Origin: Escherichia phage 241Ecol014PP
Sequence record: OR062943.1
Length of the DNA: 64,000 nucleotides
Strand: one strand, 5' to 3'
Shown: one piece after another, positions 1 to 64,000 of the stretch
How positions within the stretch are numbered: position 1 is the stretch's first letter
Layout of the letters: each line of letters opens with the position of its first letter
Made by a program: the position numbers and the translations under genes
The notes under the pieces: model-generated
Seen by the model: only the letters and a program-made list of their open reading frames with translations
The model's database searches: none
Told to the model about the DNA's origin: nothing

Positions 1-252
1 GCCAAAGGTGGTTCGACATCTAAAAAGAAAAAGAAAAACCCGAGAGAGGATGTTGGCCTTACTGTAACCACATGCCTTAACGGAGCTATCCTCCCAGAGT
101 CCACTATTTATCTTAAAAGCAAGCAATATACAGGCTTCTATAAGGTGATCACGGTGCATCATAAGGGCACCATAGAAGGTGGTGACTACACTACAGAGCT
201 TGGCCTTGGGGAAACAGTGGGTGGAGTTGTTGACAAAACTGAGGAGGTATAA
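1..252 (+). CDS. 3' end of an upstream structural gene, truncated by window edge
   Basis: Frame 1 is open from position 1 to TAA at 250-252; stop overlaps ATG of next gene; tail ...KVITVHHKGTIEGGDYTTEL...; function not assignable. Confidence 0.4.
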   Translation, partial: AKGGSTSKKKKKNPREDVGLTVTTCLNGAILPESTIYLKSKQYTGFYKVITVHHKGTIEGGDYTTELGLGETVGGVVDKTEEV

Positions 253-929
253 TGGCAATAAATAGGAAAGATGCTGCTGTAAGATCCTTTATAGAAAAAA
301 TAATGAGGGACTACCACACCAGTATCAGGGCCAGAGTTGTCAGTGTAGACTACAGTATCCCTTCTGCAGCCGTGCAGCCAATAGCTGAAACCACGTTTGA
401 TGACGGAGATGTGGAGAGATACCCTCTTATCTATGACGTTCCAATTCAGGTGATGTCTGCAAACAGCGGAAAGGCAAGGTTAACACTCCCTATTAAGGCT
501 GGAGATGTTGTAGGATTGCAGTTTTCAGAGAGAAATGAAAACAATAACGACGATCAACAAACTCACGGCCTGTTTCCAGGGTGGGCAATCACCTCTGTTC
601 ATTCAGACTCAAACGCCTTACAGATCGATCCTGATAACGTAGAGTTATGGAATGATAGGGTTTATTTTAAACTGACACCTTCTGGCGATTTTGAGCTTCA
701 AACACCTGGTGGGACATTACGGTGCGACAGCAGCGGGGAGTTTTCTTTCACTAACGGGTCTGCCAATTTGCGAGCTGCTGTGGATGGGAATATCAGAATG
801 AATGGTGCTACAATAGACCCATCTGGTAGAATTATAACTGCTGCTGGCGTGGATTTGGATTCATTCTATGCAGAATATAAAGGTCATACCCACTCTTGCC
901 CTGATGGCGAGACAAGTGGACCGCACTAA
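252..929 (+). CDS. baseplate central spike-like protein (gpV/gp138-like)
   Basis: 225 aa; RBS GAGGAGG upstream; N-terminal region ARVVSVDYS...GDVVGLQF resembles spike OB domains; C-terminal His-rich tip GHTHSCPDGETSGPH. Confidence 0.4.
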   Translation: MAINRKDAAVRSFIEKIMRDYHTSIRARVVSVDYSIPSAAVQPIAETTFDDGDVERYPLIYDVPIQVMSANSGKARLTLPIKAGDVVGLQFSERNENNNDDQQTHGLFPGWAITSVHSDSNALQIDPDNVELWNDRVYFKLTPSGDFELQTPGGTLRCDSSGEFSFTNGSANLRAAVDGNIRMNGATIDPSGRIITAAGVDLDSFYAEYKGHTHSCPDGETSGPH

Positions 930-941
930 TAGAGGGCTTTC

Positions 942-1658
942 ATGGCTACGCTTTATAGTGATATATTGATGGACCCACAGACAGGCGATTTGGCGATAGA
1001 CAAAGGTCTTGAGTTGATAGATTCAAACCAGGTAAGTCTGCGCCAGCGCTTGTGGATGAGGTTTAATACGTGGAAGGGGAGCTGGTACTTTGACGAACTG
1101 TTTGGCTTCCCTTATATGGACTTTCTCAGTAAGAAGGTCATGAAGACTGTTCTTGATAACAAGATCATGGAAGTGGCAAGACAAGAGCCGGATGTGCTAA
1201 ACATCATAAACTTCCAGTCTACCATGGACCGAAGATCGAGAACATACCAAGCGTTCTTTGAGGTTGTTACCAAAGAGAACGAGATTGTAAGGCTGGCTTT
1301 CGTAGGTCTTGATCAGTTCACCTACCCACAACCTGATTCTGGGACAACCTCTCTCTGTGATGATGAGGGTTGGATTAAGTGGGCTAATAAACTGTACTAC
1401 CTGATCAACTTCAGATTACCTAGAACCGGAGATGCCACATGGTGGAACCAGTATGCTGGTCCTGAGATGGAAAACCCGATCCCTGTAGGCTCTCTGTTGA
1501 CTCAGGATAAAGATCTGCTGATGACTGAGGCAGAACAAACCATTAACCGCAATACCTGGACGCTTGCTCCAGATGAGCGCGAATACTCTGGTGTTATTGC
1601 TACCTCCAATGATGAGGCTATTGCCAACCAGTCTGGTCGTGCTATTGATGTTAACTAA
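942..1658 (+). CDS. baseplate wedge-like protein (gp25/gpW-like or related)
   Basis: 238 aa; N-terminus ...SLRQRLWMRFNTWKGSWYFDELFGFPYMDF resembles baseplate wedge families; position after spike gene. Confidence 0.35.
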   Translation: MATLYSDILMDPQTGDLAIDKGLELIDSNQVSLRQRLWMRFNTWKGSWYFDELFGFPYMDFLSKKVMKTVLDNKIMEVARQEPDVLNIINFQSTMDRRSRTYQAFFEVVTKENEIVRLAFVGLDQFTYPQPDSGTTSLCDDEGWIKWANKLYYLINFRLPRTGDATWWNQYAGPEMENPIPVGSLLTQDKDLLMTEAEQTINRNTWTLAPDEREYSGVIATSNDEAIANQSGRAIDVN

Positions 1659-1667
1659 GGAGAAATC

Positions 1668-2336
1668 ATGGCTGTAGCTTATCCTACAATACCAATTCCA
1701 GATCTTGAAGATGCAGAAACAGTCCTGAGTGATGACTTCTTGGTTGTCAACCAGACTGATGGGACAAGAAAGGCTAAGATTGACGATGTTGTCAACGATC
1801 TTAGTATTACTAAGATAGTCTATTTCACAGAGGGTGGTTATCTTAAGAGCAAGAAGGACTTTGCTTATGACCCAGAGACTAAGCGCTACTACACGTGGAA
1901 CGGGGATTATCCTAAAATAATCCTACCAGACTCCACTGTAGAGGGTGCTGGGGGCGTGTCTGCAAATGCCTGGTCTGTTTTTGGTGAGCTTGCTGCAACT
2001 TCTTCTGGCAGAATAGTTGATTACGGATCTATCGGTGGTCAGCTTGATATGGATCTTGAAGTTGCGGATACCTTTAAGGTTCGACTAACTTCAAATACCA
2101 CAATCTCTTTTGAAAATCAAACAGAAGGTCTTGAAGGGGTGGAGAGAACTATAACCGTATGCATTACTCAGACCTCTGGCGGCAACAAAGTCTATTGGCC
2201 TGGTAATGTTAAATGGTCCTACGGAAGAGATCCTATCCTAACATTTACAGCTGGTGCAACAGATATTTTCAAGTTGGAAACCTACGACAACGGGTTAACT
2301 TGGTACGGGGCACTGATTATCGCAGGAGCTATCTAA
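1668..2336 (+). CDS. tail fibre/adaptor protein sharing N-terminal anchor domain with the 4971 fibre
   Basis: 222 aa; N-terminal ~80 aa (DDFLVVNQTDGTRKAKIDDVV...FTEGGYLK...DFAY) aligns with N-terminus of ORF 4971-8771. Confidence 0.45.
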   Translation: MAVAYPTIPIPDLEDAETVLSDDFLVVNQTDGTRKAKIDDVVNDLSITKIVYFTEGGYLKSKKDFAYDPETKRYYTWNGDYPKIILPDSTVEGAGGVSANAWSVFGELAATSSGRIVDYGSIGGQLDMDLEVADTFKVRLTSNTTISFENQTEGLEGVERTITVCITQTSGGNKVYWPGNVKWSYGRDPILTFTAGATDIFKLETYDNGLTWYGALIIAGAI

Positions 2337-2337
2337 G

Positions 2338-4935
2338 ATGCGTATTCAACATAACATTGATAACGTATTTCAGATGATTGAGGGGCACAGGAAGTGCCTC
2401 GATAACAACACAGGTATTACCAACACCCCTACACAAAATAAGCTAGTAAACCCTGATGGTCTTATAGCTGCAGGGTGGGCAGGTAATAAGATAAATAATG
2501 ATTGGGCAATGCATGAGTCCCAAGCTGTGTTGATTCTGGGATACATTGAAGCATACAGGGCATCGAAAAGCGATTTCTATCTGGATAGGGCAAAAGATGC
2601 TTGGGAAGCTTACAATAGTCATCTTCTTGGTGCATATGCTGTAGAAAGTAAAATGCAAAGATTGTCCCACTACCCTCTATCCACAGACGGGGTTCCATCA
2701 CATGGTGGGTTTAAAGATGTGGTGGTGTCTTTTACCAATGGTAGAGGAAAAATCCCAGCTGGATCTCCGACATGGGGGGAATACCTGGACAAGGCATTCC
2801 AAGCGTATAACGGTGTGTTAGGAAGAAACACTGTAGACTCTGATGTTTACGGTGGCACAGATGCTAACCCAGATTGGACAACATCCGGATTAAGTTGGTG
2901 GGTTGAGTGGTACATAGCATGGGATGGTAACCGCTATTGGGCTAACGGTAGCATAGCCGACAGTGGTCATACGTCTGTAGAGTTCGGCACAATCCAATTA
3001 CAAGATAAGGGTGTTACAGGCAGCCACAAGGTGACCTATTGTGTAAGATTACCTCAAGAGCAGGGTGGATCGGTGATACCTGCAGGATCCCCTGTAATTG
3101 TAAATCCTATAAACGTGGTTGCAGATAATCAAGCCCCGGAGTTGGACGGGGAAGAGATGTGGTGTGACGCTTGTTATCAACTCTACACCTTGACAGGTGA
3201 GGAAAAGTATTACACCGCGTTTGAACAGTCTTACAACAAGTTGCTTAATTTCAGTGATATAAACGCCTACGACAAACTGTTTAGAAAGACCACGTTGATT
3301 AAGGCACCGTTCACAGATGGTACTTGTCTTGTTGCAGGAACAGTTCCTGTCATGAGCAGGGACAGTGACGGGTATATCAATTTTAGAATGAACGCACGCC
3401 AGCCTTGCGAAATAATTCAAAAAGGGACTACATACAAAATAGGCAGAGATGCTGAAATTGTTATGAATTTCGGAGGAGAAGGTGTTCTGTTCCAGCCGCA
3501 TTTCATCCTTAATGATGGCAACAATAACAAAAAACAGTACAGGATAGGTGTCCCTTTTGGAGGTGCAGAGGTAACAGAAATAGTTGCCAAGGTTACTGAT
3601 TTCGTAGAGGTAGTTGGTAAAGACGGTAATCCGTATCTCTTACCTAAAGAGGAAAACATTGCCGTAAGCGGTGGTGCTAGTGTTAGTATGCAGTATGATA
3701 CCGACATTTACAACCACTCTGACAACTTCACCCGTTGTAATATAGCAAGAGGTAAAGTAACTTTCAATTTTGGAAGAGAGATTTCTTTAAACTCAGTAAC
3801 TTATCGATCAGATGATGAGATGGTAAGGGTCAAATTTCTTGACAAAGACAGGTGGTTATGGTATGCTGATCTATATGCCACTAATGGACAATGGATAACA
3901 GAAACTCTTACTCTAGGAGATTTCAAACTAGATCCGACACAGCCTCATCACACCGAAGAAGAGATTAAACCTTTCTTTGCTAATCCTAAGGGGCTCACCT
4001 CTGTAGATTTCAGCCTAAGCGACAGGCAGATAGGTAATGGCTTGTTTGATCTGTATTGCGTCAACACACTGCCGCAATTTTATATTGCAGATAGGGATGC
4101 TTATCTAATCTGGTTTAGCGTATGGATGGCAAGCAAGACAGAATCAACCGCTAAGGTTGGCGATTGCTATGTCAGAAACTACAAGCAAGGTGCATACAGG
4201 CACACACCCGGTGTGTTCCCTGCCGGAAAGGTGATAGATAAGGAAAACTATCTCTTGGAGGAAAGGCCAAATTGGCCCTACCCTGGCATGCAATACCCAG
4301 CAGTCTACTGCATGGGTGCAGAAAACATAGATCGCCATAGATTGTCAAATACAATAGGCTTTCTGTATGACGCTCAAGTCTGGTATAACAATACATTTAA
4401 GACAGAAGGTCCAGTTGCCTCGCGTTATGTATGGCAGAGAGGCAATGAAGGGTTGACTGGTTGGTGGGAGATGGTAGATAACTCTAAACTACAGTCAAGA
4501 TCTTTTGTTGCTGCGTGCCGCACAATATATGAGCTCAAGAAACATAAAGAACCTGTTGATGAAAGACTATTCCTGTTCTGCCAGAAATGGGCATGGTTCC
4601 TCAACAGATTCCAGTCATCTCATTCAGGAAATCTGCCTACAGACTTTAACACCTCTGGGGGATACTCTTATCAAGACAGAGGGGACAGGATGTGGGTGGT
4701 AGGTGAATGGCTTGCAGGTTGCTGCTGGCTAGGTCTGTGCGGGTATTCAGAGACAATACCTCAAATAGATATTGTTGTAGAAGCCTGTGTGAAGCTACTG
4801 CAAAAGCACCACTTCATTAATGGGGATAATATTTTAAACGGCTGCTGGGCAGTTTCTGATCCGGTTGGCTATCACTCTGGCGAAATCCTTCGCGGTCTGG
4901 GCCTTTATGCTCAATACCGTGGATTGTACCTTTAA
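2338..4935 (+). CDS. large tail-associated protein, possible glycoside hydrolase/depolymerase
   Basis: 865 aa, Trp/Tyr-rich; ATG 2 nt after upstream stop; enzymatic assignment speculative. Confidence 0.35.
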   Translation: MRIQHNIDNVFQMIEGHRKCLDNNTGITNTPTQNKLVNPDGLIAAGWAGNKINNDWAMHESQAVLILGYIEAYRASKSDFYLDRAKDAWEAYNSHLLGAYAVESKMQRLSHYPLSTDGVPSHGGFKDVVVSFTNGRGKIPAGSPTWGEYLDKAFQAYNGVLGRNTVDSDVYGGTDANPDWTTSGLSWWVEWYIAWDGNRYWANGSIADSGHTSVEFGTIQLQDKGVTGSHKVTYCVRLPQEQGGSVIPAGSPVIVNPINVVADNQAPELDGEEMWCDACYQLYTLTGEEKYYTAFEQSYNKLLNFSDINAYDKLFRKTTLIKAPFTDGTCLVAGTVPVMSRDSDGYINFRMNARQPCEIIQKGTTYKIGRDAEIVMNFGGEGVLFQPHFILNDGNNNKKQYRIGVPFGGAEVTEIVAKVTDFVEVVGKDGNPYLLPKEENIAVSGGASVSMQYDTDIYNHSDNFTRCNIARGKVTFNFGREISLNSVTYRSDDEMVRVKFLDKDRWLWYADLYATNGQWITETLTLGDFKLDPTQPHHTEEEIKPFFANPKGLTSVDFSLSDRQIGNGLFDLYCVNTLPQFYIADRDAYLIWFSVWMASKTESTAKVGDCYVRNYKQGAYRHTPGVFPAGKVIDKENYLLEERPNWPYPGMQYPAVYCMGAENIDRHRLSNTIGFLYDAQVWYNNTFKTEGPVASRYVWQRGNEGLTGWWEMVDNSKLQSRSFVAACRTIYELKKHKEPVDERLFLFCQKWAWFLNRFQSSHSGNLPTDFNTSGGYSYQDRGDRMWVVGEWLAGCCWLGLCGYSETIPQIDIVVEACVKLLQKHHFINGDNILNGCWAVSDPVGYHSGEILRGLGLYAQYRGLYL

Positions 4936-4938
4936 CAT

Positions 4939-4960
4939 AGGGGGCTGTTTGCCCCCTTTC
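4939..4960 (+). terminator. stem-loop GGGGGC-tgttt-GCCCCC with short T run; weak terminator or RNA processing hairpin
   Basis: 7-bp GC stem immediately after stop of ORF 2338-4935, followed by TTTC then RBS AGGAG of next gene. Confidence 0.3.
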
Positions 4961-4970
4961 AGGAGAAAGA

Positions 4971-7900
4971 ATGGCTGATATTAAAGTTGTCAGAATTGAA
5001 TCTCTTCCTGCCACTACCGCAGTGACAGAGGATGATTACCTGGTTGTTCAGCAACCAGACCTGACCCGTCGTGTAAAAATTGGCGATGTTGTCCATGTGG
5101 ATGGGACTGTTTCTCATGTAATCTCCTTTAAGGAAGGTGGTAAGTTAAACGGCCCAATGGATTTTGCCTACTTCGAAGAGGAAGACCTCTACCTGCGTTG
5201 GAAAGGCGAATTTCCCCACACTGTTCCTGCACTATCTTCACCGTACTCCGATGGTGGGATTACTGACGCTGCATGGATGGTATATACAGATCCGTCCTTA
5301 AGGGAGGAGCTGGAATCTACCATTGGCGCATCTATGATCATGACAGCCGAAGGGCAGTCTGTCCAGGATGTAATGGATGTTACTGTTCAGACAGCTAACG
5401 ATGCTAAAGCACTTGCACAGCGTGTAGATTTTGGTACAGTGCACACCGTAGGCGATGTTATTCACCTTGATAACTTTGTTGGCCCTGCAGTTATTGAAGA
5501 GGGAAGAACCACCAACTACCCTTCTGTAGCAGCTGGTGAAAAATTTCTGAACGGTGTGGTATCTCGCCGTGATACTACAACTGTTGATGGTATTTTCCGT
5601 GGCGCTACCACCGGAGCCATGTACACCATTGCAGTAACCAACGGTGTAGCAACAACGAAAAGAATAGCACTTCGTGATGAATTTAAACGCCTAGAGGCAA
5701 ACAACCCAACAAGAACAGTTATCCGTGCTGGAGATGATTTAAATACGGCAGGGTACTTGCAGCTTGATGCAACAGGCCGTTGGGGTATGTGGAACCAACA
5801 AACAGCTTCGTGGCAACCTCTTGCTATAGAGCAAGGCGGCACAGGGGCTAGAGATGCCGCTGGAGTCCGTATCAATATCGGTGCTTTCTATAAGCAACGT
5901 GCAGCCCTTGAGCCAAATTTCCATATCAATAACTTGACTGGTAATCAGGATGGTGTATACTACCAGCCGATGACTGCTTATGCAACTGAGGCAAATGGTT
6001 ACCCTGCAGGTTCTGGTGCTGGTCACTTGATTGTTTGGCAGAACAATGCTAACGGCGGTACAGGTTGTCGTCAGGAATACTACCCATTCTCTAACGTAGA
6101 TGTTTGGTATTTGAGAACCTATCAGGCCAACACAAATCAGTGGACTGCATGGCAGCCGATGGTTAGACCTCGTAACGATAATACCTTTAGATCGCACATC
6201 GGTCTTGGGCCTAGAAATACCCCTACCTTCGGGCACATTTACCTGTCTCAAAGTTCTGCTGATGTTAAGTCAGCCTCGGGTATTGTTAACGGGGACAAAT
6301 ACAGCGCTGACGGTGTCCTTGAGCATGGATATAGGATCTATTCTGAGGTAAGAAACGACAATAAGGCTTGGTTGACAATCCACCTGCACAAAGGTGCAAA
6401 AGGATCTGAAACTCATAAATATTTAGGTTTCCGCGAAGACGGCGTATTAGACTGCCCTAAATATATGCAGGTTGGGGATCTTACTGGTCAGCTGACAAAC
6501 TGGGGACTTGGAGAATGGATTCGTAGTTCAGGAGCAGAAAGAGGCTTCTGGGGGTCCAAGAAAGCCGCCAAGATGGTTATCTGGGATGGTGGGATGGACG
6601 AATCCGGTAACGGCACTCTGGAATGGGGTGTTTATAACAACCGGAAGGCCAAGTGGGAACCTCTACCTCAAGCCGCAGGTGGCACTGGGGCTACAACTTT
6701 AGCAGATGCTCAGAATCTGTTCAAAGTTCCTATAGCAGCAGGTGTAAAAGACTTCTTAACACTGCCAAGAACCGCAGGGATGGAAGATGGGAAATACTAC
6801 CCAATCATCGTTAGAACAGATCCGTATTACTCCCCTGCGACAGGTGCAGATATTACTATAGTCACCAGGTCTTCATATGGAGATGACCCTATGAACTGTG
6901 CCACCCTGCAGTGTCACTATAGAACTGGCGGCTGGTCGGACAGGGGAGACTCTTTCTACGGGGTAGTAAATTTCTACCAGAATGAAAAAGCACTTCTTGG
7001 GATGGTTGCTCCAACAAGGGGTAAACAAGAGTATGTTGCTTTCTATGCAGAGGCTCGTGCTTTCCCTGTCAGCATATACGCAAGTAGAAATGTTGTCGAA
7101 GTGTTTACCAGAGAGCAAGATTATCAAGTCGGCTCTGTAACAAACAATCAGGATGGGGTTAAGTTCGTTGCACCTCTTCAATCAGCAGATTTGAATCTTG
7201 CTATTCTTGGAGATAACAACACCAATACCAGACCTATTGTTGACTTCAAAGGTACTTCAGGATTCTACACTGGTGGCGGCACACAGTGGCACTATATAGG
7301 TTCTGCTGAACGCTATGCTGTGATGAGCAAAATGAATATGCCAAAAGTCGAGCTATGGGCAGACGGTCTTGACTATTTGTGCTACGGCAGTCCTAGAAAG
7401 GCGTTATTCTCTAATGCAGGATTCCAGTGTGCATCGGAAGGAACAGAGGATCTGATCAACAACACCTTTACCTCTAAATGTGGTAATGGTGCAAGACTGC
7501 AAGGCCAGGCAGAGTTCAGATCTACTCCGGAAGCTGGTCAAGTTATCGTTCGCGATGTTGTAGGTACAGCTCATAAGTTCTACAATTTCAACAAAGACGG
7601 CACATTTTTCCCTCCTGGGGGCTATGTTTGCCAGACAGGTGCTGACTGGAACAATCAGTTTGGTAATACAAACCCCTCCAAGATAATGGCTGGCAATGTC
7701 AACGGGCCGGAAGGTTCGATGGTTGTTGGCGGGGTGTCTGTAGCATTTTCTGGGAACTATGCTTTCCAAATGGCTGGCCGCCTTGATCAGTTATACACCA
7801 GATCTATCGAGGGTGGTAACCATAGAGCGTGGAACAAGGTCATACAACACAGAGGGCAAGGTCTGGGGATTAATGACCTTAACGACTACAAAGGGGATAG

Positions 7901-8771
7901 GGAAGGTTTTTATCATCAGGAGGCCAATGCTCAAGCCACACCCGATAGAAACTACCCATGCTCCCGGGCAGGTACGCTTATCGTGTACAGGAACTACGCC
8001 AATGTTCCAGAGAGTTGCGTACAGGAGTATATATCATATCTTGGGGAAAAATTCCTGCGTTATGGAACAACAATAGGTAGTGTTTTCACATGGGGACCTT
8101 GGCAGCAGCTTGGTGGTAAGGGAATTACTCTTAAAACCGCAGGTTCCAATCTTGACCCAGAGTTCATGATACATACAGGTGGTGGGACCGATGTTACCAA
8201 CACTTCCAACATGCCTTCTAATACAGGCAGAATGTACTACTGGGGTAATGGCGCAGACAGGAAGAACGTGCTTGAGTTTCAGATAAACGACAACGCTACA
8301 TCTGCCAGTTGGGTATGGCATTGTGGTGCTAAGACAGATGAGGCCAAGTCAAGGTACTTTGCTGTCAACGGCGTAGTAGAGTGCACCGCTGTCAGCCAGA
8401 GCTCTGACCGTGACCTGAAGGATAACATAGAGGTTATTCCTAACGCGTTGGAAGCTATCCGTAAGATGAAAGGCTATACCTACACTCTAAAAGAGAATGG
8501 TATGCCTCACGCGGGGGTAATTGCTCAAGAGGTTATGGAAGCATTACCTGAAGCGGTTGGTTCTTTCGTGAAAAGGAAAGAGGTTCCTGGTCCTACTCAA
8601 GATGGTATTCCTCTGATGACCGAGGAAAGATTCTATAATGTTGACTATGCGGCTGTAACAGGATTGCTTGTTCAGGTTTGCAGAGAACAAGATGATAAAA
8701 TAACCGCCCTTGAGGAGCAGGTTAAAAAATTGACAGAGGTTGTTACTGGGTTGCAAGAGAAACTGAAGTAA
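4971..8771 (+). CDS. long tail fibre protein with C-terminal peptidase-S74-type intramolecular chaperone domain
   Basis: 1266 aa; RBS AGGAG; N-terminal anchor shared with ORF 1668; C-terminus SSDRDLKDNIEVIP...YTYTLKENG...AQEVMEALPEAV...LEEQVKKL matches autoproteolytic chaperone domain of endosialidase/T5 pb1-type fibres. Confidence 0.8.
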   Translation: MADIKVVRIESLPATTAVTEDDYLVVQQPDLTRRVKIGDVVHVDGTVSHVISFKEGGKLNGPMDFAYFEEEDLYLRWKGEFPHTVPALSSPYSDGGITDAAWMVYTDPSLREELESTIGASMIMTAEGQSVQDVMDVTVQTANDAKALAQRVDFGTVHTVGDVIHLDNFVGPAVIEEGRTTNYPSVAAGEKFLNGVVSRRDTTTVDGIFRGATTGAMYTIAVTNGVATTKRIALRDEFKRLEANNPTRTVIRAGDDLNTAGYLQLDATGRWGMWNQQTASWQPLAIEQGGTGARDAAGVRINIGAFYKQRAALEPNFHINNLTGNQDGVYYQPMTAYATEANGYPAGSGAGHLIVWQNNANGGTGCRQEYYPFSNVDVWYLRTYQANTNQWTAWQPMVRPRNDNTFRSHIGLGPRNTPTFGHIYLSQSSADVKSASGIVNGDKYSADGVLEHGYRIYSEVRNDNKAWLTIHLHKGAKGSETHKYLGFREDGVLDCPKYMQVGDLTGQLTNWGLGEWIRSSGAERGFWGSKKAAKMVIWDGGMDESGNGTLEWGVYNNRKAKWEPLPQAAGGTGATTLADAQNLFKVPIAAGVKDFLTLPRTAGMEDGKYYPIIVRTDPYYSPATGADITIVTRSSYGDDPMNCATLQCHYRTGGWSDRGDSFYGVVNFYQNEKALLGMVAPTRGKQEYVAFYAEARAFPVSIYASRNVVEVFTREQDYQVGSVTNNQDGVKFVAPLQSADLNLAILGDNNTNTRPIVDFKGTSGFYTGGGTQWHYIGSAERYAVMSKMNMPKVELWADGLDYLCYGSPRKALFSNAGFQCASEGTEDLINNTFTSKCGNGARLQGQAEFRSTPEAGQVIVRDVVGTAHKFYNFNKDGTFFPPGGYVCQTGADWNNQFGNTNPSKIMAGNVNGPEGSMVVGGVSVAFSGNYAFQMAGRLDQLYTRSIEGGNHRAWNKVIQHRGQGLGINDLNDYKGDREGFYHQEANAQATPDRNYPCSRAGTLIVYRNYANVPESCVQEYISYLGEKFLRYGTTIGSVFTWGPWQQLGGKGITLKTAGSNLDPEFMIHTGGGTDVTNTSNMPSNTGRMYYWGNGADRKNVLEFQINDNATSASWVWHCGAKTDEAKSRYFAVNGVVECTAVSQSSDRDLKDNIEVIPNALEAIRKMKGYTYTLKENGMPHAGVIAQEVMEALPEAVGSFVKRKEVPGPTQDGIPLMTEERFYNVDYAAVTGLLVQVCREQDDKITALEEQVKKLTEVVTGLQEKLK
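8394..8768 (+). other. intramolecular chaperone (S74-like) domain of the tail fibre
   Basis: Conserved S-D-x-D-x-K motif block and C-terminal coiled coil within ORF 4971-8771. Confidence 0.65.
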
Positions 8772-8778
8772 CTGTTTT

Positions 8779-8806
8779 GCCCTCGCTTCGGCGGGGGCTT
8801 TTTGTT
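8779..8806 (+). terminator. rho-independent terminator (UUCG tetraloop hairpin + T tract)
   Basis: GCCCTCGC-ttcg-GCGGGGGC followed by TTTTTGTTTG, 8 nt after stop of fibre gene. Confidence 0.7.
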
Positions 8807-8810
8807 TGTA

Positions 8811-8839
8811 TTGCGTATTAACTCAAAATCTGGTAAAAT
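8811..8839 (+). promoter_or_regulatory. sigma70-like promoter TTGCGT-N17-TAAAAT with TGn extended -10
   Basis: TTGCGT 8811-8816, 17-nt spacer ending in TGG, TAAAAT 8834-8839; sits between terminator and ORF 8871. Confidence 0.5.
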
Positions 8840-8870
8840 AGCTATCATGATTGTTTAACCTGGAGGCACA

Positions 8871-9461
8871 ATGTTTTTATGGGAAAGGCCTAGATACCTT
8901 CCAGATATCAGATTGGAGCTGCTGGCAGATATTGTTACGTTTAAAAGTCCGTTTACAGGTAAAACGCAAAAAGTAACCTATGCCACACCTAACTGGAAAG
9001 GCACTTTGACGGTTTCCAATATCAGCGAGTCACAGTTGCTAGAGCTTAAGAGCTTTGTTGATCAGGTGTATAAAGATGGAAACATCTTTCTTATTAAAAC
9101 TTACGGTCACTCAGTAACAGCTAATGAGCCAATCGCCCTTGGGCCTACTGGTAACGACGATTTTTTGAAGACGGTTGGGTGGGAGCCAAACAGAGACATA
9201 GCCAGAGCTGGGGATAAAATATCTGTCAATGATGAATTGAAAGTGGTAACAGCTCCAGTGCGTAGCGATGGTGTTGGGTCTGCTGTTATAAGCATATCTC
9301 CAAGACTTAGAAAACCTATTGCCGCAGGGGACACTATGAAGATAATAACTCAATCCCCGAAGGGTAGGTTTCATATCAGAGATATTTATAAAATTAAGCA
9401 AAAAGTCGATGCTATGCAAAAAGGTGATAATATAGTTATCAACTTCTTTGAGGATTTCTAA
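8871..9461 (+). CDS. minor tail protein (lambda gpM-like N-terminal region)
   Basis: 196 aa; RBS TGGAGG; segment WKGTLTVSNISESQLLELKSFVDQ resembles lambda M from memory. Confidence 0.35.
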   Translation: MFLWERPRYLPDIRLELLADIVTFKSPFTGKTQKVTYATPNWKGTLTVSNISESQLLELKSFVDQVYKDGNIFLIKTYGHSVTANEPIALGPTGNDDFLKTVGWEPNRDIARAGDKISVNDELKVVTAPVRSDGVGSAVISISPRLRKPIAAGDTMKIITQSPKGRFHIRDIYKIKQKVDAMQKGDNIVINFFEDF

Positions 9462-9462
9462 G

Positions 9463-10014
9463 ATGATCAGAGCGCCATTAGATAATTTATTTCTTGAAAA
9501 GCTGGAGCTTGATGGTGTTGAGATCTTAATTGCTGCAAAGCTGGAGCTACCGACAGGAACTGTCAGGGTGTGCTCAGGCACTGGTGTTGTAGTAATTGAG
9601 GGGCAACATTTTATAGGGATAGGTGGATCAGCAACGTTAACTGCTGTGTCTGAGAAAGATGCCACCAACTTCGGATCTGTGGTAGCGACATTGAACGGGT
9701 TTGATCCTAAGTATGTGGGTGATCTTCTGAAGACGGAGTATTCTGGTTGTCGTGCCGCGTTGTACATTACCGCTATGGAGAATGGCTTGCCTGTTACAAC
9801 TAATGGCTTGTTTGACGGACTTATAACAGATATGGCTATTCAGACAGGTGAGAATAGTGCTTTGTCCATATCAATCTCTTCCATCTTCAACAGTTGGTTA
9901 AGAGGTTTTCCTTATCGGTACACGGAGGAAAGTCACAGCTCAAGAAACGATAATGACAGATTTTTTAAATATGTGGATCAGGTGGCGAGCCGCCCGATCA
10001 TTTGGGAGGTTTAA
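9463..10014 (+). CDS. minor tail protein, function unknown
   Basis: ORF-track start 9448 is TTG; ATG at 9463 lies 1 nt after upstream stop; 183 aa; position between gpM-like and gpK-like genes. Confidence 0.4.
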   Translation: MIRAPLDNLFLEKLELDGVEILIAAKLELPTGTVRVCSGTGVVVIEGQHFIGIGGSATLTAVSEKDATNFGSVVATLNGFDPKYVGDLLKTEYSGCRAALYITAMENGLPVTTNGLFDGLITDMAIQTGENSALSISISSIFNSWLRGFPYRYTEESHSSRNDNDRFFKYVDQVASRPIIWEV

Positions 10015-10439
10015 TGAGCACACATCCTCGTCTAGTGGACTGGCAAGAAAGATTGTGGAAAGTATTTGACGAAGAGGCCACCATACCTTTTGAATGGGGA
10101 TTTCACGATTGTTGCACCTTTGCAGCCAAGTGTGTTGATGCCCAATACGGAACAGATTTTCTTTCTAACTTCGAAGGAACGTATAAAACAGAGTTGGAAA
10201 GCAAAAGATGGTGCATGCTTCATTTCAAAACCACACACCTGCCTACTATTTTTGATTTCTTTATGACTCGACTGGATACTCCTAAACAGGTTCAGCGTGG
10301 AGATATTGTCATTTTCGAAGGTCTGAACGGGCTCACCGCTGGTGTGTTCTGGAACAACCAGATTTGGGCTAAAGGTGATAAAGGGGTCTTTATGTTCGAC
10401 ATGAAAGATTCTATCGTTGTTGATGTCTGGAGGTATTAA
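10014..10439 (+). CDS. gpK-like NlpC/P60-fold tail protein
   Basis: ATG 10014 overlaps upstream stop (TAATG), RBS GGGAGG; FHDCCTF (Cys motif) and QRGDIVIF blocks align with lambda K C-terminal domain; second catalytic His not evident. Confidence 0.5.
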   Translation: MSTHPRLVDWQERLWKVFDEEATIPFEWGFHDCCTFAAKCVDAQYGTDFLSNFEGTYKTELESKRWCMLHFKTTHLPTIFDFFMTRLDTPKQVQRGDIVIFEGLNGLTAGVFWNNQIWAKGDKGVFMFDMKDSIVVDVWRY

Positions 10440-13400
10440 TGCCAATTGCAATGATTGATAACATCGTTGCTTCTGCAAGATCTTCAAGTTATGACTGGAA
10501 CGCATCCAAGGCAGCTCTGGCTGACAGCCTGAACACTGTTACCACCAGAACTCTGGATAAGATTTTTGAGGGCAACAAATCTTACAGAAGTCAGCAAGAT
10601 AGACAAAAGCTTCTCAGATCTTCTGCTGCACCTTGCTCTGTAGTGTATGGGAAGACACGCACATCCGGATTGCTTGCGTTTTTGGAGCAGGATAGCGACA
10701 GAACCCTCCATTGTGCTATTGTTCTTGCTAATCATCCTCTGGAAGGTATAGAAGACATACTCATCGACGGTAATCCTATTTCCTCGTATGGAGATCTGGT
10801 ATCGTGGGAGCTACATAACGACAGAAAAACATCTGATCCTTTCATGGGTACACACTGCCCATCATGGTCACCTGACATGATAGGTAGAGGGATTAGTTGG
10901 CTACGTGCCAGTTTCAAGTTTGACCCTAACAAGTTTCCTTTTGGGTTGCCAAACGTTACACTCGTTAAGGTTGGTAAAAAATGCTATGATCCTCGTATCA
11001 GTAAAGAGGTGTACACCAATAACGCAGCCTTGGTGATCCTAGACTATTTAAGAACGTACCTTAAATGTCCTGACGAAACCATCAACTGGGAGTCCTTTAA
11101 GGAGGCTGCCAACATATGCGACGAAGCGGTAAAAAACGCTGACGGAACCAGTGAGCGACGTTACACCATTAACGGTGAGTTCGACATGGATGAGGCTCCA
11201 GCAAGTATTATGGCAGAAATGTTGAAAGCTTGTGGTGCAGATCTCAGTTATGTAGCTGGTAAGTATGGTTTGCTGGTTGGTGCATACTATGGCCCGGCAA
11301 CAATGACACTGAGTGAGGACTGTGTCTGCGGTGAGGTCAAGATCTATCCGGAAGCCTCGTTTGACAAAAGATCCAACACAATAACTGGCAGATTCACTAG
11401 TCCGACCAAAGGGTATTCTGAAACAGATTTTCCATCAGTGTTTGTCCCAGAGTGGATAGAGAAGGATGGAGAAAGAAAGATAATCGATATAGACTATCGC
11501 TTTGTTACCAGCCCTTATCAAGCTCAGCGTGTTTCTGCAATCTTCTTAAGACGTGCTAGAGCTGGCAGGATTATTGAAGTCACCTGCAATATGCGAGGTT
11601 TTAAATTTAAGCCTGGTCGTTATGTTACAATGGACCTCCCAAGTATTGGTATAGTGGGCCAAGAAATGAGGGTTCTTGAATGGGAGTTCACCAAAAAGGG
11701 CGGTGTCAAGGTAAAACTTCGTCAAGATGCTAAAGAGTGGAATGATGCCACAGGGCAACTTCCGGATTCCGGTGATGTAGATATTCCGATATCCCCGTCC
11801 GGTGTAGCTCAGCCGCAAAACTTCAGATACTCCGTTCTCCAAGCTGGGGAAGTAACTCACGGTGTTTTGGCTTGGGACAACGTTGGGACTTACGCTCAAA
11901 ATATTGTGCAAGTAAGAAAGAACGGAGAGATTGTTTGGACAGCACAGACAGTTGAGCAGTTTGTCAGAGTAGAAGGTTTGACCAAAGGGTCATACACAGC
12001 AACCGTGGTTGCAACATCTTATAAAGGTGGTGTATCTCCAGAAGCGTACTGTGAGTTTAACATTCAGGCACCTGAAGCTCCGGTTTCTGTAGAGGTTAAG
12101 CAAGGATACTTTGCTATCACCTTGATTCCGCATAGTAGGGATTTAGCAAGTGTTAGCACCCAGTATGACTTTTGGACATCTGGTATGACAAGGTTGCCCG
12201 ACACCAGTGATGCAACCGTTACTTCAAACGCCACCCGTATGGGTGTTGGTTCAACTTGGACATCTGAAGGCCTGCAGAACGATAAGGTTTATTATTGGTA
12301 TATTCGAACCACAAACGCTTTTGGTAGTTCTCAGTTTGTAGAATGCGCTGCACGTTGCTACACCTCTATTGAGGATTTGATGCCTCAGATAGATGCTGAA
12401 TTCAAAAAGACAGAAACTTATAAAGAGTTGATGAGCACTTTGGATTCCTCTATTGAAGAGGTTGAAAATCGTGTCACAGAACTTAACAGGTACATGGATG
12501 GTAGGGTAGATGAAGCGTTCCAGCAACTTGGGGACAGAATAGGTGCGGTAGTTACAGAAACAACTCAGAAGTTTGAAGATGTCAATGGTAACATTACAGC
12601 GCTGGATAGGAAACTTGTTGCTGCACAGAACAAGTTCACCAACGATCTGAACACTGAAAGTGGAAGATTGGCATCCCTGATTGAGACAACCAATAAAGCA
12701 ACTACTGATCTTCTGAACAAAAAGACAGAGGCTTTAGATGAGAAATTGGTTGCCGCCAAAGGTGAGCTGGTAGAGCAGATAGAGGGAGTTGAGAGCGGGT
12801 ATTTAGCCGGAGATAAAACTCTGGATGGTAAGATCAATACCCAGAGAACAGAACTTGACGCAAGCATCTTGAGCACTAACCAGGCCACTGTGGATCTTTT
12901 GAACAGGACATCTGAAACTCTGGATCAAAAGATCAGTCAGACAAACGCGACGGTATCTAAAAACTATACCACCCTGGATGGCAAGATAACCACCGCAAAA
13001 ACTGACCTCAACACCTTGATTGCCAATACCAACAAGACCACCACTGACTTGTTGAATCAGAAAACATCTGCACTGTCAGAGCAAATAACTTCTGCACGTG
13101 GGGAGATCTCTACCAACAAGCAAGCGATTGATGCTTTGGATGGAAAACTGACCTCCACAAAAACAGCGCTGGATGCTACAATTTCCGATACCAACAAGGC
13201 CACTGTGGACCTTATCAACGGCACAGCGTCAGCTATTCGTCAAGAACTTGCTGTTGCTAAGCAGGAGATCATTGATGATGTTGGAGATGTGTCCGAGATC
13301 AGGGCTGCAGTAGCTACAACATCTAAGGCTGTGACCGACTTAGAGGGTAAAGTAAATGCTCAGTGGGGCACAAAAATACAGGTAGACTCCGCAGGGAATA

Positions 13401-14278
13401 AATATGTTGCAGGTATCCAGTTGGGGATGGAAGGGTCTGGGGGCCAAGTTCAATCCTACTTCATGGTTAGTGCAAACAATTTTGCGGTATACAACCCCGG
13501 CAATGGAACAGCAACCCTTGCTTTCGCAATCAAGAACAACCAAGCATTCTTGAAAGACGCTTTTATAGAGAATGGCACGATCTCCTCTGCCAAGATCGCA
13601 CAAGAAATTTCGTCAAACAACTACGATGGCAACGGGTACCATAAATACGGTTGGTATATTAACAAGAACGGGCACGCCCAATTTATGGATGTGTGGGTGA
13701 AAGGCAACATCAACGCTAGTTCTGGTAACTTCACAGGGGCAGTTAACGCCACTAGTGGTACCTTCCGTGGAGATGTTTATGCCAATAATGGTAGCTTCAG
13801 GGGCACCATAGATGCAACCGGAGGTACCTTCCGTGGGCGTGTAGAAGCTTCTGTTATTCGTGCCAACCAGTTTGAAGGTGCAATTGTTGCACACAGGACT
13901 TACGGGGATTGTGCACCAGTATACAACTCCCGGCAGAGGGTTTGCCGTTGGAGGTGGAGATACGTAGATAACGTTTCAGGTCAGGGTAAGAACGTAACAT
14001 TCTTCTTTAAACTGAACGGTACTCGTGCCAACTCCCAACTAAATGCGTGGATAGCTGGTCATCAACTCCTTGCTGGCAAGAAGTACGGAAACGACAACGA
14101 TGGCATGTGTGCAGTTGGGATAACAGGTCTAGGTGAACAAACTATAGACATTATTATTGAAATCTACACCCCGTGGTCAACGTCAAACGTGACAGGTATT
14201 ACAATATCCTGTCCTACTGTGGTTGTTAGTCGTTCTAACTCCAGCTTCCAGGGACCTTGGAACGAGTCTCACGACTAA
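10439..14278 (+). CDS. lambda gpJ-like tip attachment / central tail fibre protein with inserted coiled-coil repeat stalk
   Basis: 1279 aa; blocks QGYFAITLIPH, YYWYIRTTNAFGSSQFVE, KYVAGIQLGMEG...NNFAVYNPGNG...NNQAFLKDAFI match lambda J from memory; FN3-like region; C-terminal GxFxG repeats. Confidence 0.75.
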   Translation: MPIAMIDNIVASARSSSYDWNASKAALADSLNTVTTRTLDKIFEGNKSYRSQQDRQKLLRSSAAPCSVVYGKTRTSGLLAFLEQDSDRTLHCAIVLANHPLEGIEDILIDGNPISSYGDLVSWELHNDRKTSDPFMGTHCPSWSPDMIGRGISWLRASFKFDPNKFPFGLPNVTLVKVGKKCYDPRISKEVYTNNAALVILDYLRTYLKCPDETINWESFKEAANICDEAVKNADGTSERRYTINGEFDMDEAPASIMAEMLKACGADLSYVAGKYGLLVGAYYGPATMTLSEDCVCGEVKIYPEASFDKRSNTITGRFTSPTKGYSETDFPSVFVPEWIEKDGERKIIDIDYRFVTSPYQAQRVSAIFLRRARAGRIIEVTCNMRGFKFKPGRYVTMDLPSIGIVGQEMRVLEWEFTKKGGVKVKLRQDAKEWNDATGQLPDSGDVDIPISPSGVAQPQNFRYSVLQAGEVTHGVLAWDNVGTYAQNIVQVRKNGEIVWTAQTVEQFVRVEGLTKGSYTATVVATSYKGGVSPEAYCEFNIQAPEAPVSVEVKQGYFAITLIPHSRDLASVSTQYDFWTSGMTRLPDTSDATVTSNATRMGVGSTWTSEGLQNDKVYYWYIRTTNAFGSSQFVECAARCYTSIEDLMPQIDAEFKKTETYKELMSTLDSSIEEVENRVTELNRYMDGRVDEAFQQLGDRIGAVVTETTQKFEDVNGNITALDRKLVAAQNKFTNDLNTESGRLASLIETTNKATTDLLNKKTEALDEKLVAAKGELVEQIEGVESGYLAGDKTLDGKINTQRTELDASILSTNQATVDLLNRTSETLDQKISQTNATVSKNYTTLDGKITTAKTDLNTLIANTNKTTTDLLNQKTSALSEQITSARGEISTNKQAIDALDGKLTSTKTALDATISDTNKATVDLINGTASAIRQELAVAKQEIIDDVGDVSEIRAAVATTSKAVTDLEGKVNAQWGTKIQVDSAGNKYVAGIQLGMEGSGGQVQSYFMVSANNFAVYNPGNGTATLAFAIKNNQAFLKDAFIENGTISSAKIAQEISSNNYDGNGYHKYGWYINKNGHAQFMDVWVKGNINASSGNFTGAVNATSGTFRGDVYANNGSFRGTIDATGGTFRGRVEASVIRANQFEGAIVAHRTYGDCAPVYNSRQRVCRWRWRYVDNVSGQGKNVTFFFKLNGTRANSQLNAWIAGHQLLAGKKYGNDNDGMCAVGITGLGEQTIDIIIEIYTPWSTSNVTGITISCPTVVVSRSNSSFQGPWNESHD
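12600..13290 (+). repeat. in-frame tandem repeats (~45-aa heptad-like units, 4-5 copies) inside the gpJ-like gene
   Basis: Repeated peptide units L(D/N)x(L/I)IxxTNKxTTDLLNxKTxxL...; corresponding nucleotide repeats are visibly similar. Confidence 0.6.
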
Positions 14279-14286
14279 CCTTTAAA

Positions 14287-14312
14287 GCCCCGCTTCGGCG
14301 GGGTTTATTTTT
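14287..14312 (+). terminator. rho-independent terminator (UUCG tetraloop)
   Basis: CCCCGC-ttcg-GCGGGG followed by TTTATTTTTAT, 9 nt after stop at 14278. Confidence 0.7.
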
Positions 14313-14321
14313 ATGCTCAGA

Positions 14322-14350
14322 TTGACTATTGTTACAAAATTTGGTAAAAT
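14322..14350 (+). promoter_or_regulatory. sigma70-like promoter TTGACT-N17-TAAAAT with TGn extended -10
   Basis: TTGACT 14322-14327, spacer 17 ending TGG, TAAAAT 14345-14350; upstream of ORF 14384. Confidence 0.5.
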
Positions 14351-14383
14351 ACCTTGTAGAGATTTTCATACCGGAGGAGTGAC

Positions 14384-15874
14384 GTGGCTAAGTATGGATT
14401 GACAGAGGCTGGTTTCGTTATACCAACCCTAAATGACCTAATCGTTGAAACTAAGCAAAGCCTGATCCGTGCTTTTGGCGAAAACTTCAACGTACAGAGT
14501 AACTCCGTTGCAGATAAGCTGACCACTATCTTCAACGAGCGAGAGTATCAACTTATTCTTATGGCAGCATCTGTATACGCATCACAGACGCTGTATGGGG
14601 CAGAAGGTATTTACCTAGATGAGCTTCTTGGAAGACAGGGTATTTACCGAAGAGGCCGTTCTAAATCATCAGGTACCTGCCAGTTGACAATCAACACAAC
14701 TGTGCCGTACAATATGATTTATGATTCCAAAACTTATACGCTGGACAGTGGCAACTTTGTTCTTAGTAATGATGTGCAAGTAGCAGGGAATCTTATTGCT
14801 CACAGAATAAATGCTCCAGACCTAAGGATTGGGAAATACAACTTCCAAATTACCAACCAAACAGACGGAAGTATCAAAACAAAAAGCCTGGTTTTAACAG
14901 ATAAGTCTCTGGACTCTTCTGATTTGCCAAGCTTTTACGGAGAGATTAAGCAATTCATTGTCGATAATACAACCCTGTTGAACGACGATTTGATTCAGAT
15001 CGATATGTTGACAGGAACGTTGTGGATAGGGTACAATTCGAATCTTGATCAAGTTGGGCTTAACAGCAGGGTAGATTTCAGAGTATCCCCGATTGTAGGG
15101 GAAAGAACTATCACACTGGATGTTATCGCTAACGAGGCTGGTGAGCTGTCAAGAGAGGCAGAAACCGTGACAACAATGTCACCTACTCCCAGTGGATTCA
15201 TCAAGCTTACCAACCGAGAAAGATTCAATGAGGGCAGGGATGTTGAGAAAGACTCAGAGTATCGCTTAAGAGCTTCCAGCACAAAACAGTTAACATCTAA
15301 GGCTACCCGTCCTGCAATCCTTAGCGCTGTAAGCGAGGTGAAAGGTGTTGAGAAAGTGAGAGTGTTCTCCAACAACACCGATAAAACTGATGCTAAAGGT
15401 ATACCTCCTTACAAGTTCCAAGTGGTTGTGTTTGGTGGTGCAACGGAGGACATTTGCCAAGCACTTTACCAAACTATAGCCTGTACGAACAGGACTTATG
15501 GTAATATTTTCTACGATGTAACTACATCTGACGGTCAAACTGAAAGAATTTATTACTCCAAGGCAAATACCTACCGCCTAGATGTAAGAATTACCTACTC
15601 CGGTGCCGCACTTTCCACAACAGAAAAAGATGCCATTGTAGAGGCTCTTTTGCAGGTTGTTAACGGACTGGATGTTGCAGATACGTTGTATAATATCCAA
15701 TTGGTCGGTGCTGCATCTGCTGCTGTGTCAATAGGCAGATTTAATAGACTGGTAATTCAAGTTAAGCCAGTAGGAGCTTCTGATGAAGCTTACACTACAA
15801 ACGATATTGTTGCGAACATGACCGAGGTGTTTGACCTCGACGAAAGTAATATAACTTTCCAACAAACTATTTAA
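14384..15874 (+). CDS. baseplate J-like protein
   Basis: 496 aa; GTG start with RBS GGAGGAG; N-terminal block ...YGAEGIYLDELLGRQGIYRRG... resembles P2 gpJ/baseplate_J from memory; gene order J-I-(x)-H-G-like. Confidence 0.45.
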   Translation: MAKYGLTEAGFVIPTLNDLIVETKQSLIRAFGENFNVQSNSVADKLTTIFNEREYQLILMAASVYASQTLYGAEGIYLDELLGRQGIYRRGRSKSSGTCQLTINTTVPYNMIYDSKTYTLDSGNFVLSNDVQVAGNLIAHRINAPDLRIGKYNFQITNQTDGSIKTKSLVLTDKSLDSSDLPSFYGEIKQFIVDNTTLLNDDLIQIDMLTGTLWIGYNSNLDQVGLNSRVDFRVSPIVGERTITLDVIANEAGELSREAETVTTMSPTPSGFIKLTNRERFNEGRDVEKDSEYRLRASSTKQLTSKATRPAILSAVSEVKGVEKVRVFSNNTDKTDAKGIPPYKFQVVVFGGATEDICQALYQTIACTNRTYGNIFYDVTTSDGQTERIYYSKANTYRLDVRITYSGAALSTTEKDAIVEALLQVVNGLDVADTLYNIQLVGAASAAVSIGRFNRLVIQVKPVGASDEAYTTNDIVANMTEVFDLDESNITFQQTI

Positions 15875-15885
15875 GGCGGCGAGAT

Positions 15886-16572
15886 ATGGCAGAGATTAAG
15901 TCGGATGTTAACCACATCCACACTCTGCCAGATTTTGTTCAGGGGGGTCTTGACTACCTACCTGGAGATTTTCTGGCTGAGAAGGTTAATTTAGTCACAT
16001 TCTTAACCGTATACCTTAAAAGGTTGGAGGATGTTGATAAGATGCTGGTAGGTTTGGCTGAAGGAAGATTGCTTAACAATGCCAGCGGAAGATACCTTGA
16101 CGAAGTTGGTAATCAACTTGGTATTCTTAGGAATGGACTTTCAGATGCTGATTTTCGTGCCACACTAATTATTCAGCAGGCCGCAGCATCAAGGGGCGGG
16201 ACTCGCGAAGATGTCATCTCCACCTTGCGACAATTGTTCGGAAGAGACAATTTCGATACGTGGAAAGGAGACAACTTCAGGTTTGACATAAATATTAGAA
16301 AAACTTGCTTTGACATATTGCAGTCTATCGATCAGATCTTAGATATGCTACCATTGCCTTGTCATTTGCGTCTTACAGAATCGCAAGGGCAAGCTTTTGG
16401 TTTTGAAGGGGACTCTACAGCTCTGGGCTTCGGATCAGTGTGGGAAGAAAACCAATTCGGAGTTGGTGGGCTGGCTACTTTGCTGTATGTTCCTGACGTA
16501 AGACCTGATTGGGACACCACAACCATTTATTGTGAAAGTATTACAGTAAACGCAACTAGACAGGAGGGTTAA
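15886..16572 (+). CDS. baseplate/tail protein (possible gpI/DUF2313-like)
   Basis: 228 aa; RBS GGCGGCGAG region; position directly after J-like gene; weak motif similarity only. Confidence 0.3.
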   Translation: MAEIKSDVNHIHTLPDFVQGGLDYLPGDFLAEKVNLVTFLTVYLKRLEDVDKMLVGLAEGRLLNNASGRYLDEVGNQLGILRNGLSDADFRATLIIQQAAASRGGTREDVISTLRQLFGRDNFDTWKGDNFRFDINIRKTCFDILQSIDQILDMLPLPCHLRLTESQGQAFGFEGDSTALGFGSVWEENQFGVGGLATLLYVPDVRPDWDTTTIYCESITVNATRQEG

Positions 16573-18644
16573 TGGCAACAGCTGTTTTTAAACCTTACCG
16601 TGATTACTCTACAATGGCTGCACAGTTTCATTACCGAACAGTTCAGGATACTGCCGTTCCTGGTAGAGATTATAATCATGTTGAGGGCGATGTAACTATC
16701 CCAATTGGGGCAACCAGTATTGAGATCCCCGTGGAAATTGTTGACAAATTACCCAACAGGTTGCCAAGAAGCTTCTTTATGGAGTTTTCATCAAAATCTC
16801 AAGGGGTAATGATTGGAACACAAAGGGCGAAATGTACAATAGTTTCAGATGAGAATCTCGACAGGATATCTTGGGATACTGTTGAGGAGAGAATGTTCCA
16901 CCCAAGATATTGGGTTACAACTACTCAGCAGACTGAAAGTACCTGTATTGTTGCAGATAACAACTGTTGTATTAACCGTTTAGTGTCAAGAACATATGGA
17001 GGTATGGCTGGGTGCATTTGGGAAACAGTTGACAAGTATGACCATTTCGGCATTGGGTTTGATGATCATTATGAGATGAGAAACACCAAGCTATGGTTCA
17101 GAATGTCAATAACCAACGCCAGCAACTTCTCCACTCCTGAAAAGATGATTATGACTGTAGACCTTGTTGATGGCACAATCATCTATGTTCCTTTAGCTCA
17201 ATATGCTGTCAGCATCTCAGAGGATAAGAATGTTGCAGAAATTCATATTGATTTTGAGGACTGCGTCGGGATGGACCAGAACAACAACATGATGGGTGTT
17301 GATCCTCGGCAGGTGAGAAGGATTTTAATACCACTTATGCCTAAAGACTGGGTAAGTAACAGCACAGACCCGAGAACGGAAAACGTAGAGTGTGAGTTGC
17401 GCCTAGATCTGCTTCAGCCAGACACAGGCTGGAAAATGATGCAACTTAATAATATCCAGGTGAAAGAACACGACGTTGGAATCTGCACAGCATATGACGA
17501 TATGTGGAACGTATCCCCTTTAAGGGTGTTGAACAATATCAAACGTCTGGGCTATACCGGAACCATAAACCATTATGTTGGTATGAGTCATTATTATGAC
17601 TACACATGGTCAGGAACCCAATGGTCTATAAACAAAACAGGAGCGCTAAACGCTGCAGCTTATAAATGGCATGATGATTTTATGTACAATGCCAAACGAC
17701 ATAACTTCGACGTTATGCAATCTGTAAGTTTTGAGCTTTTCAGTGATGCCTGCCCGTTGGAATGGACCCAAAGAGACTGGAACGATAACTACGCTAAAAC
17801 AGGGTATACACCTTGTAGTTACCTCCTGTCTCCAACCATTGAAGAGGGTATGAATTTTCTTACTGCAGTATTTAAGAATTTTGCATCAGCCGCTATGAGA
17901 AACAATCTGCCAGTGATTATGCAGGTTGGTGAACCATGGTGGTGGTACAATACCGATACTCGTAGACCTTGTATTTATGATTACCCTACAAAGCAGGCGT
18001 TTTATGATGAGACAGGTGAGTATGCATTAGATATTGGGACTATTGACGATCCTAAAACTGGCGGTGTTTACGATAAGTATGTAGCATTTTGTCGTGGTAA
18101 GCTTGGCGCTCGTATTGCAGCTATTTCAAAGGCAATAAAGGCACACGCTGCATCAGCTCAGATGACAGCTTTGCTGTTTTTCCCAACCATCATGGAAACC
18201 GAGCTTACACAAAAGCTGAACCTTGCTGACCAATATAAAAAGGAAGCAGGTGCTCTTGATTTCTTCTGTACCGAGTGCTACGATTGGGTGATGCAGGGAG
18301 GTATTGAAAAGGCAAAAGAGTCTGTAAACATACCTATCGTTAAGTTAGGCTGGCAACCGTCTGAAATACAATACCTTGCAGGGTTCGTTCCTAGTAAAGA
18401 GCTTGCTCCGGTATATGGCTACGACCCAACTAGGAATTACCAAGAATTTTTATGGAGATGTATTTGCGGAAACATGGCAACTATAGAGTATAGATACCCT
18501 GAGGTAAAACAGTATGTGTGGGCATACCCGCAAGTAATGTCTGACAGCATCACTGTTACCGCTAGAGATTCTACCGTGCTTCATATGGGGCAGGTTGCTC
18601 TGAAAGGGTATGTAGAAGATGTTGTCCCGCCAGACTTCTCATAA
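16572..18644 (+). CDS. structural protein with N-terminal Calx-beta-like domain, possible tail-associated hydrolase
   Basis: 690 aa; N-terminus TAVPGRDYNHVEGDVTIPIGATSIEIPVEIVDK...CTIVSDENLD fits Calx-beta pattern; remainder Trp-rich. Confidence 0.35.
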   Translation: MATAVFKPYRDYSTMAAQFHYRTVQDTAVPGRDYNHVEGDVTIPIGATSIEIPVEIVDKLPNRLPRSFFMEFSSKSQGVMIGTQRAKCTIVSDENLDRISWDTVEERMFHPRYWVTTTQQTESTCIVADNNCCINRLVSRTYGGMAGCIWETVDKYDHFGIGFDDHYEMRNTKLWFRMSITNASNFSTPEKMIMTVDLVDGTIIYVPLAQYAVSISEDKNVAEIHIDFEDCVGMDQNNNMMGVDPRQVRRILIPLMPKDWVSNSTDPRTENVECELRLDLLQPDTGWKMMQLNNIQVKEHDVGICTAYDDMWNVSPLRVLNNIKRLGYTGTINHYVGMSHYYDYTWSGTQWSINKTGALNAAAYKWHDDFMYNAKRHNFDVMQSVSFELFSDACPLEWTQRDWNDNYAKTGYTPCSYLLSPTIEEGMNFLTAVFKNFASAAMRNNLPVIMQVGEPWWWYNTDTRRPCIYDYPTKQAFYDETGEYALDIGTIDDPKTGGVYDKYVAFCRGKLGARIAAISKAIKAHAASAQMTALLFFPTIMETELTQKLNLADQYKKEAGALDFFCTECYDWVMQGGIEKAKESVNIPIVKLGWQPSEIQYLAGFVPSKELAPVYGYDPTRNYQEFLWRCICGNMATIEYRYPEVKQYVWAYPQVMSDSITVTARDSTVLHMGQVALKGYVEDVVPPDFS

Positions 18645-18656
18645 TCAGGAGATAAA

Positions 18657-19697
18657 ATGTCAAAACCTAGTTTTCCATTAGAGATTTGGGCAGAGGAGGA
18701 TCAGGTTCTGCCTAACACCCACAGACAGAACAGGCTACGCCCGATTGATGATTTGTGGAGAAAAGGTTGGGATCTTGGTCAAAAGCCCTCATGTGAAGAA
18801 CTTAACTATATTTTCAATATGCTCGGGACTTGGGCAAAATACATTGCTGACGAGCAGATCCCCGCTCAAGAAGGCCGTTATCTGGTACGTGATAATAACT
18901 TGAGTGATCTTTTGAACATTCCTGTTGCCCGTAGAAACCTTGGGATTATTACTAAGGAAGAGGCAGACGCCAGGTATGTAAAAGTTACAGGTGATACAAT
19001 GACAGGCCCACTGGGTTTGCAACGTATCAACTTTAAAGCTGCCGAGACAGATAAGGCTTGGATAGAGACAACTATTGGCCCAGATAAGACAACTCTCGAC
19101 TTTGGGTTAAGTGATAATATTGGGTCGTTTGATGATGGTGGCACATCTACAATAGATGCGTTTCGTTGGAGATTCCAGCCAACTCAGCCGGATATTAATC
19201 CAGAGTTCACTTTGATGTACCTTAACGCGATCACGGCTAACCGTGCGCTGTTGAAAGTGGTCGGCAATGTTGAAGTTGTCGATAACATGAGGTGCAATAA
19301 CCTTACTATCAGCAATACAGCAACATTCACCAACTGTAATGTGGCTAGTCAGTTGACGGCTGGGTCAGTATATGTTAATGGTGGTGCAAGTTGTGACAGT
19401 ATGGTTGTAAGAAGCCAGCACTGTGTTGTAGGTAACAGAAATGTGGTTCGCTCTGTGAACGGAGTGACGGCTAACGGTAACGGTGATGTAACGATCACTA
19501 TCCCGCAGACGGGTGTGCAAGACATCAGAATCGGTGCAAGACTTGTGGACGGCGTTTCTGAATCTCCAATCCGCAACGGCTACGTTGTCACAGGCTGGCA
19601 TTTCGGTGACAAAAAAGAGATGCGTGGTTCAACTTACTGGGCAGGACCTTTACAAAAACTTGTAAATGGTCAATGGATCACTGTTAATTATGCATAG
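18657..19697 (+). CDS. side tail fibre protein (P2 gpH / lambda Stf-like C-terminus)
   Basis: 346 aa; C-terminus ...GPLQKLVNGQWITVNYA resembles P2 gpH end (...QKYINGTWYNV...) from memory; followed by Tfa-like gene. Confidence 0.65.
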   Translation: MSKPSFPLEIWAEEDQVLPNTHRQNRLRPIDDLWRKGWDLGQKPSCEELNYIFNMLGTWAKYIADEQIPAQEGRYLVRDNNLSDLLNIPVARRNLGIITKEEADARYVKVTGDTMTGPLGLQRINFKAAETDKAWIETTIGPDKTTLDFGLSDNIGSFDDGGTSTIDAFRWRFQPTQPDINPEFTLMYLNAITANRALLKVVGNVEVVDNMRCNNLTISNTATFTNCNVASQLTAGSVYVNGGASCDSMVVRSQHCVVGNRNVVRSVNGVTANGNGDVTITIPQTGVQDIRIGARLVDGVSESPIRNGYVVTGWHFGDKKEMRGSTYWAGPLQKLVNGQWITVNYA

Positions 19698-19711
19698 ATC
19701 GGAGGACTAGC

Positions 19712-20296
19712 ATGAAAATACTTCAAGAGTTTAAACTTTACCAACCGGGATCTGGCGAATACCACGCCAACAAGGAAACCAAAGAGCTGACCCCTCAAGA
19801 GGTCGAGGATTACACCGCATACACTGGGTATTTTTTACGTAATGATGATGGTGATTGGTATGTGCAGTCACGAACATTACGACAAGAAAATCCAGGGTGT
19901 ATCTTCCTACTTGTTGACGAGAAGGGAATTCTTAAGACATCTACAGAAGAACCTGATGCCTTATGGCCTGCTCCAGGTCTTCGTGTGGTTATCGCCAAAA
20001 AAGAAGAGGTACCAGAAAACATTATGCTTCACCACGACGATTTGCGTTTAGTTGGTGATGAATTTGTCACAGACAATGAATTCTTTGTTCAACAGGCAGA
20101 GGGTGTCATAGAGACAGAACTTGCTTGGGCTACTGCTAGAATTGGTGCCTATCAAGACATGATTGACCTTGAATATGATCTTACTGATGACCAGAAACGT
20201 AACATCAGAGATTTGAAAATGTACAGGGTAAAACTTCTTGAAATAGATACATCTAAAGCCCCTGACATTTTCTTCCCGGAGCGACCTACCCTCTAA
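19712..20296 (+). CDS. tail fibre assembly chaperone (Tfa-like)
   Basis: 194 aa; C-terminal ...DLKMYRVKLLEIDTSKAPDIFFPERP resembles Tfa C-terminal motif; downstream of fibre gene. Confidence 0.6.
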   Translation: MKILQEFKLYQPGSGEYHANKETKELTPQEVEDYTAYTGYFLRNDDGDWYVQSRTLRQENPGCIFLLVDEKGILKTSTEEPDALWPAPGLRVVIAKKEEVPENIMLHHDDLRLVGDEFVTDNEFFVQQAEGVIETELAWATARIGAYQDMIDLEYDLTDDQKRNIRDLKMYRVKLLEIDTSKAPDIFFPERPTL

Positions 20297-20307
20297 GAGG
20301 AGGTGTT

Positions 20308-20622
20308 GTGGAGTTGGATTTGGCGGCATTGTACGGTATCTGCATGGGTACCGTTGTCCCGATCTGTGTATGGGCTTTCAACCAGTGGCACACCAAATGG
20401 AAAGGCATTTCCAAGAGGTTGGAAGAGCTGGAGAAAGACCTCATCTTAGTGAAAAACAGTATGGTTACAAAAGATAAACTTGATTCCGTTATAGAGACCC
20501 GGTTAAGCAAGCTAGAGGCCGATATTAACGACCTTAAGCAGGATGTCAGGACAGATGTCTCCGGCATCAGAGCCGATGTACAAAAGATTTTGCACATGCT
20601 CGTAGAGCATAGTAAAAGGTAA
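20308..20622 (+). CDS. small membrane-anchored coiled-coil protein
   Basis: 104 aa; GTG start with RBS GAGGAGG; N-terminal hydrophobic helix LYGICMGTVVPICVWAF then heptad-rich region. Confidence 0.4.
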   Translation: MELDLAALYGICMGTVVPICVWAFNQWHTKWKGISKRLEELEKDLILVKNSMVTKDKLDSVIETRLSKLEADINDLKQDVRTDVSGIRADVQKILHMLVEHSKR

Positions 20623-20632
20623 ACAAAGGTCA

Positions 20633-20664
20633 GAACGGAAAGGACTCCGTTCTTGCATTTTGTT
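20633..20664 (+). terminator. stem-loop GAACGG-N8-CCGTTC followed by T-rich run
   Basis: 6-bp stem, 8-nt loop, then TTGCATTTTGTT. Confidence 0.4.
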
Positions 20665-20681
20665 CCCTAAAGTGTTAAAAT
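20653..20681 (+). promoter_or_regulatory. sigma70-like promoter TTGCAT-N17-TAAAAT
   Basis: TTGCAT 20653-20658, 17-nt spacer, TAAAAT 20676-20681; upstream of ORF 20709. Confidence 0.45.
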
Positions 20682-20708
20682 AGTCCTAAGGAATTTTCTC
20701 AGGAGAAC

Positions 20709-21755
20709 GTGATGACTAAACCAGTTATCCCTCTTGATATTTGGGCCAATCAGGATGTTGTGCTTGAAAATACGGGAGAGTTGAATAAGTCTCAACCAAA
20801 AAAAGAAGAGAGATTGAAAGGTTGGGATATGACACAAAGAGTGGCATGTGAAGTTGTTAACTTTGAACTTCACATGCTTTCTGCGTGGTTAAAGCATTTA
20901 ACAGAAGATGTTGTCCCAGGATGGGATAATAGATTCTTAAGGGTCACTAATAATCTAGCAGACGTTCCAGACAAAGCTGCTGCACGTCAAGTTCTCAATG
21001 TATACTCGCCTGAAGAAATGGACGATCTGTATGTTGACAAGTCTGGAGACATAATGACTCAGACTCAAACTTTAGGCCTTCAAAGAATCGAGTTTGCATC
21101 TGCGTCAACAGACAATGCGGCAATATATACCACCATAACTCCAGACAAGACGACGATGGACTTCTGGATTATGGACAACATCGGTGGTGCTGACGGCACA
21201 GACCTTGATGATCCTTCTCACCAAATAGACGGGTTCCGTTGGAGATTTCAACCTTCTGGTGGGCAGCCTGTGTTTTCGGCTATGAAGCTCAATGCTATAA
21301 CTGCCAACCGTGCAAGACTGGCTATCCAAGGAAATCTTGAATGCAACGATGCAAAAAGTTCCTCTGCAAATGCCAATGCGGTCACGATACCAAGAGCCAC
21401 TGTTAACGGACAACAATCCTGCGGAAGCGCTCAAATAGGTGGAAGAGTTGATTGTAACGATGAAACCGTTAGAGGCCAATATGCAACCGTTGGTGGAAGA
21501 AACGTGGTCCGCAGGGTAAACGGTAACAGCGCAGACGGTAGTGGTAACCTTACTGTCCCTATGCCCAGTAGAGGGGTTGACGATGTAAGGATAGCGAACC
21601 GTTTCAAAACCACCTACAGAGAGTCAAGAGTCTACCCTGGACATGTGATGTGCTCTGGTAACTACGCTTATAAACACCCTTATCAAGGTGATTACTGGAC
21701 AGGTGCTATCCAAAAACTTGTAAACGGTCAATGGATCACTATATCTTATGCTTAA
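20709..21755 (+). CDS. second side tail fibre protein (gpH/Stf-like), paralog of 18657-19697
   Basis: 348 aa; N-terminus PLDIWANQDVVLEN and C-terminus TGAIQKLVNGQWITISYA parallel ORF 18657; central region diverged. Confidence 0.65.
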   Translation: MMTKPVIPLDIWANQDVVLENTGELNKSQPKKEERLKGWDMTQRVACEVVNFELHMLSAWLKHLTEDVVPGWDNRFLRVTNNLADVPDKAAARQVLNVYSPEEMDDLYVDKSGDIMTQTQTLGLQRIEFASASTDNAAIYTTITPDKTTMDFWIMDNIGGADGTDLDDPSHQIDGFRWRFQPSGGQPVFSAMKLNAITANRARLAIQGNLECNDAKSSSANANAVTIPRATVNGQQSCGSAQIGGRVDCNDETVRGQYATVGGRNVVRRVNGNSADGSGNLTVPMPSRGVDDVRIANRFKTTYRESRVYPGHVMCSGNYAYKHPYQGDYWTGAIQKLVNGQWITISYA

Positions 21756-21766
21756 AAAGAGGGTAA

Positions 21767-22033
21767 ATGAAACTAACTCAGTTTTTATGGGGACTGGTTG
21801 CGGCATCTGATGACCCTACGAAAGTATCCCAATCTAAGCTATGGTCGAACATAGGCATGGCGGTGATGACTGGGGTGTTTATTCATATGGGGTATAATGA
21901 TACGCTTCCTGAATGGTATGCGTGGATATATGCACCTTCAGTAGCCTGCCCCCAGCTTATTAGCAAATTCATCTCGCTCCGGTGGGGTTGCCAGCACCCT
22001 GACCACGTTAAAAACGAAGAGCAAAAAGCTTAA
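21767..22033 (+). CDS. small hydrophobic protein, function unknown
   Basis: 88 aa; two hydrophobic segments. Confidence 0.35.
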   Translation: MKLTQFLWGLVAASDDPTKVSQSKLWSNIGMAVMTGVFIHMGYNDTLPEWYAWIYAPSVACPQLISKFISLRWGCQHPDHVKNEEQKA

Positions 22034-22042
22034 GGAGAAATC

Positions 22043-23788
22043 ATGGCGCAAGACATGACAAGCTTCGAGCAGGCGGTAGATCAAGTAATTGTTGATTCTG
22101 AACGTTTGCACTTGATTGTCAACGGTAACGCTGTGGATGAAGTTGTCGTAGAGGATGGGACCACTATCCCTACGGTACGAAAAGCCATGCTTGACACCCT
22201 TTATTTTAAAACGCCACCAATCCCTTGGGCGTATGGTGCATCCACAACAGTTTTTAACCAGTTGTATGAGTTTAAAGGGGATACAGGCACTCAGTGGTGG
22301 TACGCCCCAGCAGCATCAAAATCTAACCCGGTTAGAATGCCAGCAGATCCTTCACAATCTCCAAACTGGAGATTATACACCGACTCTGCAGTAATGGCAA
22401 AATACTACGCAAAACTTAACAGCCCAAGGTTCGAAGGTGACCCGCGAGTACCTACACCTCCAATGGACGATAAGTCAGAGTCCATAGCAAACACAGAGTT
22501 TGTTGTTGACTATGTTGATAGCATATTTAAAGCCATGGAGGGGATGAAAGTTACTGTAGGATCTTTGGTGGTAAAAGGTCTTACAGAACTCGCTAACACT
22601 ATAGTTGGTGGCACCCTTACCTTACATGGACCTGTTAATGGGGCAGATTCTACTGCACGCTTTAGGAATCTAATCCTCACGGCAAATACTTCTACACTTA
22701 CTTTTGCGTGGAGCGATCCTAAGCATGCAGACTGGAGAAGTACAGAGCTGCAACCTCATGAAGTGTCCACCCACAGGGTTATAGCTGACACTATAACTTC
22801 TGGGAAACCAGTGGCTAATAATAACGATGTGCATTTTGATGGTCTGGGTAATAACTTTTTTGACTACGTGTACATTCGTGGTAATGCCATGAAGGCAGCA
22901 ACCGAGCCGACATTGCAGGTCGATGGGACCGCCAGGGTTAAGAACCTTGAGGTGACAGGCACCGTTACAGGGATAACATACTCTGTCGATGGCACCATGA
23001 TCTACCCTAGCTATATTGAAAGCACGGGTGATGCATTGATAAATGGCGATTTGGAGGTTGGCGGATCTGTAGTTATTCGAGGTACAGCCTCTATCCAAAA
23101 CATAGCTCTGAATACCCTAAGAGTCAATGAGCGTGCAACTTTTGAAGGGGAAGGACTTACAGCCAACAAAGGTGTAATTACCGAGCTGACAACCACTACT
23201 TTAACTGCAACAACTGCAAACTCTGAAAACTGCAACGTTACCAGAAACTTGCAGGTAAATGGAGATGTTAGTTTAAACGCAGCAGGGACGGGCACCACCT
23301 ACCTTCACAACCTTGAAATATCCGGCACAGTGACTGGGTGGCTGCCAGACTTCTCTAATGTCAACTTTGTTTGTAATGGCATTAACTCCAGTGGCAAGAT
23401 AACCACCTCTCAAGAAATTGAGGCGGGTAAAACCATTACTGCCCCTACTTTCCACGCAGGAAAGGTAGATTTTGATTTAGAGGAGGTTGACGCGTCCAGT
23501 GGGACATGGACACCTAACGGGCAGGCCAGTATGTATGTTGTCCACGCGAAAGGGGATTTTACAATAGGACAATGGCCTGGGACATCAGCGGAAGATAAAC
23601 CTTATCCATTCACTGCAGTTATCTATGTCATTCAGGATGCTGTAGGTCACAACGTGACTTTGCACGATAAGTATGCTATCCTGTCGGCAACACCTGTTAT
23701 TAACAACAAGGCTAACAGTGTTACCTTGCTGCAATTAACGTATTGTGGTGTTGGTGATATTGTAGACGTAGTAATTGCACAACGTTAA
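22043..23788 (+). CDS. tail fibre/structural protein
   Basis: 581 aa; RBS AAGGAG; Thr/Asn/Gly-rich repetitive beta-like sequence typical of fibre shafts. Confidence 0.4.
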   Translation: MAQDMTSFEQAVDQVIVDSERLHLIVNGNAVDEVVVEDGTTIPTVRKAMLDTLYFKTPPIPWAYGASTTVFNQLYEFKGDTGTQWWYAPAASKSNPVRMPADPSQSPNWRLYTDSAVMAKYYAKLNSPRFEGDPRVPTPPMDDKSESIANTEFVVDYVDSIFKAMEGMKVTVGSLVVKGLTELANTIVGGTLTLHGPVNGADSTARFRNLILTANTSTLTFAWSDPKHADWRSTELQPHEVSTHRVIADTITSGKPVANNNDVHFDGLGNNFFDYVYIRGNAMKAATEPTLQVDGTARVKNLEVTGTVTGITYSVDGTMIYPSYIESTGDALINGDLEVGGSVVIRGTASIQNIALNTLRVNERATFEGEGLTANKGVITELTTTTLTATTANSENCNVTRNLQVNGDVSLNAAGTGTTYLHNLEISGTVTGWLPDFSNVNFVCNGINSSGKITTSQEIEAGKTITAPTFHAGKVDFDLEEVDASSGTWTPNGQASMYVVHAKGDFTIGQWPGTSAEDKPYPFTAVIYVIQDAVGHNVTLHDKYAILSATPVINNKANSVTLLQLTYCGVGDIVDVVIAQR

Positions 23789-23797
23789 TATATCTAA

Positions 23798-23822
23798 CCG
23801 CTCCTGACGGGGCGGTTTTCTT
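23798..23822 (+). terminator. rho-independent terminator
   Basis: CCGCTCC-tgac-GGGGCGG followed by TTTTCTT, 10 nt after stop. Confidence 0.65.
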
Positions 23823-23836
23823 ATCTGGAGAACACA

Positions 23837-26800
23837 ATGCTTCCAATCCCTTTGCTAAAACTTGGTCGTCATTTCCTCGATAAGAGGGGTGGAATTAAGG
23901 AACTTGCTGTTCTGTCATACCCAATAGACAACAGTGATGGTACAAGCAACACAGTATCCTATGTAAATAGCTTAGCTATACTTTTTGATGATGGTCAGCT
24001 TAATATTACTGGCTATAATAGGTTCGGAGAGTGTCGGACTGGAGATCTTGATACAATAAACTATCCTAATGAGGCTGCCTGGAACGTTGATCATGTGTGG
24101 AGAGCAGACCGTGCGTTTGTGATCCGAACTTTTGATAACCAGTTTTTCTACATCGGCTGCACTGCAGGGCTTATTGGGTCTGATGCTGCAGGCGGTAATG
24201 ATGTTTGTGTAAGAGAGTGGACACCTCTTCCTGAACAGATCGTTAAAGGGTTGCACCTTGACACCCACCCAGAGCGCCTTATTGAGGTGATGGGTGGTAT
24301 TAACAACACTGTCTGGGTTATTGCAGAGGCAGAAGGCACTGGCATACTTAACCTGTATGGATCTGGTAACAACACCTACGGATCTTTGCATGTAGATAAA
24401 AACCAGCATGCAACCCCTGTAAAGATTGGTGAGACATCGGAAAATCCTGAAACAGGCCCTTGGAAAAACCCAAGCATCAACTGTGAGGTGCATGACAACT
24501 CTGTTATTTTCGGTGGTCCTAGGGGTTTCTGGATTGCTGGATACGACTTTCTAAGAAATAACAGTAGAAACGACCTTGTTTGGCCTCCTGTGCAGATTAC
24601 TCGTAACGATTTGAGAGGCATTCCTGCAGATGAGGAGTGGAAAGGGTTTATGTGCGGTCCTAACGGGGCAATAATTGCCACACAGAGGATGCACACACCT
24701 AATGACCAGCAGCTTGTTAACGTATTCTACGGGCAAGACGTTTGGGGAGATGACACATGGCGTTCCTTAAATATCACCTACACCCATGAGGTGATAATGG
24801 CTCGTGGATACGGCACAAGTGGCATTTTCTTCAATAATGGCACTAAACAGTATCGTGGATTCTCTCGCAACTTGTGTAATGATATTGGTGCACAATCTGC
24901 AAACAATAGCCCTAGGGCTAATTTTATCCACTATCAGGCTCTTGCTACAGCTAAATATGTTGAGCAACGCCTGCCAGTTAGCTGGACAGAGAGTGTTTAT
25001 TTCCAAGGCATCCACAGGGAAGGTTTCTTAGGAACCTTTACTGTTGTTAATGGCAAACTTTGGTGGTCAGGCATCCCAAGGGGAAGTTTTGCAGGCTCTA
25101 ACAACCTGTTTGGCGGCAGACTTAATAGCCAGGGGTTCACAGAGGTTCCTGAGAATTGGTATAAAAATGTCCCGGTAGATAGTTGGGGTGTTGATGATAT
25201 TTTCGACGTTAACGGTGTTAGCAGCGTTAGCAATATTTACATTGGTGACACGGTCAAGATGAAATTGAAGCCTCAGCCAGAGGGGGCTACGTTCATTATT
25301 GACAAGATTGAACTGGTAAATGCTGCAGGCACGGTTGTTACAGATGCAAATTACCAATTCTCCACCAACTGGAACCACGGCGGGGCCAACGAAGTTGTTG
25401 TTACCCAATATAACAGAAATGTTAACAGACGTGGACTGTACTCTGTAAAAATAACCTATCATGACAAACATGGCACAGGCAGAACCCACACAACAAGGAC
25501 TTTGAACTGGAACACTATCGTCCCAGCGTACCCGTCTGATGGTAAATGGCATACTGTCGGTAGAAACAAACAGTTCCATGTTAATGATACTGTATACTTT
25601 GGGCTGAATGCGGCTCAGCCTGCAGTAGAAGGGGATACATCGTATATGGTCAGACTCCACAGAATGGATGCTGGATCAGTAACTTATGATGTTACCCAAG
25701 AGATTTATAATCAGCGACGAAATACCTATGATAACTTGGTGCAGACACAGGCCTTATGGGAGTTCAACCCAAACGGCAGAGGTGGTAAAATGTTGCAGGT
25801 CAATGAACAAAACGGGACATCGTTGACTGTCCATGAACATCCAAATCCTTGGCCTGATCCTGGAAAACCTAACTCTGGTGCTCGTACACTGAAAATTGTT
25901 AGCCATGATGCAGGATATTTCGGAATACGCTGGGAAGCCACAGTAAGATATGCCGACGGGACAACAAACAATATAGGGATCACCCTTGGTGGCACTAGTG
26001 AGGATAACTCACTGAAAATTGCCTACACCCCTAGAGGCATCTCTATTGACAATATGGATGTTGTTCGCAACGGTTACGGCGATGTGAATGTCAAAGTTAC
26101 TCTTGGCGAACATCTTGGTGGGGAAAGGATCATCATGTATGCCTTTGATCATGATCCGCGCACCAATGGGACTTATGCAAATCAGGCATGGAGTTATCTG
26201 ATAAATGCACCTGAGCCGAATACTAAAGAGTTCTACTACGGTATGAAGCGAGATGTGTGCAAGAAAACAGGAACACATGACTGGATTGCTATCTGCGTTA
26301 AAGATGAGCGCACAGCTTGGGATGAGCCTGTTAACAGATGGTTCATAGGTATTCCTACCAGAAGTGATAAGTATGTCGCAGAATATATTGTATGCATGGG
26401 CGGTACCAACCTAAACATGTGTTGGAACGAAGATGTAAACAAATACTCTGATTATGACTATATGAGGGATTACTCTTGTAATTTGTGGTTTAACCAAACT
26501 ACAGGTTACCCTCCGCGTCAGGCAAGGGTAAATCCTGCAATCTTTACAGATACGCAGGTTTTCTTGACAAAACAGGCCAACGAGGTCCAGACCTTCAAGA
26601 ACAAATACGACCCTAATAAGTGGTTCTATAACTGCTATGGGGCATTTTTCTGGGGACCTGGAGAATTACCTGGTGGTGGCTCTTGTTTTGAGGCTGCAAC
26701 TTACGCCAGTGACAGATTTATGGGCCAGGTCAAGAAATACAAGATAATTCCAGGGCCTGAAACTTTAGGCAACGCTGTCGACCCCTATATCATCATGAGT

Positions 26801-29473
26801 GATCTAAGATCGAACATGGATGGAACATCCATATCTATGCAAGTTCCGGTAACAAACGGATACAAGCGTGTTGTGATGATCATTAAGTGCGATCTGATAG
26901 GTAAGCAAGTTCTTGCAGAGAACGGAACTTCCACCCACCTATTTGAGACTGCTCTGCACTATCAGTTTGCTGATTCACCTTTTGCAGGGGATAAGAGAAT
27001 ATCTGACACAGACGCTGTGCGATGCAAGAAATTTATGCTAGGTGGTGGGTGGTGGTGGTATGAATTTGACTTAACAGACAAATTCACCGACACGTCTAAA
27101 GTAGTGACGGGGCTTCGTCTAGACCTTGGCGAAAACATGCACAAAAGTGTTTGTGATGGCACCTACGGTGACCCAACAATCTACTTAAAGTATGTCTCTT
27201 TTGAGCACCCAGAGGATGTTGTTTATGGTCCAAAACTGAGACTGTTTGGCAATTGGATTGCTAAAGACAGGGTAGGTATGGGCAAGAAGGTAAGAGGCTT
27301 CTTAATGGATGCCGGTACAGAGGACATGCTAGTCAATGCAGTGTGGCCTGAATTACCTGGGACTCAGTGGAACAACTCAGCCAAATCTATAAACTGGTTC
27401 AATATCCACAGGGCTATGTGGACAACCAACTGTTACCTGTGGAAAGAGCTGAATGACGGCGCTTTCGGGTTCACAGGCGGCAGAAGAATGGCAATCATTT
27501 GCTGGACAACGTTGCAAAGATGTTATGACCATGACTACGAGATTGGAGGTAGGGCATGGAAAAATATTAGGGATAGAATCATAACCAACTTTGCAGATCC
27601 TAACGGTGGTGGAGCGTATGGCTTCGACTGCAGCAGGCTCATCCATTTGAACGGATCCTCTGCCTACAAGAAAGAAGGTTACTCTGGGTCTATGATAGAA
27701 TGGGGCCTGGTGAAAGATGCTCGCGTGCTGATGGGTCAACAACTTGCTGCTGCAATAGGTCCTAATGCAGTGCAATCTGTTAAACCTGCGTGGTTTGATA
27801 TCCCATTGTGGTCATCCGGTACACCAGGAACTGCTGCAATCAACCCTACCACGGGGGATCTGGAAATCTCTTGGGAGGACTTGAAGCAGGTTGGAGGCTG
27901 GGATAAAACAGGGTATCAGGTCCAGTGGTGGAGGGCTGATGGATCTTTAGCCGCTGATGAGTTTGTTAAGGACAATTTCTACACCATGTCCTCTGCAAAA
28001 GCACAGCAATTATTTGGTCAGGCCACTCCGTCAACGATCACCATGTCTATGTGCTGTAAAGACAACAGGACTGGAGCTTTGGGGCCAAGGGTTGCTAAGG
28101 TTTTCTCAGGTATTAAATGGAATCTCCCTGTTCAAAGTGTTTCATGGAAGCAAATAGGTGATAACAAGCTGCTGGTTACCCCTGCCTGTCAGTTCAACGC
28201 AACTCTTAACGTTGATCCTGCTGTTGCGGCAAACTCAGCTAAAGCTTCTGACTTCTCTGTGTCTAACACTGCTATGGCAGATGTGAGGAAGATTGACACA
28301 CTGAACGCCAGAATTACCTGTAAAAACACTTATGGCACATTCCAAATCATCAACAACTTCACAGATGCTGATTCTAAGGTAGTAAGGACAGCAAGCCAGA
28401 CTCTGAGTTTAGGGACTCTAGCCTATGCGGCCATGATCACCGAACAGTCGGCAACACTCCAAGGAGGCGGTGTAGGCAAGTCCATTGCAACACCTGTGTG
28501 GAAGCCGAATGAGTGGGTTGTGTTTGATTTGACTGTGGACTTCTCCAGTGATAATAACTGGACATGGGTAAGGAATTGTTTGTCACAGTTGATGGGCGGT
28601 CCAAGCTCCATTAGCGATAGTCACGACTCTACTGACCCGAGCGTGTTCCAGGTGGGTAAAACTCACCCAGAGACTGGAGAAACGTTGCCTGACAGGAAGT
28701 ATGCTTTGGTTTGCATCTCTTACGGGAAGGCAGATGTCACCTTCTCAGGGACACACACTTATAACGGAACCTACAACTTCTCAAGGAAGTATAGTCTCAA
28801 AGCAGGGAACATTGTAGACGAGGTTGGTGTGCTGTATAATCCAGGTAACGGCATAGGGATTGTGGGTGGTAAACTGCAGATGCAGGAACCTTCTATTACC
28901 CCTTCCAACGTATCCGGTATTAGAAAGACTTGGGAAAGTAGTAATACCAACATTGCAACAGTGGATGCTGCCACAGGGCTGGTAACATTTAAAGCTACTG
29001 GGAATGTCACCATAAAGTTTGTAGTTACTGATGATGCAGGGCGCAAAACGTCTTCAACATCTTTTACTGTCAAACAGATGGCACCACAGTGGAGAATGTG
29101 GATAGGTACAGCAACAAACGGGGCATACCCTAATCCGGCAGGTACTTCTGGTATGAAGACTTTCTCTACAAGCAAACCGATGGAGTACGGCAGCGGTCCT
29201 AAGGTAGGGCAGATGGTGTACTTTGGTGCGTATATTCCTGAAATTATAGGGCTTCCTAGAAGTCAGCTTCAGTTGCTGTTTGGGGCTGGTGTTGACGATC
29301 TTGCCACTTTCGGGTATAGCGACAACATCGAGGCTGCAAGGAGTTCAGGATGGGTAGGGTTCAGAATGGAGTCTGGAAAGGAAGGCAGGATTCTAGGGAC
29401 AGCCTCTATAGGTGTTATGTTCCCTGGTGACCAGCAGTATCGTCTAGAAGCCTACGCAACCTTTTCTCGTTAA
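23837..29473 (+). CDS. giant adhesin/tail fibre-like protein with C-terminal bacterial Ig-like (Big_2-like) domain
   Basis: 1878 aa; RBS GGAG; segment SGIRKTWESSNTNIATVDAATGLVTFKATGNVTIKFVVTDDAGRKTSSTSFTV fits Big_2 pattern. Confidence 0.5.
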   Translation: MLPIPLLKLGRHFLDKRGGIKELAVLSYPIDNSDGTSNTVSYVNSLAILFDDGQLNITGYNRFGECRTGDLDTINYPNEAAWNVDHVWRADRAFVIRTFDNQFFYIGCTAGLIGSDAAGGNDVCVREWTPLPEQIVKGLHLDTHPERLIEVMGGINNTVWVIAEAEGTGILNLYGSGNNTYGSLHVDKNQHATPVKIGETSENPETGPWKNPSINCEVHDNSVIFGGPRGFWIAGYDFLRNNSRNDLVWPPVQITRNDLRGIPADEEWKGFMCGPNGAIIATQRMHTPNDQQLVNVFYGQDVWGDDTWRSLNITYTHEVIMARGYGTSGIFFNNGTKQYRGFSRNLCNDIGAQSANNSPRANFIHYQALATAKYVEQRLPVSWTESVYFQGIHREGFLGTFTVVNGKLWWSGIPRGSFAGSNNLFGGRLNSQGFTEVPENWYKNVPVDSWGVDDIFDVNGVSSVSNIYIGDTVKMKLKPQPEGATFIIDKIELVNAAGTVVTDANYQFSTNWNHGGANEVVVTQYNRNVNRRGLYSVKITYHDKHGTGRTHTTRTLNWNTIVPAYPSDGKWHTVGRNKQFHVNDTVYFGLNAAQPAVEGDTSYMVRLHRMDAGSVTYDVTQEIYNQRRNTYDNLVQTQALWEFNPNGRGGKMLQVNEQNGTSLTVHEHPNPWPDPGKPNSGARTLKIVSHDAGYFGIRWEATVRYADGTTNNIGITLGGTSEDNSLKIAYTPRGISIDNMDVVRNGYGDVNVKVTLGEHLGGERIIMYAFDHDPRTNGTYANQAWSYLINAPEPNTKEFYYGMKRDVCKKTGTHDWIAICVKDERTAWDEPVNRWFIGIPTRSDKYVAEYIVCMGGTNLNMCWNEDVNKYSDYDYMRDYSCNLWFNQTTGYPPRQARVNPAIFTDTQVFLTKQANEVQTFKNKYDPNKWFYNCYGAFFWGPGELPGGGSCFEAATYASDRFMGQVKKYKIIPGPETLGNAVDPYIIMSDLRSNMDGTSISMQVPVTNGYKRVVMIIKCDLIGKQVLAENGTSTHLFETALHYQFADSPFAGDKRISDTDAVRCKKFMLGGGWWWYEFDLTDKFTDTSKVVTGLRLDLGENMHKSVCDGTYGDPTIYLKYVSFEHPEDVVYGPKLRLFGNWIAKDRVGMGKKVRGFLMDAGTEDMLVNAVWPELPGTQWNNSAKSINWFNIHRAMWTTNCYLWKELNDGAFGFTGGRRMAIICWTTLQRCYDHDYEIGGRAWKNIRDRIITNFADPNGGGAYGFDCSRLIHLNGSSAYKKEGYSGSMIEWGLVKDARVLMGQQLAAAIGPNAVQSVKPAWFDIPLWSSGTPGTAAINPTTGDLEISWEDLKQVGGWDKTGYQVQWWRADGSLAADEFVKDNFYTMSSAKAQQLFGQATPSTITMSMCCKDNRTGALGPRVAKVFSGIKWNLPVQSVSWKQIGDNKLLVTPACQFNATLNVDPAVAANSAKASDFSVSNTAMADVRKIDTLNARITCKNTYGTFQIINNFTDADSKVVRTASQTLSLGTLAYAAMITEQSATLQGGGVGKSIATPVWKPNEWVVFDLTVDFSSDNNWTWVRNCLSQLMGGPSSISDSHDSTDPSVFQVGKTHPETGETLPDRKYALVCISYGKADVTFSGTHTYNGTYNFSRKYSLKAGNIVDEVGVLYNPGNGIGIVGGKLQMQEPSITPSNVSGIRKTWESSNTNIATVDAATGLVTFKATGNVTIKFVVTDDAGRKTSSTSFTVKQMAPQWRMWIGTATNGAYPNPAGTSGMKTFSTSKPMEYGSGPKVGQMVYFGAYIPEIIGLPRSQLQLLFGAGVDDLATFGYSDNIEAARSSGWVGFRMESGKEGRILGTASIGVMFPGDQQYRLEAYATFSR

Positions 29474-29482
29474 CAAGGGGGT

Positions 29483-29518
29483 AAATAAAAAAGGGGCCGT
29501 TTGGCCCCTTTCTTTTTA
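29483..29518. terminator. bidirectional rho-independent terminator between converging transcription units
   Basis: AAATAAAAAAGGGGCC-gttt-GGCCCCTTTCTTTTTAT: A tract, 8-bp stem, T tract; + gene ends 29473, - gene ends 29522. Confidence 0.75.
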
Positions 29519-29521
29519 TAG

Positions 29522-29722
29522 TTAGTAATACTCCCAACATGCCCCATCTTCAGACGGCTTGACGCGCTTACCTTTATGGTCAACATAGGTATAGCCACAA
29601 CCTTCACAAATAACAGGTGCTGCATAGCCTTCCTTCCACTGATCCTCAGTGATCAGACCTTCCAAATCTTTGCAGTCAAAGCCAAACAACTCTTCAGAAC
29701 AGTCTTTACAAAAATCAGCCAT
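29522..29722 (-). CDS. small zinc-ribbon-like protein
   Basis: 66 aa; Cys pairs CKDC ... CEGCGY. Confidence 0.45.
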   Translation of the reverse strand: MADFCKDCSEELFGFDCKDLEGLITEDQWKEGYAAPVICEGCGYTYVDHKGKRVKPSEDGACWEYY

Positions 29723-29791
29723 CTCTATCAGTCTCCATATTTAACCAATCTATATTACATATTGCCGAAGAAACAGTATTTCATTTCATCA

Positions 29792-30010
29792 TCACAGATC
29801 TCCAACAACTTCCCAAATACCCCAGTGAGCATCTATATCCTTGATAAAGTATCTTTCTCCACGGTTTGTCCACACACCTATCCCAACTTTACCATCTATC
29901 CCATTGTATACATCTGCCTCATACTCTTTGCCCGGTGTAAAGTGTACACCCATCATAAGGGCTGTTATTCCATTAGGATTTTTAAATTTAACAAATTTTA
30001 CTTTGCTCAT
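29792..30010 (-). CDS. hypothetical protein
   Basis: 72 aa ORF in co-oriented leftward operon. Confidence 0.4.
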   Translation of the reverse strand: MSKVKFVKFKNPNGITALMMGVHFTPGKEYEADVYNGIDGKVGIGVWTNRGERYFIKDIDAHWGIWEVVGDL

Positions 30011-30011
30011 A

Positions 30012-30341
30012 TTACTTAATCCTTGCAGTTACAGTAGCGCTATACCCCATGTAGTTATGAGACATAAAGAATGTAAGCCCTTTAAGTTCAGGATTCTTTC
30101 TAAGAAATCGTTTCAATTTTCGAATGCAATTAACACCATGATCATAGTTTGAGAAATTAAATTTAATACCCTGCTCCATCATAGTGCACACTTCTTCATG
30201 GGTATGCCATTGTCTATCGTGGTCACAAAACCAGTAACCAATACCTTCTTTTTCTTGGATATGCAATCCCCAAAATACTTTATGCATTGGATATTTTGGT
30301 TTTCTACCATGATAATGTAGTTTAATATTCACATGTGCCAT
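30012..30341 (-). CDS. hypothetical protein
   Basis: 109 aa; His/Cys-containing; RBS GGAG upstream on minus strand. Confidence 0.45.
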   Translation of the reverse strand: MAHVNIKLHYHGRKPKYPMHKVFWGLHIQEKEGIGYWFCDHDRQWHTHEEVCTMMEQGIKFNFSNYDHGVNCIRKLKRFLRKNPELKGLTFFMSHNYMGYSATVTARIK

Positions 30342-30377
30342 TTTTTTTTGTTACTCCGTTCTGTATCTGTGATAATG

Positions 30378-30407
30378 AGAATAGCAAACTGGGGTGTGTG
30401 CTGTCAA
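30378..30407 (-). promoter_or_regulatory. possible internal promoter TTGACA-N18-TATTCT (minus strand)
   Basis: Reverse complement of 30402-30407 is TTGACA; -10-like TATTCT at 30378-30383. Confidence 0.25.
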
Positions 30408-30512
30408 CAACATTTTTAAGCGTTTTGGGGAAGTTTTTTGAAAGGTGGGTGTAATCACAAGAGAGGGTGGAGTTATTGAAGGCACAGGCCTCTTTTGAGG
30501 CCTTAAAATCGA

Positions 30513-30893
30513 TTATGACACTTTGACGTAGCGCTCTGACAGAGCTGGAAAGCCAAAAGCAGTACCTATACTACCGTATGCTACCCACCATTGAAGTTCA
30601 TCGTGACACCATTTTCCGATCAGGAAGGTGCTGGGGTAGCGGGTCAGTATTTTGGCATAAGCTTTAGGGTCTGCATCTTCTGGGATAATGATACTTGGAA
30701 CATCTTTGTTATGGCCACAGCAGCAGTTTAGAGTTTTCAATCCTGCCGCCCATAGACTCATGATAGGCTTAGCCATGCACTTATCAAGGCACACACGTTT
30801 TTTGCCGTCACGGAGCTTTTTAGGCACATCAACGATAACATTTTGATGCTTGGCACCTTTCACTTTCCAATTATAGGATTTACACTTGCACAT
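30513..30893 (-). CDS. cysteine-rich protein, probable metal-binding, function unknown
   Basis: 126 aa; CKCK, CLDKC, NCCCGH, WCHDE motifs. Confidence 0.45.
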   Translation of the reverse strand: MCKCKSYNWKVKGAKHQNVIVDVPKKLRDGKKRVCLDKCMAKPIMSLWAAGLKTLNCCCGHNKDVPSIIIPEDADPKAYAKILTRYPSTFLIGKWCHDELQWWVAYGSIGTAFGFPALSERYVKVS

Positions 30894-30923
30894 TTAATCA
30901 GTCTCCATCTAGAAAGTAATACT

Positions 30924-31094
30924 TTACTTAAAATCTTTGTCACCTATTACGATTGCACGAATCCACTCATTGTGATGTTCAATGGCGGTAAGGTGTAACA
31001 TAATGCAGTGATTGTCATTACCAAACACGGTGCGGTAAGCTTTAGCAGCACCATGATATAACTTCCACATCAGGTAATGATATCTTCGCCTCAT
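30924..31094 (-). CDS. possible small ORF (56 aa) below ORF-track threshold
   Basis: ATG with GGAG 8 nt upstream on minus strand, fills gap between 30893 and 31100; hand-translated, not verified. Confidence 0.25.
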   Translation of the reverse strand: MRRRYHYLMWKLYHGAAKAYRTVFGNDNHCIMLHLTAIEHHNEWIRAIVIGDKDFK

Positions 31095-31099
31095 GGCTC

Positions 31100-31564
31100 T
31101 TACTCCGGTTCAGGATCTGGGTAATCTTCAATAATAAAGGGCCATCCGTTCCGCTTAGCCTCAGACTTATACTCGATCTCCTTCATTGCAAACTCTAACT
31201 GATTCTTAGCCGGAATACATGCCGGAGAATCATCAATCCAGATATCTGGGTAGATATCAAACTGCGCCAGATAGGCTGCCTTCTGAACACCACCAGTATA
31301 AAACACACCAACATCGAGCTCCTTGCGCCAATACTCAATGTCTACATTGTCTTGAGTAATGAATCGGAAAGTTACAAGGTAGACTGTCCACCCCTCATTC
31401 TTTAGATCCCTGATCAGGCGGGAGAAGATGAAAGGGCTCGCATTAAACGTTCCATCAAAGTCAATGGCAATGATGTGCGTGCCGTGGCGAGTCTCATATG
31501 GATTGCTAGTGGTAAGATTGCTGTAGTTAAAAGGAACTTCTTCCCCGCAGTAGCTGTAGTCCAT
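31100..31564 (-). CDS. HAD-superfamily 5'(3')-deoxyribonucleotidase-like phosphatase
   Basis: Start taken as ATG at 31564 (track GTG at 31570), 2 nt after upstream stop; motif I IAIDFDGTF and motif IV IWIDDSP. Confidence 0.55.
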   Translation of the reverse strand: MDYSYCGEEVPFNYSNLTTSNPYETRHGTHIIAIDFDGTFNASPFIFSRLIRDLKNEGWTVYLVTFRFITQDNVDIEYWRKELDVGVFYTGGVQKAAYLAQFDIYPDIWIDDSPACIPAKNQLEFAMKEIEYKSEAKRNGWPFIIEDYPDPEPE

Positions 31565-31566
31565 AT

Positions 31567-31842
31567 TCACACCTTCTCGTTGATAAATTTACGGGCGGTT
31601 TGGTGAGTTGTTTCTGCTGTCTTCAGAATGATATTAATTTTATTGTCAAGATCATTCATCTCTGCAGTTAATTCAGGAATCTCTCCGGCATGCATAGTGA
31701 AATCATACATAGACATTCCCAGAATCTCATTGATGCGGCGGTTGCATTCTGCAGCACGCTGGTTCATTTTCCAAGCTAACACCAAAGCCTCCTGCGTAGC
31801 CTCTAGTGCAAAATCTAATACGTCGGCCTCTTCTTTCGTCAT
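31567..31842 (-). CDS. hypothetical protein
   Basis: 91 aa, helical/charged. Confidence 0.4.
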   Translation of the reverse strand: MTKEEADVLDFALEATQEALVLAWKMNQRAAECNRRINEILGMSMYDFTMHAGEIPELTAEMNDLDNKINIILKTAETTHQTARKFINEKV

Positions 31843-31899
31843 GTCAGTCTCTCCTGTTGTATTGTTGGTAGGTGTATGAATACCTTATAACTCACCTTT

Positions 31900-32466
31900 T
31901 TATTCAAACTGCAATAGTAAATCCACCACCGCGCTAGGTCTGTCAACAAATTCCCCTGGCCCACATGCCCATAAAGGGTATCCGTCTACATACCGCCAAA
32001 TCCAACCTGCAGTGTGGAGTTCGAGCAGGGCAGTACCGTCCTTGCTGTCAACCACTCTTTCCCACAGTGTTGGGCAGCGAAGCTTGAGAATCGGATCACC
32101 TCCCTTATACCCATCCATGTAGATACCCATTGCAAAGTTCAGCATCATCTTTTTGTGCACCGATCTCTTACTGAGGGTGCTCATCACTTCCTCTTTGTGA
32201 ATGTTTGTAAGCCTCTCCTTGGCTACCCGCAGATCGTTGCAACCATTGTTCAGCAGATCTTCCAGACACTTGATCCGAAGGTCGTGAATGTCTTTGTCGT
32301 GTACCGTTGGCACAGGGTCGTAGCGGTATAGCACTGTTGATACAAGGTTGCTCGGGTGTGGGTCTGACAGCAACCCATAACCCCAATACTCTTCTGTATC
32401 TGAAAGGACAAGACACCCAATGTCTCTGTCAAGCTTTCCTGTGTTGTAAGCCACATTGACCGCCAT
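31900..32466 (-). CDS. hypothetical protein
   Basis: 188 aa ORF in operon. Confidence 0.45.
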   Translation of the reverse strand: MAVNVAYNTGKLDRDIGCLVLSDTEEYWGYGLLSDPHPSNLVSTVLYRYDPVPTVHDKDIHDLRIKCLEDLLNNGCNDLRVAKERLTNIHKEEVMSTLSKRSVHKKMMLNFAMGIYMDGYKGGDPILKLRCPTLWERVVDSKDGTALLELHTAGWIWRYVDGYPLWACGPGEFVDRPSAVVDLLLQFE

Positions 32467-32468
32467 GA

Positions 32469-32714
32469 CTATAGCTCCACTAGCAAAGTGCTTTCAAAGT
32501 GCCGTTCATGCAGACCGTTGTAAGGAACCACTTCTACAACGCCATCACGGACATATGAGGCCATCATGGTGGTATAATCTCCAAACGGGTTGGTATTGTC
32601 ACTAACCACAACCACCTTCTGCCCTTCCTTGGCAGAGTGCCAAATAGATCTGCACTTCATCAGGTGTTCGAGAGCTCCAGGTAAAATTTTGTTACGTTCT
32701 TTACGGGTCTTCAT
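32469..32714 (-). CDS. hypothetical protein
   Basis: 81 aa; 4-nt overlap with upstream gene. Confidence 0.4.
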   Translation of the reverse strand: MKTRKERNKILPGALEHLMKCRSIWHSAKEGQKVVVVSDNTNPFGDYTTMMASYVRDGVVEVVPYNGLHERHFESTLLVEL

Positions 32715-33160
32715 AACAGATATAGCTCCTTATGAAAGTGGTCTTTTAATTTCTCACTGAGAAACTTCTTGATACCTTCCTCTAAAGTGTTTTCGATGTA
32801 GTCCAGCTTAACTGCTTCGATGGACATATCATAGATCGCCAGCTCTAAGCTGTCAAGTCCCATCATAGCATGAACCATAAGATTTTCATCTTCAGATACA
32901 TTTAGGGGACTTCCTATAACATCTGGAGGCAGAATAGTTTCCCAATTATTCTGGGTGGTAGTTCTCCCTCCCTCTACTTTACGGCGCAGTTCGAATGTGT
33001 TCTTAGTGTAGAACACTTCATAAGAAACGATACGACTGTCGCTCTCATAATAAACGAAGTTCAGGTAGGAGCCTAGCCGCAGTCGGCAAACTTCCACCCC
33101 AAACCATTGTTTCTTATAAGAATTCAGGCTAATGCTGTCGCATTCACGTTTGCTCAACAC
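32711..33160 (-). CDS. hypothetical protein
   Basis: 149 aa. Confidence 0.4.
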   Translation of the reverse strand: MLSKRECDSISLNSYKKQWFGVEVCRLRLGSYLNFVYYESDSRIVSYEVFYTKNTFELRRKVEGGRTTTQNNWETILPPDVIGSPLNVSEDENLMVHAMMGLDSLELAIYDMSIEAVKLDYIENTLEEGIKKFLSEKLKDHFHKELYLL

Positions 33161-33176
33161 GGCTCTCTCCTTTTTG

Positions 33177-33410
33177 TTAATCTTCGTAAATCAGGATTTC
33201 TGCTTTAGGTTTTCGTGCTTTCAGGTCCAGCTCTATCCAGTGCACCATAGCTGTTTCAAGAAAAACAGCTTGGATGCATCCGTCCTCAGCGTGCCCCACC
33301 AACATAACAAGATCTTCACCTTCGTCATCTGCATCACGAACATACAGAATCTCTCCAGATTCAAAGTCTTTCACAACCTGATTGTTGGATAATTTACGAA
33401 TTTTTGCCAT
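33177..33410 (-). CDS. small protein, member of dispersed small paralog family
   Basis: 77 aa; FESGEILYVRDADDEGEDLVMLVGHAEDG matches F-x-x-G-x-x-Y/V...D-(D/E)-x-G family motif. Confidence 0.45.
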   Translation of the reverse strand: MAKIRKLSNNQVVKDFESGEILYVRDADDEGEDLVMLVGHAEDGCIQAVFLETAMVHWIELDLKARKPKAEILIYED

Positions 33411-33411
33411 A

Positions 33412-33675
33412 TCAGAAACCCTCTAAAAAGCTCTTGTAGAAAACAATCTCAGTATCAACACCAGTAACGATCTTGTCGTTCCTGATTTCATCCGTAAGGT
33501 AGGTGTCAAAACGCAGAACCTGTGTGGTATTGTCACACATCCACTCAGCTGTGACCATAGCGAAAATCTTAGCATCTTCATTATCTGGTGTGAATGTTAC
33601 CACCTCGCCGCATTTAAACTTTTCGATGGGTTGAGTGTTAGCTTTCGGTTCTGCAATGGTGATTTTCGTGGTCAT
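33412..33675 (-). CDS. small protein, member of dispersed small paralog family
   Basis: 87 aa; FKCGEVVTFTPDNEDAKIFAMV. Confidence 0.45.
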   Translation of the reverse strand: MTTKITIAEPKANTQPIEKFKCGEVVTFTPDNEDAKIFAMVTAEWMCDNTTQVLRFDTYLTDEIRNDKIVTGVDTEIVFYKSFLEGF

Positions 33676-33935
33676 TACTCTTCCTCCATAGTTTCACCAA
33701 ATACTTCGATACGAGCATCGAGCTCGGTTGCTTTCAGCTCTCCAACAAAATCTTTTAGTTCTTTCTCGTCCAGATCGTAAGCCCACACACAAGAGGAACA
33801 TGCAGATTTCACAATCAGCAGCGTAGATACACGGCCTGACTCTGTGATCATGCTCACAATGGTTCCCACAGGGAACGTGTTGATAGCTTTTTTTTTAACT
33901 GGGCGTTCAGATTTGATTACTACTTCTGTTGCCAT
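33675..33935 (-). CDS. small protein, member of dispersed small paralog family
   Basis: 86 aa; FPVGTIVSMITESGRVSTLLIV. Confidence 0.45.
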   Translation of the reverse strand: MATEVVIKSERPVKKKAINTFPVGTIVSMITESGRVSTLLIVKSACSSCVWAYDLDEKELKDFVGELKATELDARIEVFGETMEEE

Positions 33936-33950
33936 AAATAACGTCCTCTC

Positions 33951-35411
33951 TTACTTGGCGTACTCGATTAATTCCACAGTTTTCCCAAAGCTAGGGATAT
34001 AATTTTTATTATACCCTTCAGTGAGAACCCATAAAGTATCGTACTTTTTCCACTTATTGTCAACAGCCTTTTGTTCAAAGTTATGCTCAAAGTATAGGTC
34101 GGTCAGGACGATGACATCTTTTGCATTCGGTATGTTGGCATCCAGATACTCGAACACGCAAGCAGCTGTTGTGCCCCATGTTGAGTGGACCTCATAGTTG
34201 ATCATCTCATCTATGTTACCGCGAGTGTATACTTTGACCTCTCCAACCTCGGTTGACCAACAGAACATCGTAACCTTAAACTCTTTATACAGATTGCACA
34301 ATCCGGTGATTTCATTGAACATTTTCTTTAAAGTTCTTTGAGATATCGAGCCAGAAACGTCTAAAGCTACAACAATATCTATAGTGTTTTCAGGATTACG
34401 ACCGGGAACAATAACGTGCTGGTTCTTGTTTATAGCCCCAACTTTTCGCATTGTGCTGGTCAAAGAACCAGATCGGCGACCAGGTTTTCTGTAGGTCAGT
34501 TCAGCCTTTCGTTTAGACAACATGCGTTGCTTAATAATGTCTATATAGTTGATTACAGGCTTACCTCTGTTCTTGACAAACTCACGCACCGCCTCAGGGC
34601 AACGACCTCCGGAAGCTTGCATTGCTGCCTCCAGCATGTCACCAGAGTCCTGCATGGCCTGATCTTTATCAGATTGGCTGATTACAGGTTGTGGCTGATC
34701 ATATCCCAGAGCCTTTCCAAGATCATCACTGGTGCCACCGTTCCCACTCATGTGATCATCGGTTTGTCGCTTATCCCCTTGAGAGTTCTCACCTTTACCG
34801 CTCTTACTTTTACCGTTATTCTGATCTCTTTGCTTATCAAGAACTGCATAGACGTTCTCAGCAATCCACCCATGAAACTTCATGTCGCAGTAGCAGCTGG
34901 CTAAGAAGCCAAAAGGCTTACCTTTCACAAACGTAGTGCTTTTCCCCTTCGGGAAGAAAACACAAGGGGGCTTGCTAAAGTCAACCACAAGACCTGTGTT
35001 GATAACGTGATCACAAGCAATATTGAACAGTTCCGGCTCAAAGCTTTTGCCACGGACCAGGTGATCACAGATAATATGCCCCACCTCATGTGACAGAAGG
35101 AAAGCCACCTCTTTCACAGATTTGGGGGAATAGAAAACTTCAGCCATCTCAAACTGCTCGCCAGTTAGAGAGGCCTTAAGAATAGCCTTGCGTTCATCAG
35201 CCAACCCCATAATGAACTCAGGACTGTAATAGATGCGTTTATGGTCGGTTGCCATGGTGGAGCACCATGTGTGGTTTTCTACGAACTGTAACCCTGACAG
35301 CAGTGTGCCATAAAACGGCAGCTTTTCAAGGAGATACATACGTGCAGCCTGTAACATTCTCAGGGCATCATCTTTCTGTGAGGCAATGATTTCTGAACTT
35401 CTGCTATCCAT
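33951..35411 (-). CDS. putative metallopeptidase (HExxH) + von Willebrand factor A domain protein (MoxR/CobS-partner type)
   Basis: Start taken as ATG at 35411 (GGAG 5 nt upstream; track start 35432 lies in a hairpin); HEVGHIICDH motif; VWA-like VVALDVSGSISQ... Confidence 0.6.
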   Translation of the reverse strand: MDSRSSEIIASQKDDALRMLQAARMYLLEKLPFYGTLLSGLQFVENHTWCSTMATDHKRIYYSPEFIMGLADERKAILKASLTGEQFEMAEVFYSPKSVKEVAFLLSHEVGHIICDHLVRGKSFEPELFNIACDHVINTGLVVDFSKPPCVFFPKGKSTTFVKGKPFGFLASCYCDMKFHGWIAENVYAVLDKQRDQNNGKSKSGKGENSQGDKRQTDDHMSGNGGTSDDLGKALGYDQPQPVISQSDKDQAMQDSGDMLEAAMQASGGRCPEAVREFVKNRGKPVINYIDIIKQRMLSKRKAELTYRKPGRRSGSLTSTMRKVGAINKNQHVIVPGRNPENTIDIVVALDVSGSISQRTLKKMFNEITGLCNLYKEFKVTMFCWSTEVGEVKVYTRGNIDEMINYEVHSTWGTTAACVFEYLDANIPNAKDVIVLTDLYFEHNFEQKAVDNKWKKYDTLWVLTEGYNKNYIPSFGKTVELIEYAK

Positions 35412-35424
35412 TAAAACTCCAGAA

Positions 35425-35442
35425 GGGGCCATTGGCCCCTGT
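35425..35442 (-). terminator. intergenic GC hairpin, possible weak terminator/processing site
   Basis: GGGGCC-attg-GGCCCC; near-identical to stem of terminator at 29483-29518; flanking T run weak on minus strand. Confidence 0.3.
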
Positions 35443-35444
35443 TA

Positions 35445-36422
35445 TTATTTAACGTGTTTGAAAATACCTGCCAACTCGGTCATTGTCATGCGGGTGGTCT
35501 TCATAAGATCTGTCATAGCTTTCTCCATAATTGGGGATACTACCATAAAGTTTCCTTTAGTGAAACCTTTATTCCAGTCGGTCACTAACAGGGGTTTAAG
35601 TCCAGCTCCGAGACGTTCACCAGTTAAAGCACAGCATTTGCGAATATACAAACTCTTAAATTGGCTGAACGACAGATCAACCTTCATACCTGCATCGTAG
35701 AACGTTTGACAATAGAAAGTGTAAGCCTTAGCAACCTCAACATCATCAGGCAGTGCAGGAACCTCTTCTGCAATCTCCTCTTCGACCTCCTGAGGCTCTT
35801 TTTCCTCTTCAGAGTTCTGTTCTTCAATTTCTTCTGTCACAGTTTCGTTTACGATGTCTGAAATGTGTTTGTTGGCTGCACGATCAGCCATGAAATTTTT
35901 AAAGTCCTGCATTGGTGACATATCTTCTTCCTCTTCGTCAAAAAGTGCTAGTTTATCTTCTTCTGTCCCGTATTGCAAGATGAAATCTTCAAAAGTATAA
36001 TCACCTTTCAATTTCTCCATACGCTCTTCGCTCAGGTGGAGCATCATCTGCTGGACAATTTTTCGATCAGTTTCGTCTTTAATCAAGACTGCAGTCTTTT
36101 TATCTACCAGACAGTCCTTCAGAGCGTTGCACCTCAACCCTACCACACAACAATTATCAATTGCGTAAGGACCTTCATCATCTATCCGCTCCAGAGATGG
36201 GTAGAAAGGATTTCCCAGTCCGTTTTCATCTGTGTGCGTGTCGAAAGGTATAAGGGTATAGTCGCATACCCCTTCTCCTAAAAGTTTTTTACCAAATAGG
36301 AGGTATTCTTCCCACGACAGTTCGAACTCTATATCTCGTTTCCGTGCATTATTCTTTTTGCGTCTATATTTTTTGAGCAGGCGCTCTAACTCTTCTGTTG
36401 TATAATATTTTTCAAGATTCAT
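35445..36422 (-). CDS. protein with two degenerate HNH-like repeats separated by an acidic linker
   Basis: Start uncertain (36422 ATG downstream of predicted promoter, or 36485/36488); repeats ...SLERIDDEGPYAIDNCCVVGLRCNALK and CALTGERL...LLVTDWNKGFTKGNFMVV...K; Glu-rich linker. Confidence 0.45.
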   Translation of the reverse strand: MNLEKYYTTEELERLLKKYRRKKNNARKRDIEFELSWEEYLLFGKKLLGEGVCDYTLIPFDTHTDENGLGNPFYPSLERIDDEGPYAIDNCCVVGLRCNALKDCLVDKKTAVLIKDETDRKIVQQMMLHLSEERMEKLKGDYTFEDFILQYGTEEDKLALFDEEEEDMSPMQDFKNFMADRAANKHISDIVNETVTEEIEEQNSEEEKEPQEVEEEIAEEVPALPDDVEVAKAYTFYCQTFYDAGMKVDLSFSQFKSLYIRKCCALTGERLGAGLKPLLVTDWNKGFTKGNFMVVSPIMEKAMTDLMKTTRMTMTELAGIFKHVK

Positions 36423-36453
36423 GAGTTGTCTCTCGTGCTCTGTAAGTGAAGAA

Positions 36454-36482
36454 ATCGTATCAATTGTCTCAACAGATGTCAA
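36454..36482 (-). promoter_or_regulatory. leftward promoter TTGACA-N17-TACGAT
   Basis: Minus-strand TTGACA = revcomp of 36477-36482; TACGAT = revcomp of 36454-36459. Confidence 0.45.
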
Positions 36483-36495
36483 CATCAAGAACGTG

Positions 36496-36524
36496 TTGAC
36501 TTTACTCTAAATCTCCGATATAGT
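36496..36524 (+). promoter_or_regulatory. rightward promoter TTGACT-N17-TATAGT
   Basis: TTGACT 36496-36501, spacer 17, TATAGT 36519-36524; 40 nt upstream of ORF 36565. Confidence 0.6.
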
Positions 36525-36564
36525 GCACCCATTCGAAAGAAAACCAACATAGGAGCACTCACTC

Positions 36565-37464
36565 ATGGCAAATCTTAACAGTTTTAGTACTCGGTGGCAA
36601 CAGGATATAACAACCAATCTCTCGGCTGGAGACATTCTTTCTGCAATTTACGAGGCTTTAGATGCTAAAGCTACTTCAAAAGCGGTTTGTACCAACCCCC
36701 TAATCCCTGTAGTGATGAAGGTGATTGAGCGTAGATTGGTATCTGGGTCTGATAAGTGGACATATTTAGATAATGAAGGACACACCTATTCCAATGGGTA
36801 TGTCGATATAAAAGTAGAATACGCGGTATCATACCGCCGGAGCGGTTCTGTAACTTTCAACTTCTCTGGAGGTTTTCGATCTCTGGCTACCTCACCTTTT
36901 GTTTCCTCAGAGGAGAAGTATGAGCTGCCATTTCTTTGGATGATGGCTAACGCGACAGGAAAAACCCCCGTTAGCATCCGAGTAGAATACAACTACAACG
37001 GATCTAGTAAGATCTATGCCGAAAGTGTCTCAGCAAGTTTTTATTTTGTGATGGGGGATGGAATCCTCAAACATATAAAGATGTGTGATATGCATGATGT
37101 TATAAATGAAGTGACTGATAAGAATGTTCTAGTGAAAGACCTCAACAATTTTTATACACCCGGAGACTATTACGTCAGCCGTCCACTGTGCATCTTTAAT
37201 GCCGCACATCCTCTAGGTGAGTATTTGATCGCCAATAGCGATATTGCCAATAACCGCTTCGAGGTAGCAAGAGTTCAGAATGAGGTATTGACATCTTGTA
37301 AGAGCGGTGATAAGTTTACCGAAGAAGAGATGGGTGTTTTAGAAATGATGGGATATAAGTGTAGCCTTTGGGTAGATGAGGTGTTCAATGATTGCATCTA
37401 TGGACAGGATATTTACCCATTAAAGAAGTATACTGATTCCAGTTTAATTTACGCGGAGATTTGA
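36565..37464 (+). CDS. hypothetical protein (first gene of rightward operon)
   Basis: 299 aa; RBS AGGAG. Confidence 0.5.
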   Translation: MANLNSFSTRWQQDITTNLSAGDILSAIYEALDAKATSKAVCTNPLIPVVMKVIERRLVSGSDKWTYLDNEGHTYSNGYVDIKVEYAVSYRRSGSVTFNFSGGFRSLATSPFVSSEEKYELPFLWMMANATGKTPVSIRVEYNYNGSSKIYAESVSASFYFVMGDGILKHIKMCDMHDVINEVTDKNVLVKDLNNFYTPGDYYVSRPLCIFNAAHPLGEYLIANSDIANNRFEVARVQNEVLTSCKSGDKFTEEEMGVLEMMGYKCSLWVDEVFNDCIYGQDIYPLKKYTDSSLIYAEI

Positions 37465-37739
37465 CTATGATGAAGTCATGTGGTAGTGTATATTATGTTG
37501 GTGAGAATGTTCAGGCAGATAGTGTGTGGAAATCCATTAAGTCCACCACCGATGATGCCTTTCTGAGCGGGTTATGTTTTCCCAGCCCAGGGGACACTCT
37601 CCCTTACCCTGGAGATTTTGTTGTCAACAAGATGGACGGTTATACCGTGTGCCTGATGGTTGAAAAAATCTTTTTAGACACTAGACACAATCACCGTCTT
37701 GTGTTAAAATTTCAAGAATGTAAAATGACAATTGCCTAA
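37461..37739 (+). CDS. hypothetical protein
   Basis: 92 aa; ATGA overlap with upstream gene. Confidence 0.4.
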   Translation: MTMMKSCGSVYYVGENVQADSVWKSIKSTTDDAFLSGLCFPSPGDTLPYPGDFVVNKMDGYTVCLMVEKIFLDTRHNHRLVLKFQECKMTIA

Positions 37740-37752
37740 GGAGACCTTGCCG

Positions 37753-38109
37753 ATGTCTAAAGTTACTTATCGTGCAGCTATTTACTGCAATGAACACCCA
37801 ATCAATAATGATGGTCACTGCCTTTTTAAAGAAAATCAATTGGGCTGTATTGTCCTCCCTGATGAAGGGGAAGGTTATCTGATTGCATTGACAGGGTTTG
37901 AACCTGAGGCTCTGGAAGCCAATCTGGACTACCTGGTAGAAGAGGGTGCTGCAGACCTGGTTGCCAATGGCCTCTCCATAAGCCTTGACGAAGTGGAGCG
38001 CTTCATGGGTAATTACCGTGTAGTGCGTGAGTTTACTATCGAGGTTGAAACTCCAGAGTGGGGCAGCCCTGAAACTAATGTCGAAGAAAAAGAAGAGGAG
38101 GTAGAATAA
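37753..38109 (+). CDS. acidic small protein
   Basis: ATG 37753 with RBS AAGGAG 37738-37743 (track TTG start 37732 less likely); Glu/Asp-rich C-terminus EEKEEEVE. Confidence 0.4.
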   Translation: MSKVTYRAAIYCNEHPINNDGHCLFKENQLGCIVLPDEGEGYLIALTGFEPEALEANLDYLVEEGAADLVANGLSISLDEVERFMGNYRVVREFTIEVETPEWGSPETNVEEKEEEVE

Positions 38110-38366
38110 TGAAAGTGCAGATCTTGACTAATGCCGAGAAGATGTTTATTGAAGATACACCTTTTGAAGCTGGTGAGCTACAGTTCGTTTATTTTGTTGA
38201 CTTAGATAAGGTGTTTCCTGCACTGAATCTAGGTTTTGATGAAGTTCCTCATAAGGTTTTGTGCCAAGTTGTTCGTGCCTTAGCGGCAGAGGGGGAGTTC
38301 CGCACCCTTCAAGATGTCCAGACCTACGGGTACCTTGAACTACAACGAGAAGAAGAGGTGGACTGA
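38109..38366 (+). CDS. acidic small protein
   Basis: 85 aa; overlapping stop/start; ends REEEVD. Confidence 0.4.
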   Translation: MKVQILTNAEKMFIEDTPFEAGELQFVYFVDLDKVFPALNLGFDEVPHKVLCQVVRALAAEGEFRTLQDVQTYGYLELQREEEVD

Positions 38367-38368
38367 TA

Positions 38369-38749
38369 ATGGCTCAGTGGAAGACAACAGTTGACCTTCA
38401 TGATCAGTGGTTAGGACGCATCACTGAAGACGGGAAGCTAGTGGAGTGGGACAATAAGCATGTTAGCGAGTTGGCAAGTATTGTGGCTGGTAAGTTACGC
38501 TCCAAGTTCCCTGAACAACTGGATCCTGATAGTTCAAAGTTCGATCCTGAGTTGGAGGATGTTGTATACTACTTCGATACCGTGGATGACTACGATGCGT
38601 GGTTTGCAGCACGGGAGCTTTACCCACAAGGCTCTGCTATGCGCCAGATGGAAGAAGATTATCCTCCGTGTGAGCAATTCAATAGTGCAATGACTTGCCT
38701 CTATGATTGGGCAGATAAGAACCTTGTCTGGATTCGGACTGCATTTTAG
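38369..38749 (+). CDS. hypothetical protein
   Basis: 126 aa. Confidence 0.45.
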   Translation: MAQWKTTVDLHDQWLGRITEDGKLVEWDNKHVSELASIVAGKLRSKFPEQLDPDSSKFDPELEDVVYYFDTVDDYDAWFAARELYPQGSAMRQMEEDYPPCEQFNSAMTCLYDWADKNLVWIRTAF

Positions 38750-38793
38750 TGGGCAGGAATGGCGGCAAGGATGCTGCTTAAGGAGTAGTAGAG

Positions 38794-39063
38794 ATGTTAT
38801 ACCAGCAATATGAACTTCGTGCAGAAAAAGAGTTAAATTTTGACAAAGATATTCACAGATATTATTATGGGAAAGTTAGAGGGCAAGCAAGAAAGTGTAC
38901 TCCAACACTCTTTTATGCCAGCAGACGACTAGCGCCAGAAGAGGCAACAGCAGAAAGGGTTGCGTTCAACTGGAAAGTCACGTATGATATTGACAGATCC
39001 GATGTGATATCTGTTTTGGAAAACTTTGAAAACACTTACACACAAGTAGAGGACTTTTACTAA
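38794..39063 (+). CDS. hypothetical protein
   Basis: 89 aa; RBS AAGGAG. Confidence 0.4.
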   Translation: MLYQQYELRAEKELNFDKDIHRYYYGKVRGQARKCTPTLFYASRRLAPEEATAERVAFNWKVTYDIDRSDVISVLENFENTYTQVEDFY

Positions 39064-40247
39064 TGTCAAGAAACGTATTCGAAAGTGGTCAAATCACTGT
39101 CCGTGAGTTGCCAGCTATTATTCAGTTTGCCCAACGTCATAGCCGATCTGTCCTAATTTTGGGACCAATGGGTGTGGGTAAAAGCCAGGTGATGAAGCAG
39201 ATCGCTGATAATATGTTCGGTGAGCGAGATGACAACCTTATTGACGTGCGACTGTCAGATAAAGATCCTGCCGACTTATCTGGGCTACCTATCCCTGTAG
39301 AAGCGGATGGAACTACACGTACAGTGTTTGCAATTCCAGAATTTTGGCCTGCGGATCCTGACTGGAGCGGAATTATCTTTCTGGATGAGCTCACTCATGC
39401 AGATAACTACCTGCAAAAGGTTGCAATGCAAATTATGCTTGACCACAAGTGCGGCACCTATGCATTCCCTAAGGGTTCTGTTTTTGTGGCTGCGGGTAAC
39501 CGTTCTACAGATGGTGCGGTTCTTTCGGCGCTCGAAGCCCCTCTGGCTAACCGTTTTATCATTGTAGAGGTTACAAGCAATGCAGAGGTGTTTATTGAGG
39601 ACTACGCATTCCTTAATGGGGTGCATTCCTCTGTAATTGGATATTTGAAAAGAGTTCCCTCAGCTATCGATAATTATGAGGCCATGGCTGAGATTAATTG
39701 TCCATCTTTTGCCACACCGCGATCTTGGGTTGCTGCATCTGATATCTTGCACGATTTTGACAGCGGTATTATTTCTGACGCTATGGCCCGTGTTCTTCTG
39801 CAAGGTGCTATTGGTCACACTGCAGCGGTAGAGATCTGGACCTACCACACCAAGAAGCGCAACTTACCGGAAATTGGTCGGATTATGGCAGGGGGTTGCA
39901 AAGAATACGTCGGTCCTAAACAGCCAGACATCTTGTGGATTCTTGGATCTGAAGGTTGTATCGCTATTCGTAATATGATGGAAAATGCAAGTATCTCAGA
40001 CGAAGATCTTGTCAGCTGCGTGGCAAACTTCCTTGATTTCCTTTGGGAAAACTTCAAGGACGAGAACCGAGATTTTGTATTCTCAGTCTTTATGGCGATG
40101 ATGAAACCTAATGCCTTAGGAAATGCCTTGCTTATCGGTAAAGGGCGTGACAAGATCGTTGCTCAACTGATCAAAGCGTATCCAAACCTGATGAAGATTG
40201 TAAAAGAGTTTGGTGAAGAGTTTAGCGCCATTTTAGCTAAAGCTTGA
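39063..40247 (+). CDS. MoxR/CobS-like AAA+ ATPase (AAA_5 type)
   Basis: 394 aa; Walker A LILGPMGVGKSQ, Walker B IIFLDELTHA. Confidence 0.75.
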   Translation: MSRNVFESGQITVRELPAIIQFAQRHSRSVLILGPMGVGKSQVMKQIADNMFGERDDNLIDVRLSDKDPADLSGLPIPVEADGTTRTVFAIPEFWPADPDWSGIIFLDELTHADNYLQKVAMQIMLDHKCGTYAFPKGSVFVAAGNRSTDGAVLSALEAPLANRFIIVEVTSNAEVFIEDYAFLNGVHSSVIGYLKRVPSAIDNYEAMAEINCPSFATPRSWVAASDILHDFDSGIISDAMARVLLQGAIGHTAAVEIWTYHTKKRNLPEIGRIMAGGCKEYVGPKQPDILWILGSEGCIAIRNMMENASISDEDLVSCVANFLDFLWENFKDENRDFVFSVFMAMMKPNALGNALLIGKGRDKIVAQLIKAYPNLMKIVKEFGEEFSAILAKA

Positions 40248-40256
40248 GGAGGTTGT

Positions 40257-40637
40257 ATGGCTAAAGTAGGTAAGCGGGGAAACTACTTGGTAGTATTGAC
40301 CGAGGAGCCGGAGAAGGAGTACGAATGCAGCTCCACTTGCGTGATCGATATCCGAGAAAAAGATGTAGATGAAATCTGGTTTGAAATATTAGACGCTTGC
40401 GACAGCAGTGATTATTTCTTCATCTATGTCAACGATAAGGCTGGGTTCTTCCATGACGACGGAGAGTTGCCATATGAAATCTATGAACTTGTAGAGGCTT
40501 GCCATCGTGGAGATGCAGAGTTGTTTGGCCTACGGCTGAAAAGTGGTAAATTCTTCTATCAAGATGAGTGCATGAATCTTCATAACTTTGTAGAGGGAAC
40601 TTGCAACGATGGAGAGATTTTGGCACACTACGATTAA
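40257..40637 (+). CDS. hypothetical protein
   Basis: 126 aa; RBS GGAGG. Confidence 0.45.
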   Translation: MAKVGKRGNYLVVLTEEPEKEYECSSTCVIDIREKDVDEIWFEILDACDSSDYFFIYVNDKAGFFHDDGELPYEIYELVEACHRGDAELFGLRLKSGKFFYQDECMNLHNFVEGTCNDGEILAHYD

Positions 40638-40649
40638 TTTCTAAGACAC

Positions 40650-40676
40650 CCCCGCTTCGGCGGGGATTTTCTATTT
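40650..40676 (+). terminator. rho-independent terminator (UUCG tetraloop)
   Basis: CCCCGC-ttcg-GCGGGG then ATTTTCTATTT. Confidence 0.7.
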
Positions 40677-40685
40677 GGAGTTATT

Positions 40686-41186
40686 GTGAAAATTAAGATC
40701 TTTGCTATTATTTTGAGCGCATTTTTATCGCTGCCTGTTGTTGCAGCACCAAAACAAAAAGTATATCATACTTGCAAGCCCTCAGATACTAAGGAAAACA
40801 TTCTGGCATGCAATATCTACAGGGAAGCTAGAGGAGATGGCACGATGGGTATGCTGGCATCTGGGTTTGCCACACTGAACAGGAAATCCCACCCTAAATA
40901 CCCAGACACTATAAGAAAGATTGTCTACCAACCTAACCAATTTTCGTGGACAAACCACGGCAAAACTTTTAAGGTGACAGAAAAAGATTCATGGGATCAC
41001 GCTAAAAGTCTTGCAAAGATGCTTCTAAAGGTTTATAATAACAACCATGTTGCATACATGGCTATGGATATAACAGGTGGAGCAACACACTACCATACAA
41101 CCAAAGTACGACCGAAATGGGCAAAAAAGATGCAGAGGACAGCTCAATTCGGGAACCATATCTACTACAAGGAGCGCAATAAATGA
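40686..41186 (+). CDS. secreted cell-wall hydrolase, SleB/Hydrolase_2-like (candidate endolysin)
   Basis: 166 aa; GTG start with GGAG; N-terminal signal-like KIFAIILSAFLSLPVVAAP; motifs YREARGDG, NQFSW, ATHYH. Confidence 0.65.
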   Translation: MKIKIFAIILSAFLSLPVVAAPKQKVYHTCKPSDTKENILACNIYREARGDGTMGMLASGFATLNRKSHPKYPDTIRKIVYQPNQFSWTNHGKTFKVTEKDSWDHAKSLAKMLLKVYNNNHVAYMAMDITGGATHYHTTKVRPKWAKKMQRTAQFGNHIYYKERNK

Positions 41187-43165
41187 TTGTAAACAGTAAT
41201 GAAACTAAAGCAGTGCTAACCGGAAATATGGAGGTCACCAGGGGCTCAATTTCTCTGAACAAAGAGACTTTTGGGCTAATCATTAAAGGGATTTACGAAG
41301 ATAAGGTGCTGGCAAGCTGCCGTGAACCAATCTTCAATGCTGTAGACTCCCATGTTGAGTCTGGACGGGGTGATGTACCGATCATCATTCACTCCCCTAC
41401 AGACCTTGAACCATACTTCTTTGTGCAGGACGTTGGATTGGGCATGTCAGAAGAGATGGTCCGCAACACGTTCATGAACCTTGGAGAGTCAACCAAGCGC
41501 AACAGCAACGCTCTGGTAGGTAATAAAGGTGTTGGTTCAAAGGCTCCGTTCAGCATGGTGGACACTTTCGATGTTATCAGTGTGCACAATGGTGTTGAAA
41601 GCACATATCTATTGTTCTTGGATCAGGGTATCCCAAACGTTACCAAGATCCGCGAGCGGAAGACTAAAGAGCACAACGGGGTAAAAGTTCAGTTTCATGT
41701 TAAGAAAGAGCATGTCCTGAAATATCGCACTGCTATTGCATCGTGCTTACGCTACGCGAAGTTTCCGTTCACCGTCACCGATCCCATGACCAGTAAGATG
41801 CTGGAAGGTGACAAGGTTGAGGCGCAGTATCAATACGAGAAAGATGGTTGGAAAATGACCATCCTGAAAGGTTATACCAGCTCTGACGAGAGTCGCGTGG
41901 TAATGGGTCACCAACCTTACCGCTCCAAGTTCCTGGAAACATTAACCGATTATCCTGCGATCTGTGTAGAAATCCCTATCGGGGATTGCAATATTAACCC
42001 TGGGCGCGAATGGACCATAGAGGGTCACGACGATGGTGGATTCCAAGAGCGTTTGGAGGCTTTTGTCAAAGAAGGTATCCGTCTTCGTGGGGCAGAAGTT
42101 GTTGCAGAACTGGAGACGGCAAAAACCTCCGCAGAAGCACGTGAAATGATGAAGAATAGTGGAGTGTTCGGACACATCTTCGGCAAAAACTTTATGTGGA
42201 ACCGTTGGGAAGAAACAGGGCTTGGCGACTTAGGCGATTGTGAAATTTTCGCTGGCGGCTTAAATAAAGGCCGCATAGGCTATGCTCGTTACGGAAAGTC
42301 GGAGTTCTTACGGGGGGTCTACTTAGTATTTAACGACGGAGACGGCAAATATAACCGAAATAAGTGTAACTACTTAAGCGAGATCACCGGACGCAACGTT
42401 TTCTATTGCCGTAACACGGATCTGGTGGAAGAGTTTAAAGAAGCGGCACACCACCCGTTCTTTGCAGATACGGTCAAATTGTTATCAGAGCTCCCTCGCC
42501 GACCTGTAAAGAAAGGTGAAACAAAAACTCACTATGAGCCAGGGTATTGGGTTAAAAAACTTGAGAAAGACGGTTACTTCCGTCGTGAGCGTATTACTAA
42601 GGCAGAGTTCAAGAAGATTAAGCACTGCATTCCTTATGAGGGTGATATCCAACGTGGAAGTTGTTGGCTGGGACAGCTAAGTAACATCTACCAGCAAAAT
42701 TATGACCGTGTGCGTGCGGCACTCCAGATTCCTGAAGGGGAAGATCTGTACCTGGTATCAGAATCTCGTCTGCTTTGGACTGATCCTGATTGCCAGTATG
42801 TTACAGAGAAGAATGTGGAACATTTGTTGAAAGAGGATGCTTGGAAATTCTTACTAACTCGCGCAGCAAATGAAACTTCATATGACAGCCTGTATAGACA
42901 ATTAGGGAAAATTATCCCCATGCAAGATTTTGGAAATTATCAGCCACATTTCCACAAGTGGGAAGGTAACACCACGTGGAAGCACAGTGAGCTAAATCAT
43001 CGTGCCAAAATCTTAATCGCCAACCGAGTCAAGTGCGGGAAGGCCTATATTGCAAGATTGGAAAAGAAATACCCACTTTTGAAGCATGTAGGCTTGAAAT
43101 ATTGGGACACCCCTGCTATGATTGAATACCGTGAACTGATTGACACAAAGAATAACACCAACTAA
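41183..43165 (+). CDS. rIIA: rIIA-like protein with GHKL/HATPase_c fold
   Basis: 660 aa; N-terminus MIVNSNETKAVLTG resembles T4 rIIA start; Bergerat motifs FNAVDSH, VQDVGLGMS, GNKGVGSKAPFS. Confidence 0.7.
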   Translation: MIVNSNETKAVLTGNMEVTRGSISLNKETFGLIIKGIYEDKVLASCREPIFNAVDSHVESGRGDVPIIIHSPTDLEPYFFVQDVGLGMSEEMVRNTFMNLGESTKRNSNALVGNKGVGSKAPFSMVDTFDVISVHNGVESTYLLFLDQGIPNVTKIRERKTKEHNGVKVQFHVKKEHVLKYRTAIASCLRYAKFPFTVTDPMTSKMLEGDKVEAQYQYEKDGWKMTILKGYTSSDESRVVMGHQPYRSKFLETLTDYPAICVEIPIGDCNINPGREWTIEGHDDGGFQERLEAFVKEGIRLRGAEVVAELETAKTSAEAREMMKNSGVFGHIFGKNFMWNRWEETGLGDLGDCEIFAGGLNKGRIGYARYGKSEFLRGVYLVFNDGDGKYNRNKCNYLSEITGRNVFYCRNTDLVEEFKEAAHHPFFADTVKLLSELPRRPVKKGETKTHYEPGYWVKKLEKDGYFRRERITKAEFKKIKHCIPYEGDIQRGSCWLGQLSNIYQQNYDRVRAALQIPEGEDLYLVSESRLLWTDPDCQYVTEKNVEHLLKEDAWKFLLTRAANETSYDSLYRQLGKIIPMQDFGNYQPHFHKWEGNTTWKHSELNHRAKILIANRVKCGKAYIARLEKKYPLLKHVGLKYWDTPAMIEYRELIDTKNNTN

Positions 43166-43175
43166 GGAGACCAAG

Positions 43176-44381
43176 ATGATTTTCATCTACGAACATTTCA
43201 AAACTCGTAAAGAAGCACGCGACCGCCGTGCAGAACTTGAGAGGAAGGGTTTCACATGTGCCATTGAGAAAGGTAACACAACCTGGACACTGGCAGTGGG
43301 TGCCCCAGAGGTGTTCGATCCTGACCGTGACAGCGTCTGCTACACCCGTGAGGATTTTGAAACCCGTGAAGAGGCCCGTTTATTCCGCTATGGACTGGAA
43401 GACAACGGTAAGTACGCCATGATCTTAGACTTAGGTGAGGGTTCCGTTAAACGTTGGGGTGTGGTATACCCACTGTGTGTTGTTCACGGTGTGGGGTTCA
43501 CTGGGGTGGCAATCAAGTCAGAAGAACCTTTAGTAGAAGTCAAAGATCCGGTGCTGGAGGTGGTGAGCAGTGTGTCTCAGCAACAGACTCGAAGCATCGA
43601 GCCTTTAGTGGTTATTTGCGGGGAACTCCTCCAGATCACCTGCAACGAAGGCATTTTTGAAATTCGCCGCAGTGAAAGTGAGGAAGTTTACCAGAAAGTC
43701 TTCGACCATATCTCTGTTCAGGAATATGACGAGGCAATTGGTGAAATCCTTGTCTGGTTGGAACGCAAGAATGAGTTCACCACACTTGCAGACAACCTGA
43801 TCATGAAGGATGGTAAGCTCTACTACTACGGTGTAGAGATGCGATCCACCATTGCAAAGAAAATTGAGAAAGATTATGCAGACGGAACACTGGATGACCG
43901 CTATGTGAAATTCTTAGTTCGCCTGCTACGCAATCCTTCTGCAAAATCTGTAAACATGCTCTACGATTTTATGCAGGCCAATGATATTCAGATTGCAGAA
44001 GATGGTCGAATCATTTGCTACAAAGGGGTTCAGTTTAACGGAAGCAAGTGGGTGGACTGGCACAGTGGTAAAGTTCCACAATACCAGGGTGCTTTTGTAT
44101 CCATGCCTCGTAACTTTGTAGAGGATGATCCGGAAGCTGCGTGCTCCTATGGCTTACACTGCGCCAGCAAAGAGTATGCAAAGAGCTACGGTACTGTAAT
44201 GACTGTCATGGTTGATCCTGCAGATGTGGTTAGTGTGCCATACCAACACAATAGCGCCAAGTGCCGTGCATGCCGATATGAGATTGTGGTAGCTCCGGAA
44301 GCACGCAAGGACGGAGACCCGATTGAATACGTGGTTGACCGAGACGGCAACACTATCGACATTCTTTACGAGGAGGCGTAA
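43176..44381 (+). CDS. rIIB: rIIB-like protein
   Basis: ATG 43176 with RBS AAGGAG (track start 43140 overlaps rIIA); C-terminal blocks LYDFMQANDIQIAEDGRIICYKGV, CSYGLHCASKEY, DVVSVPYQHNSAKCRACRYEIV match T4 rIIB from memory. Confidence 0.6.
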   Translation: MIFIYEHFKTRKEARDRRAELERKGFTCAIEKGNTTWTLAVGAPEVFDPDRDSVCYTREDFETREEARLFRYGLEDNGKYAMILDLGEGSVKRWGVVYPLCVVHGVGFTGVAIKSEEPLVEVKDPVLEVVSSVSQQQTRSIEPLVVICGELLQITCNEGIFEIRRSESEEVYQKVFDHISVQEYDEAIGEILVWLERKNEFTTLADNLIMKDGKLYYYGVEMRSTIAKKIEKDYADGTLDDRYVKFLVRLLRNPSAKSVNMLYDFMQANDIQIAEDGRIICYKGVQFNGSKWVDWHSGKVPQYQGAFVSMPRNFVEDDPEAACSYGLHCASKEYAKSYGTVMTVMVDPADVVSVPYQHNSAKCRACRYEIVVAPEARKDGDPIEYVVDRDGNTIDILYEEA

Positions 44382-45751
44382 TGGAAAAAGGGCAGTATGA
44401 TGTAGGCACAGATGCTGCCCTCGTTGCAATCATGAGCGGTGAGAATGTCTTCGTTTCAGGACCTGCAGGTTGTGGGAAGACGTACCTCATCAACATGATC
44501 CAGTCAATGTATGGGGACTCTTGCATAACGGTTGCCCCGACAGGGGTAGCCGCTTTAAACGTTAATGGAGCAACAGCACACCGAACCTTCGATCTTGCAG
44601 CAGGTGTGAGCATGGAGTCAGACTGGACCGCAATAAGGGCAAAAACAGCAAAGCCTTTGAAAAGCAAGGCATTTACCATCCTAATTATCGATGAAATCTC
44701 TATGATCCGTGCTGATAAGTTTATAGAGATGGATAGGAAACTTCGCTTCCTTCGAAAAAATGACAAACCTTTCGGAGGCATACAGGTCATATTGTTTGGC
44801 GATTTTTACCAGGCACCTCCTGTTGTCTCTTCTATGGAGAAGGAGGCCTACTTCAACTTCTACCATACAGACCTGTGTTGCTATACCGAATCTTGGAAAG
44901 AGCTTGACCTCCACAACATAGCCCTAATAGATCAGTTCCGACAGGAGTCTATTCGATTTGCCACAATGCTCAACTGTGTTCGTGAGGGTCGTCGCATAAA
45001 AGAGGTTGTAGCAGAGCTTAATGCTCGCTGTTACAAAGGTGGTGTACCAACAGACGCTCTCACAATTTGCGCCACCAACAAACAAGCAGAGGAAGTGAAC
45101 AGAAGGTTCTATGATGCCATCAACGCCCCAGAGAAGGTATACACTGGTGAAATGAAGGGTAAGTTTCCCTCCACCCTGCCAGTTGAGCAGGAGATGAAGT
45201 TGAAAATTGGCATGAAAGTTATGATAACCGCCAACGATGTTGACCCGACGCACAAAGTACCTTATTATGTTAACGGAACACGTGCCACAATTGTTAAATT
45301 TAAGAACAAGGCGGTGGTGGTAGAGCTTGAAGATGGAACACAGGTTGACATAGAGCAGAGGTTATGGGAGAATAACGAGTATAAGCCATCTCAGAGATAC
45401 AACATTGCAGAAAGGAAGATGGAGAAGTTTATAGAGAGGGTAGTGATTGGGTCATACAAGCAACTTCCTCTGAAATCTGGGTACGCCGTAACATCTCATA
45501 AAAGTCAAGGACTTACGCTAGATTGTTACAACCTAGACCTTGGAAAGAACGGAGCTTTCTCTCCTGGGATGACATATGTCGCTTTGAGTAGAGTTAAGAC
45601 AATACAAGGAATAAACTTGTTGCGTCCACTAAGAGAAGTTGACATTATTGTTGACCCGCGAGTCGTAGAGTTTTACAATACAACATTCCCTGACTTAGAC
45701 AAAATTGTCAGGAAAGATTTTGAAACCAGAGCCGAAGAGGGGGACGTATGA
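44381..45751 (+). CDS. Dda/Pif1/RecD-family SF1 helicase
   Basis: 456 aa; Walker A GPAGCGKTY; C-terminal YAVTSHKSQGLTLD. Confidence 0.75.
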   Translation: MEKGQYDVGTDAALVAIMSGENVFVSGPAGCGKTYLINMIQSMYGDSCITVAPTGVAALNVNGATAHRTFDLAAGVSMESDWTAIRAKTAKPLKSKAFTILIIDEISMIRADKFIEMDRKLRFLRKNDKPFGGIQVILFGDFYQAPPVVSSMEKEAYFNFYHTDLCCYTESWKELDLHNIALIDQFRQESIRFATMLNCVREGRRIKEVVAELNARCYKGGVPTDALTICATNKQAEEVNRRFYDAINAPEKVYTGEMKGKFPSTLPVEQEMKLKIGMKVMITANDVDPTHKVPYYVNGTRATIVKFKNKAVVVELEDGTQVDIEQRLWENNEYKPSQRYNIAERKMEKFIERVVIGSYKQLPLKSGYAVTSHKSQGLTLDCYNLDLGKNGAFSPGMTYVALSRVKTIQGINLLRPLREVDIIVDPRVVEFYNTTFPDLDKIVRKDFETRAEEGDV

Positions 45752-46089
45752 GTTTGTGGAGAAATATAGTTAACTACGTGTGTGGCAATCCAACTCCTGA
45801 AGAGAAGGATGTTGTGATTCACGATTTTACTAAAAGATCTCGTGAAAAAGATCTACTGCTAACAAAGGTGACTGATAAAGATCCTGCAGTAGGGGACTGG
45901 GCAGGTTTTGCGTTCACATCGGACAAATACACCTTTAACAAAGGTGACTACCTTGTTGTGGATTTTAACGAGGACATCGAGGGTGCTGAACCTTACTATC
46001 AGACCCTTATCGTTGCAGGGTGTGTTAATCTCTCTGCAGGTGTGCACAGTTTGATTCTTTTTGAGCTTGACTCTGAAGACCTCCAGTAG
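45748..46089 (+). CDS. hypothetical protein
   Basis: 113 aa; overlapping stop/start. Confidence 0.4.
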   Translation: MSLWRNIVNYVCGNPTPEEKDVVIHDFTKRSREKDLLLTKVTDKDPAVGDWAGFAFTSDKYTFNKGDYLVVDFNEDIEGAEPYYQTLIVAGCVNLSAGVHSLILFELDSEDLQ

Positions 46090-46106
46090 TAAGATGTGAG
46101 TATAAA

Positions 46107-46124
46107 GGGGAGGCACTCCTCCCC
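46107..46124 (+). other. intergenic GC stem-loop without downstream T tract
   Basis: GGGGAGG-cact-CCTCCCC between ORFs 45748-46089 and 46150-46452. Confidence 0.3.
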
Positions 46125-46149
46125 ACAAAAACTAAGGAAGCACTGAACG

Positions 46150-46452
46150 ATGAAACGTTATAAACCATACACTTTTGAAATCGATTTCGAACTTGACGAT
46201 ATGTTCACTGTAGAAGCTCAGGCAGTTGTCCAGTTGCCAGACCCGGAGTGCCGTGATTCTGATGTTGACTATTACGGATTTAGACAAATTACCGATGTGC
46301 ATGTTTACCACAACGGTGAAGAGGTGGACTTCCACAAACTGCCAAACGATATGCGCCACTCAATTTACAAACGTGCAGCCCGTGAACTAGAGTCCTATCT
46401 GGATGCAGCGACGACAGCAGCTGCATTTGCTGAAGAAGTGGGAGGTTTCTGA
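46150..46452 (+). CDS. hypothetical protein
   Basis: 100 aa; RBS AAGGAAG. Confidence 0.4.
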   Translation: MKRYKPYTFEIDFELDDMFTVEAQAVVQLPDPECRDSDVDYYGFRQITDVHVYHNGEEVDFHKLPNDMRHSIYKRAARELESYLDAATTAAAFAEEVGGF

Positions 46453-46847
46453 TGATTACAGGTGTGAAGGTTATCCAATACCACTTAACCAAATTGGAAG
46501 ATGCTGAAAAAGAGCTTGCAGAAGTTCTGAATAGTGGATATACTTTGCTATCATGCGCCTGCTCAGACACCTACGTTGTGTGGACACTTATCCGGAAGGA
46601 AGAGCCTGCAGGGATCTTGGTGCCAAACCATAAGATTATTAGTGAGGTGGATGACTACTCTCAGGACGGACTGCCGGAAGTATGGGAAGTATGGGAAGGT
46701 GGTGAAAATCCTGCACCAGGTAAGTGGGTAAAATACAAACTACGTAGCGGTGCACAGTACGCTGACTACTCTGATGACCTAGACTGGAGTCATTCTTCAC
46801 CAGGATCATCTGCAAGTTCATATGATATCATAGCTTTTCAGGAATAA
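46452..46847 (+). CDS. hypothetical protein
   Basis: 131 aa. Confidence 0.4.
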   Translation: MITGVKVIQYHLTKLEDAEKELAEVLNSGYTLLSCACSDTYVVWTLIRKEEPAGILVPNHKIISEVDDYSQDGLPEVWEVWEGGENPAPGKWVKYKLRSGAQYADYSDDLDWSHSSPGSSASSYDIIAFQE

Positions 46848-46859
46848 GGAGAAGAAGGT

Positions 46860-47342
46860 ATGTCAGATTTTATGTGGAAAGTAGGTTACGCAACCCCTGA
46901 AATGTGTGAGGCTTGCTTTGTTAAAATAGGCCGCGAGGATATCGACAAAGTGATCCTTAAGTTTCGTGATGTGGCTGTGATCGGCAACCGAGTGCTTAAG
47001 CACTTAAAGAATCTGAAGCTCACCAAAAAGAAGTTCTTCGGACTTTTCGAAGAGAAGGTTGATGCTTGGACTCATTGCATTCAGGAAGCCAAATCTCACT
47101 ACAGTGCCATCGTTACTCCAGAACGGGTAGCAAAGATGGAAGGATTCATCAACAGCACAGAATTTGAGTGCCTAAAGGCTGCCCTTGATAGCTATCCAAA
47201 GTGCCTCAAACACCTTGACAAGTATGCAGAAAAGGATGGTGAAATGTATCTCACCCTGGACGCATATTATGAGATGCAAGAAATTTTAAATTTAGATTTG
47301 ACATTGGTATCCACCGAGTATACAATAGGTATCCGGGTTTAA
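46860..47342 (+). CDS. hypothetical protein
   Basis: 160 aa; RBS GGAGAAGAAGG. Confidence 0.45.
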   Translation: MSDFMWKVGYATPEMCEACFVKIGREDIDKVILKFRDVAVIGNRVLKHLKNLKLTKKKFFGLFEEKVDAWTHCIQEAKSHYSAIVTPERVAKMEGFINSTEFECLKAALDSYPKCLKHLDKYAEKDGEMYLTLDAYYEMQEILNLDLTLVSTEYTIGIRV

Positions 47343-47348
47343 CACTAG

Positions 47349-47376
47349 GCCCTGCCCGAAAGGGTGGGGCTTTTTG
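47349..47376 (+). terminator. rho-independent terminator (GAAA tetraloop); identical hairpin recurs at 59993
   Basis: GCCCTGCCC-gaaa-GGGTGGGGC then TTTTTGCATT. Confidence 0.7.
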
Positions 47377-47393
47377 CATTAGGAGACAGCAAA

Positions 47394-48158
47394 TTGAAAT
47401 TTATCTACAAAGAACACTACCACAAAGGTGTTGTGTGGAGTCTATTTGACGGATCTGGTGGTGCAGTCATTGACTGGGCAAAAGCTGGGTACCTGTGCCT
47501 GTGCTTTAATGCAGAAGGTGCTGATCACGGCAGTTATGCAGAGGTGATAACCGATCATCACAACATTCACTATGTGGATTATTGGATTGACCCATGGTTC
47601 CCTCAGGAAACTTTTTGCATGTACCCAGCTCCAGACTTTATTCTTGCATTTCCTCCGTGCACGCATTTAGCGGTATCGGGTGCTGCACATTTTAAGAAAA
47701 AGCTGGCTAAGGACCCCATGATCCAAATTAATGCTGTAAAGGATGCTCGGGTTGCGGAAGAGCTGGGAGAGATTTACGATTGCCCGTGGCATGTAGAGAA
47801 TCCTGTTGGTGTTATGTCCACACTGTGGCGCAAACCTGATTACCGTTTTCATCCTTCTGACTATGGCGGGTATTTACCGGAGGATGATGTAAACCCCTGG
47901 TTTCCTGAATTTATAGCTCCACGTGATGCCTATCCAAAAATAACTTGCGGCTGGATAGGTAATGGATTTATAATCCCGGCCACAAAACCTGTCCCGCAAA
48001 TAGTTGACGCGGTTAGTGGGTATTCAATGCAACACGCCAAGCTGGGTGGAAAGAGTGCAAGAACGAAGATGATTCGAAGCCTCACACCACGTGGCTGGGC
48101 AAAAGCCGTATTCTTAGCAAACGAGCCTGCAGTAAGGAGCAGAATTAATGGGAAGTAA
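47394..48158 (+). CDS. DNA (cytosine-5)-methyltransferase-like protein
   Basis: Start taken as TTG 47394 with RBS AGGAGA (track GTG 47364 lies inside terminator stem); motif I LFDGSGG, motif IV FPPCTHLAVSG, motif VI-like HVENPVG. Confidence 0.5.
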   Translation: MKFIYKEHYHKGVVWSLFDGSGGAVIDWAKAGYLCLCFNAEGADHGSYAEVITDHHNIHYVDYWIDPWFPQETFCMYPAPDFILAFPPCTHLAVSGAAHFKKKLAKDPMIQINAVKDARVAEELGEIYDCPWHVENPVGVMSTLWRKPDYRFHPSDYGGYLPEDDVNPWFPEFIAPRDAYPKITCGWIGNGFIIPATKPVPQIVDAVSGYSMQHAKLGGKSARTKMIRSLTPRGWAKAVFLANEPAVRSRINGK

Positions 48159-50226
48159 ATTTATGGCATCTGCATACAACCGTTTCGGTGAGCCAAACCC
48201 GGTTGCAACAAGATACAAAAGTGGGGGTAGTATGAAACGAGACTATCGTGATGAAAAAGAGGTTGAAACTGTAGAGACTGTTTTAGAAAATACTAAAATT
48301 GTCCCTGTCCCACAACAAAATATCGGTCTGATGGCTGCACAATATTTTGGTGTGCGATCAGCATTGTCCCAAGAAGACGGTGTGACAGTCACTGCAACAT
48401 ATTTCCCATATTACGACCGCTACGGGAATCTGTCCGGTTTCAAAAAGCGTGACTGGACTAAGCCGAAAGAGCAGAAAGGACACTGGTCTGTAGTAGGCAT
48501 CGTAAAGGCCAACTCCCAGATGTTTGGTCAAAAGTTGTGTGCATCTTCCAACAACCGTAAGCAGATTAACGTTTGTGAGGGGGAAGGCGATGTTATTGCA
48601 GCATGGCAGGCTGCATATCAGATACAGGTAAAAGGGATTCTCACCAACGCTAAAGCTCCGGCAAAGGTGAAGCAGTGGGCTAAAGAGGTCCAGGACGGGA
48701 TCGACGCAGTTATCAACGGTGGTGATCTGGCAGGAAAACCCTGCCTGCCTTTTGTTGGAATTAACTGTGGATGTGCAAACGCAGTAGATACTTTTGCAAA
48801 CAATGAGAAGTTTATCCGTAGCTATGGAACAGTTGTGCTGGCAATGGATAACGATGCAGCTAACGAGGTAGAAAAGCAAAAACACGTCATTAAAGGTGTT
48901 GAGGCAACTCACAATATCGCAGCATTTTTGATGGCTGATAACGTTTACCACGTAGAATATCCCGGTGAGGTAAACGATCCTGACGGTGTAAAAGATATCC
49001 GTGACATGCTGAAGGCTAAAAAGCTAGAAGATATTGTCAACATGTTCCGGCATCCTGTTAAATATGTACCTGATGCTGTGTCGGATTTAGAAGACTTCTC
49101 TATCGAGTCTTTGCGGAAAAAGACTTCCAACGGGGTGGATATCAGCGCAGAGTTCCCAAAACTGCAAAAAATGCTAAAAGGCTTGCACAAAGGGACACTC
49201 GTAATGCTTACAGGTCCATCGGGGGGCGGTAAAACAACTATAGCTAAAAAACTGGAACACTGTATTGCAAGATACCTAATGGACCCAACATGCCCGAAGG
49301 CTGATGACTACGAGGAGGATGATCGTCTATGCATGATCCATCTTGAGGAGGACCCAGAGGAAGCAATTAACTCCTTGTATGCAAACCAGTTGGGGTTCGA
49401 TGTTAAAGAGTTTGTTGAAGATCCTAGCCGGTTTTTAACTGATCAGGAACACGCAGAGATTCACCAATCATGGGCAAAAGCCGGAAAAATCAAAGTGTTC
49501 AAACATTTCGGGTCTATTCCGGTGGACGAGTTGATTACCAAGCTTAAGCAAATGGTTTGCCTGTACCATTGCCGTTATATTGTGCTGGATCACCTGTCCA
49601 TGGTAATTTCAGGGCTTAATGTTAAGGATGAGCGAAAAGAACTGGACATGGCTATGACCCAACTGGCTGCGTTTTGTAAGCAGTTTAATGTGTTTATCTT
49701 GGTGATCGCTCACCTCAAACGTACAGAGATTGTGCCCCCTAAGGACAAGGATGGTAACCCGTTACCTTTCTGGTATCCTGTGCGAAAAGAGAATTTGCGA
49801 GGATCGGCTGGGCTTGAGCAGTTGAGTTGGGTAGTCATAGGTGTCGAGGCCGAAGAAATGGTGGATCGTTCTCGTGGGCGTGTCCGTCTGGTAAGTCTTA
49901 AAAACCGTCCAGCAAAAACTTTAGGTATTGCTGACACTTTAGTTATGGACCCGCACACAGGTAAGTTCCATGATGCCAGTAATTGGTACTGGGACAAAGA
50001 AATGCAGATGTTTACAGACGGAGAAGGTGGGGAGGTTGTTTGGAGACCTCAGGCTATGTTTGAGGATCAGGAGCATGCAGTTGTAGAAACACCTGTTGGC
50101 AAGGTTGTGGCTGATAAGGTTGTAACTTCTACTGTTAAACCTGTTGACACGCAGGAAGACCTCCAGTACGATGATCCATCCTCTGACCCTGTCCCTGGTT
50201 TTGAGGATGATGAAACGCCTTTTTAA
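48148..50226 (+). CDS. primase-helicase (T7 gp4-like; toprim + DnaB-family helicase)
   Basis: 692 aa; RBS AAGGAG; toprim-like CEGEGD; Walker A GPSGGGKTT. Confidence 0.75.
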   Translation: MGSKFMASAYNRFGEPNPVATRYKSGGSMKRDYRDEKEVETVETVLENTKIVPVPQQNIGLMAAQYFGVRSALSQEDGVTVTATYFPYYDRYGNLSGFKKRDWTKPKEQKGHWSVVGIVKANSQMFGQKLCASSNNRKQINVCEGEGDVIAAWQAAYQIQVKGILTNAKAPAKVKQWAKEVQDGIDAVINGGDLAGKPCLPFVGINCGCANAVDTFANNEKFIRSYGTVVLAMDNDAANEVEKQKHVIKGVEATHNIAAFLMADNVYHVEYPGEVNDPDGVKDIRDMLKAKKLEDIVNMFRHPVKYVPDAVSDLEDFSIESLRKKTSNGVDISAEFPKLQKMLKGLHKGTLVMLTGPSGGGKTTIAKKLEHCIARYLMDPTCPKADDYEEDDRLCMIHLEEDPEEAINSLYANQLGFDVKEFVEDPSRFLTDQEHAEIHQSWAKAGKIKVFKHFGSIPVDELITKLKQMVCLYHCRYIVLDHLSMVISGLNVKDERKELDMAMTQLAAFCKQFNVFILVIAHLKRTEIVPPKDKDGNPLPFWYPVRKENLRGSAGLEQLSWVVIGVEAEEMVDRSRGRVRLVSLKNRPAKTLGIADTLVMDPHTGKFHDASNWYWDKEMQMFTDGEGGEVVWRPQAMFEDQEHAVVETPVGKVVADKVVTSTVKPVDTQEDLQYDDPSSDPVPGFEDDETPF

Positions 50227-50284
50227 TGTTTAACCAAGAGTGGGAGGGGTAGTACAACCGCCTCCCCTTTAAGGAGAACACTTT

Positions 50285-53200
50285 ATGAGCATGTATAGCT
50301 TCGATTTTGAGGCCTCCGGGCTTTTGGAAGACCCAGATCTTTATTACCACTGCGGCCTGTTTAAAGAGCTGAATAAGAACCGTTTTATGCTGTTCCTCCC
50401 TCTAAATGACCGCACACACTACTCCGAGGAGGATATAGAGAAGGCTAAGAACTTCATTCTGGCAAAGAAAACTCTTTATAAAGATTTTGAAGTTCGCATA
50501 GCAGATTTTTCGGAGTTGGAAGGTTGGCTTACAGGCAATTCCGACTGGTCACCAACAGCTTTGAACTGCCATAACTGCTACAGTTATGACTTTATGCTGA
50601 TGGAGAAATTATCCGGTATTCATTTTGATATGTTCCGTGATCCTAAATGCATGGGTACTATCAACGATCACCAGGTTAACCTGTTCGATACGTTGGCGAT
50701 GAGCCGAATCTTGTGGCCTGATCGCCCTTTACCAAAAGGTTGTCCGGACTCTGTATTCAACCCGGTTACTAAGAAAATGCAGCCTGTTGGTGCCCACGGC
50801 CTTATGGCATGGGGCTACGCCCTTGGTAACCAGAAAGTTCAAATTGATGACTGGCGTGATCTTCCGTTGTGGAAGTATGTGGATCGTGTATTCGAGGACG
50901 TTATCATCCAGGAGCTGCTCTGGAAAGAGCTGGTAGCGGAATCAAAAGGTGTATTCTACGGCAAATCTGACATGCAGAACTTTATGTACGATCCTGCCAA
51001 AGAGAAGCCGAAAGGGTTCAAGAAGATCACCTGGAAGAACGCATTACGCCGGGGTATGCTGCAGCACTTCCTGATGGAGCTGCAGGCCCGTCAGGGTGTA
51101 TACTTCGACATAGATGGAGCTATTGCTTTACGTGACCGTTGCGATGCGTGGATGAAAGAGATCGCTGATCGTGTTGAACCTCAACTTCCTTTAAAAGAGT
51201 TGTCAATGTCTCAGCGGCCCAAGTTCCCTGAAAAGCCGTTTAACCAAGATGGGACAATCTCCAATAATGGTTGGAAATGGTTAAAAGATAAGCTTGGCTA
51301 TCCTGTGGACATGAGTGCTTTAGAGTTCAAAGCCCCGCCTAAGCGAGCATTTACCTCCACAGGAGATGTCAGCAAGATGGGGATAAAATGGTGTGAAGAG
51401 ATGGGCTGCAAAGACCCCGATAAGATGGCTGATTTCTTGAGAGGCTATATTAAGGGCACTTCCACACCACACCCTTTACCTAAAGAGCTGATGGATCAGG
51501 CGATAAGTGATCTACAGCAGAAGCGAATGCCGGACTGCAAGATACCTATGAAAATCAGCAATCAGGACGACATTAAGCGATACCTGATCAGTGCTGGTTG
51601 GCTTCCGACAATGTGGAGAACTAAGGATGTAACTAAAGACAGCAAGAAGAAAGCTCTACCTGATGCAGATGTTGATGCACGAGTATATGCATATATGGAC
51701 GAGCTTTTAGAGTCAGAGTATTGTGATCTGATTATCAACTTCTGGAACAAAACTGATGCTAAGTTCCAGACAACCGTGCACAAGTTCCGAAGCTTTCCTA
51801 ACTCCGAAAGGATTAAAAAGGAAGTGTTCGGGAAAATACGTAGAAAAGCCAGAGCACTTATTACTTCTCCGCAGCTGAAAGATACGTTTGGACACCTATG
51901 CCCAAATCTTGAAAAATTGAACGGAGAGATGGCTAAAGATATCGTCTTGTGGTTATCATTGCGAAACCGCAGATCGGTCCTTGATCCAATCAAGGAGGAT
52001 AAGGTTGATACTGGTCTTCTTAATCACCCACGTTTGAAGATTGACCATAAGCTTCCTGCTAAAAGTTCTGGGTTAACAAACACTTCCCGACAGAAACACA
52101 GTATTTGTGCAAACATGCCTAAACCATCTCCTAAAGTGGTTATGGGTAAAGAGATGCGTAGTCTGTGGGGTGTTCCTCCAGGATACTTTGAGATCGGTAT
52201 TGACGGGTCCAACTTAGAGCAGCTTATCGGGGCTTGGGGTGCCTTTGAGTTCGACAACGGCCTGTATTATGATGTTGTAAGTAACGGCGATGCACACTGT
52301 TATTCAGGAGATACACAAATTCTCACGGAGAAAGGGTGGGTGAGGTTTGAAGATCTTGATCCGGGAACACAAGTGTTCCAGTACGATCACAACACCTCGT
52401 CGATGAACCTTGTTACTCCATTAAATTACGTTAAGCGTAGTTATTGTGGGGATATGTATCATTTCCACAACAGCAGTGTGGATTTTATGGTTACAGATCA
52501 ACACAGGATGCTGACCGTGGATCACAGAAGCAATAAATTGTTTGAAGATTTGGCAAAAGACCTGAAAGCAGGTAAAGGGTCTAATTCAGGAAGAAGGTTT
52601 ATCCATGCGGCAGAGTTTTATGGGAATACAACCTTATCTCCTGCCCAGATTAATTTGCTTATTGCTATTCACGATGATGGGCACTTGCATACAAATAAGG
52701 ACGGCAGCATCGTGTGCAGGATTCAGGTCGGGAAGGGCAGAAAAGTTGCAACGCTTTTAGATACTTTTTCTGCTCTAAGCCTTAGTTATGTAGAGCAGAG
52801 CGGGAAAACCACAAAAGGGGGCTTACTGGCGAGAAGGTTCCAATTCCACGTTCCGTCCTGGGTATTTGAGTTTTTGGACAGCAATAAGGATTTCACCTAC
52901 AACCTGATGGACCTTGATAAAGAATCTAAAAACCTGTTTATAGCTTCTTTATCTAACTGGGACGGATGGGTATCTTCCGAAGGTGGAAAAGTTGCCTACT
53001 ACTCTCAGTCCGAGTGCAGGAAGAAATCTGTAGAGGTTGTGTCTGCGCTGGCTACTCAGTGTGGTTTACGGAATAATACGGTGGCGATTCACAAAAAAGG
53101 TCGTTCCGTACAGCACAGAATCACGATTGGTAGCAAACAGAGAGCAGGGTTGCTGACACTATCTAAAGAGTCTGTCGAGGTGAGTGGTTCTTTGGTTTAT

Positions 53201-53677
53201 TGCGTTACCGTCCCTTCTGGAGCAATCATTGTGAGAAGGAATGGTAAAGTGGCAGTGTGCGGTAACTGTAATAACGCCAAAGCTTACTCTTCTGTAGCAG
53301 GCAAGGAGATTTCCCGTAACGATGGTAAGCCTGTCACGTATGGGGTTATGTACGGGGCACAAAAAGATAAAGTTGCAGATATGCTGGATATCTCCCCAGA
53401 GTTGGGGCAAAGGGTGATCGATGCACTTTGGGATGCCAACCCCGGTCTTAAGGGGCGCAAAGAGGATCTGGAGAAATTCTGGGAAGCAACAGGTAAGAAG
53501 TTTATCTACTCTTTTGATGGTCATGCTATCTGGACTCGATCTAAACACTCTTTACTTAATGCATACCAACAAAATGGTGGTGCATCGCTGTGTGACTTAG
53601 TTGGGATACTCATGCACCACCAAATGGTGAAGCGTGGGTGGTACGATGAAGGTGTTCGTCGTATTATTTATTACCAT
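50285..53677 (+). CDS. family A (T7-like) DNA polymerase, exon 1 (contains an in-frame intein)
   Basis: RBS AAGGAGAA; exo motif FDFEASG; motif A region IGIDGSNLEQL; after intein motif B KPVTYGVMYGA; ORF stops at 53683 before motif C, implying an intron. Confidence 0.8.
52298..53266 (+). mobile_element. intein (about 323 aa) with LAGLIDADG-type homing endonuclease domain, inserted between polymerase motifs A and B
   Basis: Begins CYSGDTQIL (block A) with MVTDQHRMLTVDH (block B, TxxH); ends ...VAVCGN followed by +1 Cys (CNNAKAY); internal LLIAIHDDGH and LFIASLSNWDGW motifs; host junction NGDAH/CNNAK parallels T7 NGDIHTKNQ. Confidence 0.7.
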
Positions 53678-53953
53678 AAATAACATTGTGGCTTCATAGA
53701 GTAATCTATGTCGAATAACCTCTTTAACTGCGGGAAGCCTAAACCTTATGGCAAGGTAATCCGCAACGAAGCGCTCAAAAGAGCGAACGCTCAGAGGCCA
53801 TTCCGAAAGGAAGTAGACCAGCAAGTGCGGTCGAAATGGGAGGATTCCTGTGGTTGCTTATCATAGGAATATGAGATGGTCCGATCCTACGTGAAAACGT
53901 ATGGCTATGCACGTAATGGTGCGGGGTAGCTTAACGACCTACCTGAACTATTG
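53678..53953 (+). mobile_element. ORF-less group I intron (276 nt) splitting the DNA polymerase gene just before motif C
   Basis: Exon 1 ends ...YYH (last nt U at 53677), exon 2 begins DEYQIQV at 53954 giving HDE motif C; intron last nt G at 53953; intron GUGG (53688-53691) can pair with exon CCAU (P1 with U.G); in-frame stops inside. Confidence 0.6.
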
Positions 53954-54307
53954 GATGAGTACCAAATTCAAGTCCCTGACACGCCTAAGTATAAGACTGT
54001 GTACACCTTCGACACAATTGAAGAACTGGAAGCATTTAAGGCAGAGCAGGAGGCCAAACTTCATGTGTTTGACGGTCATAAGTACAAAAAGGCACGCAAG
54101 GATGAGAACGGAAACGAAGTGGTTGACAGAGACGGAAACACGGTGTACGATCCTATCCTGAACGATGACGGAAAGCTTGAACTTATCTGGAGCCCTGTGG
54201 GTGAAATGGTGGTGCATTGCTTCTGGCAAGCTTCTAAAATGATGGGCGTCCCGTTCCAGATCACAGGTGAATACTTGTGTGGGGCTAATTGGGGTAGTTG
54301 CCATTGA
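53954..54307 (+). CDS. DNA polymerase exon 2 (motif C to C-terminal His)
   Basis: DEYQIQV...GEYLCGANWGSCH parallels T7 polymerase C-terminus HDEIQV...WAICH from memory. Confidence 0.7.
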   Translation, partial: DEYQIQVPDTPKYKTVYTFDTIEELEAFKAEQEAKLHVFDGHKYKKARKDENGNEVVDRDGNTVYDPILNDDGKLELIWSPVGEMVVHCFWQASKMMGVPFQITGEYLCGANWGSCH

Positions 54308-54327
54308 TCTGATAAGAGATATTTGCT

Positions 54328-54975
54328 ATGGAAGAATGGAGAAAACTGGTTGGCAGGGAGGCCAACTATGAAGTTAGCAGTAAAGGAAGGATTAAAAGGC
54401 TGTCTTACCTGAGGAAGTACAGTAACCAAACAGGTAAAGTTACTTTCAAAGCTGTCCCTGACAGGATTTTAAAAGGTAGCGTAGACAGTAGCGGTTACAT
54501 TCAAGTAAATGTAGATGGAAGATCGGAATTGCTTCACAGGTTAATTGCCGAGACCTTTCTAGAGCCTCCTTCAAAAGAGCTTGTAGAGGAATGTAAGGCA
54601 GCAGGGCTGGACTATGTGCCGATCAATCATAAAGACCATAACCGCCTAAACAATGCTGCTGACAACCTTGAATGGGCCTCGCCTTCAAAAAATGCACAAG
54701 ATGTGGACTACGACTACCATAAAACAAGAGGGGAAAGTTCATACTGTGCAAAACTTAAAGAGCGAGATGTTGACGAAATATTAAAGCTTTCCAAAACAGG
54801 TATGTCACAGCAAGCTATAGCAGATCTTTTCGGTGTTAATCAGATAACCATTTCCAATATCTTGACAGGTAGGAGTTGGGCATGGTACACTGGGATACCT
54901 AAAACCGCAAGGTGTAAAAACAAAAGGGGGAGATCCCCGAAAAGCATGTCTGAGCAAAATTTCTCTGTAAGCTGA
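54328..54975 (+). CDS. free-standing HNH homing endonuclease (NUMOD4-like N-terminus + HNH + C-terminal HTH)
   Basis: 215 aa; EEWRKLVGREANYEVSSKGRIKR; INHKDHNRLNNAADNLEWASPSKN; C-terminal MSQQAIADLFGVNQITISNIL. Confidence 0.75.
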   Translation: MEEWRKLVGREANYEVSSKGRIKRLSYLRKYSNQTGKVTFKAVPDRILKGSVDSSGYIQVNVDGRSELLHRLIAETFLEPPSKELVEECKAAGLDYVPINHKDHNRLNNAADNLEWASPSKNAQDVDYDYHKTRGESSYCAKLKERDVDEILKLSKTGMSQQAIADLFGVNQITISNILTGRSWAWYTGIPKTARCKNKRGRSPKSMSEQNFSVS

Positions 54976-55034
54976 TTGTCACTAATGTAAACTATCAACA
55001 CATGGAAGTGTTGTTGAGCAAAGAGGAGACTTTT

Positions 55035-55319
55035 ATGGTAGTAGAACCAACAAAAACATTTACATCTATGACTATCCCTGTTATTATGCAGGTGGAGTGT
55101 GTTCAGGTATCTCAAGTGTGGCCTGGCACCAAAATCCCAACAGGGCCTGATTTCTTTCAGGTTGGCAAAGTGTACAATGTCTGGAAGGCACCAGATTGTT
55201 ACCCTTTCATTAAAGATGACCGTGGGATGCTGTGGTATCTTGGAAATGATTTGACACTGCACCTTGGGAATGCTATTATTGCAGTATTCAGACTTAACAA
55301 GAAGGAGACCGATCAATGA
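55035..55319 (+). CDS. small protein, paralog-family member
   Basis: ATG 55035 with RBS AGAGGAG (track start 55002 less likely); FQVGKVYNVWKAPDCYPFIKDDRGMLWY. Confidence 0.4.
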   Translation: MVVEPTKTFTSMTIPVIMQVECVQVSQVWPGTKIPTGPDFFQVGKVYNVWKAPDCYPFIKDDRGMLWYLGNDLTLHLGNAIIAVFRLNKKETDQ

Positions 55320-55543
55320 CAACTTTGGTTAAAGCTACTTTTGTAGAAGAAAAGATGACAGACCTGTCCTTCTTTAAAGAAGGAAAGACCTACGAGGTTT
55401 ATTACGATAAAGATCGTGCAAACAAGATGATTAAAGACGAGGAAGGGATTGCCTGGTTTATCTCCCATCTGGCAAACGGTGAGTATCATATCTACGGAAC
55501 CACCCTGCTTGCCAAGTTTGTAGCTGTCGAAGAGGACCTATGA
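55316..55543 (+). CDS. small protein, paralog-family member
   Basis: 75 aa; FKEGKTYEVYYDKD...DEEGIAWF. Confidence 0.4.
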   Translation: MTTLVKATFVEEKMTDLSFFKEGKTYEVYYDKDRANKMIKDEEGIAWFISHLANGEYHIYGTTLLAKFVAVEEDL

Positions 55544-55734
55544 AAGTAAAGTATCTGGCTGAGGGCATGAGCAGGTATTTTACCCTTGGTGAAGAATATT
55601 GGCCCTTTACAAACAACGGTGATGTCTACGTGAAAGATAATTTCGGCACGCCGTGGTTTCTGCACTCTAATGGGCTGGGATACTCCATTTACTGCGGTGC
55701 AGTGAACAACACAACTCTTGCAGAGTTCGTTTAG
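55540..55734 (+). CDS. small protein, paralog-family member
   Basis: 64 aa; FTLGEEYWPFTNNGDVYVKDNFGTPWF. Confidence 0.4.
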   Translation: MKVKYLAEGMSRYFTLGEEYWPFTNNGDVYVKDNFGTPWFLHSNGLGYSIYCGAVNNTTLAEFV

Positions 55735-55744
55735 AGGAGGTAGG

Positions 55745-56116
55745 ATGTTAGTAAAAGGTACCCACACAGTCAAACAACGTATTGAAGTTGAGATTGATGA
55801 TTGTGAGCTGAAGCATATTTTACGGTCATGCTCCAACGTTTTGCTCCTTAGTATTCTTCAGGAGCGAGCGGAGAACGAGTTCTTAAATGCACTGGCAGGC
55901 CGTCCTGGTGACTTCTGTGTGCGTAAGCGTGGTGACAACAAGTCATGGCTGTGGGAAATCGATGCCGACTGGGATTACCACAAAAATGAGGGTATAGATG
56001 AGCCTATTCGTGAACTGACGGACAAAGAGGTTCAGATGTACAATGAAGTTTGTCAGTGGGCAAAAAGTCAACAAACTTATCTTGATCCTTGGTGGATGAT
56101 CGAAAATAGTCGTTGA
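55745..56116 (+). CDS. hypothetical protein
   Basis: ATG 55745 with RBS AGAGGAGG (track start 55718). Confidence 0.45.
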   Translation: MLVKGTHTVKQRIEVEIDDCELKHILRSCSNVLLLSILQERAENEFLNALAGRPGDFCVRKRGDNKSWLWEIDADWDYHKNEGIDEPIRELTDKEVQMYNEVCQWAKSQQTYLDPWWMIENSR

Positions 56117-56141
56117 CAGGAAGTAAGATTAGATATAAGAT
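56113..56141 (+). promoter_or_regulatory. sigma70-like promoter TTGACA-N17-TAAGAT
   Basis: TTGACA 56113-56118; -10 candidates TAAGAT 56136-56141 or TATAAG 56134-56139. Confidence 0.5.
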
Positions 56142-56192
56142 GCTTCACACAAACAGAGCGTTGATTGTTTAACACTTAAGGAGACCGCTAAG

Positions 56193-56447
56193 ATGAAAAT
56201 CATGTTGAAACCAGAGTGCGTTGCAAATGACCGAGCTTTTAAAGATTGCACGCTTGGTGCTATTTATGAAGCCGAGTTTTGTGATAACCCTCTGGTAAAA
56301 GCTCTCCTGGAAGAGGGTGCCCCTTTATCTCAAGAAGAGATTGATGAACTGGAAAACTCAGCCCAGTGCCTTACCTTTAAAGATGATGAAGGAGATTCTG
56401 TCTGGTGCACCGTTAACGAAGTGGTTTTTGTAAAACCTGAACATTAA
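56193..56447 (+). CDS. small acidic protein, paralog of 56511-56771
   Basis: 84 aa; KPECVANDRAFKDCT...DDEGDSVWCT. Confidence 0.45.
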   Translation: MKIMLKPECVANDRAFKDCTLGAIYEAEFCDNPLVKALLEEGAPLSQEEIDELENSAQCLTFKDDEGDSVWCTVNEVVFVKPEH

Positions 56448-56450
56448 TAC

Positions 56451-56479
56451 TTGACAAGAAAGATGGGACCTATTATAAT
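56451..56479 (+). promoter_or_regulatory. perfect-consensus sigma70 promoter TTGACA-N17-TATAAT
   Basis: TTGACA 56451-56456, spacer 17 nt, TATAAT 56474-56479. Confidence 0.7.
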
Positions 56480-56510
56480 GGCCCTATCAAAACGAAAGGG
56501 GACCACAGTA

Positions 56511-56771
56511 ATGACCAAACAATATCAACGAATTAAAGCCAAGGTTAAGCCAGACTATCTGGAGAAGGACTCTGCTTTTCGGGACTGCACAGCCGACAAA
56601 GTTTACACAGGAGCTGTCCTGTTGAACGATAAACTTGAAGTAGATGTGCTGGGTAAAGAGGCCGTTATCGAGGATGACAACGGTGACTGTGTTTTCTGCA
56701 CCACACGGGAGCTGGAAGTCTTAGAATACTTCGGTGAAATCTTCAACTCCTTAGACGACGAGGAAGCGTGA
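56511..56771 (+). CDS. small acidic protein, paralog of 56193-56447
   Basis: Start moved to ATG 56511 because track start 56451 coincides with promoter; KPDYLEKDSAFRDCT...EDDNGDCVFCT. Confidence 0.45.
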   Translation: MTKQYQRIKAKVKPDYLEKDSAFRDCTADKVYTGAVLLNDKLEVDVLGKEAVIEDDNGDCVFCTTRELEVLEYFGEIFNSLDDEEA

Positions 56772-57160
56772 TGAAAAATATTTGGGATATTGATATCTTT
56801 GAAGCCTCTAAGCTTGACGGTGCTGATGGAGTTATTATGGTGTCTGATGGCAAGGCAACACTAACTTCTGGAGATATCATCTATGCCTTGGACGAGCTGG
56901 CGCTTCTGAAATCTACCGGTAACACTTTAGAGGAGCGTCTTCAAGGCTTCGCCTTCAAAGAAGGCACAAATACCGCCATGATGTGCACCACACGGACAGT
57001 TCAGGTTGGTAACGGTGTCTATATGATCATTGCTGTGTGTCCTAAATTCAGCAACGTCAATAAAGATGATGCTGACGCTGTCAACGATGGGGTTGTTCTC
57101 TTCGTGGGTGACGCTATGGCAGATCTGATGAATGCAGGAGAAGCAGCAAATGAAGACTGA
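56768..57160 (+). CDS. hypothetical protein
   Basis: 130 aa; ATGA overlap. Confidence 0.45.
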   Translation: MMKNIWDIDIFEASKLDGADGVIMVSDGKATLTSGDIIYALDELALLKSTGNTLEERLQGFAFKEGTNTAMMCTTRTVQVGNGVYMIIAVCPKFSNVNKDDADAVNDGVVLFVGDAMADLMNAGEAANED

Positions 57161-57452
57161 AAACATCACCCCAGCAGGGTTTTTAAAAGTATACCGTGAA
57201 CTGCTATATACTACAGAGGACAGTGTTCTAGAGTATCCAGAATATCTTTTGCTGTATAAGTATCTGCAGGAGGCTGGTGAAAATCTGCCAGTTAGTGCAG
57301 AAGGTGGTCCGAACTGGATATACAGCGCATGGAGAAAGGTTGACATTCTCCCAGATCCAGGTAAAGATATGGTAGTTTGGCAGCTTATCAACAACATCGG
57401 GATTCCAATCTTTGATGAAGCTGTTAAAATCTATTTTGAACTTGACGATTAA
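57132..57452 (+). CDS. hypothetical protein
   Basis: 106 aa. Confidence 0.4.
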   Translation: MQEKQQMKTENITPAGFLKVYRELLYTTEDSVLEYPEYLLLYKYLQEAGENLPVSAEGGPNWIYSAWRKVDILPDPGKDMVVWQLINNIGIPIFDEAVKIYFELDD

Positions 57453-57469
57453 TATCAGGAGACCTTAAG

Positions 57470-57715
57470 ATGACTGAAGTAGTTGCTCGCGCAGGACAGA
57501 AAGTACGTTGTGTTGAAGTAGGTTTTGGTGGCAAAGGGTGTCAAAACTTGACTCAAGGTAAGGAATACGCTGTTATTTCTGGTGGTGGCGACGAAAGTAT
57601 TGTGTTCGAGGGCCACATCCTGGATGCTGAAAACTTTGAAATCTTTGACGACGATGGGGATCCGATCACCTGCCTGCTGGACGGGAATTGGGGAACTTTC
57701 GAAGTGATTGGCTAA
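57470..57715 (+). CDS. small protein, paralog-family member
   Basis: 81 aa; RBS AGGAGA; LTQGKEYAVISGGGDESIVFEGH...DDDGD. Confidence 0.4.
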   Translation: MTEVVARAGQKVRCVEVGFGGKGCQNLTQGKEYAVISGGGDESIVFEGHILDAENFEIFDDDGDPITCLLDGNWGTFEVIG

Positions 57716-57725
57716 CAAATACCTA

Positions 57726-57754
57726 TTGTAATTTACAGAAGGGGATGCTAAAAT
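57726..57754 (+). promoter_or_regulatory. promoter-like TTGTAA-N17-TAAAAT
   Basis: Upstream of ORF 57799. Confidence 0.4.
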
Positions 57755-57798
57755 AGTGTCTCCTTCTATGTTGTTCAAATAAAATCGGAGATTCCATA

Positions 57799-58164
57799 AT
57801 GGAACAAATGAACGATCAAGCGTCGGTTGCGATGAACGAGCAAGAACAACCTCAAGAATTTTTCTTAGGGTTAAGTAAAGATCAAGTGTCTCTTTTGCTA
57901 GTGCTTTCTTCTTTCATGGGAAGACTTCAGGAGCTCACACAACAGCCGGAGGCTGAACAATTATTTCAGGCTCTGCGTGAAGAAGAAAAATATCGTCGTT
58001 TGGACTATGCCTTAGGTTGGGTAGCTCAACAACGAGATATGCTGATGGCCCTCTCTGGGACCACAAGTTTTGCAATGGGCCTGTTGGCTCAAGTTCAGGA
58101 CAAATTAATTCAAGCAGGGTTTGCACACACGGCAAACACTAACGAAGAACAAGGAGACAAATAA
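57799..58164 (+). CDS. hypothetical helical protein
   Basis: 121 aa; RBS GGAG. Confidence 0.45.
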   Translation: MEQMNDQASVAMNEQEQPQEFFLGLSKDQVSLLLVLSSFMGRLQELTQQPEAEQLFQALREEEKYRRLDYALGWVAQQRDMLMALSGTTSFAMGLLAQVQDKLIQAGFAHTANTNEEQGDK

Positions 58165-59390
58165 TGAGCGTTATTCAACAATTCGCTAACCCGATGAATC
58201 CGCGTGAAACTGTTTTACTGGCTCACGGCATGATTAAACGCGTCAGCATCAAGCCTATCAAAGGTGCTGATCCTACAACAGGTATTAAAACCACTGTGTG
58301 GCAAGGTAAGAAAATTGAGTCCAGCCACACCATCTCTTTACTGATTTCTGAACTGGATTCCTCTGATAACCTGCTTCAAGGTGGTGAAGAAGTCTGGATC
58401 AGCATGGGTGATAAACTGCTTAAACCGGGTCATCAAGACTCTGTCTCTGTTAAAATTGATGACAAGTGGGAAACCGTAACACCGGGATGGATCGTAAATA
58501 TTCCTTTGAAGGCAAACGAGCATAACGGTAAGACCTATTACAAAGGCTCACTGGCTAAGATGGTCAAGCTGGGTGCAGGAGAGGCTCCAGCAGCGACTCA
58601 GCAGCAAAAACAGCAACAAGGTGCACAATCACAAGGCCAGAAGCAGAAACCTCAGCAGAATGCCAATCAGGACGTTTTACGCATCTACGGTGATGTGACT
58701 CAGATTGTTGGCAACGTGGTTACTGTTAATGACCACAAGATTGGCGAAGGTGCTATGGTTGTCACTGATGAGCAGCTTAAAGACCTGGTGGTGGGTGGTC
58801 GTGTTGCCGCCATTGTTGACAAAGACACCGGAAACATTATCAGTGGTTTCAAAGCCTATCCACCTAAGGCAGAGAACGGCACTCAAGGCTCTGGTGGCAA
58901 GCGTAAATCATCTTACGACCCTATCGGTGTGGAAACGGGGCATAGCATCAATGCGTTGCAGATCATCCTGGATCGCGGGTTTAAGGTAGACGACCCACTG
59001 GGCGTGGCTAAAACACTGCACGTAGTCACCATTGAGCTTAAGAAAGAGTATGCTCAAGCCACCAACCGAACTGAAGATGAAGTAGGTGCCAGTGTCGGTA
59101 ATGCGGTGTTGAACGCTTGTCGCCGTATTGACAAGAAAACGAAAGTTGATGATTTTGCAGCGGCAATTACTGCAGAAGCAAAAGATGTCTTGACTAATCT
59201 GGCTGAACCGTTGTACGATTGGATCAAGAACGGTGCTGGGTCAACCGACCATCAAGAACCTCAGGCTGCCAAACAGGAAGCAGCTCCACAGCAAAACACT
59301 GTAGACGCTCCTCCTGTAAATGATGAGGGAGATGACCCGATGGATCAGAATCCAGCACAGTATGAGTTCGATGACTCGATCCCTTTCTGA
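58164..59390 (+). CDS. protein with SSB-like Gln/Gly-rich linker and acidic C-terminal tip (...EFDDSIPF); possible single-stranded DNA-binding protein or SSB-tail mimic
   Basis: 408 aa; RBS AAGGAG; C-terminus DDPMDQNPAQYEFDDSIPF parallels E. coli SSB ...DFDDDIPF; poly-Q linker; N-terminal OB fold not recognisable by eye. Confidence 0.5.
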   Translation: MSVIQQFANPMNPRETVLLAHGMIKRVSIKPIKGADPTTGIKTTVWQGKKIESSHTISLLISELDSSDNLLQGGEEVWISMGDKLLKPGHQDSVSVKIDDKWETVTPGWIVNIPLKANEHNGKTYYKGSLAKMVKLGAGEAPAATQQQKQQQGAQSQGQKQKPQQNANQDVLRIYGDVTQIVGNVVTVNDHKIGEGAMVVTDEQLKDLVVGGRVAAIVDKDTGNIISGFKAYPPKAENGTQGSGGKRKSSYDPIGVETGHSINALQIILDRGFKVDDPLGVAKTLHVVTIELKKEYAQATNRTEDEVGASVGNAVLNACRRIDKKTKVDDFAAAITAEAKDVLTNLAEPLYDWIKNGAGSTDHQEPQAAKQEAAPQQNTVDAPPVNDEGDDPMDQNPAQYEFDDSIPF

Positions 59391-59398
59391 GGTCAGTT

Positions 59399-59977
59399 AT
59401 GAAATGCAAACGTTGTGGAGAGGACAAGGAGGCCTCCGACTTCTACACCAGTAACAAATCAACGTGCAAAGAGTGTTGCAAGAAGGCCAGCAGGGAGGCT
59501 GACCAATTTGCTAAAGACTCTTCAGAAAAAGGTGTAATACGCGTGCTGTACAAGTCTCAAAAGTGCAACAGCAAGCAAAGAGGTCACCCTCCTCCGACTT
59601 ACACCAAAAAAGAGTTTAAGGAGTGGCTATACCTGAACGGTTACAAAGAGTTGTATGATCAGTGGGTAGCCAGCGGATACGACAAAAGGAAAAAGCCTTC
59701 TTGTGACAGGATAGATGATTTCAAAGGGTACTCTTTTGATAATATCCGTTTAACGACTTGGGGAGAAAATAAAGACAAGCAGACAGAAGATATTCTGTTA
59801 CATAGAAGCACCAGCGGTAGACGGTGCAAAAATGTAAGGAGGTTGGACATGAATGGTAACGTTCTTAAAGAATGGGTATCCCACAACTCTTGTAGCAGAG
59901 AAACCGGAATATATATTGGTTACTACATTCATGAAAAAATTCCAGCTCCAGATGGATACTTCTATGAATACTTTTAG
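59399..59977 (+). CDS. putative HNH-family endonuclease-like protein with N-terminal zinc finger
   Basis: 192 aa; CKRCGEDK...CKECC; degenerate HNH block SCDRIDDFKGYSFDNIRLTTWGEN. Confidence 0.4.
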   Translation: MKCKRCGEDKEASDFYTSNKSTCKECCKKASREADQFAKDSSEKGVIRVLYKSQKCNSKQRGHPPPTYTKKEFKEWLYLNGYKELYDQWVASGYDKRKKPSCDRIDDFKGYSFDNIRLTTWGENKDKQTEDILLHRSTSGRRCKNVRRLDMNGNVLKEWVSHNSCSRETGIYIGYYIHEKIPAPDGYFYEYF

Positions 59978-59992
59978 CACCTAACTGACATA

Positions 59993-60020
59993 GCCCTGCC
60001 CGAAAGGGTGGGGCATTTTT
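59993..60020 (+). terminator. rho-independent terminator; 22-nt hairpin identical to 47349-47370
   Basis: GCCCTGCCC-gaaa-GGGTGGGGC then ATTTTTGTAT. Confidence 0.7.
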
Positions 60021-60039
60021 GTATAAGGAGATCTGAAAA

Positions 60040-60456
60040 ATGACATTAGAAGATATCATTGTTAAGCCTGAGAACTATGACCAATACAACCTGTCAACTC
60101 AATCTGTAGACCTCGGATGCGCCACAGTCAGTGCATGGCTGGTTAACGGAAAAGAGCTTGACGAGTGCCTGGAAGCACACATGTCGGTGAATAAATTCCT
60201 TGATGAAAATACCCACTGGCTAGAGGGTGCAGGAGTATATGCTTCATGGTTGGAGAGTATGGGATTCAACTACCAATCTGAAGAGGGGTGGTGGAGCTAT
60301 TTAGCTATCTGCCCAGAGACGCTGCAATGCTTCATGAAATATTCTGAAGATTTGGAGTACCGGGCGGTGGTTGATAGTGCTATTGCCCGTTATAGCCGTA
60401 AACCTTTTTCCCACGACATTAAAACTGTGGAAGAATTTGTTGAAGTTTTCTGTTGA
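60040..60456 (+). CDS. hypothetical protein
   Basis: 138 aa; RBS AAGGAGA. Confidence 0.45.
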   Translation: MTLEDIIVKPENYDQYNLSTQSVDLGCATVSAWLVNGKELDECLEAHMSVNKFLDENTHWLEGAGVYASWLESMGFNYQSEEGWWSYLAICPETLQCFMKYSEDLEYRAVVDSAIARYSRKPFSHDIKTVEEFVEVFC

Positions 60457-60481
60457 CACAGGTTGAAAGGTGTGCAATTAT
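60453..60481 (+). promoter_or_regulatory. promoter-like TTGACA with weak -10 (AATTAT)
   Basis: TTGACA 60453-60458 overlapping stop of upstream gene. Confidence 0.35.
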
Positions 60482-60505
60482 AACTTCATAGAACGGGAGG
60501 ACGTG

Positions 60506-60532
60506 ATGAACGAAGAAAACTGGGATGTATAA
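60506..60532 (+). other. 8-codon mini-ORF (MNEENWDV) with its own RBS in the leader of ORF 60553
   Basis: GGGAGG 5 nt upstream of ATG 60506; stop 20 nt before next start. Confidence 0.2.
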
Positions 60533-60552
60533 CTAACAGGAGGCCACTGCCC

Positions 60553-60750
60553 ATGATTTATCGAATCCGTGTAAGAGAAGATGCACCAGGCTGTTACTTT
60601 GACTGGCGTGGGTGGTGGTTTCTCCACCCGATGGATGGACTCACAGATAGAATGCTGGATGCTGCCCTTTATACAGATACCGATATAGAATATAATCTCT
60701 ATCTGAAGGACGGTATAGATAACGGCCTATTTGAAGCAATTCCTGTGTAA
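60553..60750 (+). CDS. hypothetical small protein
   Basis: 65 aa; RBS AGGAGG. Confidence 0.4.
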   Translation: MIYRIRVREDAPGCYFDWRGWWFLHPMDGLTDRMLDAALYTDTDIEYNLYLKDGIDNGLFEAIPV

Positions 60751-60818
60751 GAGACTGTGATAGCTATGTTTTATGATCTTCCTGTAGCGCCACCACCTGT
60801 TGAACCCGGAGAACTAAG

Positions 60819-61244
60819 ATGATCTATGAAATGCCAAAACTGATTCGTGACGATGCCCAAAACGCTCACACCATTATTATGGGCAAACGCATGGATATTA
60901 TTTGTCATAAAGATTTCTGGGAAGGAAGTTACTTCACAGAGTATTTTGGTAAACTGGACAATGGTCTGCTGATCCAGTTCTACACCGATGCGGAAAACAA
61001 CATTCCCTGGGAGTTCGAAACTGAAGATGTCAATAAACTTTTCACCTTCCTCGGTATTAAGGTTAAGGCCAAGTTTGAAGAAGGTGAGTGCGACGATTGT
61101 GGATTTTATGAGGTAACAGATTTCTACCTTCCTAGCGGTAAGAACCTTTACTATGAAAGCCACTTCGGTAACTCCAATATGCCACAGTGCTGGACTGAGT
61201 TTTTTGAAATTGCGGAAGAGGAGCTGGCTTACCGTGATTATTGA
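60819..61244 (+). CDS. hypothetical protein translationally coupled to downstream macrodomain gene
   Basis: 141 aa; RBS CCGGAG; 3' end overlaps predicted macrodomain start by 11 nt. Confidence 0.45.
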   Translation: MIYEMPKLIRDDAQNAHTIIMGKRMDIICHKDFWEGSYFTEYFGKLDNGLLIQFYTDAENNIPWEFETEDVNKLFTFLGIKVKAKFEEGECDDCGFYEVTDFYLPSGKNLYYESHFGNSNMPQCWTEFFEIAEEELAYRDY

Positions 61245-61692
61245 TACTGTAGAGGGAGATTTAATCTCCCTTTTTAAGAGCGGTGCTGGTCACCTGATCC
61301 ACGGTTGTAACTGCTTCCACACAATGGGCAAGGGTATAGCAAAACAGATTGCCCGTGAGTTTCCTCAAGCACTGTCAGCCGACAAAGAGACTAGATACGG
61401 TTGCCTAAGTAAACTGGGTGCGTTCTCCCGATGGGAGCACTTATCTCCGATAGGTATTGTCTACGGAATCAATCTATATACCCAGTTCTACCCAGGACCT
61501 AATGCTGAGTATTTCTCAATCCTGAAAGGCTTTGAGCTAGTCAATGAAGTATTCAGCGGATCGACTTTACCATTCTACATCCCTAAGATCGGGTGCGGCA
61601 TAGGCGGTTTGAAGTGGGAACACGTAGAGGACGTTATTAACCTTGCCACTTTCGACATAGATATTGTCGTGGTGGAGTACAAAAAGTGTTGA
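61234..61692 (+). CDS. macrodomain protein (TARG1/OARD1-like, ADP-ribose processing)
   Basis: Start uncertain (GTG 61234 with RBS AAGAGGAG; track start 61153 would overlap upstream gene); GDLISLF...AGHLIHGCNCFHTMGKGIAKQIAREFP resembles TARG1-type macrodomain. Confidence 0.55.
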   Translation: MIIDTVEGDLISLFKSGAGHLIHGCNCFHTMGKGIAKQIAREFPQALSADKETRYGCLSKLGAFSRWEHLSPIGIVYGINLYTQFYPGPNAEYFSILKGFELVNEVFSGSTLPFYIPKIGCGIGGLKWEHVEDVINLATFDIDIVVVEYKKC

Positions 61693-61717
61693 CGACCATC
61701 TTCTGAGGTGATATAGT
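61689..61717 (+). promoter_or_regulatory. sigma70-like promoter TTGACG-N17-TATAGT
   Basis: TTGACG 61689-61694, spacer 17, TATAGT 61712-61717. Confidence 0.55.
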
Positions 61718-61746
61718 TTCCACGACAACTAAGAGAGGAGAGCACT

Positions 61747-61917
61747 GTGGAGACTAAAATCTTAATTCTTGCTGTGGTAGATACAACCGAAGGAGCTATA
61801 TTCGAATCTGCAGGAGGGTATTTCTACCTACCATACGGAAAAAGAACTTCCGAGCCAAGTAAAGATTCAATCCTCAAAGTGTTCCCGTGTGCTTTCTGGC
61901 TGGAGATTTTGGTATAA
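61747..61917 (+). CDS. possible small ORF (56 aa) below ORF-track threshold
   Basis: GTG with RBS AGAGAGGAG; METKILILAVVDTTEGAIFESAGG...; hand-translated. Confidence 0.25.
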   Translation: METKILILAVVDTTEGAIFESAGGYFYLPYGKRTSEPSKDSILKVFPCAFWLEILV

Positions 61918-61943
61918 GATTGCAGAGGATTTGGGAGAGAATT

Positions 61944-62138
61944 ATGAGAAACAAGAAAGAACTTTACTCCGGTGAGTGGATCAACGATCAACAGGTGGGA
62001 GAGGTAACCTGCTTCCGATGTTTTACCAGGTACAATCTTAAAACTGCACCAAAAAGTGTTCCAAAGACTGACGGTTACTACATAAAAGAACCTCATTGCC
62101 CAAAATGTAAATGCCGATTGTACTGGAGCAATCTATAA
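61944..62138 (+). CDS. small zinc-ribbon protein
   Basis: ATG 61944 with RBS GGAGAGA; CFRC ... CPKCKC. Confidence 0.4.
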   Translation: MRNKKELYSGEWINDQQVGEVTCFRCFTRYNLKTAPKSVPKTDGYYIKEPHCPKCKCRLYWSNL

Positions 62139-62142
62139 GAGG

Positions 62143-62170
62143 TTGACATCTGAAAACTGCAGTGTATAGT
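62143..62170 (+). promoter_or_regulatory. sigma70-like promoter TTGACA-N16-TATAGT
   Basis: TTGACA 62143-62148, TATAGT 62165-62170. Confidence 0.55.
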
Positions 62171-62201
62171 ATACGCATAAACTAACAGAGAGCGATGTAT
62201 T

Positions 62202-62393
62202 ATGGTAATTTTTAACCGGGATGGTATCATAGTTAGACAGCACCCGTTCCTTGAATACTATCAAATTGAGCAATGGTGCTACGGGGATTGCAGTCACTCC
62301 TATGGGCAAAGTTGGGGATATCGTACAGTTTTTGAATCAACAGACCTTGACAAAGTAAGACAGAAAGTTTTAGAACTTATTAACAACAAGTGA
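62202..62393 (+). CDS. hypothetical small protein
   Basis: 63 aa. Confidence 0.35.
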   Translation: MVIFNRDGIIVRQHPFLEYYQIEQWCYGDCSHSYGQSWGYRTVFESTDLDKVRQKVLELINNK

Positions 62394-62402
62394 GTATGAT
62401 AT

Positions 62403-62735
62403 ATGGTAACATTAGAAAGACGTAAAGCTATCGCCGCCACACTGGCAGACATCTTTTGGGATTGCAACTTAAAAGATACCCGAAATTGTGGCGCATCTGT
62501 AGATGTATTATTCCCACGGCCCACCATTGTTGCAATGGGAAACCTGTTAAACGTAGTGTACGGAGCATGGGACAAAGAAGGTGGATTCTATGTCTGGCAA
62601 CCTGACTACGGAGCCTGGAAAGAGGTAAGGGGTGCGGATGACTTTGGGCCTACAGTTGCTAAGATGGATGGCTGGCAAATTTATGTTGGAAACGACATGG
62701 AACTGAAAGGCGAAATTGTTTACTGGTTACCTTAA
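62403..62735 (+). CDS. hypothetical protein
   Basis: 110 aa. Confidence 0.4.
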   Translation: MVTLERRKAIAATLADIFWDCNLKDTRNCGASVDVLFPRPTIVAMGNLLNVVYGAWDKEGGFYVWQPDYGAWKEVRGADDFGPTVAKMDGWQIYVGNDMELKGEIVYWLP

Positions 62736-62755
62736 GAAAGTGCAGGAGATAAAGC

Positions 62756-63001
62756 ATGAACAAAGAATGGACATTAGTAGACGGCGTTAAAAACATGCCT
62801 CTCGGAAAGTATATCGTAGCCATGACGGATGAGAATGGCAATGTGGATTTCGGAGCTTGCGAGGTTGTTCTTGCAGGATCTGGTAACTACGTGGACAAAA
62901 CTGGGATAATTAACGGTCAGTTCTACTTTGATCACAACCCTGTTGTAGCGTATATGGCTATGCCAGAGTTCAAGCTACCAAAGGAGTGCGCTAATGTTTA
63001 A
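62756..63001 (+). CDS. small protein, paralog-family member
   Basis: 81 aa; RBS AGGAGA; MPLGKYIVAMTDENGNVDFG. Confidence 0.4.
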   Translation: MNKEWTLVDGVKNMPLGKYIVAMTDENGNVDFGACEVVLAGSGNYVDKTGIINGQFYFDHNPVVAYMAMPEFKLPKECANV

Positions 63002-63191
63002 GCTAAAATCCGCATGGAACATTGCTGTAGGAGATGAGATCCGCATCCCAGGCGGGAAGACCATTATGAAGATATCTCGTATTGAGTACGAAGGTGACCG
63101 TGTATTCCACATCTTTGCAGAAGATGGTCGAGAAATTTATGTGCAGGCAGGCTCTCACATCTATATCCGTAAGAAAGGAGATGACAAATGA
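62994..63191 (+). CDS. small protein, paralog-family member
   Basis: 65 aa; IAVGDEIRIPGGKTIMKISRIEYEGDRVFHIFAEDGREIYV. Confidence 0.4.
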   Translation: MFKLKSAWNIAVGDEIRIPGGKTIMKISRIEYEGDRVFHIFAEDGREIYVQAGSHIYIRKKGDDK

Positions 63192-63514
63192 CAGAGATCA
63201 TCATTTCAACTGCAGGGTATGTATTCCTGACAATCCTTGCGCTGACTATTTTGGTGGTGGTATATGGGATTGTTATTCTCCCTATTCTTGAGACAATTAG
63301 TTTGTGTCGGTGTTGGAGAAAGGCTTACGGTCCACAGCCGTGGAAGGACTGGCCCCACCTGGTGCACATAGCGTTCTCTTATGCCTACGATCACTCTAGC
63401 AGTGCATGCATAACCGGATACCACGCCCACAATTGGAGATGGGAAGGGTTGAGGAAGTGGAATGTTACAAAGACTATACCTCTGCGCATGTACAAAGGAA
63501 AAAGGAGGGATTGA
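63188..63514 (+). CDS. small membrane protein
   Basis: 108 aa; N-terminal hydrophobic helices YVFLTILALTILVVVYGIVILPIL. Confidence 0.4.
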   Translation: MTEIIISTAGYVFLTILALTILVVVYGIVILPILETISLCRCWRKAYGPQPWKDWPHLVHIAFSYAYDHSSSACITGYHAHNWRWEGLRKWNVTKTIPLRMYKGKRRD

Positions 63515-64000
63515 TGGGAATACCTGTTAAAGACAGAAAAATATGTGGTCGTGGAGTAAACGATTTAAAAGACAAAGTCCCAATGTACCAATCTGTTAAT
63601 GGTAAGAGAGTACCAGAACCTCACTATGCTACATGGAAAGCATTATTCCAGAGGTGCTACGGCGATAACTCAAAGTACCATACAGGTTGTGAAGTTGTAG
63701 AAGATTGGTGGTTGTTCTCAGAATTCTGGAAATGGATGGATACACAAGAGTGGAAAAGAAACGCTAAGAAGTTCACTCTTGACAAAGATCTGAAAATCCC
63801 CGGAAACAGAATATACTCCCCAGAAACATGTATGTTTGCTCCACCACAAATAAACACCTTATTTGGCATAAGACAGGCAGCACGAGGGGATTTACCTTTG
63901 GGTGTGACACTTAGAAAAGATGTAAACAAGTACCTCGTGCATTGTCATCAAGATGGAAAAATTGTTCATGGTGGTCATTTCGCTGATCCGCAGATAGCAC
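63514..64000 (+). CDS. 5' part of an HNH/AP2-type endonuclease-like gene, truncated by window end
   Basis: ATG 63514 with RBS AGGAGG; hand-translated frame stays open to 64000; LDKDLKIPGNRIYSPETC (degenerate HNH_3-like) and LPLGVTLRKDVNKYLVHCHQDGKIVHGGHF (AP2-like). Confidence 0.4.
   Translation, partial: MGIPVKDRKICGRGVNDLKDKVPMYQSVNGKRVPEPHYATWKALFQRCYGDNSKYHTGCEVVEDWWLFSEFWKWMDTQEWKRNAKKFTLDKDLKIPGNRIYSPETCMFAPPQINTLFGIRQAARGDLPLGVTLRKDVNKYLVHCHQDGKIVHGGHFADPQIA

Follow-up and report, generated by a model that had tools for sequence, protein, structure and literature searches.

The early regions of T4, srd included, and the early small-gene region of Felixounavirus are runs of small, co-oriented and mostly uncharacterised genes behind host-type promoters, with single genes swapped between phage groups; the T4 side of this picture is general knowledge. 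Closest to the locus described here is phage rV5, for which "genes 11-26" were proposed as a transcription unit in 2013 (Kropinski et al., 2013, Virol J 10:76; PMC3606486). We analysed 64,000 nucleotides (the window) of Escherichia phage 241Ecol014PP, a Vequintavirus (rV5-like E. coli myophage) with 97% identity to phage JohannBauhin, and find that the region 29522-33935 is the distal portion of this rV5-like leftward unit, so the operon is one already catalogued. Gene order, P011, the position of the internal promoter P025 and the terminator t026/t027 are the same as in rV5, and the DNA of close relatives is 92–97% identical, while a pair of genes encoding 72 and 109 aa stands here in place of rV5 gp25 (135 aa). 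Gene 23 of rV5 (49 aa), which overlaps gene 22, is unlikely to be a real gene. The likeness to the T4 early regions extends to the presence of an Srd-like gene, but here, in contrast to T4 and Felixounavirus, most genes are fixed in the genus and not variable. The reading that we favour, with a probability of roughly 0.65, is that this distal part of the unit holds a layered mix of genes, most likely for early auxiliary proteins.

The leftward unit contains 15 minus-strand genes between a sigma-70-type promoter and a bidirectional intrinsic terminator, with 13 of them, all on the minus strand in the ORF listing, in 29522-33935 and two larger ones upstream (Table 1). Neighbouring genes are separated by –4 to +16 nt, with four exceptions (30, 57, 69 and 171 nt), and starts and stops within the 13-gene block are coupled or overlapping, as is typical of genuine phage operons. 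The ORFs and the promoter and terminator sequences thus bear out the arrangement described in the earlier note, that of co-oriented, tightly packed genes running leftward from a promoter at 36.45 kb to the bidirectional terminator.

Table 1. Genes and transcription signals of the leftward unit, with positions in the window.
Feature	Position	Strand	rV5 counterpart	Basis or remark
Sigma-70-type promoter, leftward unit	36454..36482	-	P011, equal sequence (Table S4)	TTGACA-17-(TG)TACGAT; TG-extended
Srd-like putative anti-sigma factor, first gene	35445..36422	-	gp11	PHROG matches; annotated start; rV5 paper
DUF2201 metallopeptidase + VWA-like protein, N4 gp25-like	33951..35432	-	gp12/13	Pfam PF13203 5e-28, PF09967 4e-11
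Paralog 1, 86 aa	33675..33935	-	gp14	Dimorphic site
Paralog 2, 87 aa	33412..33675	-	gp15	Profile of paralog 1 and its alleles, E = 2.2e-4, 430 window ORFs
Paralog 3, 77 aa, most divergent	33177..33410	-	gp16	Extended profile E = 3.3e-4, full length
149-aa protein	32711..33160	-	gp17	Subfamily-wide; hhalign Prob 94.8%, E = 5e-8, 106 columns
81-aa basic protein	32469..32714	-	gp18	Genus-only by tblastn
188-aa ORFan	31900..32466	-	gp19	Confined to genus
91-aa acidic protein	31567..31842	-	gp20	No significant family match
Minimal capless HAD-fold putative phosphatase, 156 aa	31100..31570	-	gp21	Fold and motifs
56-aa basic protein	30924..31094	-	gp22	Least constrained gene of the block; genus-only
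126-aa Cys/His-rich domain protein	30513..30893	-	gp24	Motif CxC...D-x-C...T-x3-CC-G-H
Intergenic hairpin + internal promoter-like site	30378..30506	-		Hairpin 30485-30503, –13.1 kcal/mol, no U tract
109-aa mobile gene	30012..30341	-		Within the genus, 29 Vequintavirus genomes only
72-aa protein	29792..30010	-		~50% identity to N-terminal half of rV5 gp25
66-aa four-Cys zinc-ribbon-like protein	29522..29722	-	gp26	70% identical to gp11 of Felixounavirus wV8
Bidirectional intrinsic terminator	29490..29511	both	t026/t027	GGGGCC-loop-GGCCCC; T/U tracts on either strand

Host RNA polymerase would initiate at the promoter at 36.48 kb and run through to the terminator at 29.5 kb, with possible internal starts at ~32.85 and ~30.4 kb. 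A divergent rightward promoter lies at 36496-36524, and the neighbouring divergent unit carries rIIA/B. The terminator is shared with the convergent tail-fibre gene and folds with –19.7 kcal/mol in the minus-strand transcript and –18 in the plus, none of 200 shuffles folding equally well. The internal promoter-like site (TTGACA-18-(TG)TATTCT, 30407-30378) occupies the same intergenic position as rV5 P025, in a region where the swapped cassette described below also has its left boundary. rV5 ‘P020’ was rejected as a sigma-70 promoter here, its spacer of 21 nt in this window being too long. Promoter-like sites in the scan were not in excess of shuffled sequence (22 vs 17.5 ± 4), and three other genera show no strict sigma-70 consensus site in the corresponding intergenic regions. 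Since the literature searched holds no transcript data for phage 241Ecol014PP or any related phage, the terms ‘early’ and ‘one operon’ are used here on the strength of sequence. Early timing is suggested by the promoter type together with the Srd-like first gene, which matches the PHROGs ‘decoy of host sigma70’ (1.5e-16) and ‘Srd anti-sigma factor’ (1.3e-10) and whose homologs (39–41% identity) stand first in the syntenic unit of three other genera. This ORF can be extended to a TTG at 36488, although such a start would overlap the promoter. Relatives of the DUF2201/VWA protein that follows are found in 685 phage records, among them N4-like and jumbo phages.

Many of the small ORFs could in principle be chance open frames in a transcribed spacer, as they are short (56–91 aa), without family matches and often preceded by weak Shine-Dalgarno sequences. 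This is highly improbable given their coupled starts and stops, the full-length match of all 13 ORFs to their own PHROG family, the lack of internal stops in any gene tested across nine related genomes and the excess, against the same genomes, of third-codon-position substitutions in 10 of the 13, which refutes the chance reading for most of them. Judged by this pattern, the skewed ORFs are real genes under purifying selection, with substitutions by codon position of 10/0/151 in paralog 2 and 22/16/190 in the 188-aa gene, down to the weakest skew of 27/26/70 in the 56-aa ORF. Paralog 1 has no full-length ungapped match and so no codon-position result, and the test is silent for the 109-aa and 72-aa genes, with two differences at most in the three genomes carrying them.

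The distribution of the genes in other phages shows that the block is a layered mix and not a uniform island. The old, subfamily-wide layer consists of the Srd-like anti-sigma factor, the DUF2201/VWA metallopeptidase, the 149-aa protein and the HAD putative phosphatase; at least two of the small genes (149-aa and HAD) have relatives in other Vequintavirinae genera. Six ORFans (the 188-, 91-, 81- and 56-aa proteins and paralogs 2 and 3) form a strongly conserved, genus-only layer, and three genes, those of the CxC...CCCGH domain protein, the four-Cys zinc ribbon and the 109-aa Krischvirus-type protein, reach beyond the subfamily into unrelated phages or metagenomes. Nine of the 13 are present in at least 115 genomes of the genus, and the 188-aa and 126-aa proteins, searched individually, are nearly always at least 95% identical (for the former in all 115 records, every one Vequintavirus). 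On sequence comparison these nine widespread genes behave as genus core, not variable cargo. For the 149-aa protein tblastn finds matches of 26–30% identity in Seunavirus phages, and its homolog in other genera directly follows the DUF2201 peptidase gene; its PHROG/RefSeq label ‘tail protein’ is unsupported by virion mass spectrometry in the rV5 paper text and Table S3.

Gene content varies at two recombination-prone sites, each with two alternative forms and with breakpoints at gene ends among otherwise 96–97% identical genomes, and all four combinations of the forms are present among the loci compared. At the paralog 1 site, where homology breaks at 33688 and 33924, 73 genomes have the allele seen here and 44 have two paralogs instead, 39–43% identical to paralog 1 and to each other. 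At the other, gp25 is replaced in this haplotype by the 72-aa and 109-aa pair (cassette ~29750-30413). The 109-aa gene is also found in 59 T-even-like phage genomes including Krischvirus (58–70% protein identity); the copy in Krischvirus E26 lies between baseplate genes and adjoins a methyltransferase gene. The idea of an accessory early block with variable content in relatives therefore holds in part: the two dimorphic sites, gene exchange and the Srd-like head gene agree with it, but nine of the 13 genes are genus-wide. The three small paralogs claimed in the same note were recovered as distant tandem paralogs by iterative profile search (E = 2e-4 and 3e-4), a kinship which BLAST within the window fails to detect (E = 0.3); paralog 3 scores 15.7 bits among the 430 window ORFs, where the best of 2000 shuffles reaches 10.4.

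Only for the HAD protein, among the 13, was a confident structure model obtained. Its fold and all four HAD motifs are present (predicted catalytic residues D37, D39, T41, T67, K97, D113 and D114), but the protein is capless and the label of nucleotidase originally given to it is not supported. It belongs to a large uncharacterised family. Compared with other capless (C0) HAD phosphatases, such as the 3'-phosphatase domain of T4 polynucleotide kinase, KdsC/KDN-9-P phosphatases, BT_0820 (2OBB) and class B/C acid phosphatases, it has no Pfam, NCBIfam or PDB sequence match, a core of just ~100–140 aa and no kinase domain. In three other genera the HAD gene has a MazG-like partner; the slot of that partner is occupied here by the 91-aa gene, which gives no MazG signal and was rejected as MazG-like.

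The two proteins proposed as Cys-rich and metal-binding do keep their cysteines across relatives. In the 66-aa protein C5, C8, C39 and C42 are the sole invariant residues, and the two CxxC pairs ~30 residues apart and the acidic tail recall small four-Cys zinc ribbons (LysW, rubredoxin-type knuckles), although no family model is matched. In one GenBank record it is called ‘alpha-aminoadipate carrier protein’. A LysW-type carrier role appears implausible, as the phage would lack that pathway. The 126-aa protein, of a large uncharacterised family (959 representative proteins, E ≤ 1e-3), has C2, C4, D37, C39, W48, T54, C58, C59 and H61 invariant or nearly so in 75 distant relatives, and no match among Pfam models, PF02676 included, or solved structures. 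Its segment D-x-C-I-x3-I-x2-L-W...T-x3-C-C-G-H resembles, with similar spacing, D-x2-I-x2-L...T-x-S-S-C-S-G-R of the TYW3/Taw3 SAM-dependent tRNA methyltransferases (PDB 2DRV, 2QG3, 1TLJ), but the phage proteins reach roughly half that length and contain additional invariant cysteines (C2, C4, C39), and the profile-profile comparison is non-significant (Prob 2.4%, P = 0.019, 12 confident columns). An ortholog is labelled ‘methyltransferase TYW3’ in one GenBank record.

What do these genes do then? Searches of Pfam, NCBIfam, PHROGs and PADLOC are uninformative on function for the 13. A genuine anti-defence island, in which the small acidic proteins, chiefly the tandem paralogs and swapped cassette genes, inhibit host immunity, would agree with an early-looking unit full of small acidic proteins of no assigned function, with the two discrete forms at each polymorphic site, with individual genes common to unrelated coliphages and with the adjacent rIIA/B, which counters RexAB in the rV5-like phage EdH4 (PMC11879866). 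Against it, Vequintavirinae are in published phenotyping "exceptionally susceptible" to RM systems (PMC8594841), and they are blocked by an EcCdnG CBASS operon (PMC12991175). We consider such an island unlikely, as none of the 13 genes matches a characterised anti-defence, defence or host-takeover family in these four databases, the polymorphic sites have two forms and not many, and most genes are near-invariant across the genus. The orthologues do not, however, turn out to be core genes with a known function conserved in every relative, and to this extent the takeover or anti-defence idea of the earlier note survives.

Conversely, strong purifying selection, near-universality in the genus, the keeping of the HAD and 149-aa genes across genera, the MazG-like neighbour of the former, the adjoining lateral tail-fibre gene and the database label ‘tail protein’ could all point to core phage genes (nucleotide-pool conditioning, replication accessories or tail-fibre chaperones) obscured by fast divergence. 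This is rather improbable, since for most of the 13 no counterpart can be detected at the syntenic locus of other subfamily genera, the rV5 gene table gives the small genes no ‘MS evidence’ tag and the rV5 paper does not name them among its virion proteins, a terminator stands between the divergently oriented unit and the structural genes, and replacement is tolerated at two sites. In the favoured reading, that of early auxiliaries, the proteins of the block would tune host physiology as well as nucleotide or RNA chemistry, with the genes of the polymorphic cassettes as the prime candidates for functions tied to host strain or defence.

By megablast, positions 29400-34000 match 120 phage records, 71 of them with at least 80% query coverage at 92-97% identity; all 71 belong to Vequintavirus, the genus of rV5-like E. 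coli myophages, and JohannBauhin (Bas53) is the closest at 97.2%. About 16 GenBank records (MG0656xx, "Campylobacter phage", host C. jejuni) are 95-97% identical across the whole block and are probably mislabelled or contaminant phages. Between 29522 and 33935 the ORF listing contains 13 ORFs on the minus strand, 56-188 aa long and mostly with 1-4 nt overlaps or gaps of at most 16 nt; two larger genes in the same orientation lie upstream. The anatomy is as the earlier note described it, a co-oriented, tightly packed gene run from a promoter to a bidirectional terminator; counted in full, the unit has 15 genes. As for a single transcription unit, the sequence has a promoter, genes in one orientation and a terminator at the end, with no strong one in between, and the GC skew flips sign over 29-37 kb, matching the expectation for a leftward-transcribed block. 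Four transcription units were proposed in the rV5 genome paper, "11-26" among them; its Table S4 lists P011, identical in sequence to the promoter-type site found here, and t026/t027, and in its Table S3 genes 14-26 equal our ORFs in size and have almost no homologs (PMC3606486). The block is this same rV5 unit of genes 11-26, ordinary and already catalogued.

Internal promoter-like sites (32856 and 30407) and a hairpin (30485-30503) are possible points of subdivision. The equivalent of P020, another promoter of the rV5 paper, is doubtful as a promoter because its spacer falls outside the usual sigma-70 range. The GC hairpin between the two upstream genes resembles the 29.5-kb terminator (70-76% similarity) and spans the initial ATG of the peptidase ORF, whose start is annotated 21 nt downstream in some records; this hairpin could attenuate read-through or mask the peptidase start codon. 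Terminator-like hairpin excepted, repeats inside the block are limited to short matches at chance level.

Coordinates of transcription signals in the window and of MazG-like/HAD neighbourhoods in related genera
Feature	Position	Strand	Details
Promoter-type site TTGACA-17-TACGAT, TG-extended	36482-36454	-	sequence scan
Equivalent of rV5-paper promoter P020	31914-31946	-	TTGACA/TACTAT, spacer 21 nt
7-bp GC hairpin GGGGCC-AAU-GGCCCC	35424-35440	both	-13.9 kcal/mol; between Srd-like and metallopeptidase genes
Bidirectional terminator, GC-rich hairpin with U tracts both ways	29490-29511	both	-19.7 and -18 kcal/mol; beats 200 of 200 shuffles
MazG-like/HAD neighbourhood, Seunavirus locus L003	12600-13321		
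MazG-like/HAD neighbourhood, Mydovirus locus L004	13042-13724		
MazG-like/HAD neighbourhood, Henunavirus locus L005	12552-13320		

Are these small ORFs genuine genes? A codon-position substitution test of the window against nine related genomes revealed a third-position excess in 10 of these 13 as well as in the two genes upstream (for example 10/0/151, 24/5/176 and 22/16/190 at the three positions), with the weakest skew in the 56-aa ORF (27/26/70), and every gene tested was free of internal stops in those nine genomes. The three ORFs lacking a usable codon signal are the 86-aa gene at 33675-33935 (which we will call paralog 1), where no full-length ungapped match was available, and the 109-aa and 72-aa genes, which show at most two differences across the three genomes carrying them. 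Every ORF of the block matches its own PHROG over the full length.

Comparisons beyond the genus separate the genes into layers of different depth. Syntenic tblastn against Seunavirus, Mydovirus, Henunavirus and Certrevirus recovered the DUF2201 peptidase in all four genera, the Srd-like gene and the 156-aa HAD-like gene in three of the four and the 149-aa gene weakly in one, and hhalign relates the 149-aa protein to the product of the gene following the peptidase in three genera (Prob 94.8%, E = 5e-8). The 188-aa protein is found in 115 records, all from Vequintavirus and all at least 95% identical; we considered it as a homolog of the ~210-aa gene occupying the syntenic slot in other genera and rejected this, as hhalign gave no signal. 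For the 81-, 91- and 56-aa proteins, all relatives at E < 1e-3 are from Vequintavirus. The variable accessory content for which the earlier note suggested a comparison with related genomes is found at two sites, those of paralog 1 and of rV5 gp25, but not among nine others, each of which occurs in at least 115 Vequintavirus genomes; the 188-aa and 126-aa proteins, searched individually, nearly always show at least 95% protein identity within the genus.

At the paralog-1 site, 73 genomes carry the 86-aa gene of the window and 44 carry two genes instead, which are 39-43% identical to the 86-aa gene and to each other, and the homology breaks coincide with the exact gene ends (33688 and 33924). 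At the gp25 site, the window and 28 other Vequintavirus genomes have the pair of 72-aa and 109-aa genes and the rest have the 135-aa gp25, the N-terminal half of which is ~50% identical to the 72-aa protein. All four of the possible combinations of both dimorphisms are present among the five genomes compared, and therefore the cassette sites recombine freely. Exchange also reaches beyond the genus: the 109-aa gene has a counterpart in 59 T-even-like phage genomes including Krischvirus (58-70% protein and 75-77% DNA identity), in Krischvirus E26 lying between baseplate genes and beside a methyltransferase gene, and the 66-aa gene at 29522-29722 is 70% identical to gp11 of wV8 (Felixounavirus), in the small-gene region of that phage.

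Paralog 1 and its two downstream neighbours, of 87 and 77 aa, had been described as members of one small family. Direct BLAST within the window gives nothing convincing (E = 0.3). With the 86-aa protein and its two alleles combined in a profile, the 87-aa neighbour is found at E = 2.2e-4 among 430 ORFs and, once this is added, the 77-aa gene at E = 3.3e-4 in a full-length alignment, scoring 15.7 bits as compared to a maximum of 10.4 in 2000 shuffles. The alignments from this iterative HMM search are full-length and collinear, and no other ORF joins the family in the window or in distant loci. In relatives the family has a fourth copy, at 39-43% identity. Wider searches for homologs of paralog 1 yielded no relative below 82% identity, and in IMG/VR two related loci only. 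The family claim thus stands with moderate support, transitive in nature, and the three adjacent ~80-aa genes appear to share ancestry.

The HAD-like protein (31100-31570) was described in the earlier note as a HAD nucleotidase, and the first half of this label holds. A profile search yields 1258 homologs, mostly of 100-140 aa, and none of the 120 listed among them has a Pfam domain. Motif I reads DFDGT, with D37, D39 and T41 at least 90% conserved in a 100-sequence alignment and invariant in a second alignment (A2), while T67, K97, D113 and D114 of motifs II, III and IV are invariant in 100 sequences and follow in this order. The AF2 model (pLDDT 89.5) confirms the predicted Rossmann-like alpha/beta HAD core fold, with the CopA P-domain, KDO8P and KDN9P phosphatases, BT_0820 and AphA as top Foldseek matches. 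No curated HAD sequence model matches in Pfam or NCBIfam at E <= 0.1; the best PDB profile matches are HAD proteins, but at E = 0.18-1, and sequence and profile searches of PDB gave no significant hit. The second half of the label does not hold for the NT5C type: in NT5C-like 5'(3')-deoxyribonucleotidases a helical C1 cap following motif I shapes the nucleotide pocket, whereas the phage protein is a misfit because it has no cap domain. The depositor of one homolog chose the name "putative 5'-nucleotidase". In Seunavirus, Mydovirus and Henunavirus the HAD homolog is directly preceded and overlapped by a gene for a MazG-like pyrophosphohydrolase (PF03819, E = 1e-4 to 4e-3), and this pairing in three genera hints, by analogy, at nucleotide chemistry for the HAD-like protein. 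The 91-aa gene, which occupies the MazG slot in the window, was rejected as a MazG (13-18% identity, EExxE motif absent, no hhalign signal), and no MazG is detectable in the window, nor in this slot in Vequintavirus.

Conserved residues in relatives favour the proposal of two Cys-rich putative metal-binding proteins, with Cys in the 66-aa protein and Cys/His in the 126-aa one (30513-30893). In the 66-aa protein, C5, C8, C39 and C42 are invariant between Vequintavirus and Felixounavirus copies while C17 and C62 are not conserved, and with its two CxxC knuckles in the classic four-Cys ribbon pattern it is a putative metal binder. The 126-aa protein is present in 115 genomes of the genus and in very few other cultured phages, and its family comprises 959 representative sequences (~960 at 50% identity) in which C2, C4, D37, C39, W48, T54, C58, C59 and H61 are invariant or nearly so. 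Pfam has no model for the family, and sequence and profile searches of PDB gave no solved relative; AF2 with a 10-sequence alignment reached a pLDDT of 51, and Foldseek on this model returned only noise (E > 0.6). A metagenomic member of this CxC...CCCGH family, P0179 (298 aa), is fused to Methyltransf_24, a class I SAM methyltransferase domain (E = 1.5e-14), a possible functional hint for the family. One GenBank record labels the 126-aa ortholog "methyltransferase TYW3". We compared a 75-sequence phage alignment by hhalign with 91 archaeal Taw3 sequences from a genome scan, the Taw3 signature (S/T)xSSCxGR having been confirmed in PDB sequences. Precisely the corresponding motif was aligned, at Prob 2.4% and P = 0.019 (controls P = 0.5-0.8), and PF02676 does not match the 126-aa protein even at E <= 10. 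The shared motif lacks significance in hhalign and we have not adopted the link; the resemblance may serve as a lead only.

Other labels in the records were also examined. In JohannBauhin and several other annotations all block genes are "hypothetical protein", with "polynucleotide kinase", "tail protein" and "HNH endonuclease" given occasionally by depositors. "Tail protein" was rejected for the 149-aa gene, which lies in a non-structural unit, carries no "MS evidence" tag in rV5 and is absent from the named virion proteins. RefSeq and PHROG apply "HNH endonuclease" to 33951-35432 (-) and 35445-36422 (-), the peptidase and Srd-like genes; this appears to be a propagated annotation error because Pfam shows no HNH domain in either protein. 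Several records call the gene that opens the divergent rightward unit (36565-37464, +) a "putative 1-3 fucosyltransferase"; Pfam gives no match for it and its PHROG is of unknown function. Elsewhere in the window, Rfam identifies a complete group I catalytic intron (RF00028, 53668-53903, +, 64.7 bits, E = 4e-14). It is probably the large-terminase intron reported for rV5, where the spliced gene has an HNH homing endonuclease (PMC3606486).

What is the role of the block then? The earlier note saw in it a candidate host-takeover or anti-defence island. None of the 13 genes matches a characterised anti-defence, defence or host-takeover family in PHROGs, Pfam or NCBIfam, or with PADLOC, run on 10 of the proteins, and all 13 belong to PHROGs of "unknown function", bar the one unsupported "tail protein" label. 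The only host-takeover category in PHROGs falls on gp11, outside 29522-33935, which matches "decoy of host sigma70" (1.5e-16) and "Srd anti-sigma factor" (1.3e-10) and was identified as an Srd-like anti-sigma factor in the rV5 paper (PMC3606486). We found no transcriptome, fitness-screen or anti-defence reports on the block genes in the literature searched. In the BASEL study Vequintavirinae were "exceptionally susceptible" to RM systems, seemingly lacking effective protection (PMC8594841), and a 2026 preprint describes an EcCdnG CBASS operon defending against Bas48-59 (PMC12991175). A genuine counter-defence pair is known from the rV5-like phage EdH4, in which rIIA/B counters RexAB (PMC11879866); rIIA/B sits in the neighbouring divergent unit, outside the block. 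For the block itself an anti-defence role is not supported by these results, though it may still apply, and the cassette genes are the most reasonable counter-defence candidates. A bolder proposal, which we consider unlikely, is that the 126-aa CxC...D-x-C...CCCGH proteins would be small zinc-dependent enzymes of phages, a large family so far undescribed that could have a distant relationship to the TYW3 SAM-binding fold and could act on SAM or on host tRNA/DNA in takeover, and that, alternatively or additionally, the dimorphic ~80-aa paralogs would be a new family of inhibitors, each matched to certain host defences. Judging from sequence comparisons, the best reading of the block is that of an early auxiliary operon, combining an old subfamily core, a conserved genus-only set and two recombining cassette sites.

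What the earlier note singled out is an ordinary, presumably early gene block already catalogued, and correcting the misleading labels "tail protein", "polynucleotide kinase", "HNH endonuclease" and "methyltransferase TYW3" leaves this verdict unchanged. What is new is modest: the cassette dimorphisms, the Krischvirus link and the two large families absent from curated databases. Few E. coli phages are isolated as often as those of the rV5 type, which serve in biocontrol and therapy cocktails. Across more than 100 sequenced genomes they carry this 13-gene block with no assigned function, in which the HAD-like and Cys-rich proteins now lead to two large phage protein families outside any curated database, and two discrete cassette sites together with one mobile gene offer the first targets for the study of host range and counter-defence.

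Follow-up and report, generated by a model that had tools for sequence, protein, structure and literature searches.

On balance, we consider it probable that two genes in the window, the whole 64,000-nucleotide stretch analysed here, encode one ATP-driven remodelling or processing module of the N4 gp24/gp25 type, which was split by a single inversion, is probably co-expressed early and still acts together in the cell. The window derives from a Vequintavirus, an rV5-like coliphage. The module is already known. What we propose as new is the gene order, in which one inversion around a two-way promoter put the genes on opposite strands. The features of the region are as follows.

32711-33160, minus strand: small conserved protein, 149 aa (rV5 gp17; phrog_6790, "tail protein")
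33951-35411, minus strand: DUF2201 protein (hereafter the VWA protein), 486 aa (rV5 gp12/13; N4 gp25 family)
35424-35440, minus strand: GC-rich hairpin AGGGGCC-AAT-GGCCCCT, between the Srd-like stop and VWA start codons, without a clean T-run after it
35445-36422, minus strand: Srd-like anti-sigma gene, first gene of the leftward unit
36454-36482, minus strand: leftward sigma70-like promoter TTGACA-17-TACGAT (rV5 "P11")
36496-36524, plus strand: rightward sigma70-like promoter match TTGACT-17-TATAGT, a 10/12 consensus match only
38794-39063, plus strand: 89-aa ORF (rV5 gp5), whose stop overlaps the ATPase start (TAATG)
39063-40247, plus strand: MoxR-class AAA+ ATPase, 394 aa (rV5 gp4; N4 gp24 family)
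40686-41186, plus strand: SleB-like cell-wall hydrolase, first conserved gene past the proposed inversion breakpoint

The first-pass annotation had given the correct coordinates for the VWA and ATPase genes. Their start codons are on opposite strands with 3,652 bp between them, and the divergent junction (about 36423-36564) lies between the two genes. The VWA gene is the second gene of the leftward unit and the ATPase gene is the seventh of the rightward unit. Translation of the VWA gene plausibly starts at ATG 35411, which has a GGAG 8 nt before it. The ATG of a longer ORF (35432, 493 aa) sits in the loop of the GC hairpin.

Domain Structures of the ATPase and the VWA Protein

The ORF at 39063-40247 encodes a MoxR-class AAA+ ATPase. 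Walker A (GPMGVGKS, residues 34-41) and Walker B (FLDE, 106-109) motifs are present, and G37, G39, K40, S41, D108, E109, N146 (the sensor-1 Asn), R147 and R164 are invariant in 25 sequences. When Pfam was searched with the ATPase alone, neither AAA_5 nor AAA_3 reached its gathering score; the AAA_5 match (16.6 bits against 22) aligned the P-loop only. However, homologues with 31-35% identity (E ~1e-44) carry PF07726/PF07728 (AAA_3/AAA_5), and the MoxR-class membership is thus transitive. The ATPase profile matches Midasin AAA domains (E 8.7e-10), and hhalign comparison with N4 gp24 gave a probability of 99.9% (E 2.2e-36). A direct PDB sequence search found P-loop matches to Clp/p97 only. With the AlphaFold model (pLDDT 84.5), the best Foldseek matches were NorQ (3.8e-8) and CbbQ2 (6l1q). 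In the predicted model, two strands (75-81 and 84-90) are placed between beta2 and the strand of Walker B, and the sensor-1 strand (140-146) is preceded by a short paired one (129-134). As modelled, the ATPase has the beta-hairpin inserts of the MoxR clade, after helix 2 and before sensor 1.

The ORF at 33951-35411 encodes a DUF2201 protein with an N-terminal HExxH zincin-like domain and a C-terminal VWA domain with a complete MIDAS. Both DUF2201 Pfam families (PF13203 and PF09967) were matched above their gathering scores: DUF2201_N at 5e-28 (98.9 bits against 23.2) and the VWA-like DUF2201 at 4e-11 (43.6 bits against 26.4). The domain search therefore bore out the VWA half of the first-pass assignment directly, whereas AAA_5 stayed below threshold for a protein that is MoxR-class on the other grounds given above. 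HEVGH, the MIDAS motif DxSGS...T...D and the zinc-site residues H115, E116, H119, H124 and D141 do not vary among 35 homologues. The MIDAS residues are D358, S360, S362, T421 and D445. These numbers refer to the 493-aa ORF; subtraction of 7 gives those of the 486-aa protein. Comparison with N4 gp25 by hhalign gave a probability of 100% (E 2.9e-55). The top Foldseek match was the VWA domain of NorD; the structure search matched the VWA domain alone and did not recover the zincin fold, and the peptidase region gave a weak profile match to the minimal zincin selecase MJ1213 (E 0.003). No match was obtained in a direct PDB sequence search. In PHROGs, the protein is labelled "HNH endonuclease".

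Comparison with Known Systems

The closest described system is N4 gp24 (AAA ATPase)/gp25 (vWFA protein) of the Schitoviridae. Both proteins are direct homologues of the window pair with the same HExxH and MIDAS architecture, and in either phage rIIA-rIIB follow the pair at a distance of a few kb. In contrast to the divergent genes of the window phage, those of N4 and its relatives share a strand in tandem order, in some cases separated by one gene. The N4 proteins are shorter (352 and 380 aa) and do not possess the Vequintavirinae insertion in the peptidase domain. Both are listed as "Unknown" in function (PMC2784036).

In "group 2.2" jumbo phages, a MoxR AAA+/vWA pair with an N-terminal metallopeptidase has been described (Iyer, Anantharaman, Krishnan, Burroughs, Aravind 2021, PMC7824862). 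The phAPEC6 proteins gp265c/gp264c belong to the same two families (HMM 1.5e-78 and 3e-104) and have the same domain architecture. The jumbo pair is in tandem among structural genes, whereas the window pair is split, lies in the early/replication region and is undetected in rV5 virions. A bacterial AAA_5/DUF2201 cassette (Sulfurivermis fontis, Sedimenticola, Thiohalomonadaceae, Chromatiaceae) has the same Pfam families in the order ATPase then DUF2201. It is chromosomal, uncharacterised and always in tandem, and its VWA protein has about 22-25% identity to the phage protein.

The characterised MoxR-VWA chaperones NorQ/NorD, CbbQ/CbbO and RavA/ViaA are the best structural matches to both phage proteins, although the sequence identity is just 10-21%. 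In these pairs, the adaptors NorD, CbbO and ViaA lack a peptidase domain, and metalloenzymes (NOR, Rubisco, respiratory complexes) serve as clients. Compared with NorQ, CbbQ and RavA, the phage ATPase is extended at its C terminus by a helical region of about 120 aa. A pair of the CobS/CobT cobaltochelatase type was considered and rejected: there is no specific similarity to it over other MoxR-VWA pairs, and the nearest solved relatives are NorQ and CbbQ. The "CobS-type" label of the first-pass annotation is thus without specific support. The vWA-MoxR-VMAP ternary conflict systems (Kaur, Burroughs, Iyer, Aravind 2020, PMC7159879) share the MoxR and vWA core with the phage pair; in these systems, peptidase effectors are sometimes fused to the vWA component (PMC7159879). 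Some homologues of the phage ATPase carry the Pfam bpMoxR domain. However, the window phage has no VMAP or beta-propeller third component, and searches of PADLOC and NCBIfam gave no meaningful match.

Gene Order and the Proposed Inversion

Related loci were searched from sub-alignments of a broad 35-sequence VWA alignment. A partner was present within 10 kb in 74 of the 75 evaluable VWA-anchored loci and, in the reciprocal test, in 30 of 31 ATPase-anchored loci. Thus, the pairing is far beyond chance. The distinct loci comprised 37 with adjacent genes, 16 with the genes further apart on the same strand, 20 divergent and one without a partner within 10 kb. All the divergent loci belong to the rV5-like clade; divergent pairs are confined to this one clade of Vequintavirinae, where they are 3.4-5.1 kb apart. 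The ATPase gene is upstream of the VWA gene on the same strand in every evaluable bacterial locus (76/76) and in all distant phage loci but one. At locus L011, no ATPase gene was found within 10 kb, nor a cryptic one there by Pfam search, and the ATPase was found elsewhere on the same contig. By tblastn against 50,697 phage records, the VWA protein was found in 720 and the ATPase in 820. The synteny comparison confirmed the earlier statement that the partners are usually adjacent and are split here on opposite strands.

The ancestral, almost universal order would be ATPase then VWA in tandem. In the Vequintavirus/Seunavirus/Mydovirus/Avunavirus part of Vequintavirinae, we propose one inversion of the segment from the Srd-like gene through the bidirectional promoter to the ATPase gene, with one breakpoint between the ATPase gene and the VWA gene and the other between the Srd-like gene and the SleB-like gene. 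As a result, the VWA gene and the small gene downstream of it would have ended up behind the opposite promoter, and the ATPase gene would have been joined to the SleB/rII/replication arm. In this rearrangement model, which is added here, an inversion centred on a bidirectional promoter swaps the downstream genes of each promoter.

In CR8, A5-4 and ABPH49, the ATPase, VWA and small genes are in tandem, 1.2-2.3 kb from a divergent junction. The gene orders of these relatives fit a single inversion. The window arm from SleB to DNA polymerase (40.6-54 kb, plus strand) is largely collinear with the opposite arm of A5-4; the collinearity is imperfect, the genes at 47.3-50.2 kb being swapped in order. 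SleB lies on the arm opposite the ATPase gene in three tandem genomes (A5-4, L117 and L118); in ABPH49, it is the Srd-like gene that is found on the opposite arm. While this collinearity is observed, the single event is what we infer from it. Since gene conservation between tandem and split genomes breaks down within the proposed inverted segment, several rearrangements are possible.

Promoters and Timing of Expression

The VWA and ATPase genes are 1.0 and 2.5 kb, respectively, from one back-to-back sigma70-like region of about 110 bp. The -35 boxes of the leftward and rightward promoters make a palindrome (36478-36500). TTGACA-16/17-(G/C)ATAAT occurs at the same place upstream of the Srd-like gene in the split-clade loci L009-L022, except L011. 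Conservation of the rightward promoter in relatives was not found at a match of at least 10/12. Promoter-like sites in the region (30, against 24.3 +/- 5.3 in shuffles) are not commoner than in shuffled sequence. A near-consensus sigma70-like site (TTGACA-17-TATTAT, 38840-38868) lies inside the 89-aa ORF, 195 bp upstream of the ATPase gene, and could give this gene its own control. The rV5 record annotates a promoter "P4" before the ATPase gene, which we rejected as the ATPase promoter because its -10 element is unconvincing by eye. A literature search found no transcriptome of an rV5-like phage.

The first-pass annotation had suggested one chaperone or remodelling system under separate temporal control. 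The joint action is supported by the comparative evidence described below, but the separate timing is not. If the split did serve timing, the peptidase adaptor might, for example, appear immediately, together with the Srd-like factor, and the ATPase only afterwards, which would fix the moment of assembly or activation of the machine. We regard this as rather unlikely. The two genes are indeed in different transcription units on opposite strands, and the GC hairpin just upstream of the VWA gene, the site at 38840-38868 and "P4" could each separate them. However, both units begin at the same back-to-back promoter region (36454-36482, minus; 36496-36524, plus), and "P4" has the weakness already noted. 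All candidate promoters are of the host sigma70 type, which suggests the early class, and the rV5 authors placed the late genes elsewhere, at 27-66. Moreover, under the inversion model the ATPase gene would stay on its original promoter, and the VWA gene would come to lie behind the other half of this region. Because both genes are so close to one host-type promoter region, early co-expression and joint action, in the cell and not in the virion, are most likely.

Action in the Cell or in the Virion

In the proposed module, the ATPase half is predicted to be a hexameric MoxR-class AAA+ ring. The VWA adaptor would interact physically with this ring by docking on it and would grip a target via its MIDAS site. 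The adaptor carries an intact HExxH zinc-peptidase domain, and ATP-gated proteolysis may follow. The docking is modelled by analogy on NorQ/NorD, for which cryo-EM showed the VWA domain seated in the concave hexamer face and a finger of it entering the pore (PMC13036017). No functional literature on DUF2201 was found. The CRISPRi-ART paper contains no genome-wide screen of N4 or an rV5-like phage, and the main text of the PA5oct omics paper does not mention the pair.

A role in virion morphogenesis was proposed for jumbo phages (Iyer et al. 2021, PMC7824862, section 3.4.5). The pair would then be a late chaperone and co-chaperone for the folding and processing of structural proteins, and the small gene would encode a client or a virion part. 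The phAPEC6 pair lies among head and tail genes, and its ATPase was found in the virion preparation with 6 peptides (PMC7247149). In addition, an archaeal virus MoxR-VWA pair is cited as required for tail development, and PHROGs calls the small gene a "tail protein". However, thymidylate synthase and SSB are also in the phAPEC6 virion list (PMC7247149), and thus the list has carry-over. PHROG labels are unreliable here, the endonuclease label of the VWA protein being an example. In rV5-like phages, the genes belong to the predicted early region, next to Srd-like, rIIA/rIIB and replication genes and far from the structural genes 27-66, and mass spectrometry of rV5 virions (19 proteins) did not list gp4, gp12 or gp17. 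The N4 pair sits in a replication and nucleotide-metabolism block. For the window pair, we therefore consider a virion role not very probable.

A Small Gene Linked to the VWA Gene

The small gene at 32711-33160 is a candidate third component, which is added here to the known pair. In each of the 49 Vequintavirinae-type loci (49/49), whether tandem or split, it comes right after the VWA gene on the same strand. Its homologue in CR8, A5-4 and ABPH49 is the ~125-aa gene found after the VWA gene. This homology shows only through intermediates: direct profile comparison was not significant (E 0.015), while comparisons via the Seunavirus/Mydovirus-type group gave 6.6e-8 and 3.9e-15. The 126-aa gene after the ATPase gene (40257-40637) was compared as a candidate homologue of the same ~125-aa gene and was rejected. 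The small gene matched no Pfam family, and no family relationship was detected outside PHROGs. No linked small gene was found in N4-like loci.

In a bolder version, the Vequintavirinae module would have three parts, the MoxR ATPase, the VWA-zincin adaptor-protease and the small protein of ~125-150 aa as substrate, inhibitor or targeting subunit. These would form a sequence-specific, ATP-gated protease that is expressed early and serves host takeover or counter-defence, not virion assembly. We consider this distinctly unlikely. If true, a function would be assigned to a module that roughly 700-800 of the phage genomes sequenced carry (N4-like, rV5-like and jumbo).

Co-Retention of the Pair

Among 25 window genes compared, only those of the ATPase and the VWA protein are present in all groups. 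Their similarity scores co-vary (Spearman 0.91, 76 loci). Both genes are retained in every split-clade genome examined, and neither was seen alone in any genome. In the IMG/VR contig ..163358 and in NINP13076, both are kept at a separation of about 35 kb. Walker A/B, MIDAS and HExxH are invariant across split and tandem members. Since the pair is co-retained in every lineage examined, with correlated divergence and with catalytic motifs intact in the split clade, it probably still works together. The comparative evidence thus supports a functional coupling, and domains, synteny and co-retention support the earlier view of a cognate MoxR-type ATPase and VWA/metallopeptidase pair.

Alternatively, the proteins may have become independent after the split, with the ATPase serving another partner or the peptidase acting without ATP-driven remodelling. 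The whole clade has lost adjacency, the ~35-kb separation in two genomes is also compatible with loosened coupling, and the VWA gene has acquired other, stable neighbours, with the Srd-like gene upstream (18/18 split-clade loci) and the small gene downstream. The retention of both genes, the invariant motifs, the closely tracking divergence and the lack of any genome with one gene alone all speak against such decoupling, which we judge very unlikely. That unrelated genes simply lie near each other and the domain calls are unsound is extremely improbable: the sub-threshold AAA_5 match and the lack of significant NCBIfam or PADLOC matches would allow it, but synteny, profile and fold evidence are all contrary, and the co-occurrence statistics refute it.

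The coupled module of the gp24/gp25 type is among the few pairs common to N4-like podophages, rV5-like myophages, several jumbo phages and free-living bacteria. For this module, the rV5-like clade amounts to a natural experiment, in which genes and catalytic motifs persist at distances of a few to tens of kilobases. This persistence despite separation argues that the partnership is kept by selection on the proteins and not by operon structure. Annotation based on neighbourhood would miss the partner in the split loci. In addition, the labels "HNH endonuclease" (VWA-peptidase) and "tail protein" (small gene) are misleading and are spreading into RefSeq.

ATPase and VWA genes in the window

The ATPase and the VWA protein, a DUF2201 protein with an HExxH zincin-like domain and a MIDAS-bearing VWA domain, are encoded on opposite strands, with 3,652 bp between their starts and the divergent junction inside that interval. 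The window is transcribed rightward except for a 7-kb block at about 29.5-36.5 kb whose genes point leftward, and the GC skew switches sign across this block.

Features of the region
32711-33160, minus strand: small gene
33177-33935, minus strand: three tiny ORFs between the VWA gene and the small gene (77-87 aa; phrog_12046, phrog_12861 and phrog_10698)
35411 (start) to 33951 (end), minus strand: VWA ORF, with GGAG 8 nt before the start ATG
35424-35440, minus strand: GC hairpin AGGGGCC-AAT-GGCCCCT, perfect 7-bp, between the stop codon of the Srd-like gene and the VWA start codon
35445-36422, minus strand: Srd-like gene
36482-36454, minus strand: leftward sigma70-like site at the junction (rV5 'P11')
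36496-36524, plus strand: rightward sigma70-like site at the junction, back-to-back with the leftward site
38840-38868, plus strand: near-consensus promoter-like site before the ATPase
39063-40247, plus strand: ATPase ORF, 394 aa
40257-40637, plus strand: 126-aa gene directly after the ATPase

The VWA start at 35411, chosen in the first-pass annotation, is correct, given the GGAG and the position of the alternative ATG (35432) in the loop of the hairpin. No clean T-run follows the hairpin, whose role in the leftward transcript could be attenuation, RNA processing or control of RNA stability. In rV5 (DQ832317; 4001-5462 of the fetched locus), the VWA gene is recorded as two overlapping ORFs, ORF12 and ORF13 (441 and 81 aa). 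Since all close relatives have a single ORF, the 2006 sequence probably contains a frameshift error.

More than 100 Vequintavirus genomes, among them rV5, BASEL phages including Bas57, and ECP2309, match the 6.3-kb region at 96-97% identity; in them, the genes are labelled 'MoxR ATPase' and 'putative metallopeptidase' or 'VWA-like domain containing protein'. Both genes, domain labels included, were thus already in public records; what is new here is the quantified linkage, the clade-restricted split, the inversion model, the conserved small companion gene and two genomes with a separation of about 35 kb. The rV5-like region also has matches in sixteen 'Campylobacter phage' records (MG0656xx, host C. 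jejuni), and the two listed in the nucleotide comparison are 97% identical to 33951-40247. These look like mislabelled or contaminating coliphage genomes.

Class of the ATPase

The ATPase scored 16.6 bits against AAA_5 (threshold 22). Since the ATPase alone falls under every Pfam AAA threshold, the first-pass label 'AAA_5' fails as a direct domain call. Despite the sub-threshold score, the protein is a MoxR-class ATPase. There is no variation in Walker A, Walker B, N146, R147 or R164; AAA_3 or AAA_5, and sometimes bpMoxR, is found in homologues at 31-35% identity; and the profile matched Midasin AAA domains at 9e-10. The predicted model (pLDDT 84.5, pTM 0.79) possesses both beta-hairpin inserts typical of the MoxR clade, with NorQ and CbbQ2 as its first structural matches. 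Nothing in this evidence is specific to CobS, and the CobS-type label and a CobS/CobT identity were dropped. A VMAP ternary system was also rejected.

In hhalign comparisons, the ATPase matched phage N4 gp24 at 2e-36 and the VWA protein matched N4 gp25 at 3e-55. On this profile similarity, the window pair is homologous to N4 gp24/gp25, which have long been recorded as adjacent genes without assigned function (PMC2784036), and the window proteins are members of this MoxR/DUF2201 module.

Linkage of the two genes

By tblastn against phage records, the VWA protein was found in 720 and the ATPase in 820. The counts by genus were nearly equal (VWA versus ATPase: Escherichia 214 and 215, Pseudomonas 104 and 108, Pectobacterium 26 and 26) or equal (Cronobacter 17, Achromobacter 17, 'Campylobacter' 16). 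Loci were then fetched around each gene, and both genes were located by HMMs. Among the 77 distinct VWA-anchored loci, the ATPase lies directly upstream on the same strand with a gap of at most 500 bp in 37, upstream on the same strand with a larger gap in 16, downstream in one, and divergently on the opposite strand, 3.4-5.1 kb off, in 20. It was absent from the remaining three, two of which end at a contig edge. Reciprocally, the VWA gene was present in 30 of the 31 ATPase-anchored loci. In Gammaproteobacteria, the ATPase is upstream on the VWA strand in 76/76 evaluable loci.

Of 25 window genes (29.8-44.4 kb), only the two members of this pair are present in every group: 18/18 and 17/18 in the split clade, 9/9 and 9/9 in tandem Vequintavirinae, and 71/75 and 73/75 in distant loci. 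The similarity scores of the two proteins to those of the window are correlated across 76 loci (Spearman 0.91), which mainly reflects co-inheritance.

The sole true linkage exception is IMG/VR contig 3300045988_163358, where a distance of at least 35 kb separates the two genes, which share a strand. In Salmonella phage NINP13076 (MZ326168), same-strand genes are 35.4 kb apart (VWA 96307-97794, ATPase 133185-134348), and the genome is 161 kb versus typically about 145 kb. Found in two independent records, this separation reflects either another, larger rearrangement or an assembly error. Since the partners co-occur reciprocally in the loci and the exceptions still have both genes, an independent distribution is not borne out; the genes travel together as the cognate pair first proposed.

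Origin of the split

The gene order of the window pair is unusual. All divergent cases belong to one clade (VWA at least 39% and ATPase at least 43% identical to the window proteins) comprising Vequintavirus, Avunavirus, Seunavirus, Mydovirus and some Erwinia phages. In other Vequintavirinae, namely Certrevirus CR8, A5-4 and ABPH49 (33-37% identity), the ATPase and then the VWA gene stand in tandem, 1.2-2.3 kb from a divergent junction, with an HNH gene inserted between them in A5-4. Aeromonas phage phiA047 shares this tandem arrangement, and its replication genes occupy the opposite arm.

The rightward window arm at 40.6-54 kb, from the SleB-like hydrolase to DNA polymerase, is largely collinear with the leftward arm of A5-4, apart from a swapped order at 47.3-50.2 kb. 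Relative to A5-4, the orientation is kept for the ATPase and reversed for the VWA gene. In three tandem genomes, SleB and the ATPase are on opposite arms, and the same separation from the ATPase holds for the Srd-like gene in ABPH49. From these gene orders, we infer that a single inversion gave rise to the split. Inversion of the segment from the Srd-like gene through the junction to the ATPase would turn the tandem order into that of the window: small gene, VWA and Srd-like gene leftward from the junction, and ATPase, gp3, SleB, rIIA and rIIB in rightward order. Because of gene turnover inside the inverted segment, more than one event may have been involved. The split clade is a useful starting point for working out what this widespread phage module does.

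In rV5-like phages (window 39063-44381) and in N4 (9938-20075 of its record), which are otherwise unrelated, an rIIA-rIIB pair follows the ATPase on the same strand at a distance of 1-4.5 kb.

Small companion gene

Downstream of the VWA gene, and on its strand, all 49 Vequintavirinae-type loci, tandem and split, carry a small gene of about 125-150 aa. The three tiny ORFs separate the two genes only in the closest relatives of the window; elsewhere in the split clade, the companion directly adjoins the VWA gene or is no more than about 500 bp from it. No direct hhalign match was obtained between the tandem-type and window-type small genes, and each matched the Seunavirus/Mydovirus-type group (6.6e-8 and 3.9e-15). 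Their homology is transitive only, with the fixed position as independent support. The second gene after VWA in phiA047 (11924-12319 of the locus) matched the family weakly (E 2e-4), so the family may extend beyond Vequintavirinae. The 126-aa gene, which the rV5 authors reported to resemble phage T5 protein T5.083 (6e-22; Table S3, PMC3606486), occurs in only 4/18 split-clade loci.

Several PHROG labels here mislead, and RefSeq records have taken them over. 'HNH endonuclease' is attached to phrog_1314, the VWA-zincin protein including N4 gp25 (3165-4307 of its locus), and to phrog_3118, the Srd-like protein. 'Tail protein' is attached to phrog_6790, the small gene, although mass spectrometry of rV5 virions did not list its product.

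Predicted promoters

The divergent -35 boxes at the junction form an inverted repeat (GTCAACA...TGTTGAC, 36478-36500), which could be a single regulator-binding site serving both promoters. In loci L009-L022, with the exception of L011, a leftward site of the form TTGACA-16/17-(G/C)ATAAT is kept 30-60 bp before the Srd-like gene, at a protein identity of only 37-40%. The rightward site showed no conservation in relatives at the same stringency. In the sequence TAATG, the stop codon of a preceding 89-aa ORF overlaps the start codon of the ATPase. The rV5 authors assigned the late genes to 27-66 and suggested the Srd-like protein to be part of an early/late switch (PMC3606486). Given these late genes and the back-to-back sites, both the ATPase and VWA genes appear to be early genes that share a single control region. 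The separate temporal control suggested earlier finds no support in the predicted promoters.

Possible mechanism and role

In NorQ/NorD, the concave face of the hexamer houses the VWA domain, which extends a finger through the pore as far as the helix-2 inserts (PMC13036017). By analogy, the window pair would work alike, with an added peptidase: the VWA domain would dock on the ATPase ring, an acidic residue of the target would be bound at the MIDAS site, and ATP hydrolysis would remodel the adaptor or client. A conserved, flexible loop of the VWA protein with the motif YxRPxRR (about residues 314-345 when numbered on the 493-aa ORF) is a candidate for such a finger. What sets this family apart from solved MoxR-VWA pairs is that its adaptor has an intact zincin site; this suggests proteolysis that is ATP-assisted and target-specific.

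Iyer et al. suggested that the jumbo-phage MoxR/VWA pair acts in the assembly and processing of virions (PMC7824862). In line with this, in phAPEC6 the pair (gp264c/gp265c; 12066-14890 of the locus) lies among structural genes, and the ATPase was detected when virions were analysed (PMC7247149). Thymidylate synthase and SSB are on the same list; the VWA partner gp264c is not. In rV5-like phages and N4, the context is instead early or replication-associated, and gp4 (ATPase), gp12 (VWA protein) and gp17 (small gene) are not among the 19 proteins of the rV5 virion data. This context and this absence favour an intracellular, non-virion role.

Follow-up and report, generated by a model that had tools for sequence, protein, structure and literature searches.

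The window analysed is a 64,000-nucleotide stretch of DNA from Escherichia phage 241Ecol014PP (OR062943.1). The open reading frame at positions 35445-36422 is real at the coordinates given in the original prediction. It lies on the minus strand and has a product of 325 amino acids, which belongs to the Srd family. The features of the gene, its product and its upstream region are listed in Table 1 together with a second open reading frame that encodes a related domain. Plus-strand open reading frames inside the gene are short and without support, no DNA repeats were found in positions 35300-36700, and Rfam gave no match within or near the gene.

Table 1. Features of the Srd-family gene, its upstream region and a paralogous domain elsewhere in the window.
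Feature	Position	Strand	Details
325-aa Srd-family coding sequence	35445-36422	-	ATG at 36422, stop at 35445-35447
C-terminal degenerate copy of the same fold, aa 225-325	35448-35750	-	L, V, F287, E300 and M303 at catalytic positions
Glu-rich disordered linker, aa 164-224	35751-35933	-	pLDDT <50; composition
Conserved helical extension, aa 113-163, four predicted helices	35934-36086	-	AF2 secondary structure; conserved in homologue alignment
N-terminal PacI-type His-Me finger domain, aa 1-112	36087-36422	-	Basic N-terminal helix, 'RDIEFELS' strand, C53-x-Y-T motif, beta-beta-alpha core
Predicted catalytic core, aa 75-102, PSLERIDDEGPYAIDNCCVVGLRCNALK	36117-36200	-	E78, R79, Y86, N90, N99, K102
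Shine-Dalgarno-like GAGAGA	36429-36434	-	6 nt 5' of ATG 36422; read from sequence
Sigma70-like promoter, leftward operon	36454-36482	-	TTGACA-17-TACGAT, TG at extended -10 (TTGACA-17-TGnTACGAT); 10/12 matches
Sigma70-like promoter, rightward operon	36496-36524	+	TTGACT-17-TATAGT
Paralogous PacI-type domain, 192-aa protein	59399-59977	+	N-domain HMM 2e-7; phrog_1035 3e-32

Many database records place the start of the gene further upstream, for a product of 346 or 347 amino acids (ATG 36485 or TTG 36488, respectively). The ATG at 36422 is the better choice, because the longer start puts the leftward promoter inside the coding sequence (it falls within the 346-aa annotation) and because diverged homologues all start close to the position of ATG 36422 in the alignment. 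The -35 boxes of the two divergent promoters stand back-to-back and thereby form an inverted repeat, GTCAAC-N11-GTTGAC (36478-36500). The homologue of Erwinia phage Hena1 has an equivalent upstream site, TTGACA-16-TGnCATAAT, with 11 of 12 matches. The gene is the first of the leftward operon, as had been proposed: it lies directly behind a sigma70-like promoter, and this position is kept in Hena1, the protein of which is only 38% identical. A literature search for early transcriptomics of Vequintavirus gave nothing useful.

The gene is a core gene of the rV5-like phages (Vequintavirinae). Its region has approximately 97% DNA identity to rV5-like phages, and a 4-kb query around it is covered to at least 80% in 116 of the 119 matching records. 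Homologues at 37-41% identity are carried by Vequintavirinae, with synteny of the locus kept down to the 38% identity of Hena1, and the 325-aa protein matches its own PHROG (phrog_3118) at 9e-110. Names given to the gene in databases include 'anti-sigma factor', 'HNH endonuclease' and 'anti-termination'. Sporadic presence among close relatives, which is a feature of homing genes, was looked for and is not found for this gene, and so the homing-endonuclease origin that had been suggested for it is not supported. A free-standing, mobile homing endonuclease gene that came to lie at the start of the operon by chance is an extremely improbable explanation: an HNH-type fold, the name 'HNH endonuclease' in several records and a window rich in homing elements would all suit such a gene, but the gene at 35445-36422 keeps its place in essentially all relatives, has diverged with the phage lineage to 37% identity with synteny kept, and has no recognisable NUMOD, HTH or AP2 targeting module.

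The contrasting case is ORF 59399, which is present in just 51 phage records, compared with 119 for the region of the gene at 35445-36422. This sporadic distribution among relatives is as expected of a mobile gene, and ORF 59399 is probably a free-standing homing endonuclease. Its protein has an N-terminal CxxC...CxxC ribbon, and its motif reads PSCDRIDDFKGYSFDNIRLTTWGENKDK, with D-R...Y...N...N..K intact. Blocks similar to those of the Srd-family protein had been predicted in both ORF 59399 and ORF 63514; the former does contain the same domain, but the latter has no match to the N-domain HMM. ORF 63514 matches PHROG families labelled HNH endonuclease (phrog_953, 1.5e-52).

The Srd-family protein consists of two domains derived from the HNH or His-Me finger fold that flank an acidic linker, an architecture that was recognised from the start, but the assignment of these domains to HNH_3 or AP2 does not hold. 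When the whole protein, its halves and 146 relatives were searched against Pfam, neither family appeared at E values up to 10, nor did any other HNH family, a sigma-related family or anything else meaningful; therefore, neither repeat is HNH_3 or AP2. This negative result is not to be blamed on the tool, because the same search detects HNH_3 (PF13392) in a canonical homing endonuclease of the window (54328-54975). NCBIfam and PADLOC also returned nothing meaningful for the protein. [quoted passage not shown]

The N-terminal copy is related to the restriction endonuclease PacI. A profile of 146 relatives searched against 177,635 PDB sequences gave PacI as its sole match, at a borderline E value of 7e-4 and with the motif aligned residue by residue, and the N-domain alignment compared with residues 31-123 of PacI by hhalign gave 94.8% (E 5.6e-8), so that similarity to the beta-beta-alpha-metal fold of PacI is detectable. 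PacI is described as a His-Me finger enzyme without the histidine, the job of which is done by a tyrosine of the loop (PMC5714182; PMC4081073), and it belongs to group 20 in the His-Me finger classification of Jablonska et al. 2017. Six residues of the N-terminal copy (E78, R79, Y86, N90, N99 and K102) align at identical spacing with PacI D92, R93, Y100, N104, N113 and K116, where the PacI residue numbers were counted off the alignment. Accordingly, R79 stands where the canonical histidine would be, Y86 is aligned with the loop tyrosine of PacI, and E78 and N99 are aligned, by sequence only, with the aspartate and asparagine that are the ligands of the single metal ion in the PacI type. Among 161 relatives (one representative per cluster at 50% identity, with T4 Srd included), the six positions are conserved as E/D in 100%, R in 99%, Y in 100%, N in 100%, N in 98% and K in 93%; the metal-ligand position of E78 is occupied by glutamate in 84% of the family and by aspartate, the residue of PacI, in 16%.

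The original prediction stated correctly that the histidine of the HNH position is absent from both copies, and suggested that the protein was not a nuclease. That step is not supported for the N-terminal copy, which has all six PacI-type positions, and a degenerate domain that may do no more than bind is found in the C-terminal copy alone; because PacI itself has a tyrosine in the role of the histidine, absence of the histidine does not imply a dead domain. The combination of an acidic ligand, arginine, loop tyrosine, asparagine, helix asparagine and lysine leads to the prediction that the N-terminal copy is a working one-metal phosphodiesterase, although the conserved polar residues could bind nucleic acid or a metal without turnover. 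The AF2 models of the protein are moderately confident (mean pLDDT 68.9 and 65.6, built from alignments of seven sequences); a Foldseek search of these models against the PDB found no match at E ≤0.001 (best E 0.64), its top matches being HNH domains, and a single-sequence phmmer search against the PDB gave only chance matches to antibodies.

The C-terminal copy, in which the motif region reads KPLLVTDWNKGFTKGNFMVVSPIMEKAM, keeps the structural residues C264, T267, G268, D282 and N291 and has a net charge of +4. The motif that had been described for both repeats, S/T-x-D/E-R-I-D...G-Y...N...K, is present in the N-terminal copy (PSLERIDDEGPYAIDNCCVVGLRCNALK) but largely erased in this one; phenylalanine (F287) replaces the loop tyrosine of PacI, and in the relatives' proteins, too, the catalytic positions of the C-terminal copies are unconserved. 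That there are two repeats is correct, but at the level of profiles only: direct BLASTP of the N-terminal half against the C-terminal half yields no significant alignment, and the repeat becomes visible through profiles and through T4 Srd. Comparison of 161 N-domains with 107 C-domains by hhalign gave a probability of 98.7% (E 2.5e-16, 84 columns), the C-domain HMM finds the T4 Srd N-domain (2.5e-12), and BLASTP maps both halves of the protein to one stretch of T4 Srd (E 1e-6 and 3e-4). The C-domain alignment has no direct match to PacI, its link to which runs via the N-domain and the predicted structure. Some relatives have D-R...Y...N...N intact in both tandem copies. On these profile comparisons, the protein goes back to a PacI-type His-Me finger domain that was duplicated in tandem.

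The linker between the copies was predicted to be poly-glutamate. It is indeed rich in glutamate (18 of 61 residues, net charge -18) and predicted to be disordered, but its longest run is only EEEE, and its acidity is lineage-specific, the median linker charge in 94 two-domain relatives being just -2. Its sequence and length vary among homologues.

Other inactive His-Me fingers, such as Smad MH1 and the nuclease-like domain of ENPP, resemble the C-terminal copy in that the fold is kept without the histidine or an equivalent tyrosine; they have no sequence relationship to it, and here the dead domain shares its chain with an apparently intact paralogue. Because the catalytic positions are conserved in the N-terminal copies and not in the C-terminal copies of the same proteins, selection appears to act on the chemistry and not on the fold alone. 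The same pattern bears on the possibility that the protein is a non-catalytic regulator, in which the two HNH-derived domains would control early transcription purely by binding DNA, at the divergent promoters for instance. Reuse of inactive His-Me fingers for DNA binding is known, as in Smad MH1 (PMC5714182), and such a regulator would account for a C-domain that is degenerate yet conserved and basic and for an inverted repeat that spans both -35 boxes. However, back-to-back -35 boxes give such an inverted repeat anyway, Pfam reveals no HTH or other regulator signature, and pure binding does not predict that the metal ligands and the catalytic tyrosine of the N-domain should be kept in 98-100% of very distant relatives and lost in the degenerate copy. 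The regulatory function put forward in the original prediction is thus improbable and unsupported. T4 Srd, the sole characterised relative, works on RNase E and on the decay of host mRNA.

T4 Srd (gene srd, NP_049634, 248 amino acids) is related to the protein through its N-terminal 90 or so residues, which are 23% identical (BLASTP E 1e-6). The family HMM matches T4 Srd at 1e-21, hhalign gives 89.5%, and the PHROG families of Srd match the protein of the window at 2e-9 and 4e-6. The motif E-R...Y...N...N...K/R is found in T4 Srd at identical spacing (E64, R65, Y72, N76, N85 and R88, counted off the sequence), and both proteins come from large virulent coliphages. T4 Srd differs in having a single detectable copy of the domain and no Glu-rich linker; nothing significant matches its residues 100-248, and the C-domain HMM matches only its N-domain. 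The T4 srd gene is an early gene. In 2015, Qi et al. reportedly found that the effect of Srd required functional RNase E. According to the accounts cited here, Srd attaches to the N-terminal half of RNase E and speeds up the decay of host mRNA, a function established for T4 only (PMC7430671; PMC4980113; PMC13232886); it is described as an activator of RNase E by protein-protein contact and is named among three phage effectors that act on the host RNA-decay machinery (PMC4980113). A literature search found no publication that calls Srd an enzyme and none that connects it with HNH or PacI, which is not proof of absence.

The commonest annotation of the gene would make its product an anti-sigma factor or sigma decoy that mimics or sequesters sigma70 or sigmaS. 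This annotation is inherited from the record of T4 srd ('similarity with rpoD'; 'postulated decoy of sigma factors RpoD and RpoS') and is echoed in the PHROG names 'decoy of host sigma70' and 'Srd anti-sigma factor'. Such a function is highly improbable, since neither Pfam nor NCBIfam gives a sigma or anti-sigma match (the 146 relatives yield one stray match to Sigma54_CBD, E 0.0016), the region that lies behind the name of Srd has a PacI-type fold, and the experiments, as the cited sources relate them, tie Srd to RNase E and not to sigma (PMC7430671; PMC4980113; PMC13232886).

The reading preferred here, with a probability of roughly one half, is that the protein is an early host-takeover protein of the Srd family, in which a competent catalytic N-domain is combined with a degenerate partner domain and for which a role in RNase E-related mRNA decay is proposed. 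Host RNA polymerase would transcribe the gene, which heads the leftward early operon, from the strong sigma70-like promoter. In the N-terminal copy, E78 would be the acidic metal ligand, R79 would take the place of the canonical histidine, and Y86 would act as nucleophile or general base; N90 would be the structural asparagine and N99 the metal ligand on the helix, accompanied by K102. The C-terminal copy, with its fold and basic surface kept, is most likely a non-catalytic partner or a substrate-binding half. As PacI works as a homodimer, the two halves may form a pseudo-dimer within one chain, with a single active site. The role that homology with T4 Srd makes most likely is a redirection of the host's nucleic-acid metabolism as infection begins; the protein might accelerate the decay of host mRNA via or together with RNase E, its active site acting on RNA or on a complex of RNA and RNase E. 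Functional transfer from Srd is weak, because the C-terminal half of Srd has no detectable homology to the C-domain and the N-domains are only 23% identical.

The substrate might be DNA instead. PacI (PDB 3LDY/3M7K) is described as a DNA restriction enzyme that cleaves at a specific sequence; it forms homodimers of 142-aa subunits, each with two structural Cys4 zinc sites. The protein of the window, by contrast, combines an intact and a degenerate copy in one chain and lacks the zinc ligands. Among the CxxC...CxxC ligands of PacI, the sole ones that align are C53 (conserved in 99% of the family) and the lineage-specific C98, the others being replaced by T56 and V95. A PacI-like endonuclease or nickase, the N-domain of which cuts host or competitor DNA early in infection with the dead C-domain as a second DNA-binding half and without any link to RNase E, is conceivable but rather doubtful. 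It would be in keeping with the fact that a DNA restriction endonuclease is both its nearest solved structure and its one significant sequence match in the PDB, with the presence of the same type of domain in the sporadic, homing-endonuclease-like ORF 59399, with the name 'type II restriction endonuclease' given to the 97%-identical P0001 in one NCBI metagenome record, and with the classification of PacI-like HNH genes of Skunavirus phages as probable homing endonucleases (PMC12724721). On the other hand, T4 Srd, the only characterised member of the family, shows a phenotype in RNA decay and none that concerns DNA, and a mechanism by which the phage genome would protect itself is not evident. 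The missing zinc sites also speak against DNA cleavage of the PacI kind. In PacI, these sites help to hold the DNA-binding architecture.

A further reading concerns the whole family. Tentatively, and with this reading considered unlikely as it stands, all Srd proteins, T4 Srd included, might be tyrosine-dependent phosphodiesterases of the PacI type rather than passive binders of RNase E, so that stimulation of RNase E would be the result of an enzymatic act, and the dead duplicate of the rV5 type would be a built-in pseudo-dimer partner. For example, an enzymatic Srd might nick host RNA to yield 5'-monophosphate ends, for which RNase E has a preference.

More than 100 phage records label this gene as 'anti-sigma factor', 'anti-termination' or a generic 'HNH endonuclease', where the evidence presented here points to a Srd-related tandem of PacI-type His-Me fingers. 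An HNH domain without its histidine is not to be read as dead; in this one protein, a copy with an intact tyrosine-variant active site and a truly degenerate copy can be seen side by side. That the conserved core of Srd is a nuclease fold with such an active site intact provides a testable lead on how Srd works. Because rV5-like phages are under study for biocontrol and therapy, what their first early gene does matters for assessing them.

The gene under study belongs to a known family that is widely, if inconsistently, annotated. The 4 kb surrounding it are about 97% identical to rV5-like coliphages (Vequintavirus: ECML-10, navn, rV5), at least 80% of this query being covered in 116 of 119 matching records, and the gene is labelled 'anti-sigma factor', 'HNH endonuclease', 'anti-termination protein' or 'hypothetical protein'. 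Many records extend it by 21-22 codons, to ATG 36485 or TTG 36488. The shorter form originally predicted is the better gene model, because a sigma70-like promoter lies within the extension, every diverged homologue starts no more than a few residues from M1 of the shorter protein, and a GAGAGA motif precedes its ATG. A second promoter-like site faces right, and the gene therefore heads a leftward operon at a pair of divergent promoters, as had been proposed; the DUF2201_N/VWA gene is the second. The promoter scan returned five sites against 2.7 ± 1.6 expected, a count that is statistically uncompelling alone. The layout is kept in Erwinia phage Hena1, where a 38% identical homologue likewise comes first at a divergent junction, with TTGACA-16-TGnCATAAT (11/12 matches) about 50 nt upstream.

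Three other features of this locus were observed. The -35 boxes of both divergent promoter-like sites make a perfect inverted repeat, GTCAAC-N11-GTTGAC (36478-36500), which may be either mere back-to-back hexamers or an operator for a dimeric regulator. A GC-rich palindrome, AGGGGCCATTGGCCCCT (35424-35440), lies between the stop codon and the next gene, overlaps the start codon of the latter (35432), has no clean T-run after it on the minus strand, and may form a hairpin that influences translational coupling. Relatives encode a MoxR-type ATPase on the arm opposite the DUF2201_N/VWA gene; together they look like a phage-encoded MoxR/VWA pair.

Coordinates and supporting evidence of genes and sequence features in the window
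Feature	Position	Strand	Evidence or remark
Srd-related ORF, 325 aa	ATG 36422, stop 35445-35447	minus	
Sigma70-like promoter TTGACA-17-TACGAT, extended -10 TG	36482-36454	minus	promoter scan; inside longer annotation
Shine-Dalgarno-like GAGAGA	6 nt before ATG 36422	minus	
Promoter-like TTGACT-17-TATAGT	36496-36524	rightward	faces ORF at 36565
Downstream gene, 493 aa, DUF2201_N putative metallopeptidase + VWA-like domain	33951-35432	minus	Pfam 5e-28, 4e-11
ORF, 192 aa, CxxC...CxxC ribbon at N-terminus before PacI-type domain	59399-59977	plus	HMM, PHROG
ORF running off window end	63514-64000	plus	PHROG 'HNH endonuclease' families, phrog_953, 1.5e-52
ORF, 1132 aa	within 50285-54975	plus	weak Hint_2 match
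Group I intron, after 1132-aa ORF	53668-53903	plus	Rfam RF00028, 64.7 bits
Homing endonuclease NUMOD4 + HNH_3 + HTH_23, after intron	54328-54975	plus	Pfam

The protein had been likened to HNH_3 and AP2 families. That assignment was mistaken: Pfam found no HNH, HNH_3, AP2 or other credible family in the protein, its halves or 146 relatives, while recognizing all three domains of the homing endonuclease in the same window as a positive control. NCBIfam and PADLOC had nothing for the protein. The broader HNH relationship holds, given the matches to the restriction endonuclease PacI (3LDY). PacI was the single meaningful match of the 146-relative profile among all PDB sequences (E 7e-4, borderline significant as a sequence match); the family consensus 'PSlERIDdkkGYsrgNvvvVtkraNqlK' aligns over PacI LGVDRSDSFEGYSPQNARLACFICNRIK, and hhalign matched the N-domain alignment to that segment with 94.8% probability (E 5.6e-8). 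Foldseek gave similar kinds of match, none significant, and the structural models, made from shallow alignments, are of moderate confidence. From the profile matches, therefore, both repeats are His-Me finger (HNH-fold) domains of the PacI type.

The two repeats that had been predicted are evident at the profile level and not pairwise, as direct BLASTP between the N and C halves gave no match. Searching 1.84 billion representative proteins with a profile gave 1,826 relatives at E ≤0.001, most of them 230-310 aa long and matching in two stretches. When 161 N-type and 107 C-type domains were extracted from 170 sequences and their alignments compared, hhalign joined them in one register over 84 columns (98.7% probability, E 2.5e-16). 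Independently of hhalign, BLASTP aligned both halves to the same segment of T4 Srd (residues 8-143 on Srd 4-133, E 1e-6; residues 249-295 on Srd 30-80, E 3e-4), and the Srd N-domain was matched by the C-domain HMM (E 2.5e-12). In the six-frame translation of the window, the N and C domain HMMs cross-matched in register (E 0.058 and 0.0015), and some relatives (P0171-P0175, P0116, P0148, P0128 and others) have two tandem N-type copies. Therefore, the protein is an internal duplication. The linker between the copies (residues 164-224), predicted to be disordered, varies in length and sequence even within Vequintavirinae. With 18 Glu in 61 residues and a net charge of -18 it is Glu-rich, for which 'poly-Glu' is an overstatement, and its strong acidity is a feature of the lineage, not the family, because the median linker charge is -2 across 94 two-domain relatives.

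PacI is the documented exception among His-Me finger nucleases: it lacks the general-base histidine, for which an omega-loop tyrosine substitutes, and it binds a single metal ion through one Asp and one Asn (PMC5714182; PMC4081073; PMC3384342). PacI residues D92, R93, Y100, N104, N113 and K116, numbered by our own count from the printed alignment, correspond to E78, R79, Y86, N90, N99 and K102 of the window protein with identical spacing (+1, +7, +4, +9, +3). Conservation at these positions is E/D 100%, R 99%, Y 100%, N 100%, N 98% and K 93% in the 161 N-domains, which come from cluster representatives at 50% identity; Y86 is the sole invariant column of the 146-sequence full-length alignment, and T4 Srd has the same set (E64, R65, Y72, N76, N85, R88). 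The C-domain equivalents are L, V, F287, E300 and M303, unconserved family-wide, and the residues that are conserved there (A231, Y234, K256, K262, C264, T267, D282, N291) are structural or basic. The chain thus carries its own internal control: decay has struck precisely the catalytic positions in the C copy and spared them in the N copy, as would be expected if the N copy were selected for catalysis or, at a minimum, for metal-dependent substrate binding.

The original prediction reasoned that a protein without the catalytic histidine is a regulator, not a nuclease. This is reasonable for the C copy and unsound for the N copy, because the PacI-type positions are kept there; a regulator that only binds is accordingly improbable, the metal ligands and tyrosine of the N-domain being conserved. 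The protein differs from PacI in that most Cys4 zinc ligands are missing (C53 and the lineage-specific C98 are the only ones to align), the metal-ligand position is mostly Glu in the family, and the protein is a tandem whereas PacI is a homodimer.

The sole characterized relative is T4 Srd, whose label as 'anti-sigma' or 'sigma decoy' is a postulate from sequence inspection. The 'anti-sigma factor' annotation of the phage protein found no support in any profile search and is very unlikely to be correct. T4 Srd is reported to bind the N-terminal catalytic half of RNase E and to speed host mRNA decay (PMC7430671; PMC4980113; PMC13232886); no published link from Srd to the HNH or PacI fold was found in the literature searched. 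The C-terminus of Srd (residues ~200-248; L002:3040-3786, minus strand of T4 DNA carrying srd), AEMQYDMCDKIIQGVERYQNLSFIDKLKLKRGYPLNCSIFKLIRG, looks by eye like the opening half of the C-domain consensus (A-x-x-Y ... G ... L-[ST]-F-x-x-[FL]-K ... C), after which the protein ends; the HMMs detect no C-domain at this end, which may be a truncated remnant of a second copy.

The gene is a conserved core gene that has diverged with the phage lineage (homologues in Klebsiella, Salmonella, Cronobacter and Erwinia phages are 37-41% identical), and it stands first in an early operon behind a host-type promoter, all of which is consistent with a role in host takeover and speaks against a mobile endonuclease. 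The main alternative, a DNA-directed nickase or endonuclease with no connection to RNase E, is possible at considerably lower odds than the best reading. That reading, given a probability of about 0.5, is an Srd-family early effector acting on host nucleic acid, in which the N-domain would be catalytically competent, as a one-metal phosphodiesterase of the Tyr-variant type, and the degenerate, basic C-domain would serve as its non-catalytic partner or as the half that binds substrate. The two domains may form a single-chain pseudo-dimer, as dimeric PacI suggests by analogy, and the protein would most probably promote host mRNA decay with RNase E. In this reading the analysis establishes the fold, the duplication, the pattern of conservation, the homology and the position of the gene; catalysis, substrate, pseudo-dimer packing and the link to RNase E are inferred.

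Similar degenerate blocks had been predicted in two other ORFs of the window. ORF 59399 does carry the same domain (N-domain HMM 2e-7; phrog_1035 3e-32), with its motif PSCDRIDDFKGYSFDNIRLTTWGENKDK intact (D-R...Y...N...N..K). Annotated 'endonuclease VII' or 'homing endonuclease', it occurs in just 51 phage records versus 119 for the target region, a sporadic distribution as expected for a free-standing homing endonuclease, which it probably is, of the Tyr-variant type. ORF 63514 falls outside this group, being missed by the Srd/PacI-type HMM; Pfam gives no match to it either. It has the motif FTLDKDL...NRIYSPETC...QIN without an obvious His, followed by a segment that is AP2-like by eye (GVTLRKDVNKYLVH...) and that no profile match supports as AP2; it may represent another His-less HNH lineage. 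A dense cluster of selfish elements occupies 50285-54975 (plus strand), where the 1132-aa ORF, with a weak, sub-threshold Pfam Hint_2 match (residues 672-706, E 8e-4, 20 bits versus a cut-off of 28), resembles by eye an intein-containing DNA polymerase gene. Sixteen GenBank records (MG0656xx, 'Campylobacter phage C15, A12a, C7, C9, ...') are 93-98% identical to this rV5-like sequence; they are labelled as Campylobacter jejuni phages and carry no annotation, and their host assignment looks doubtful, through contamination or mislabelling.

Phages were already known to carry PacI-like HNH genes (PMC12724721), and the finding is not categorically new. In the literature searched, there appears to be no description of the Srd family as PacI-type His-Me fingers whose Tyr-variant active site is fully conserved, of its common two-domain architecture as a tandem of one intact and one degenerate copy, or of the rV5 'anti-sigma factor' as a member. 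The value of these assignments is that they correct the annotation and suggest an incisive, inexpensive experiment on the mechanism of Srd.
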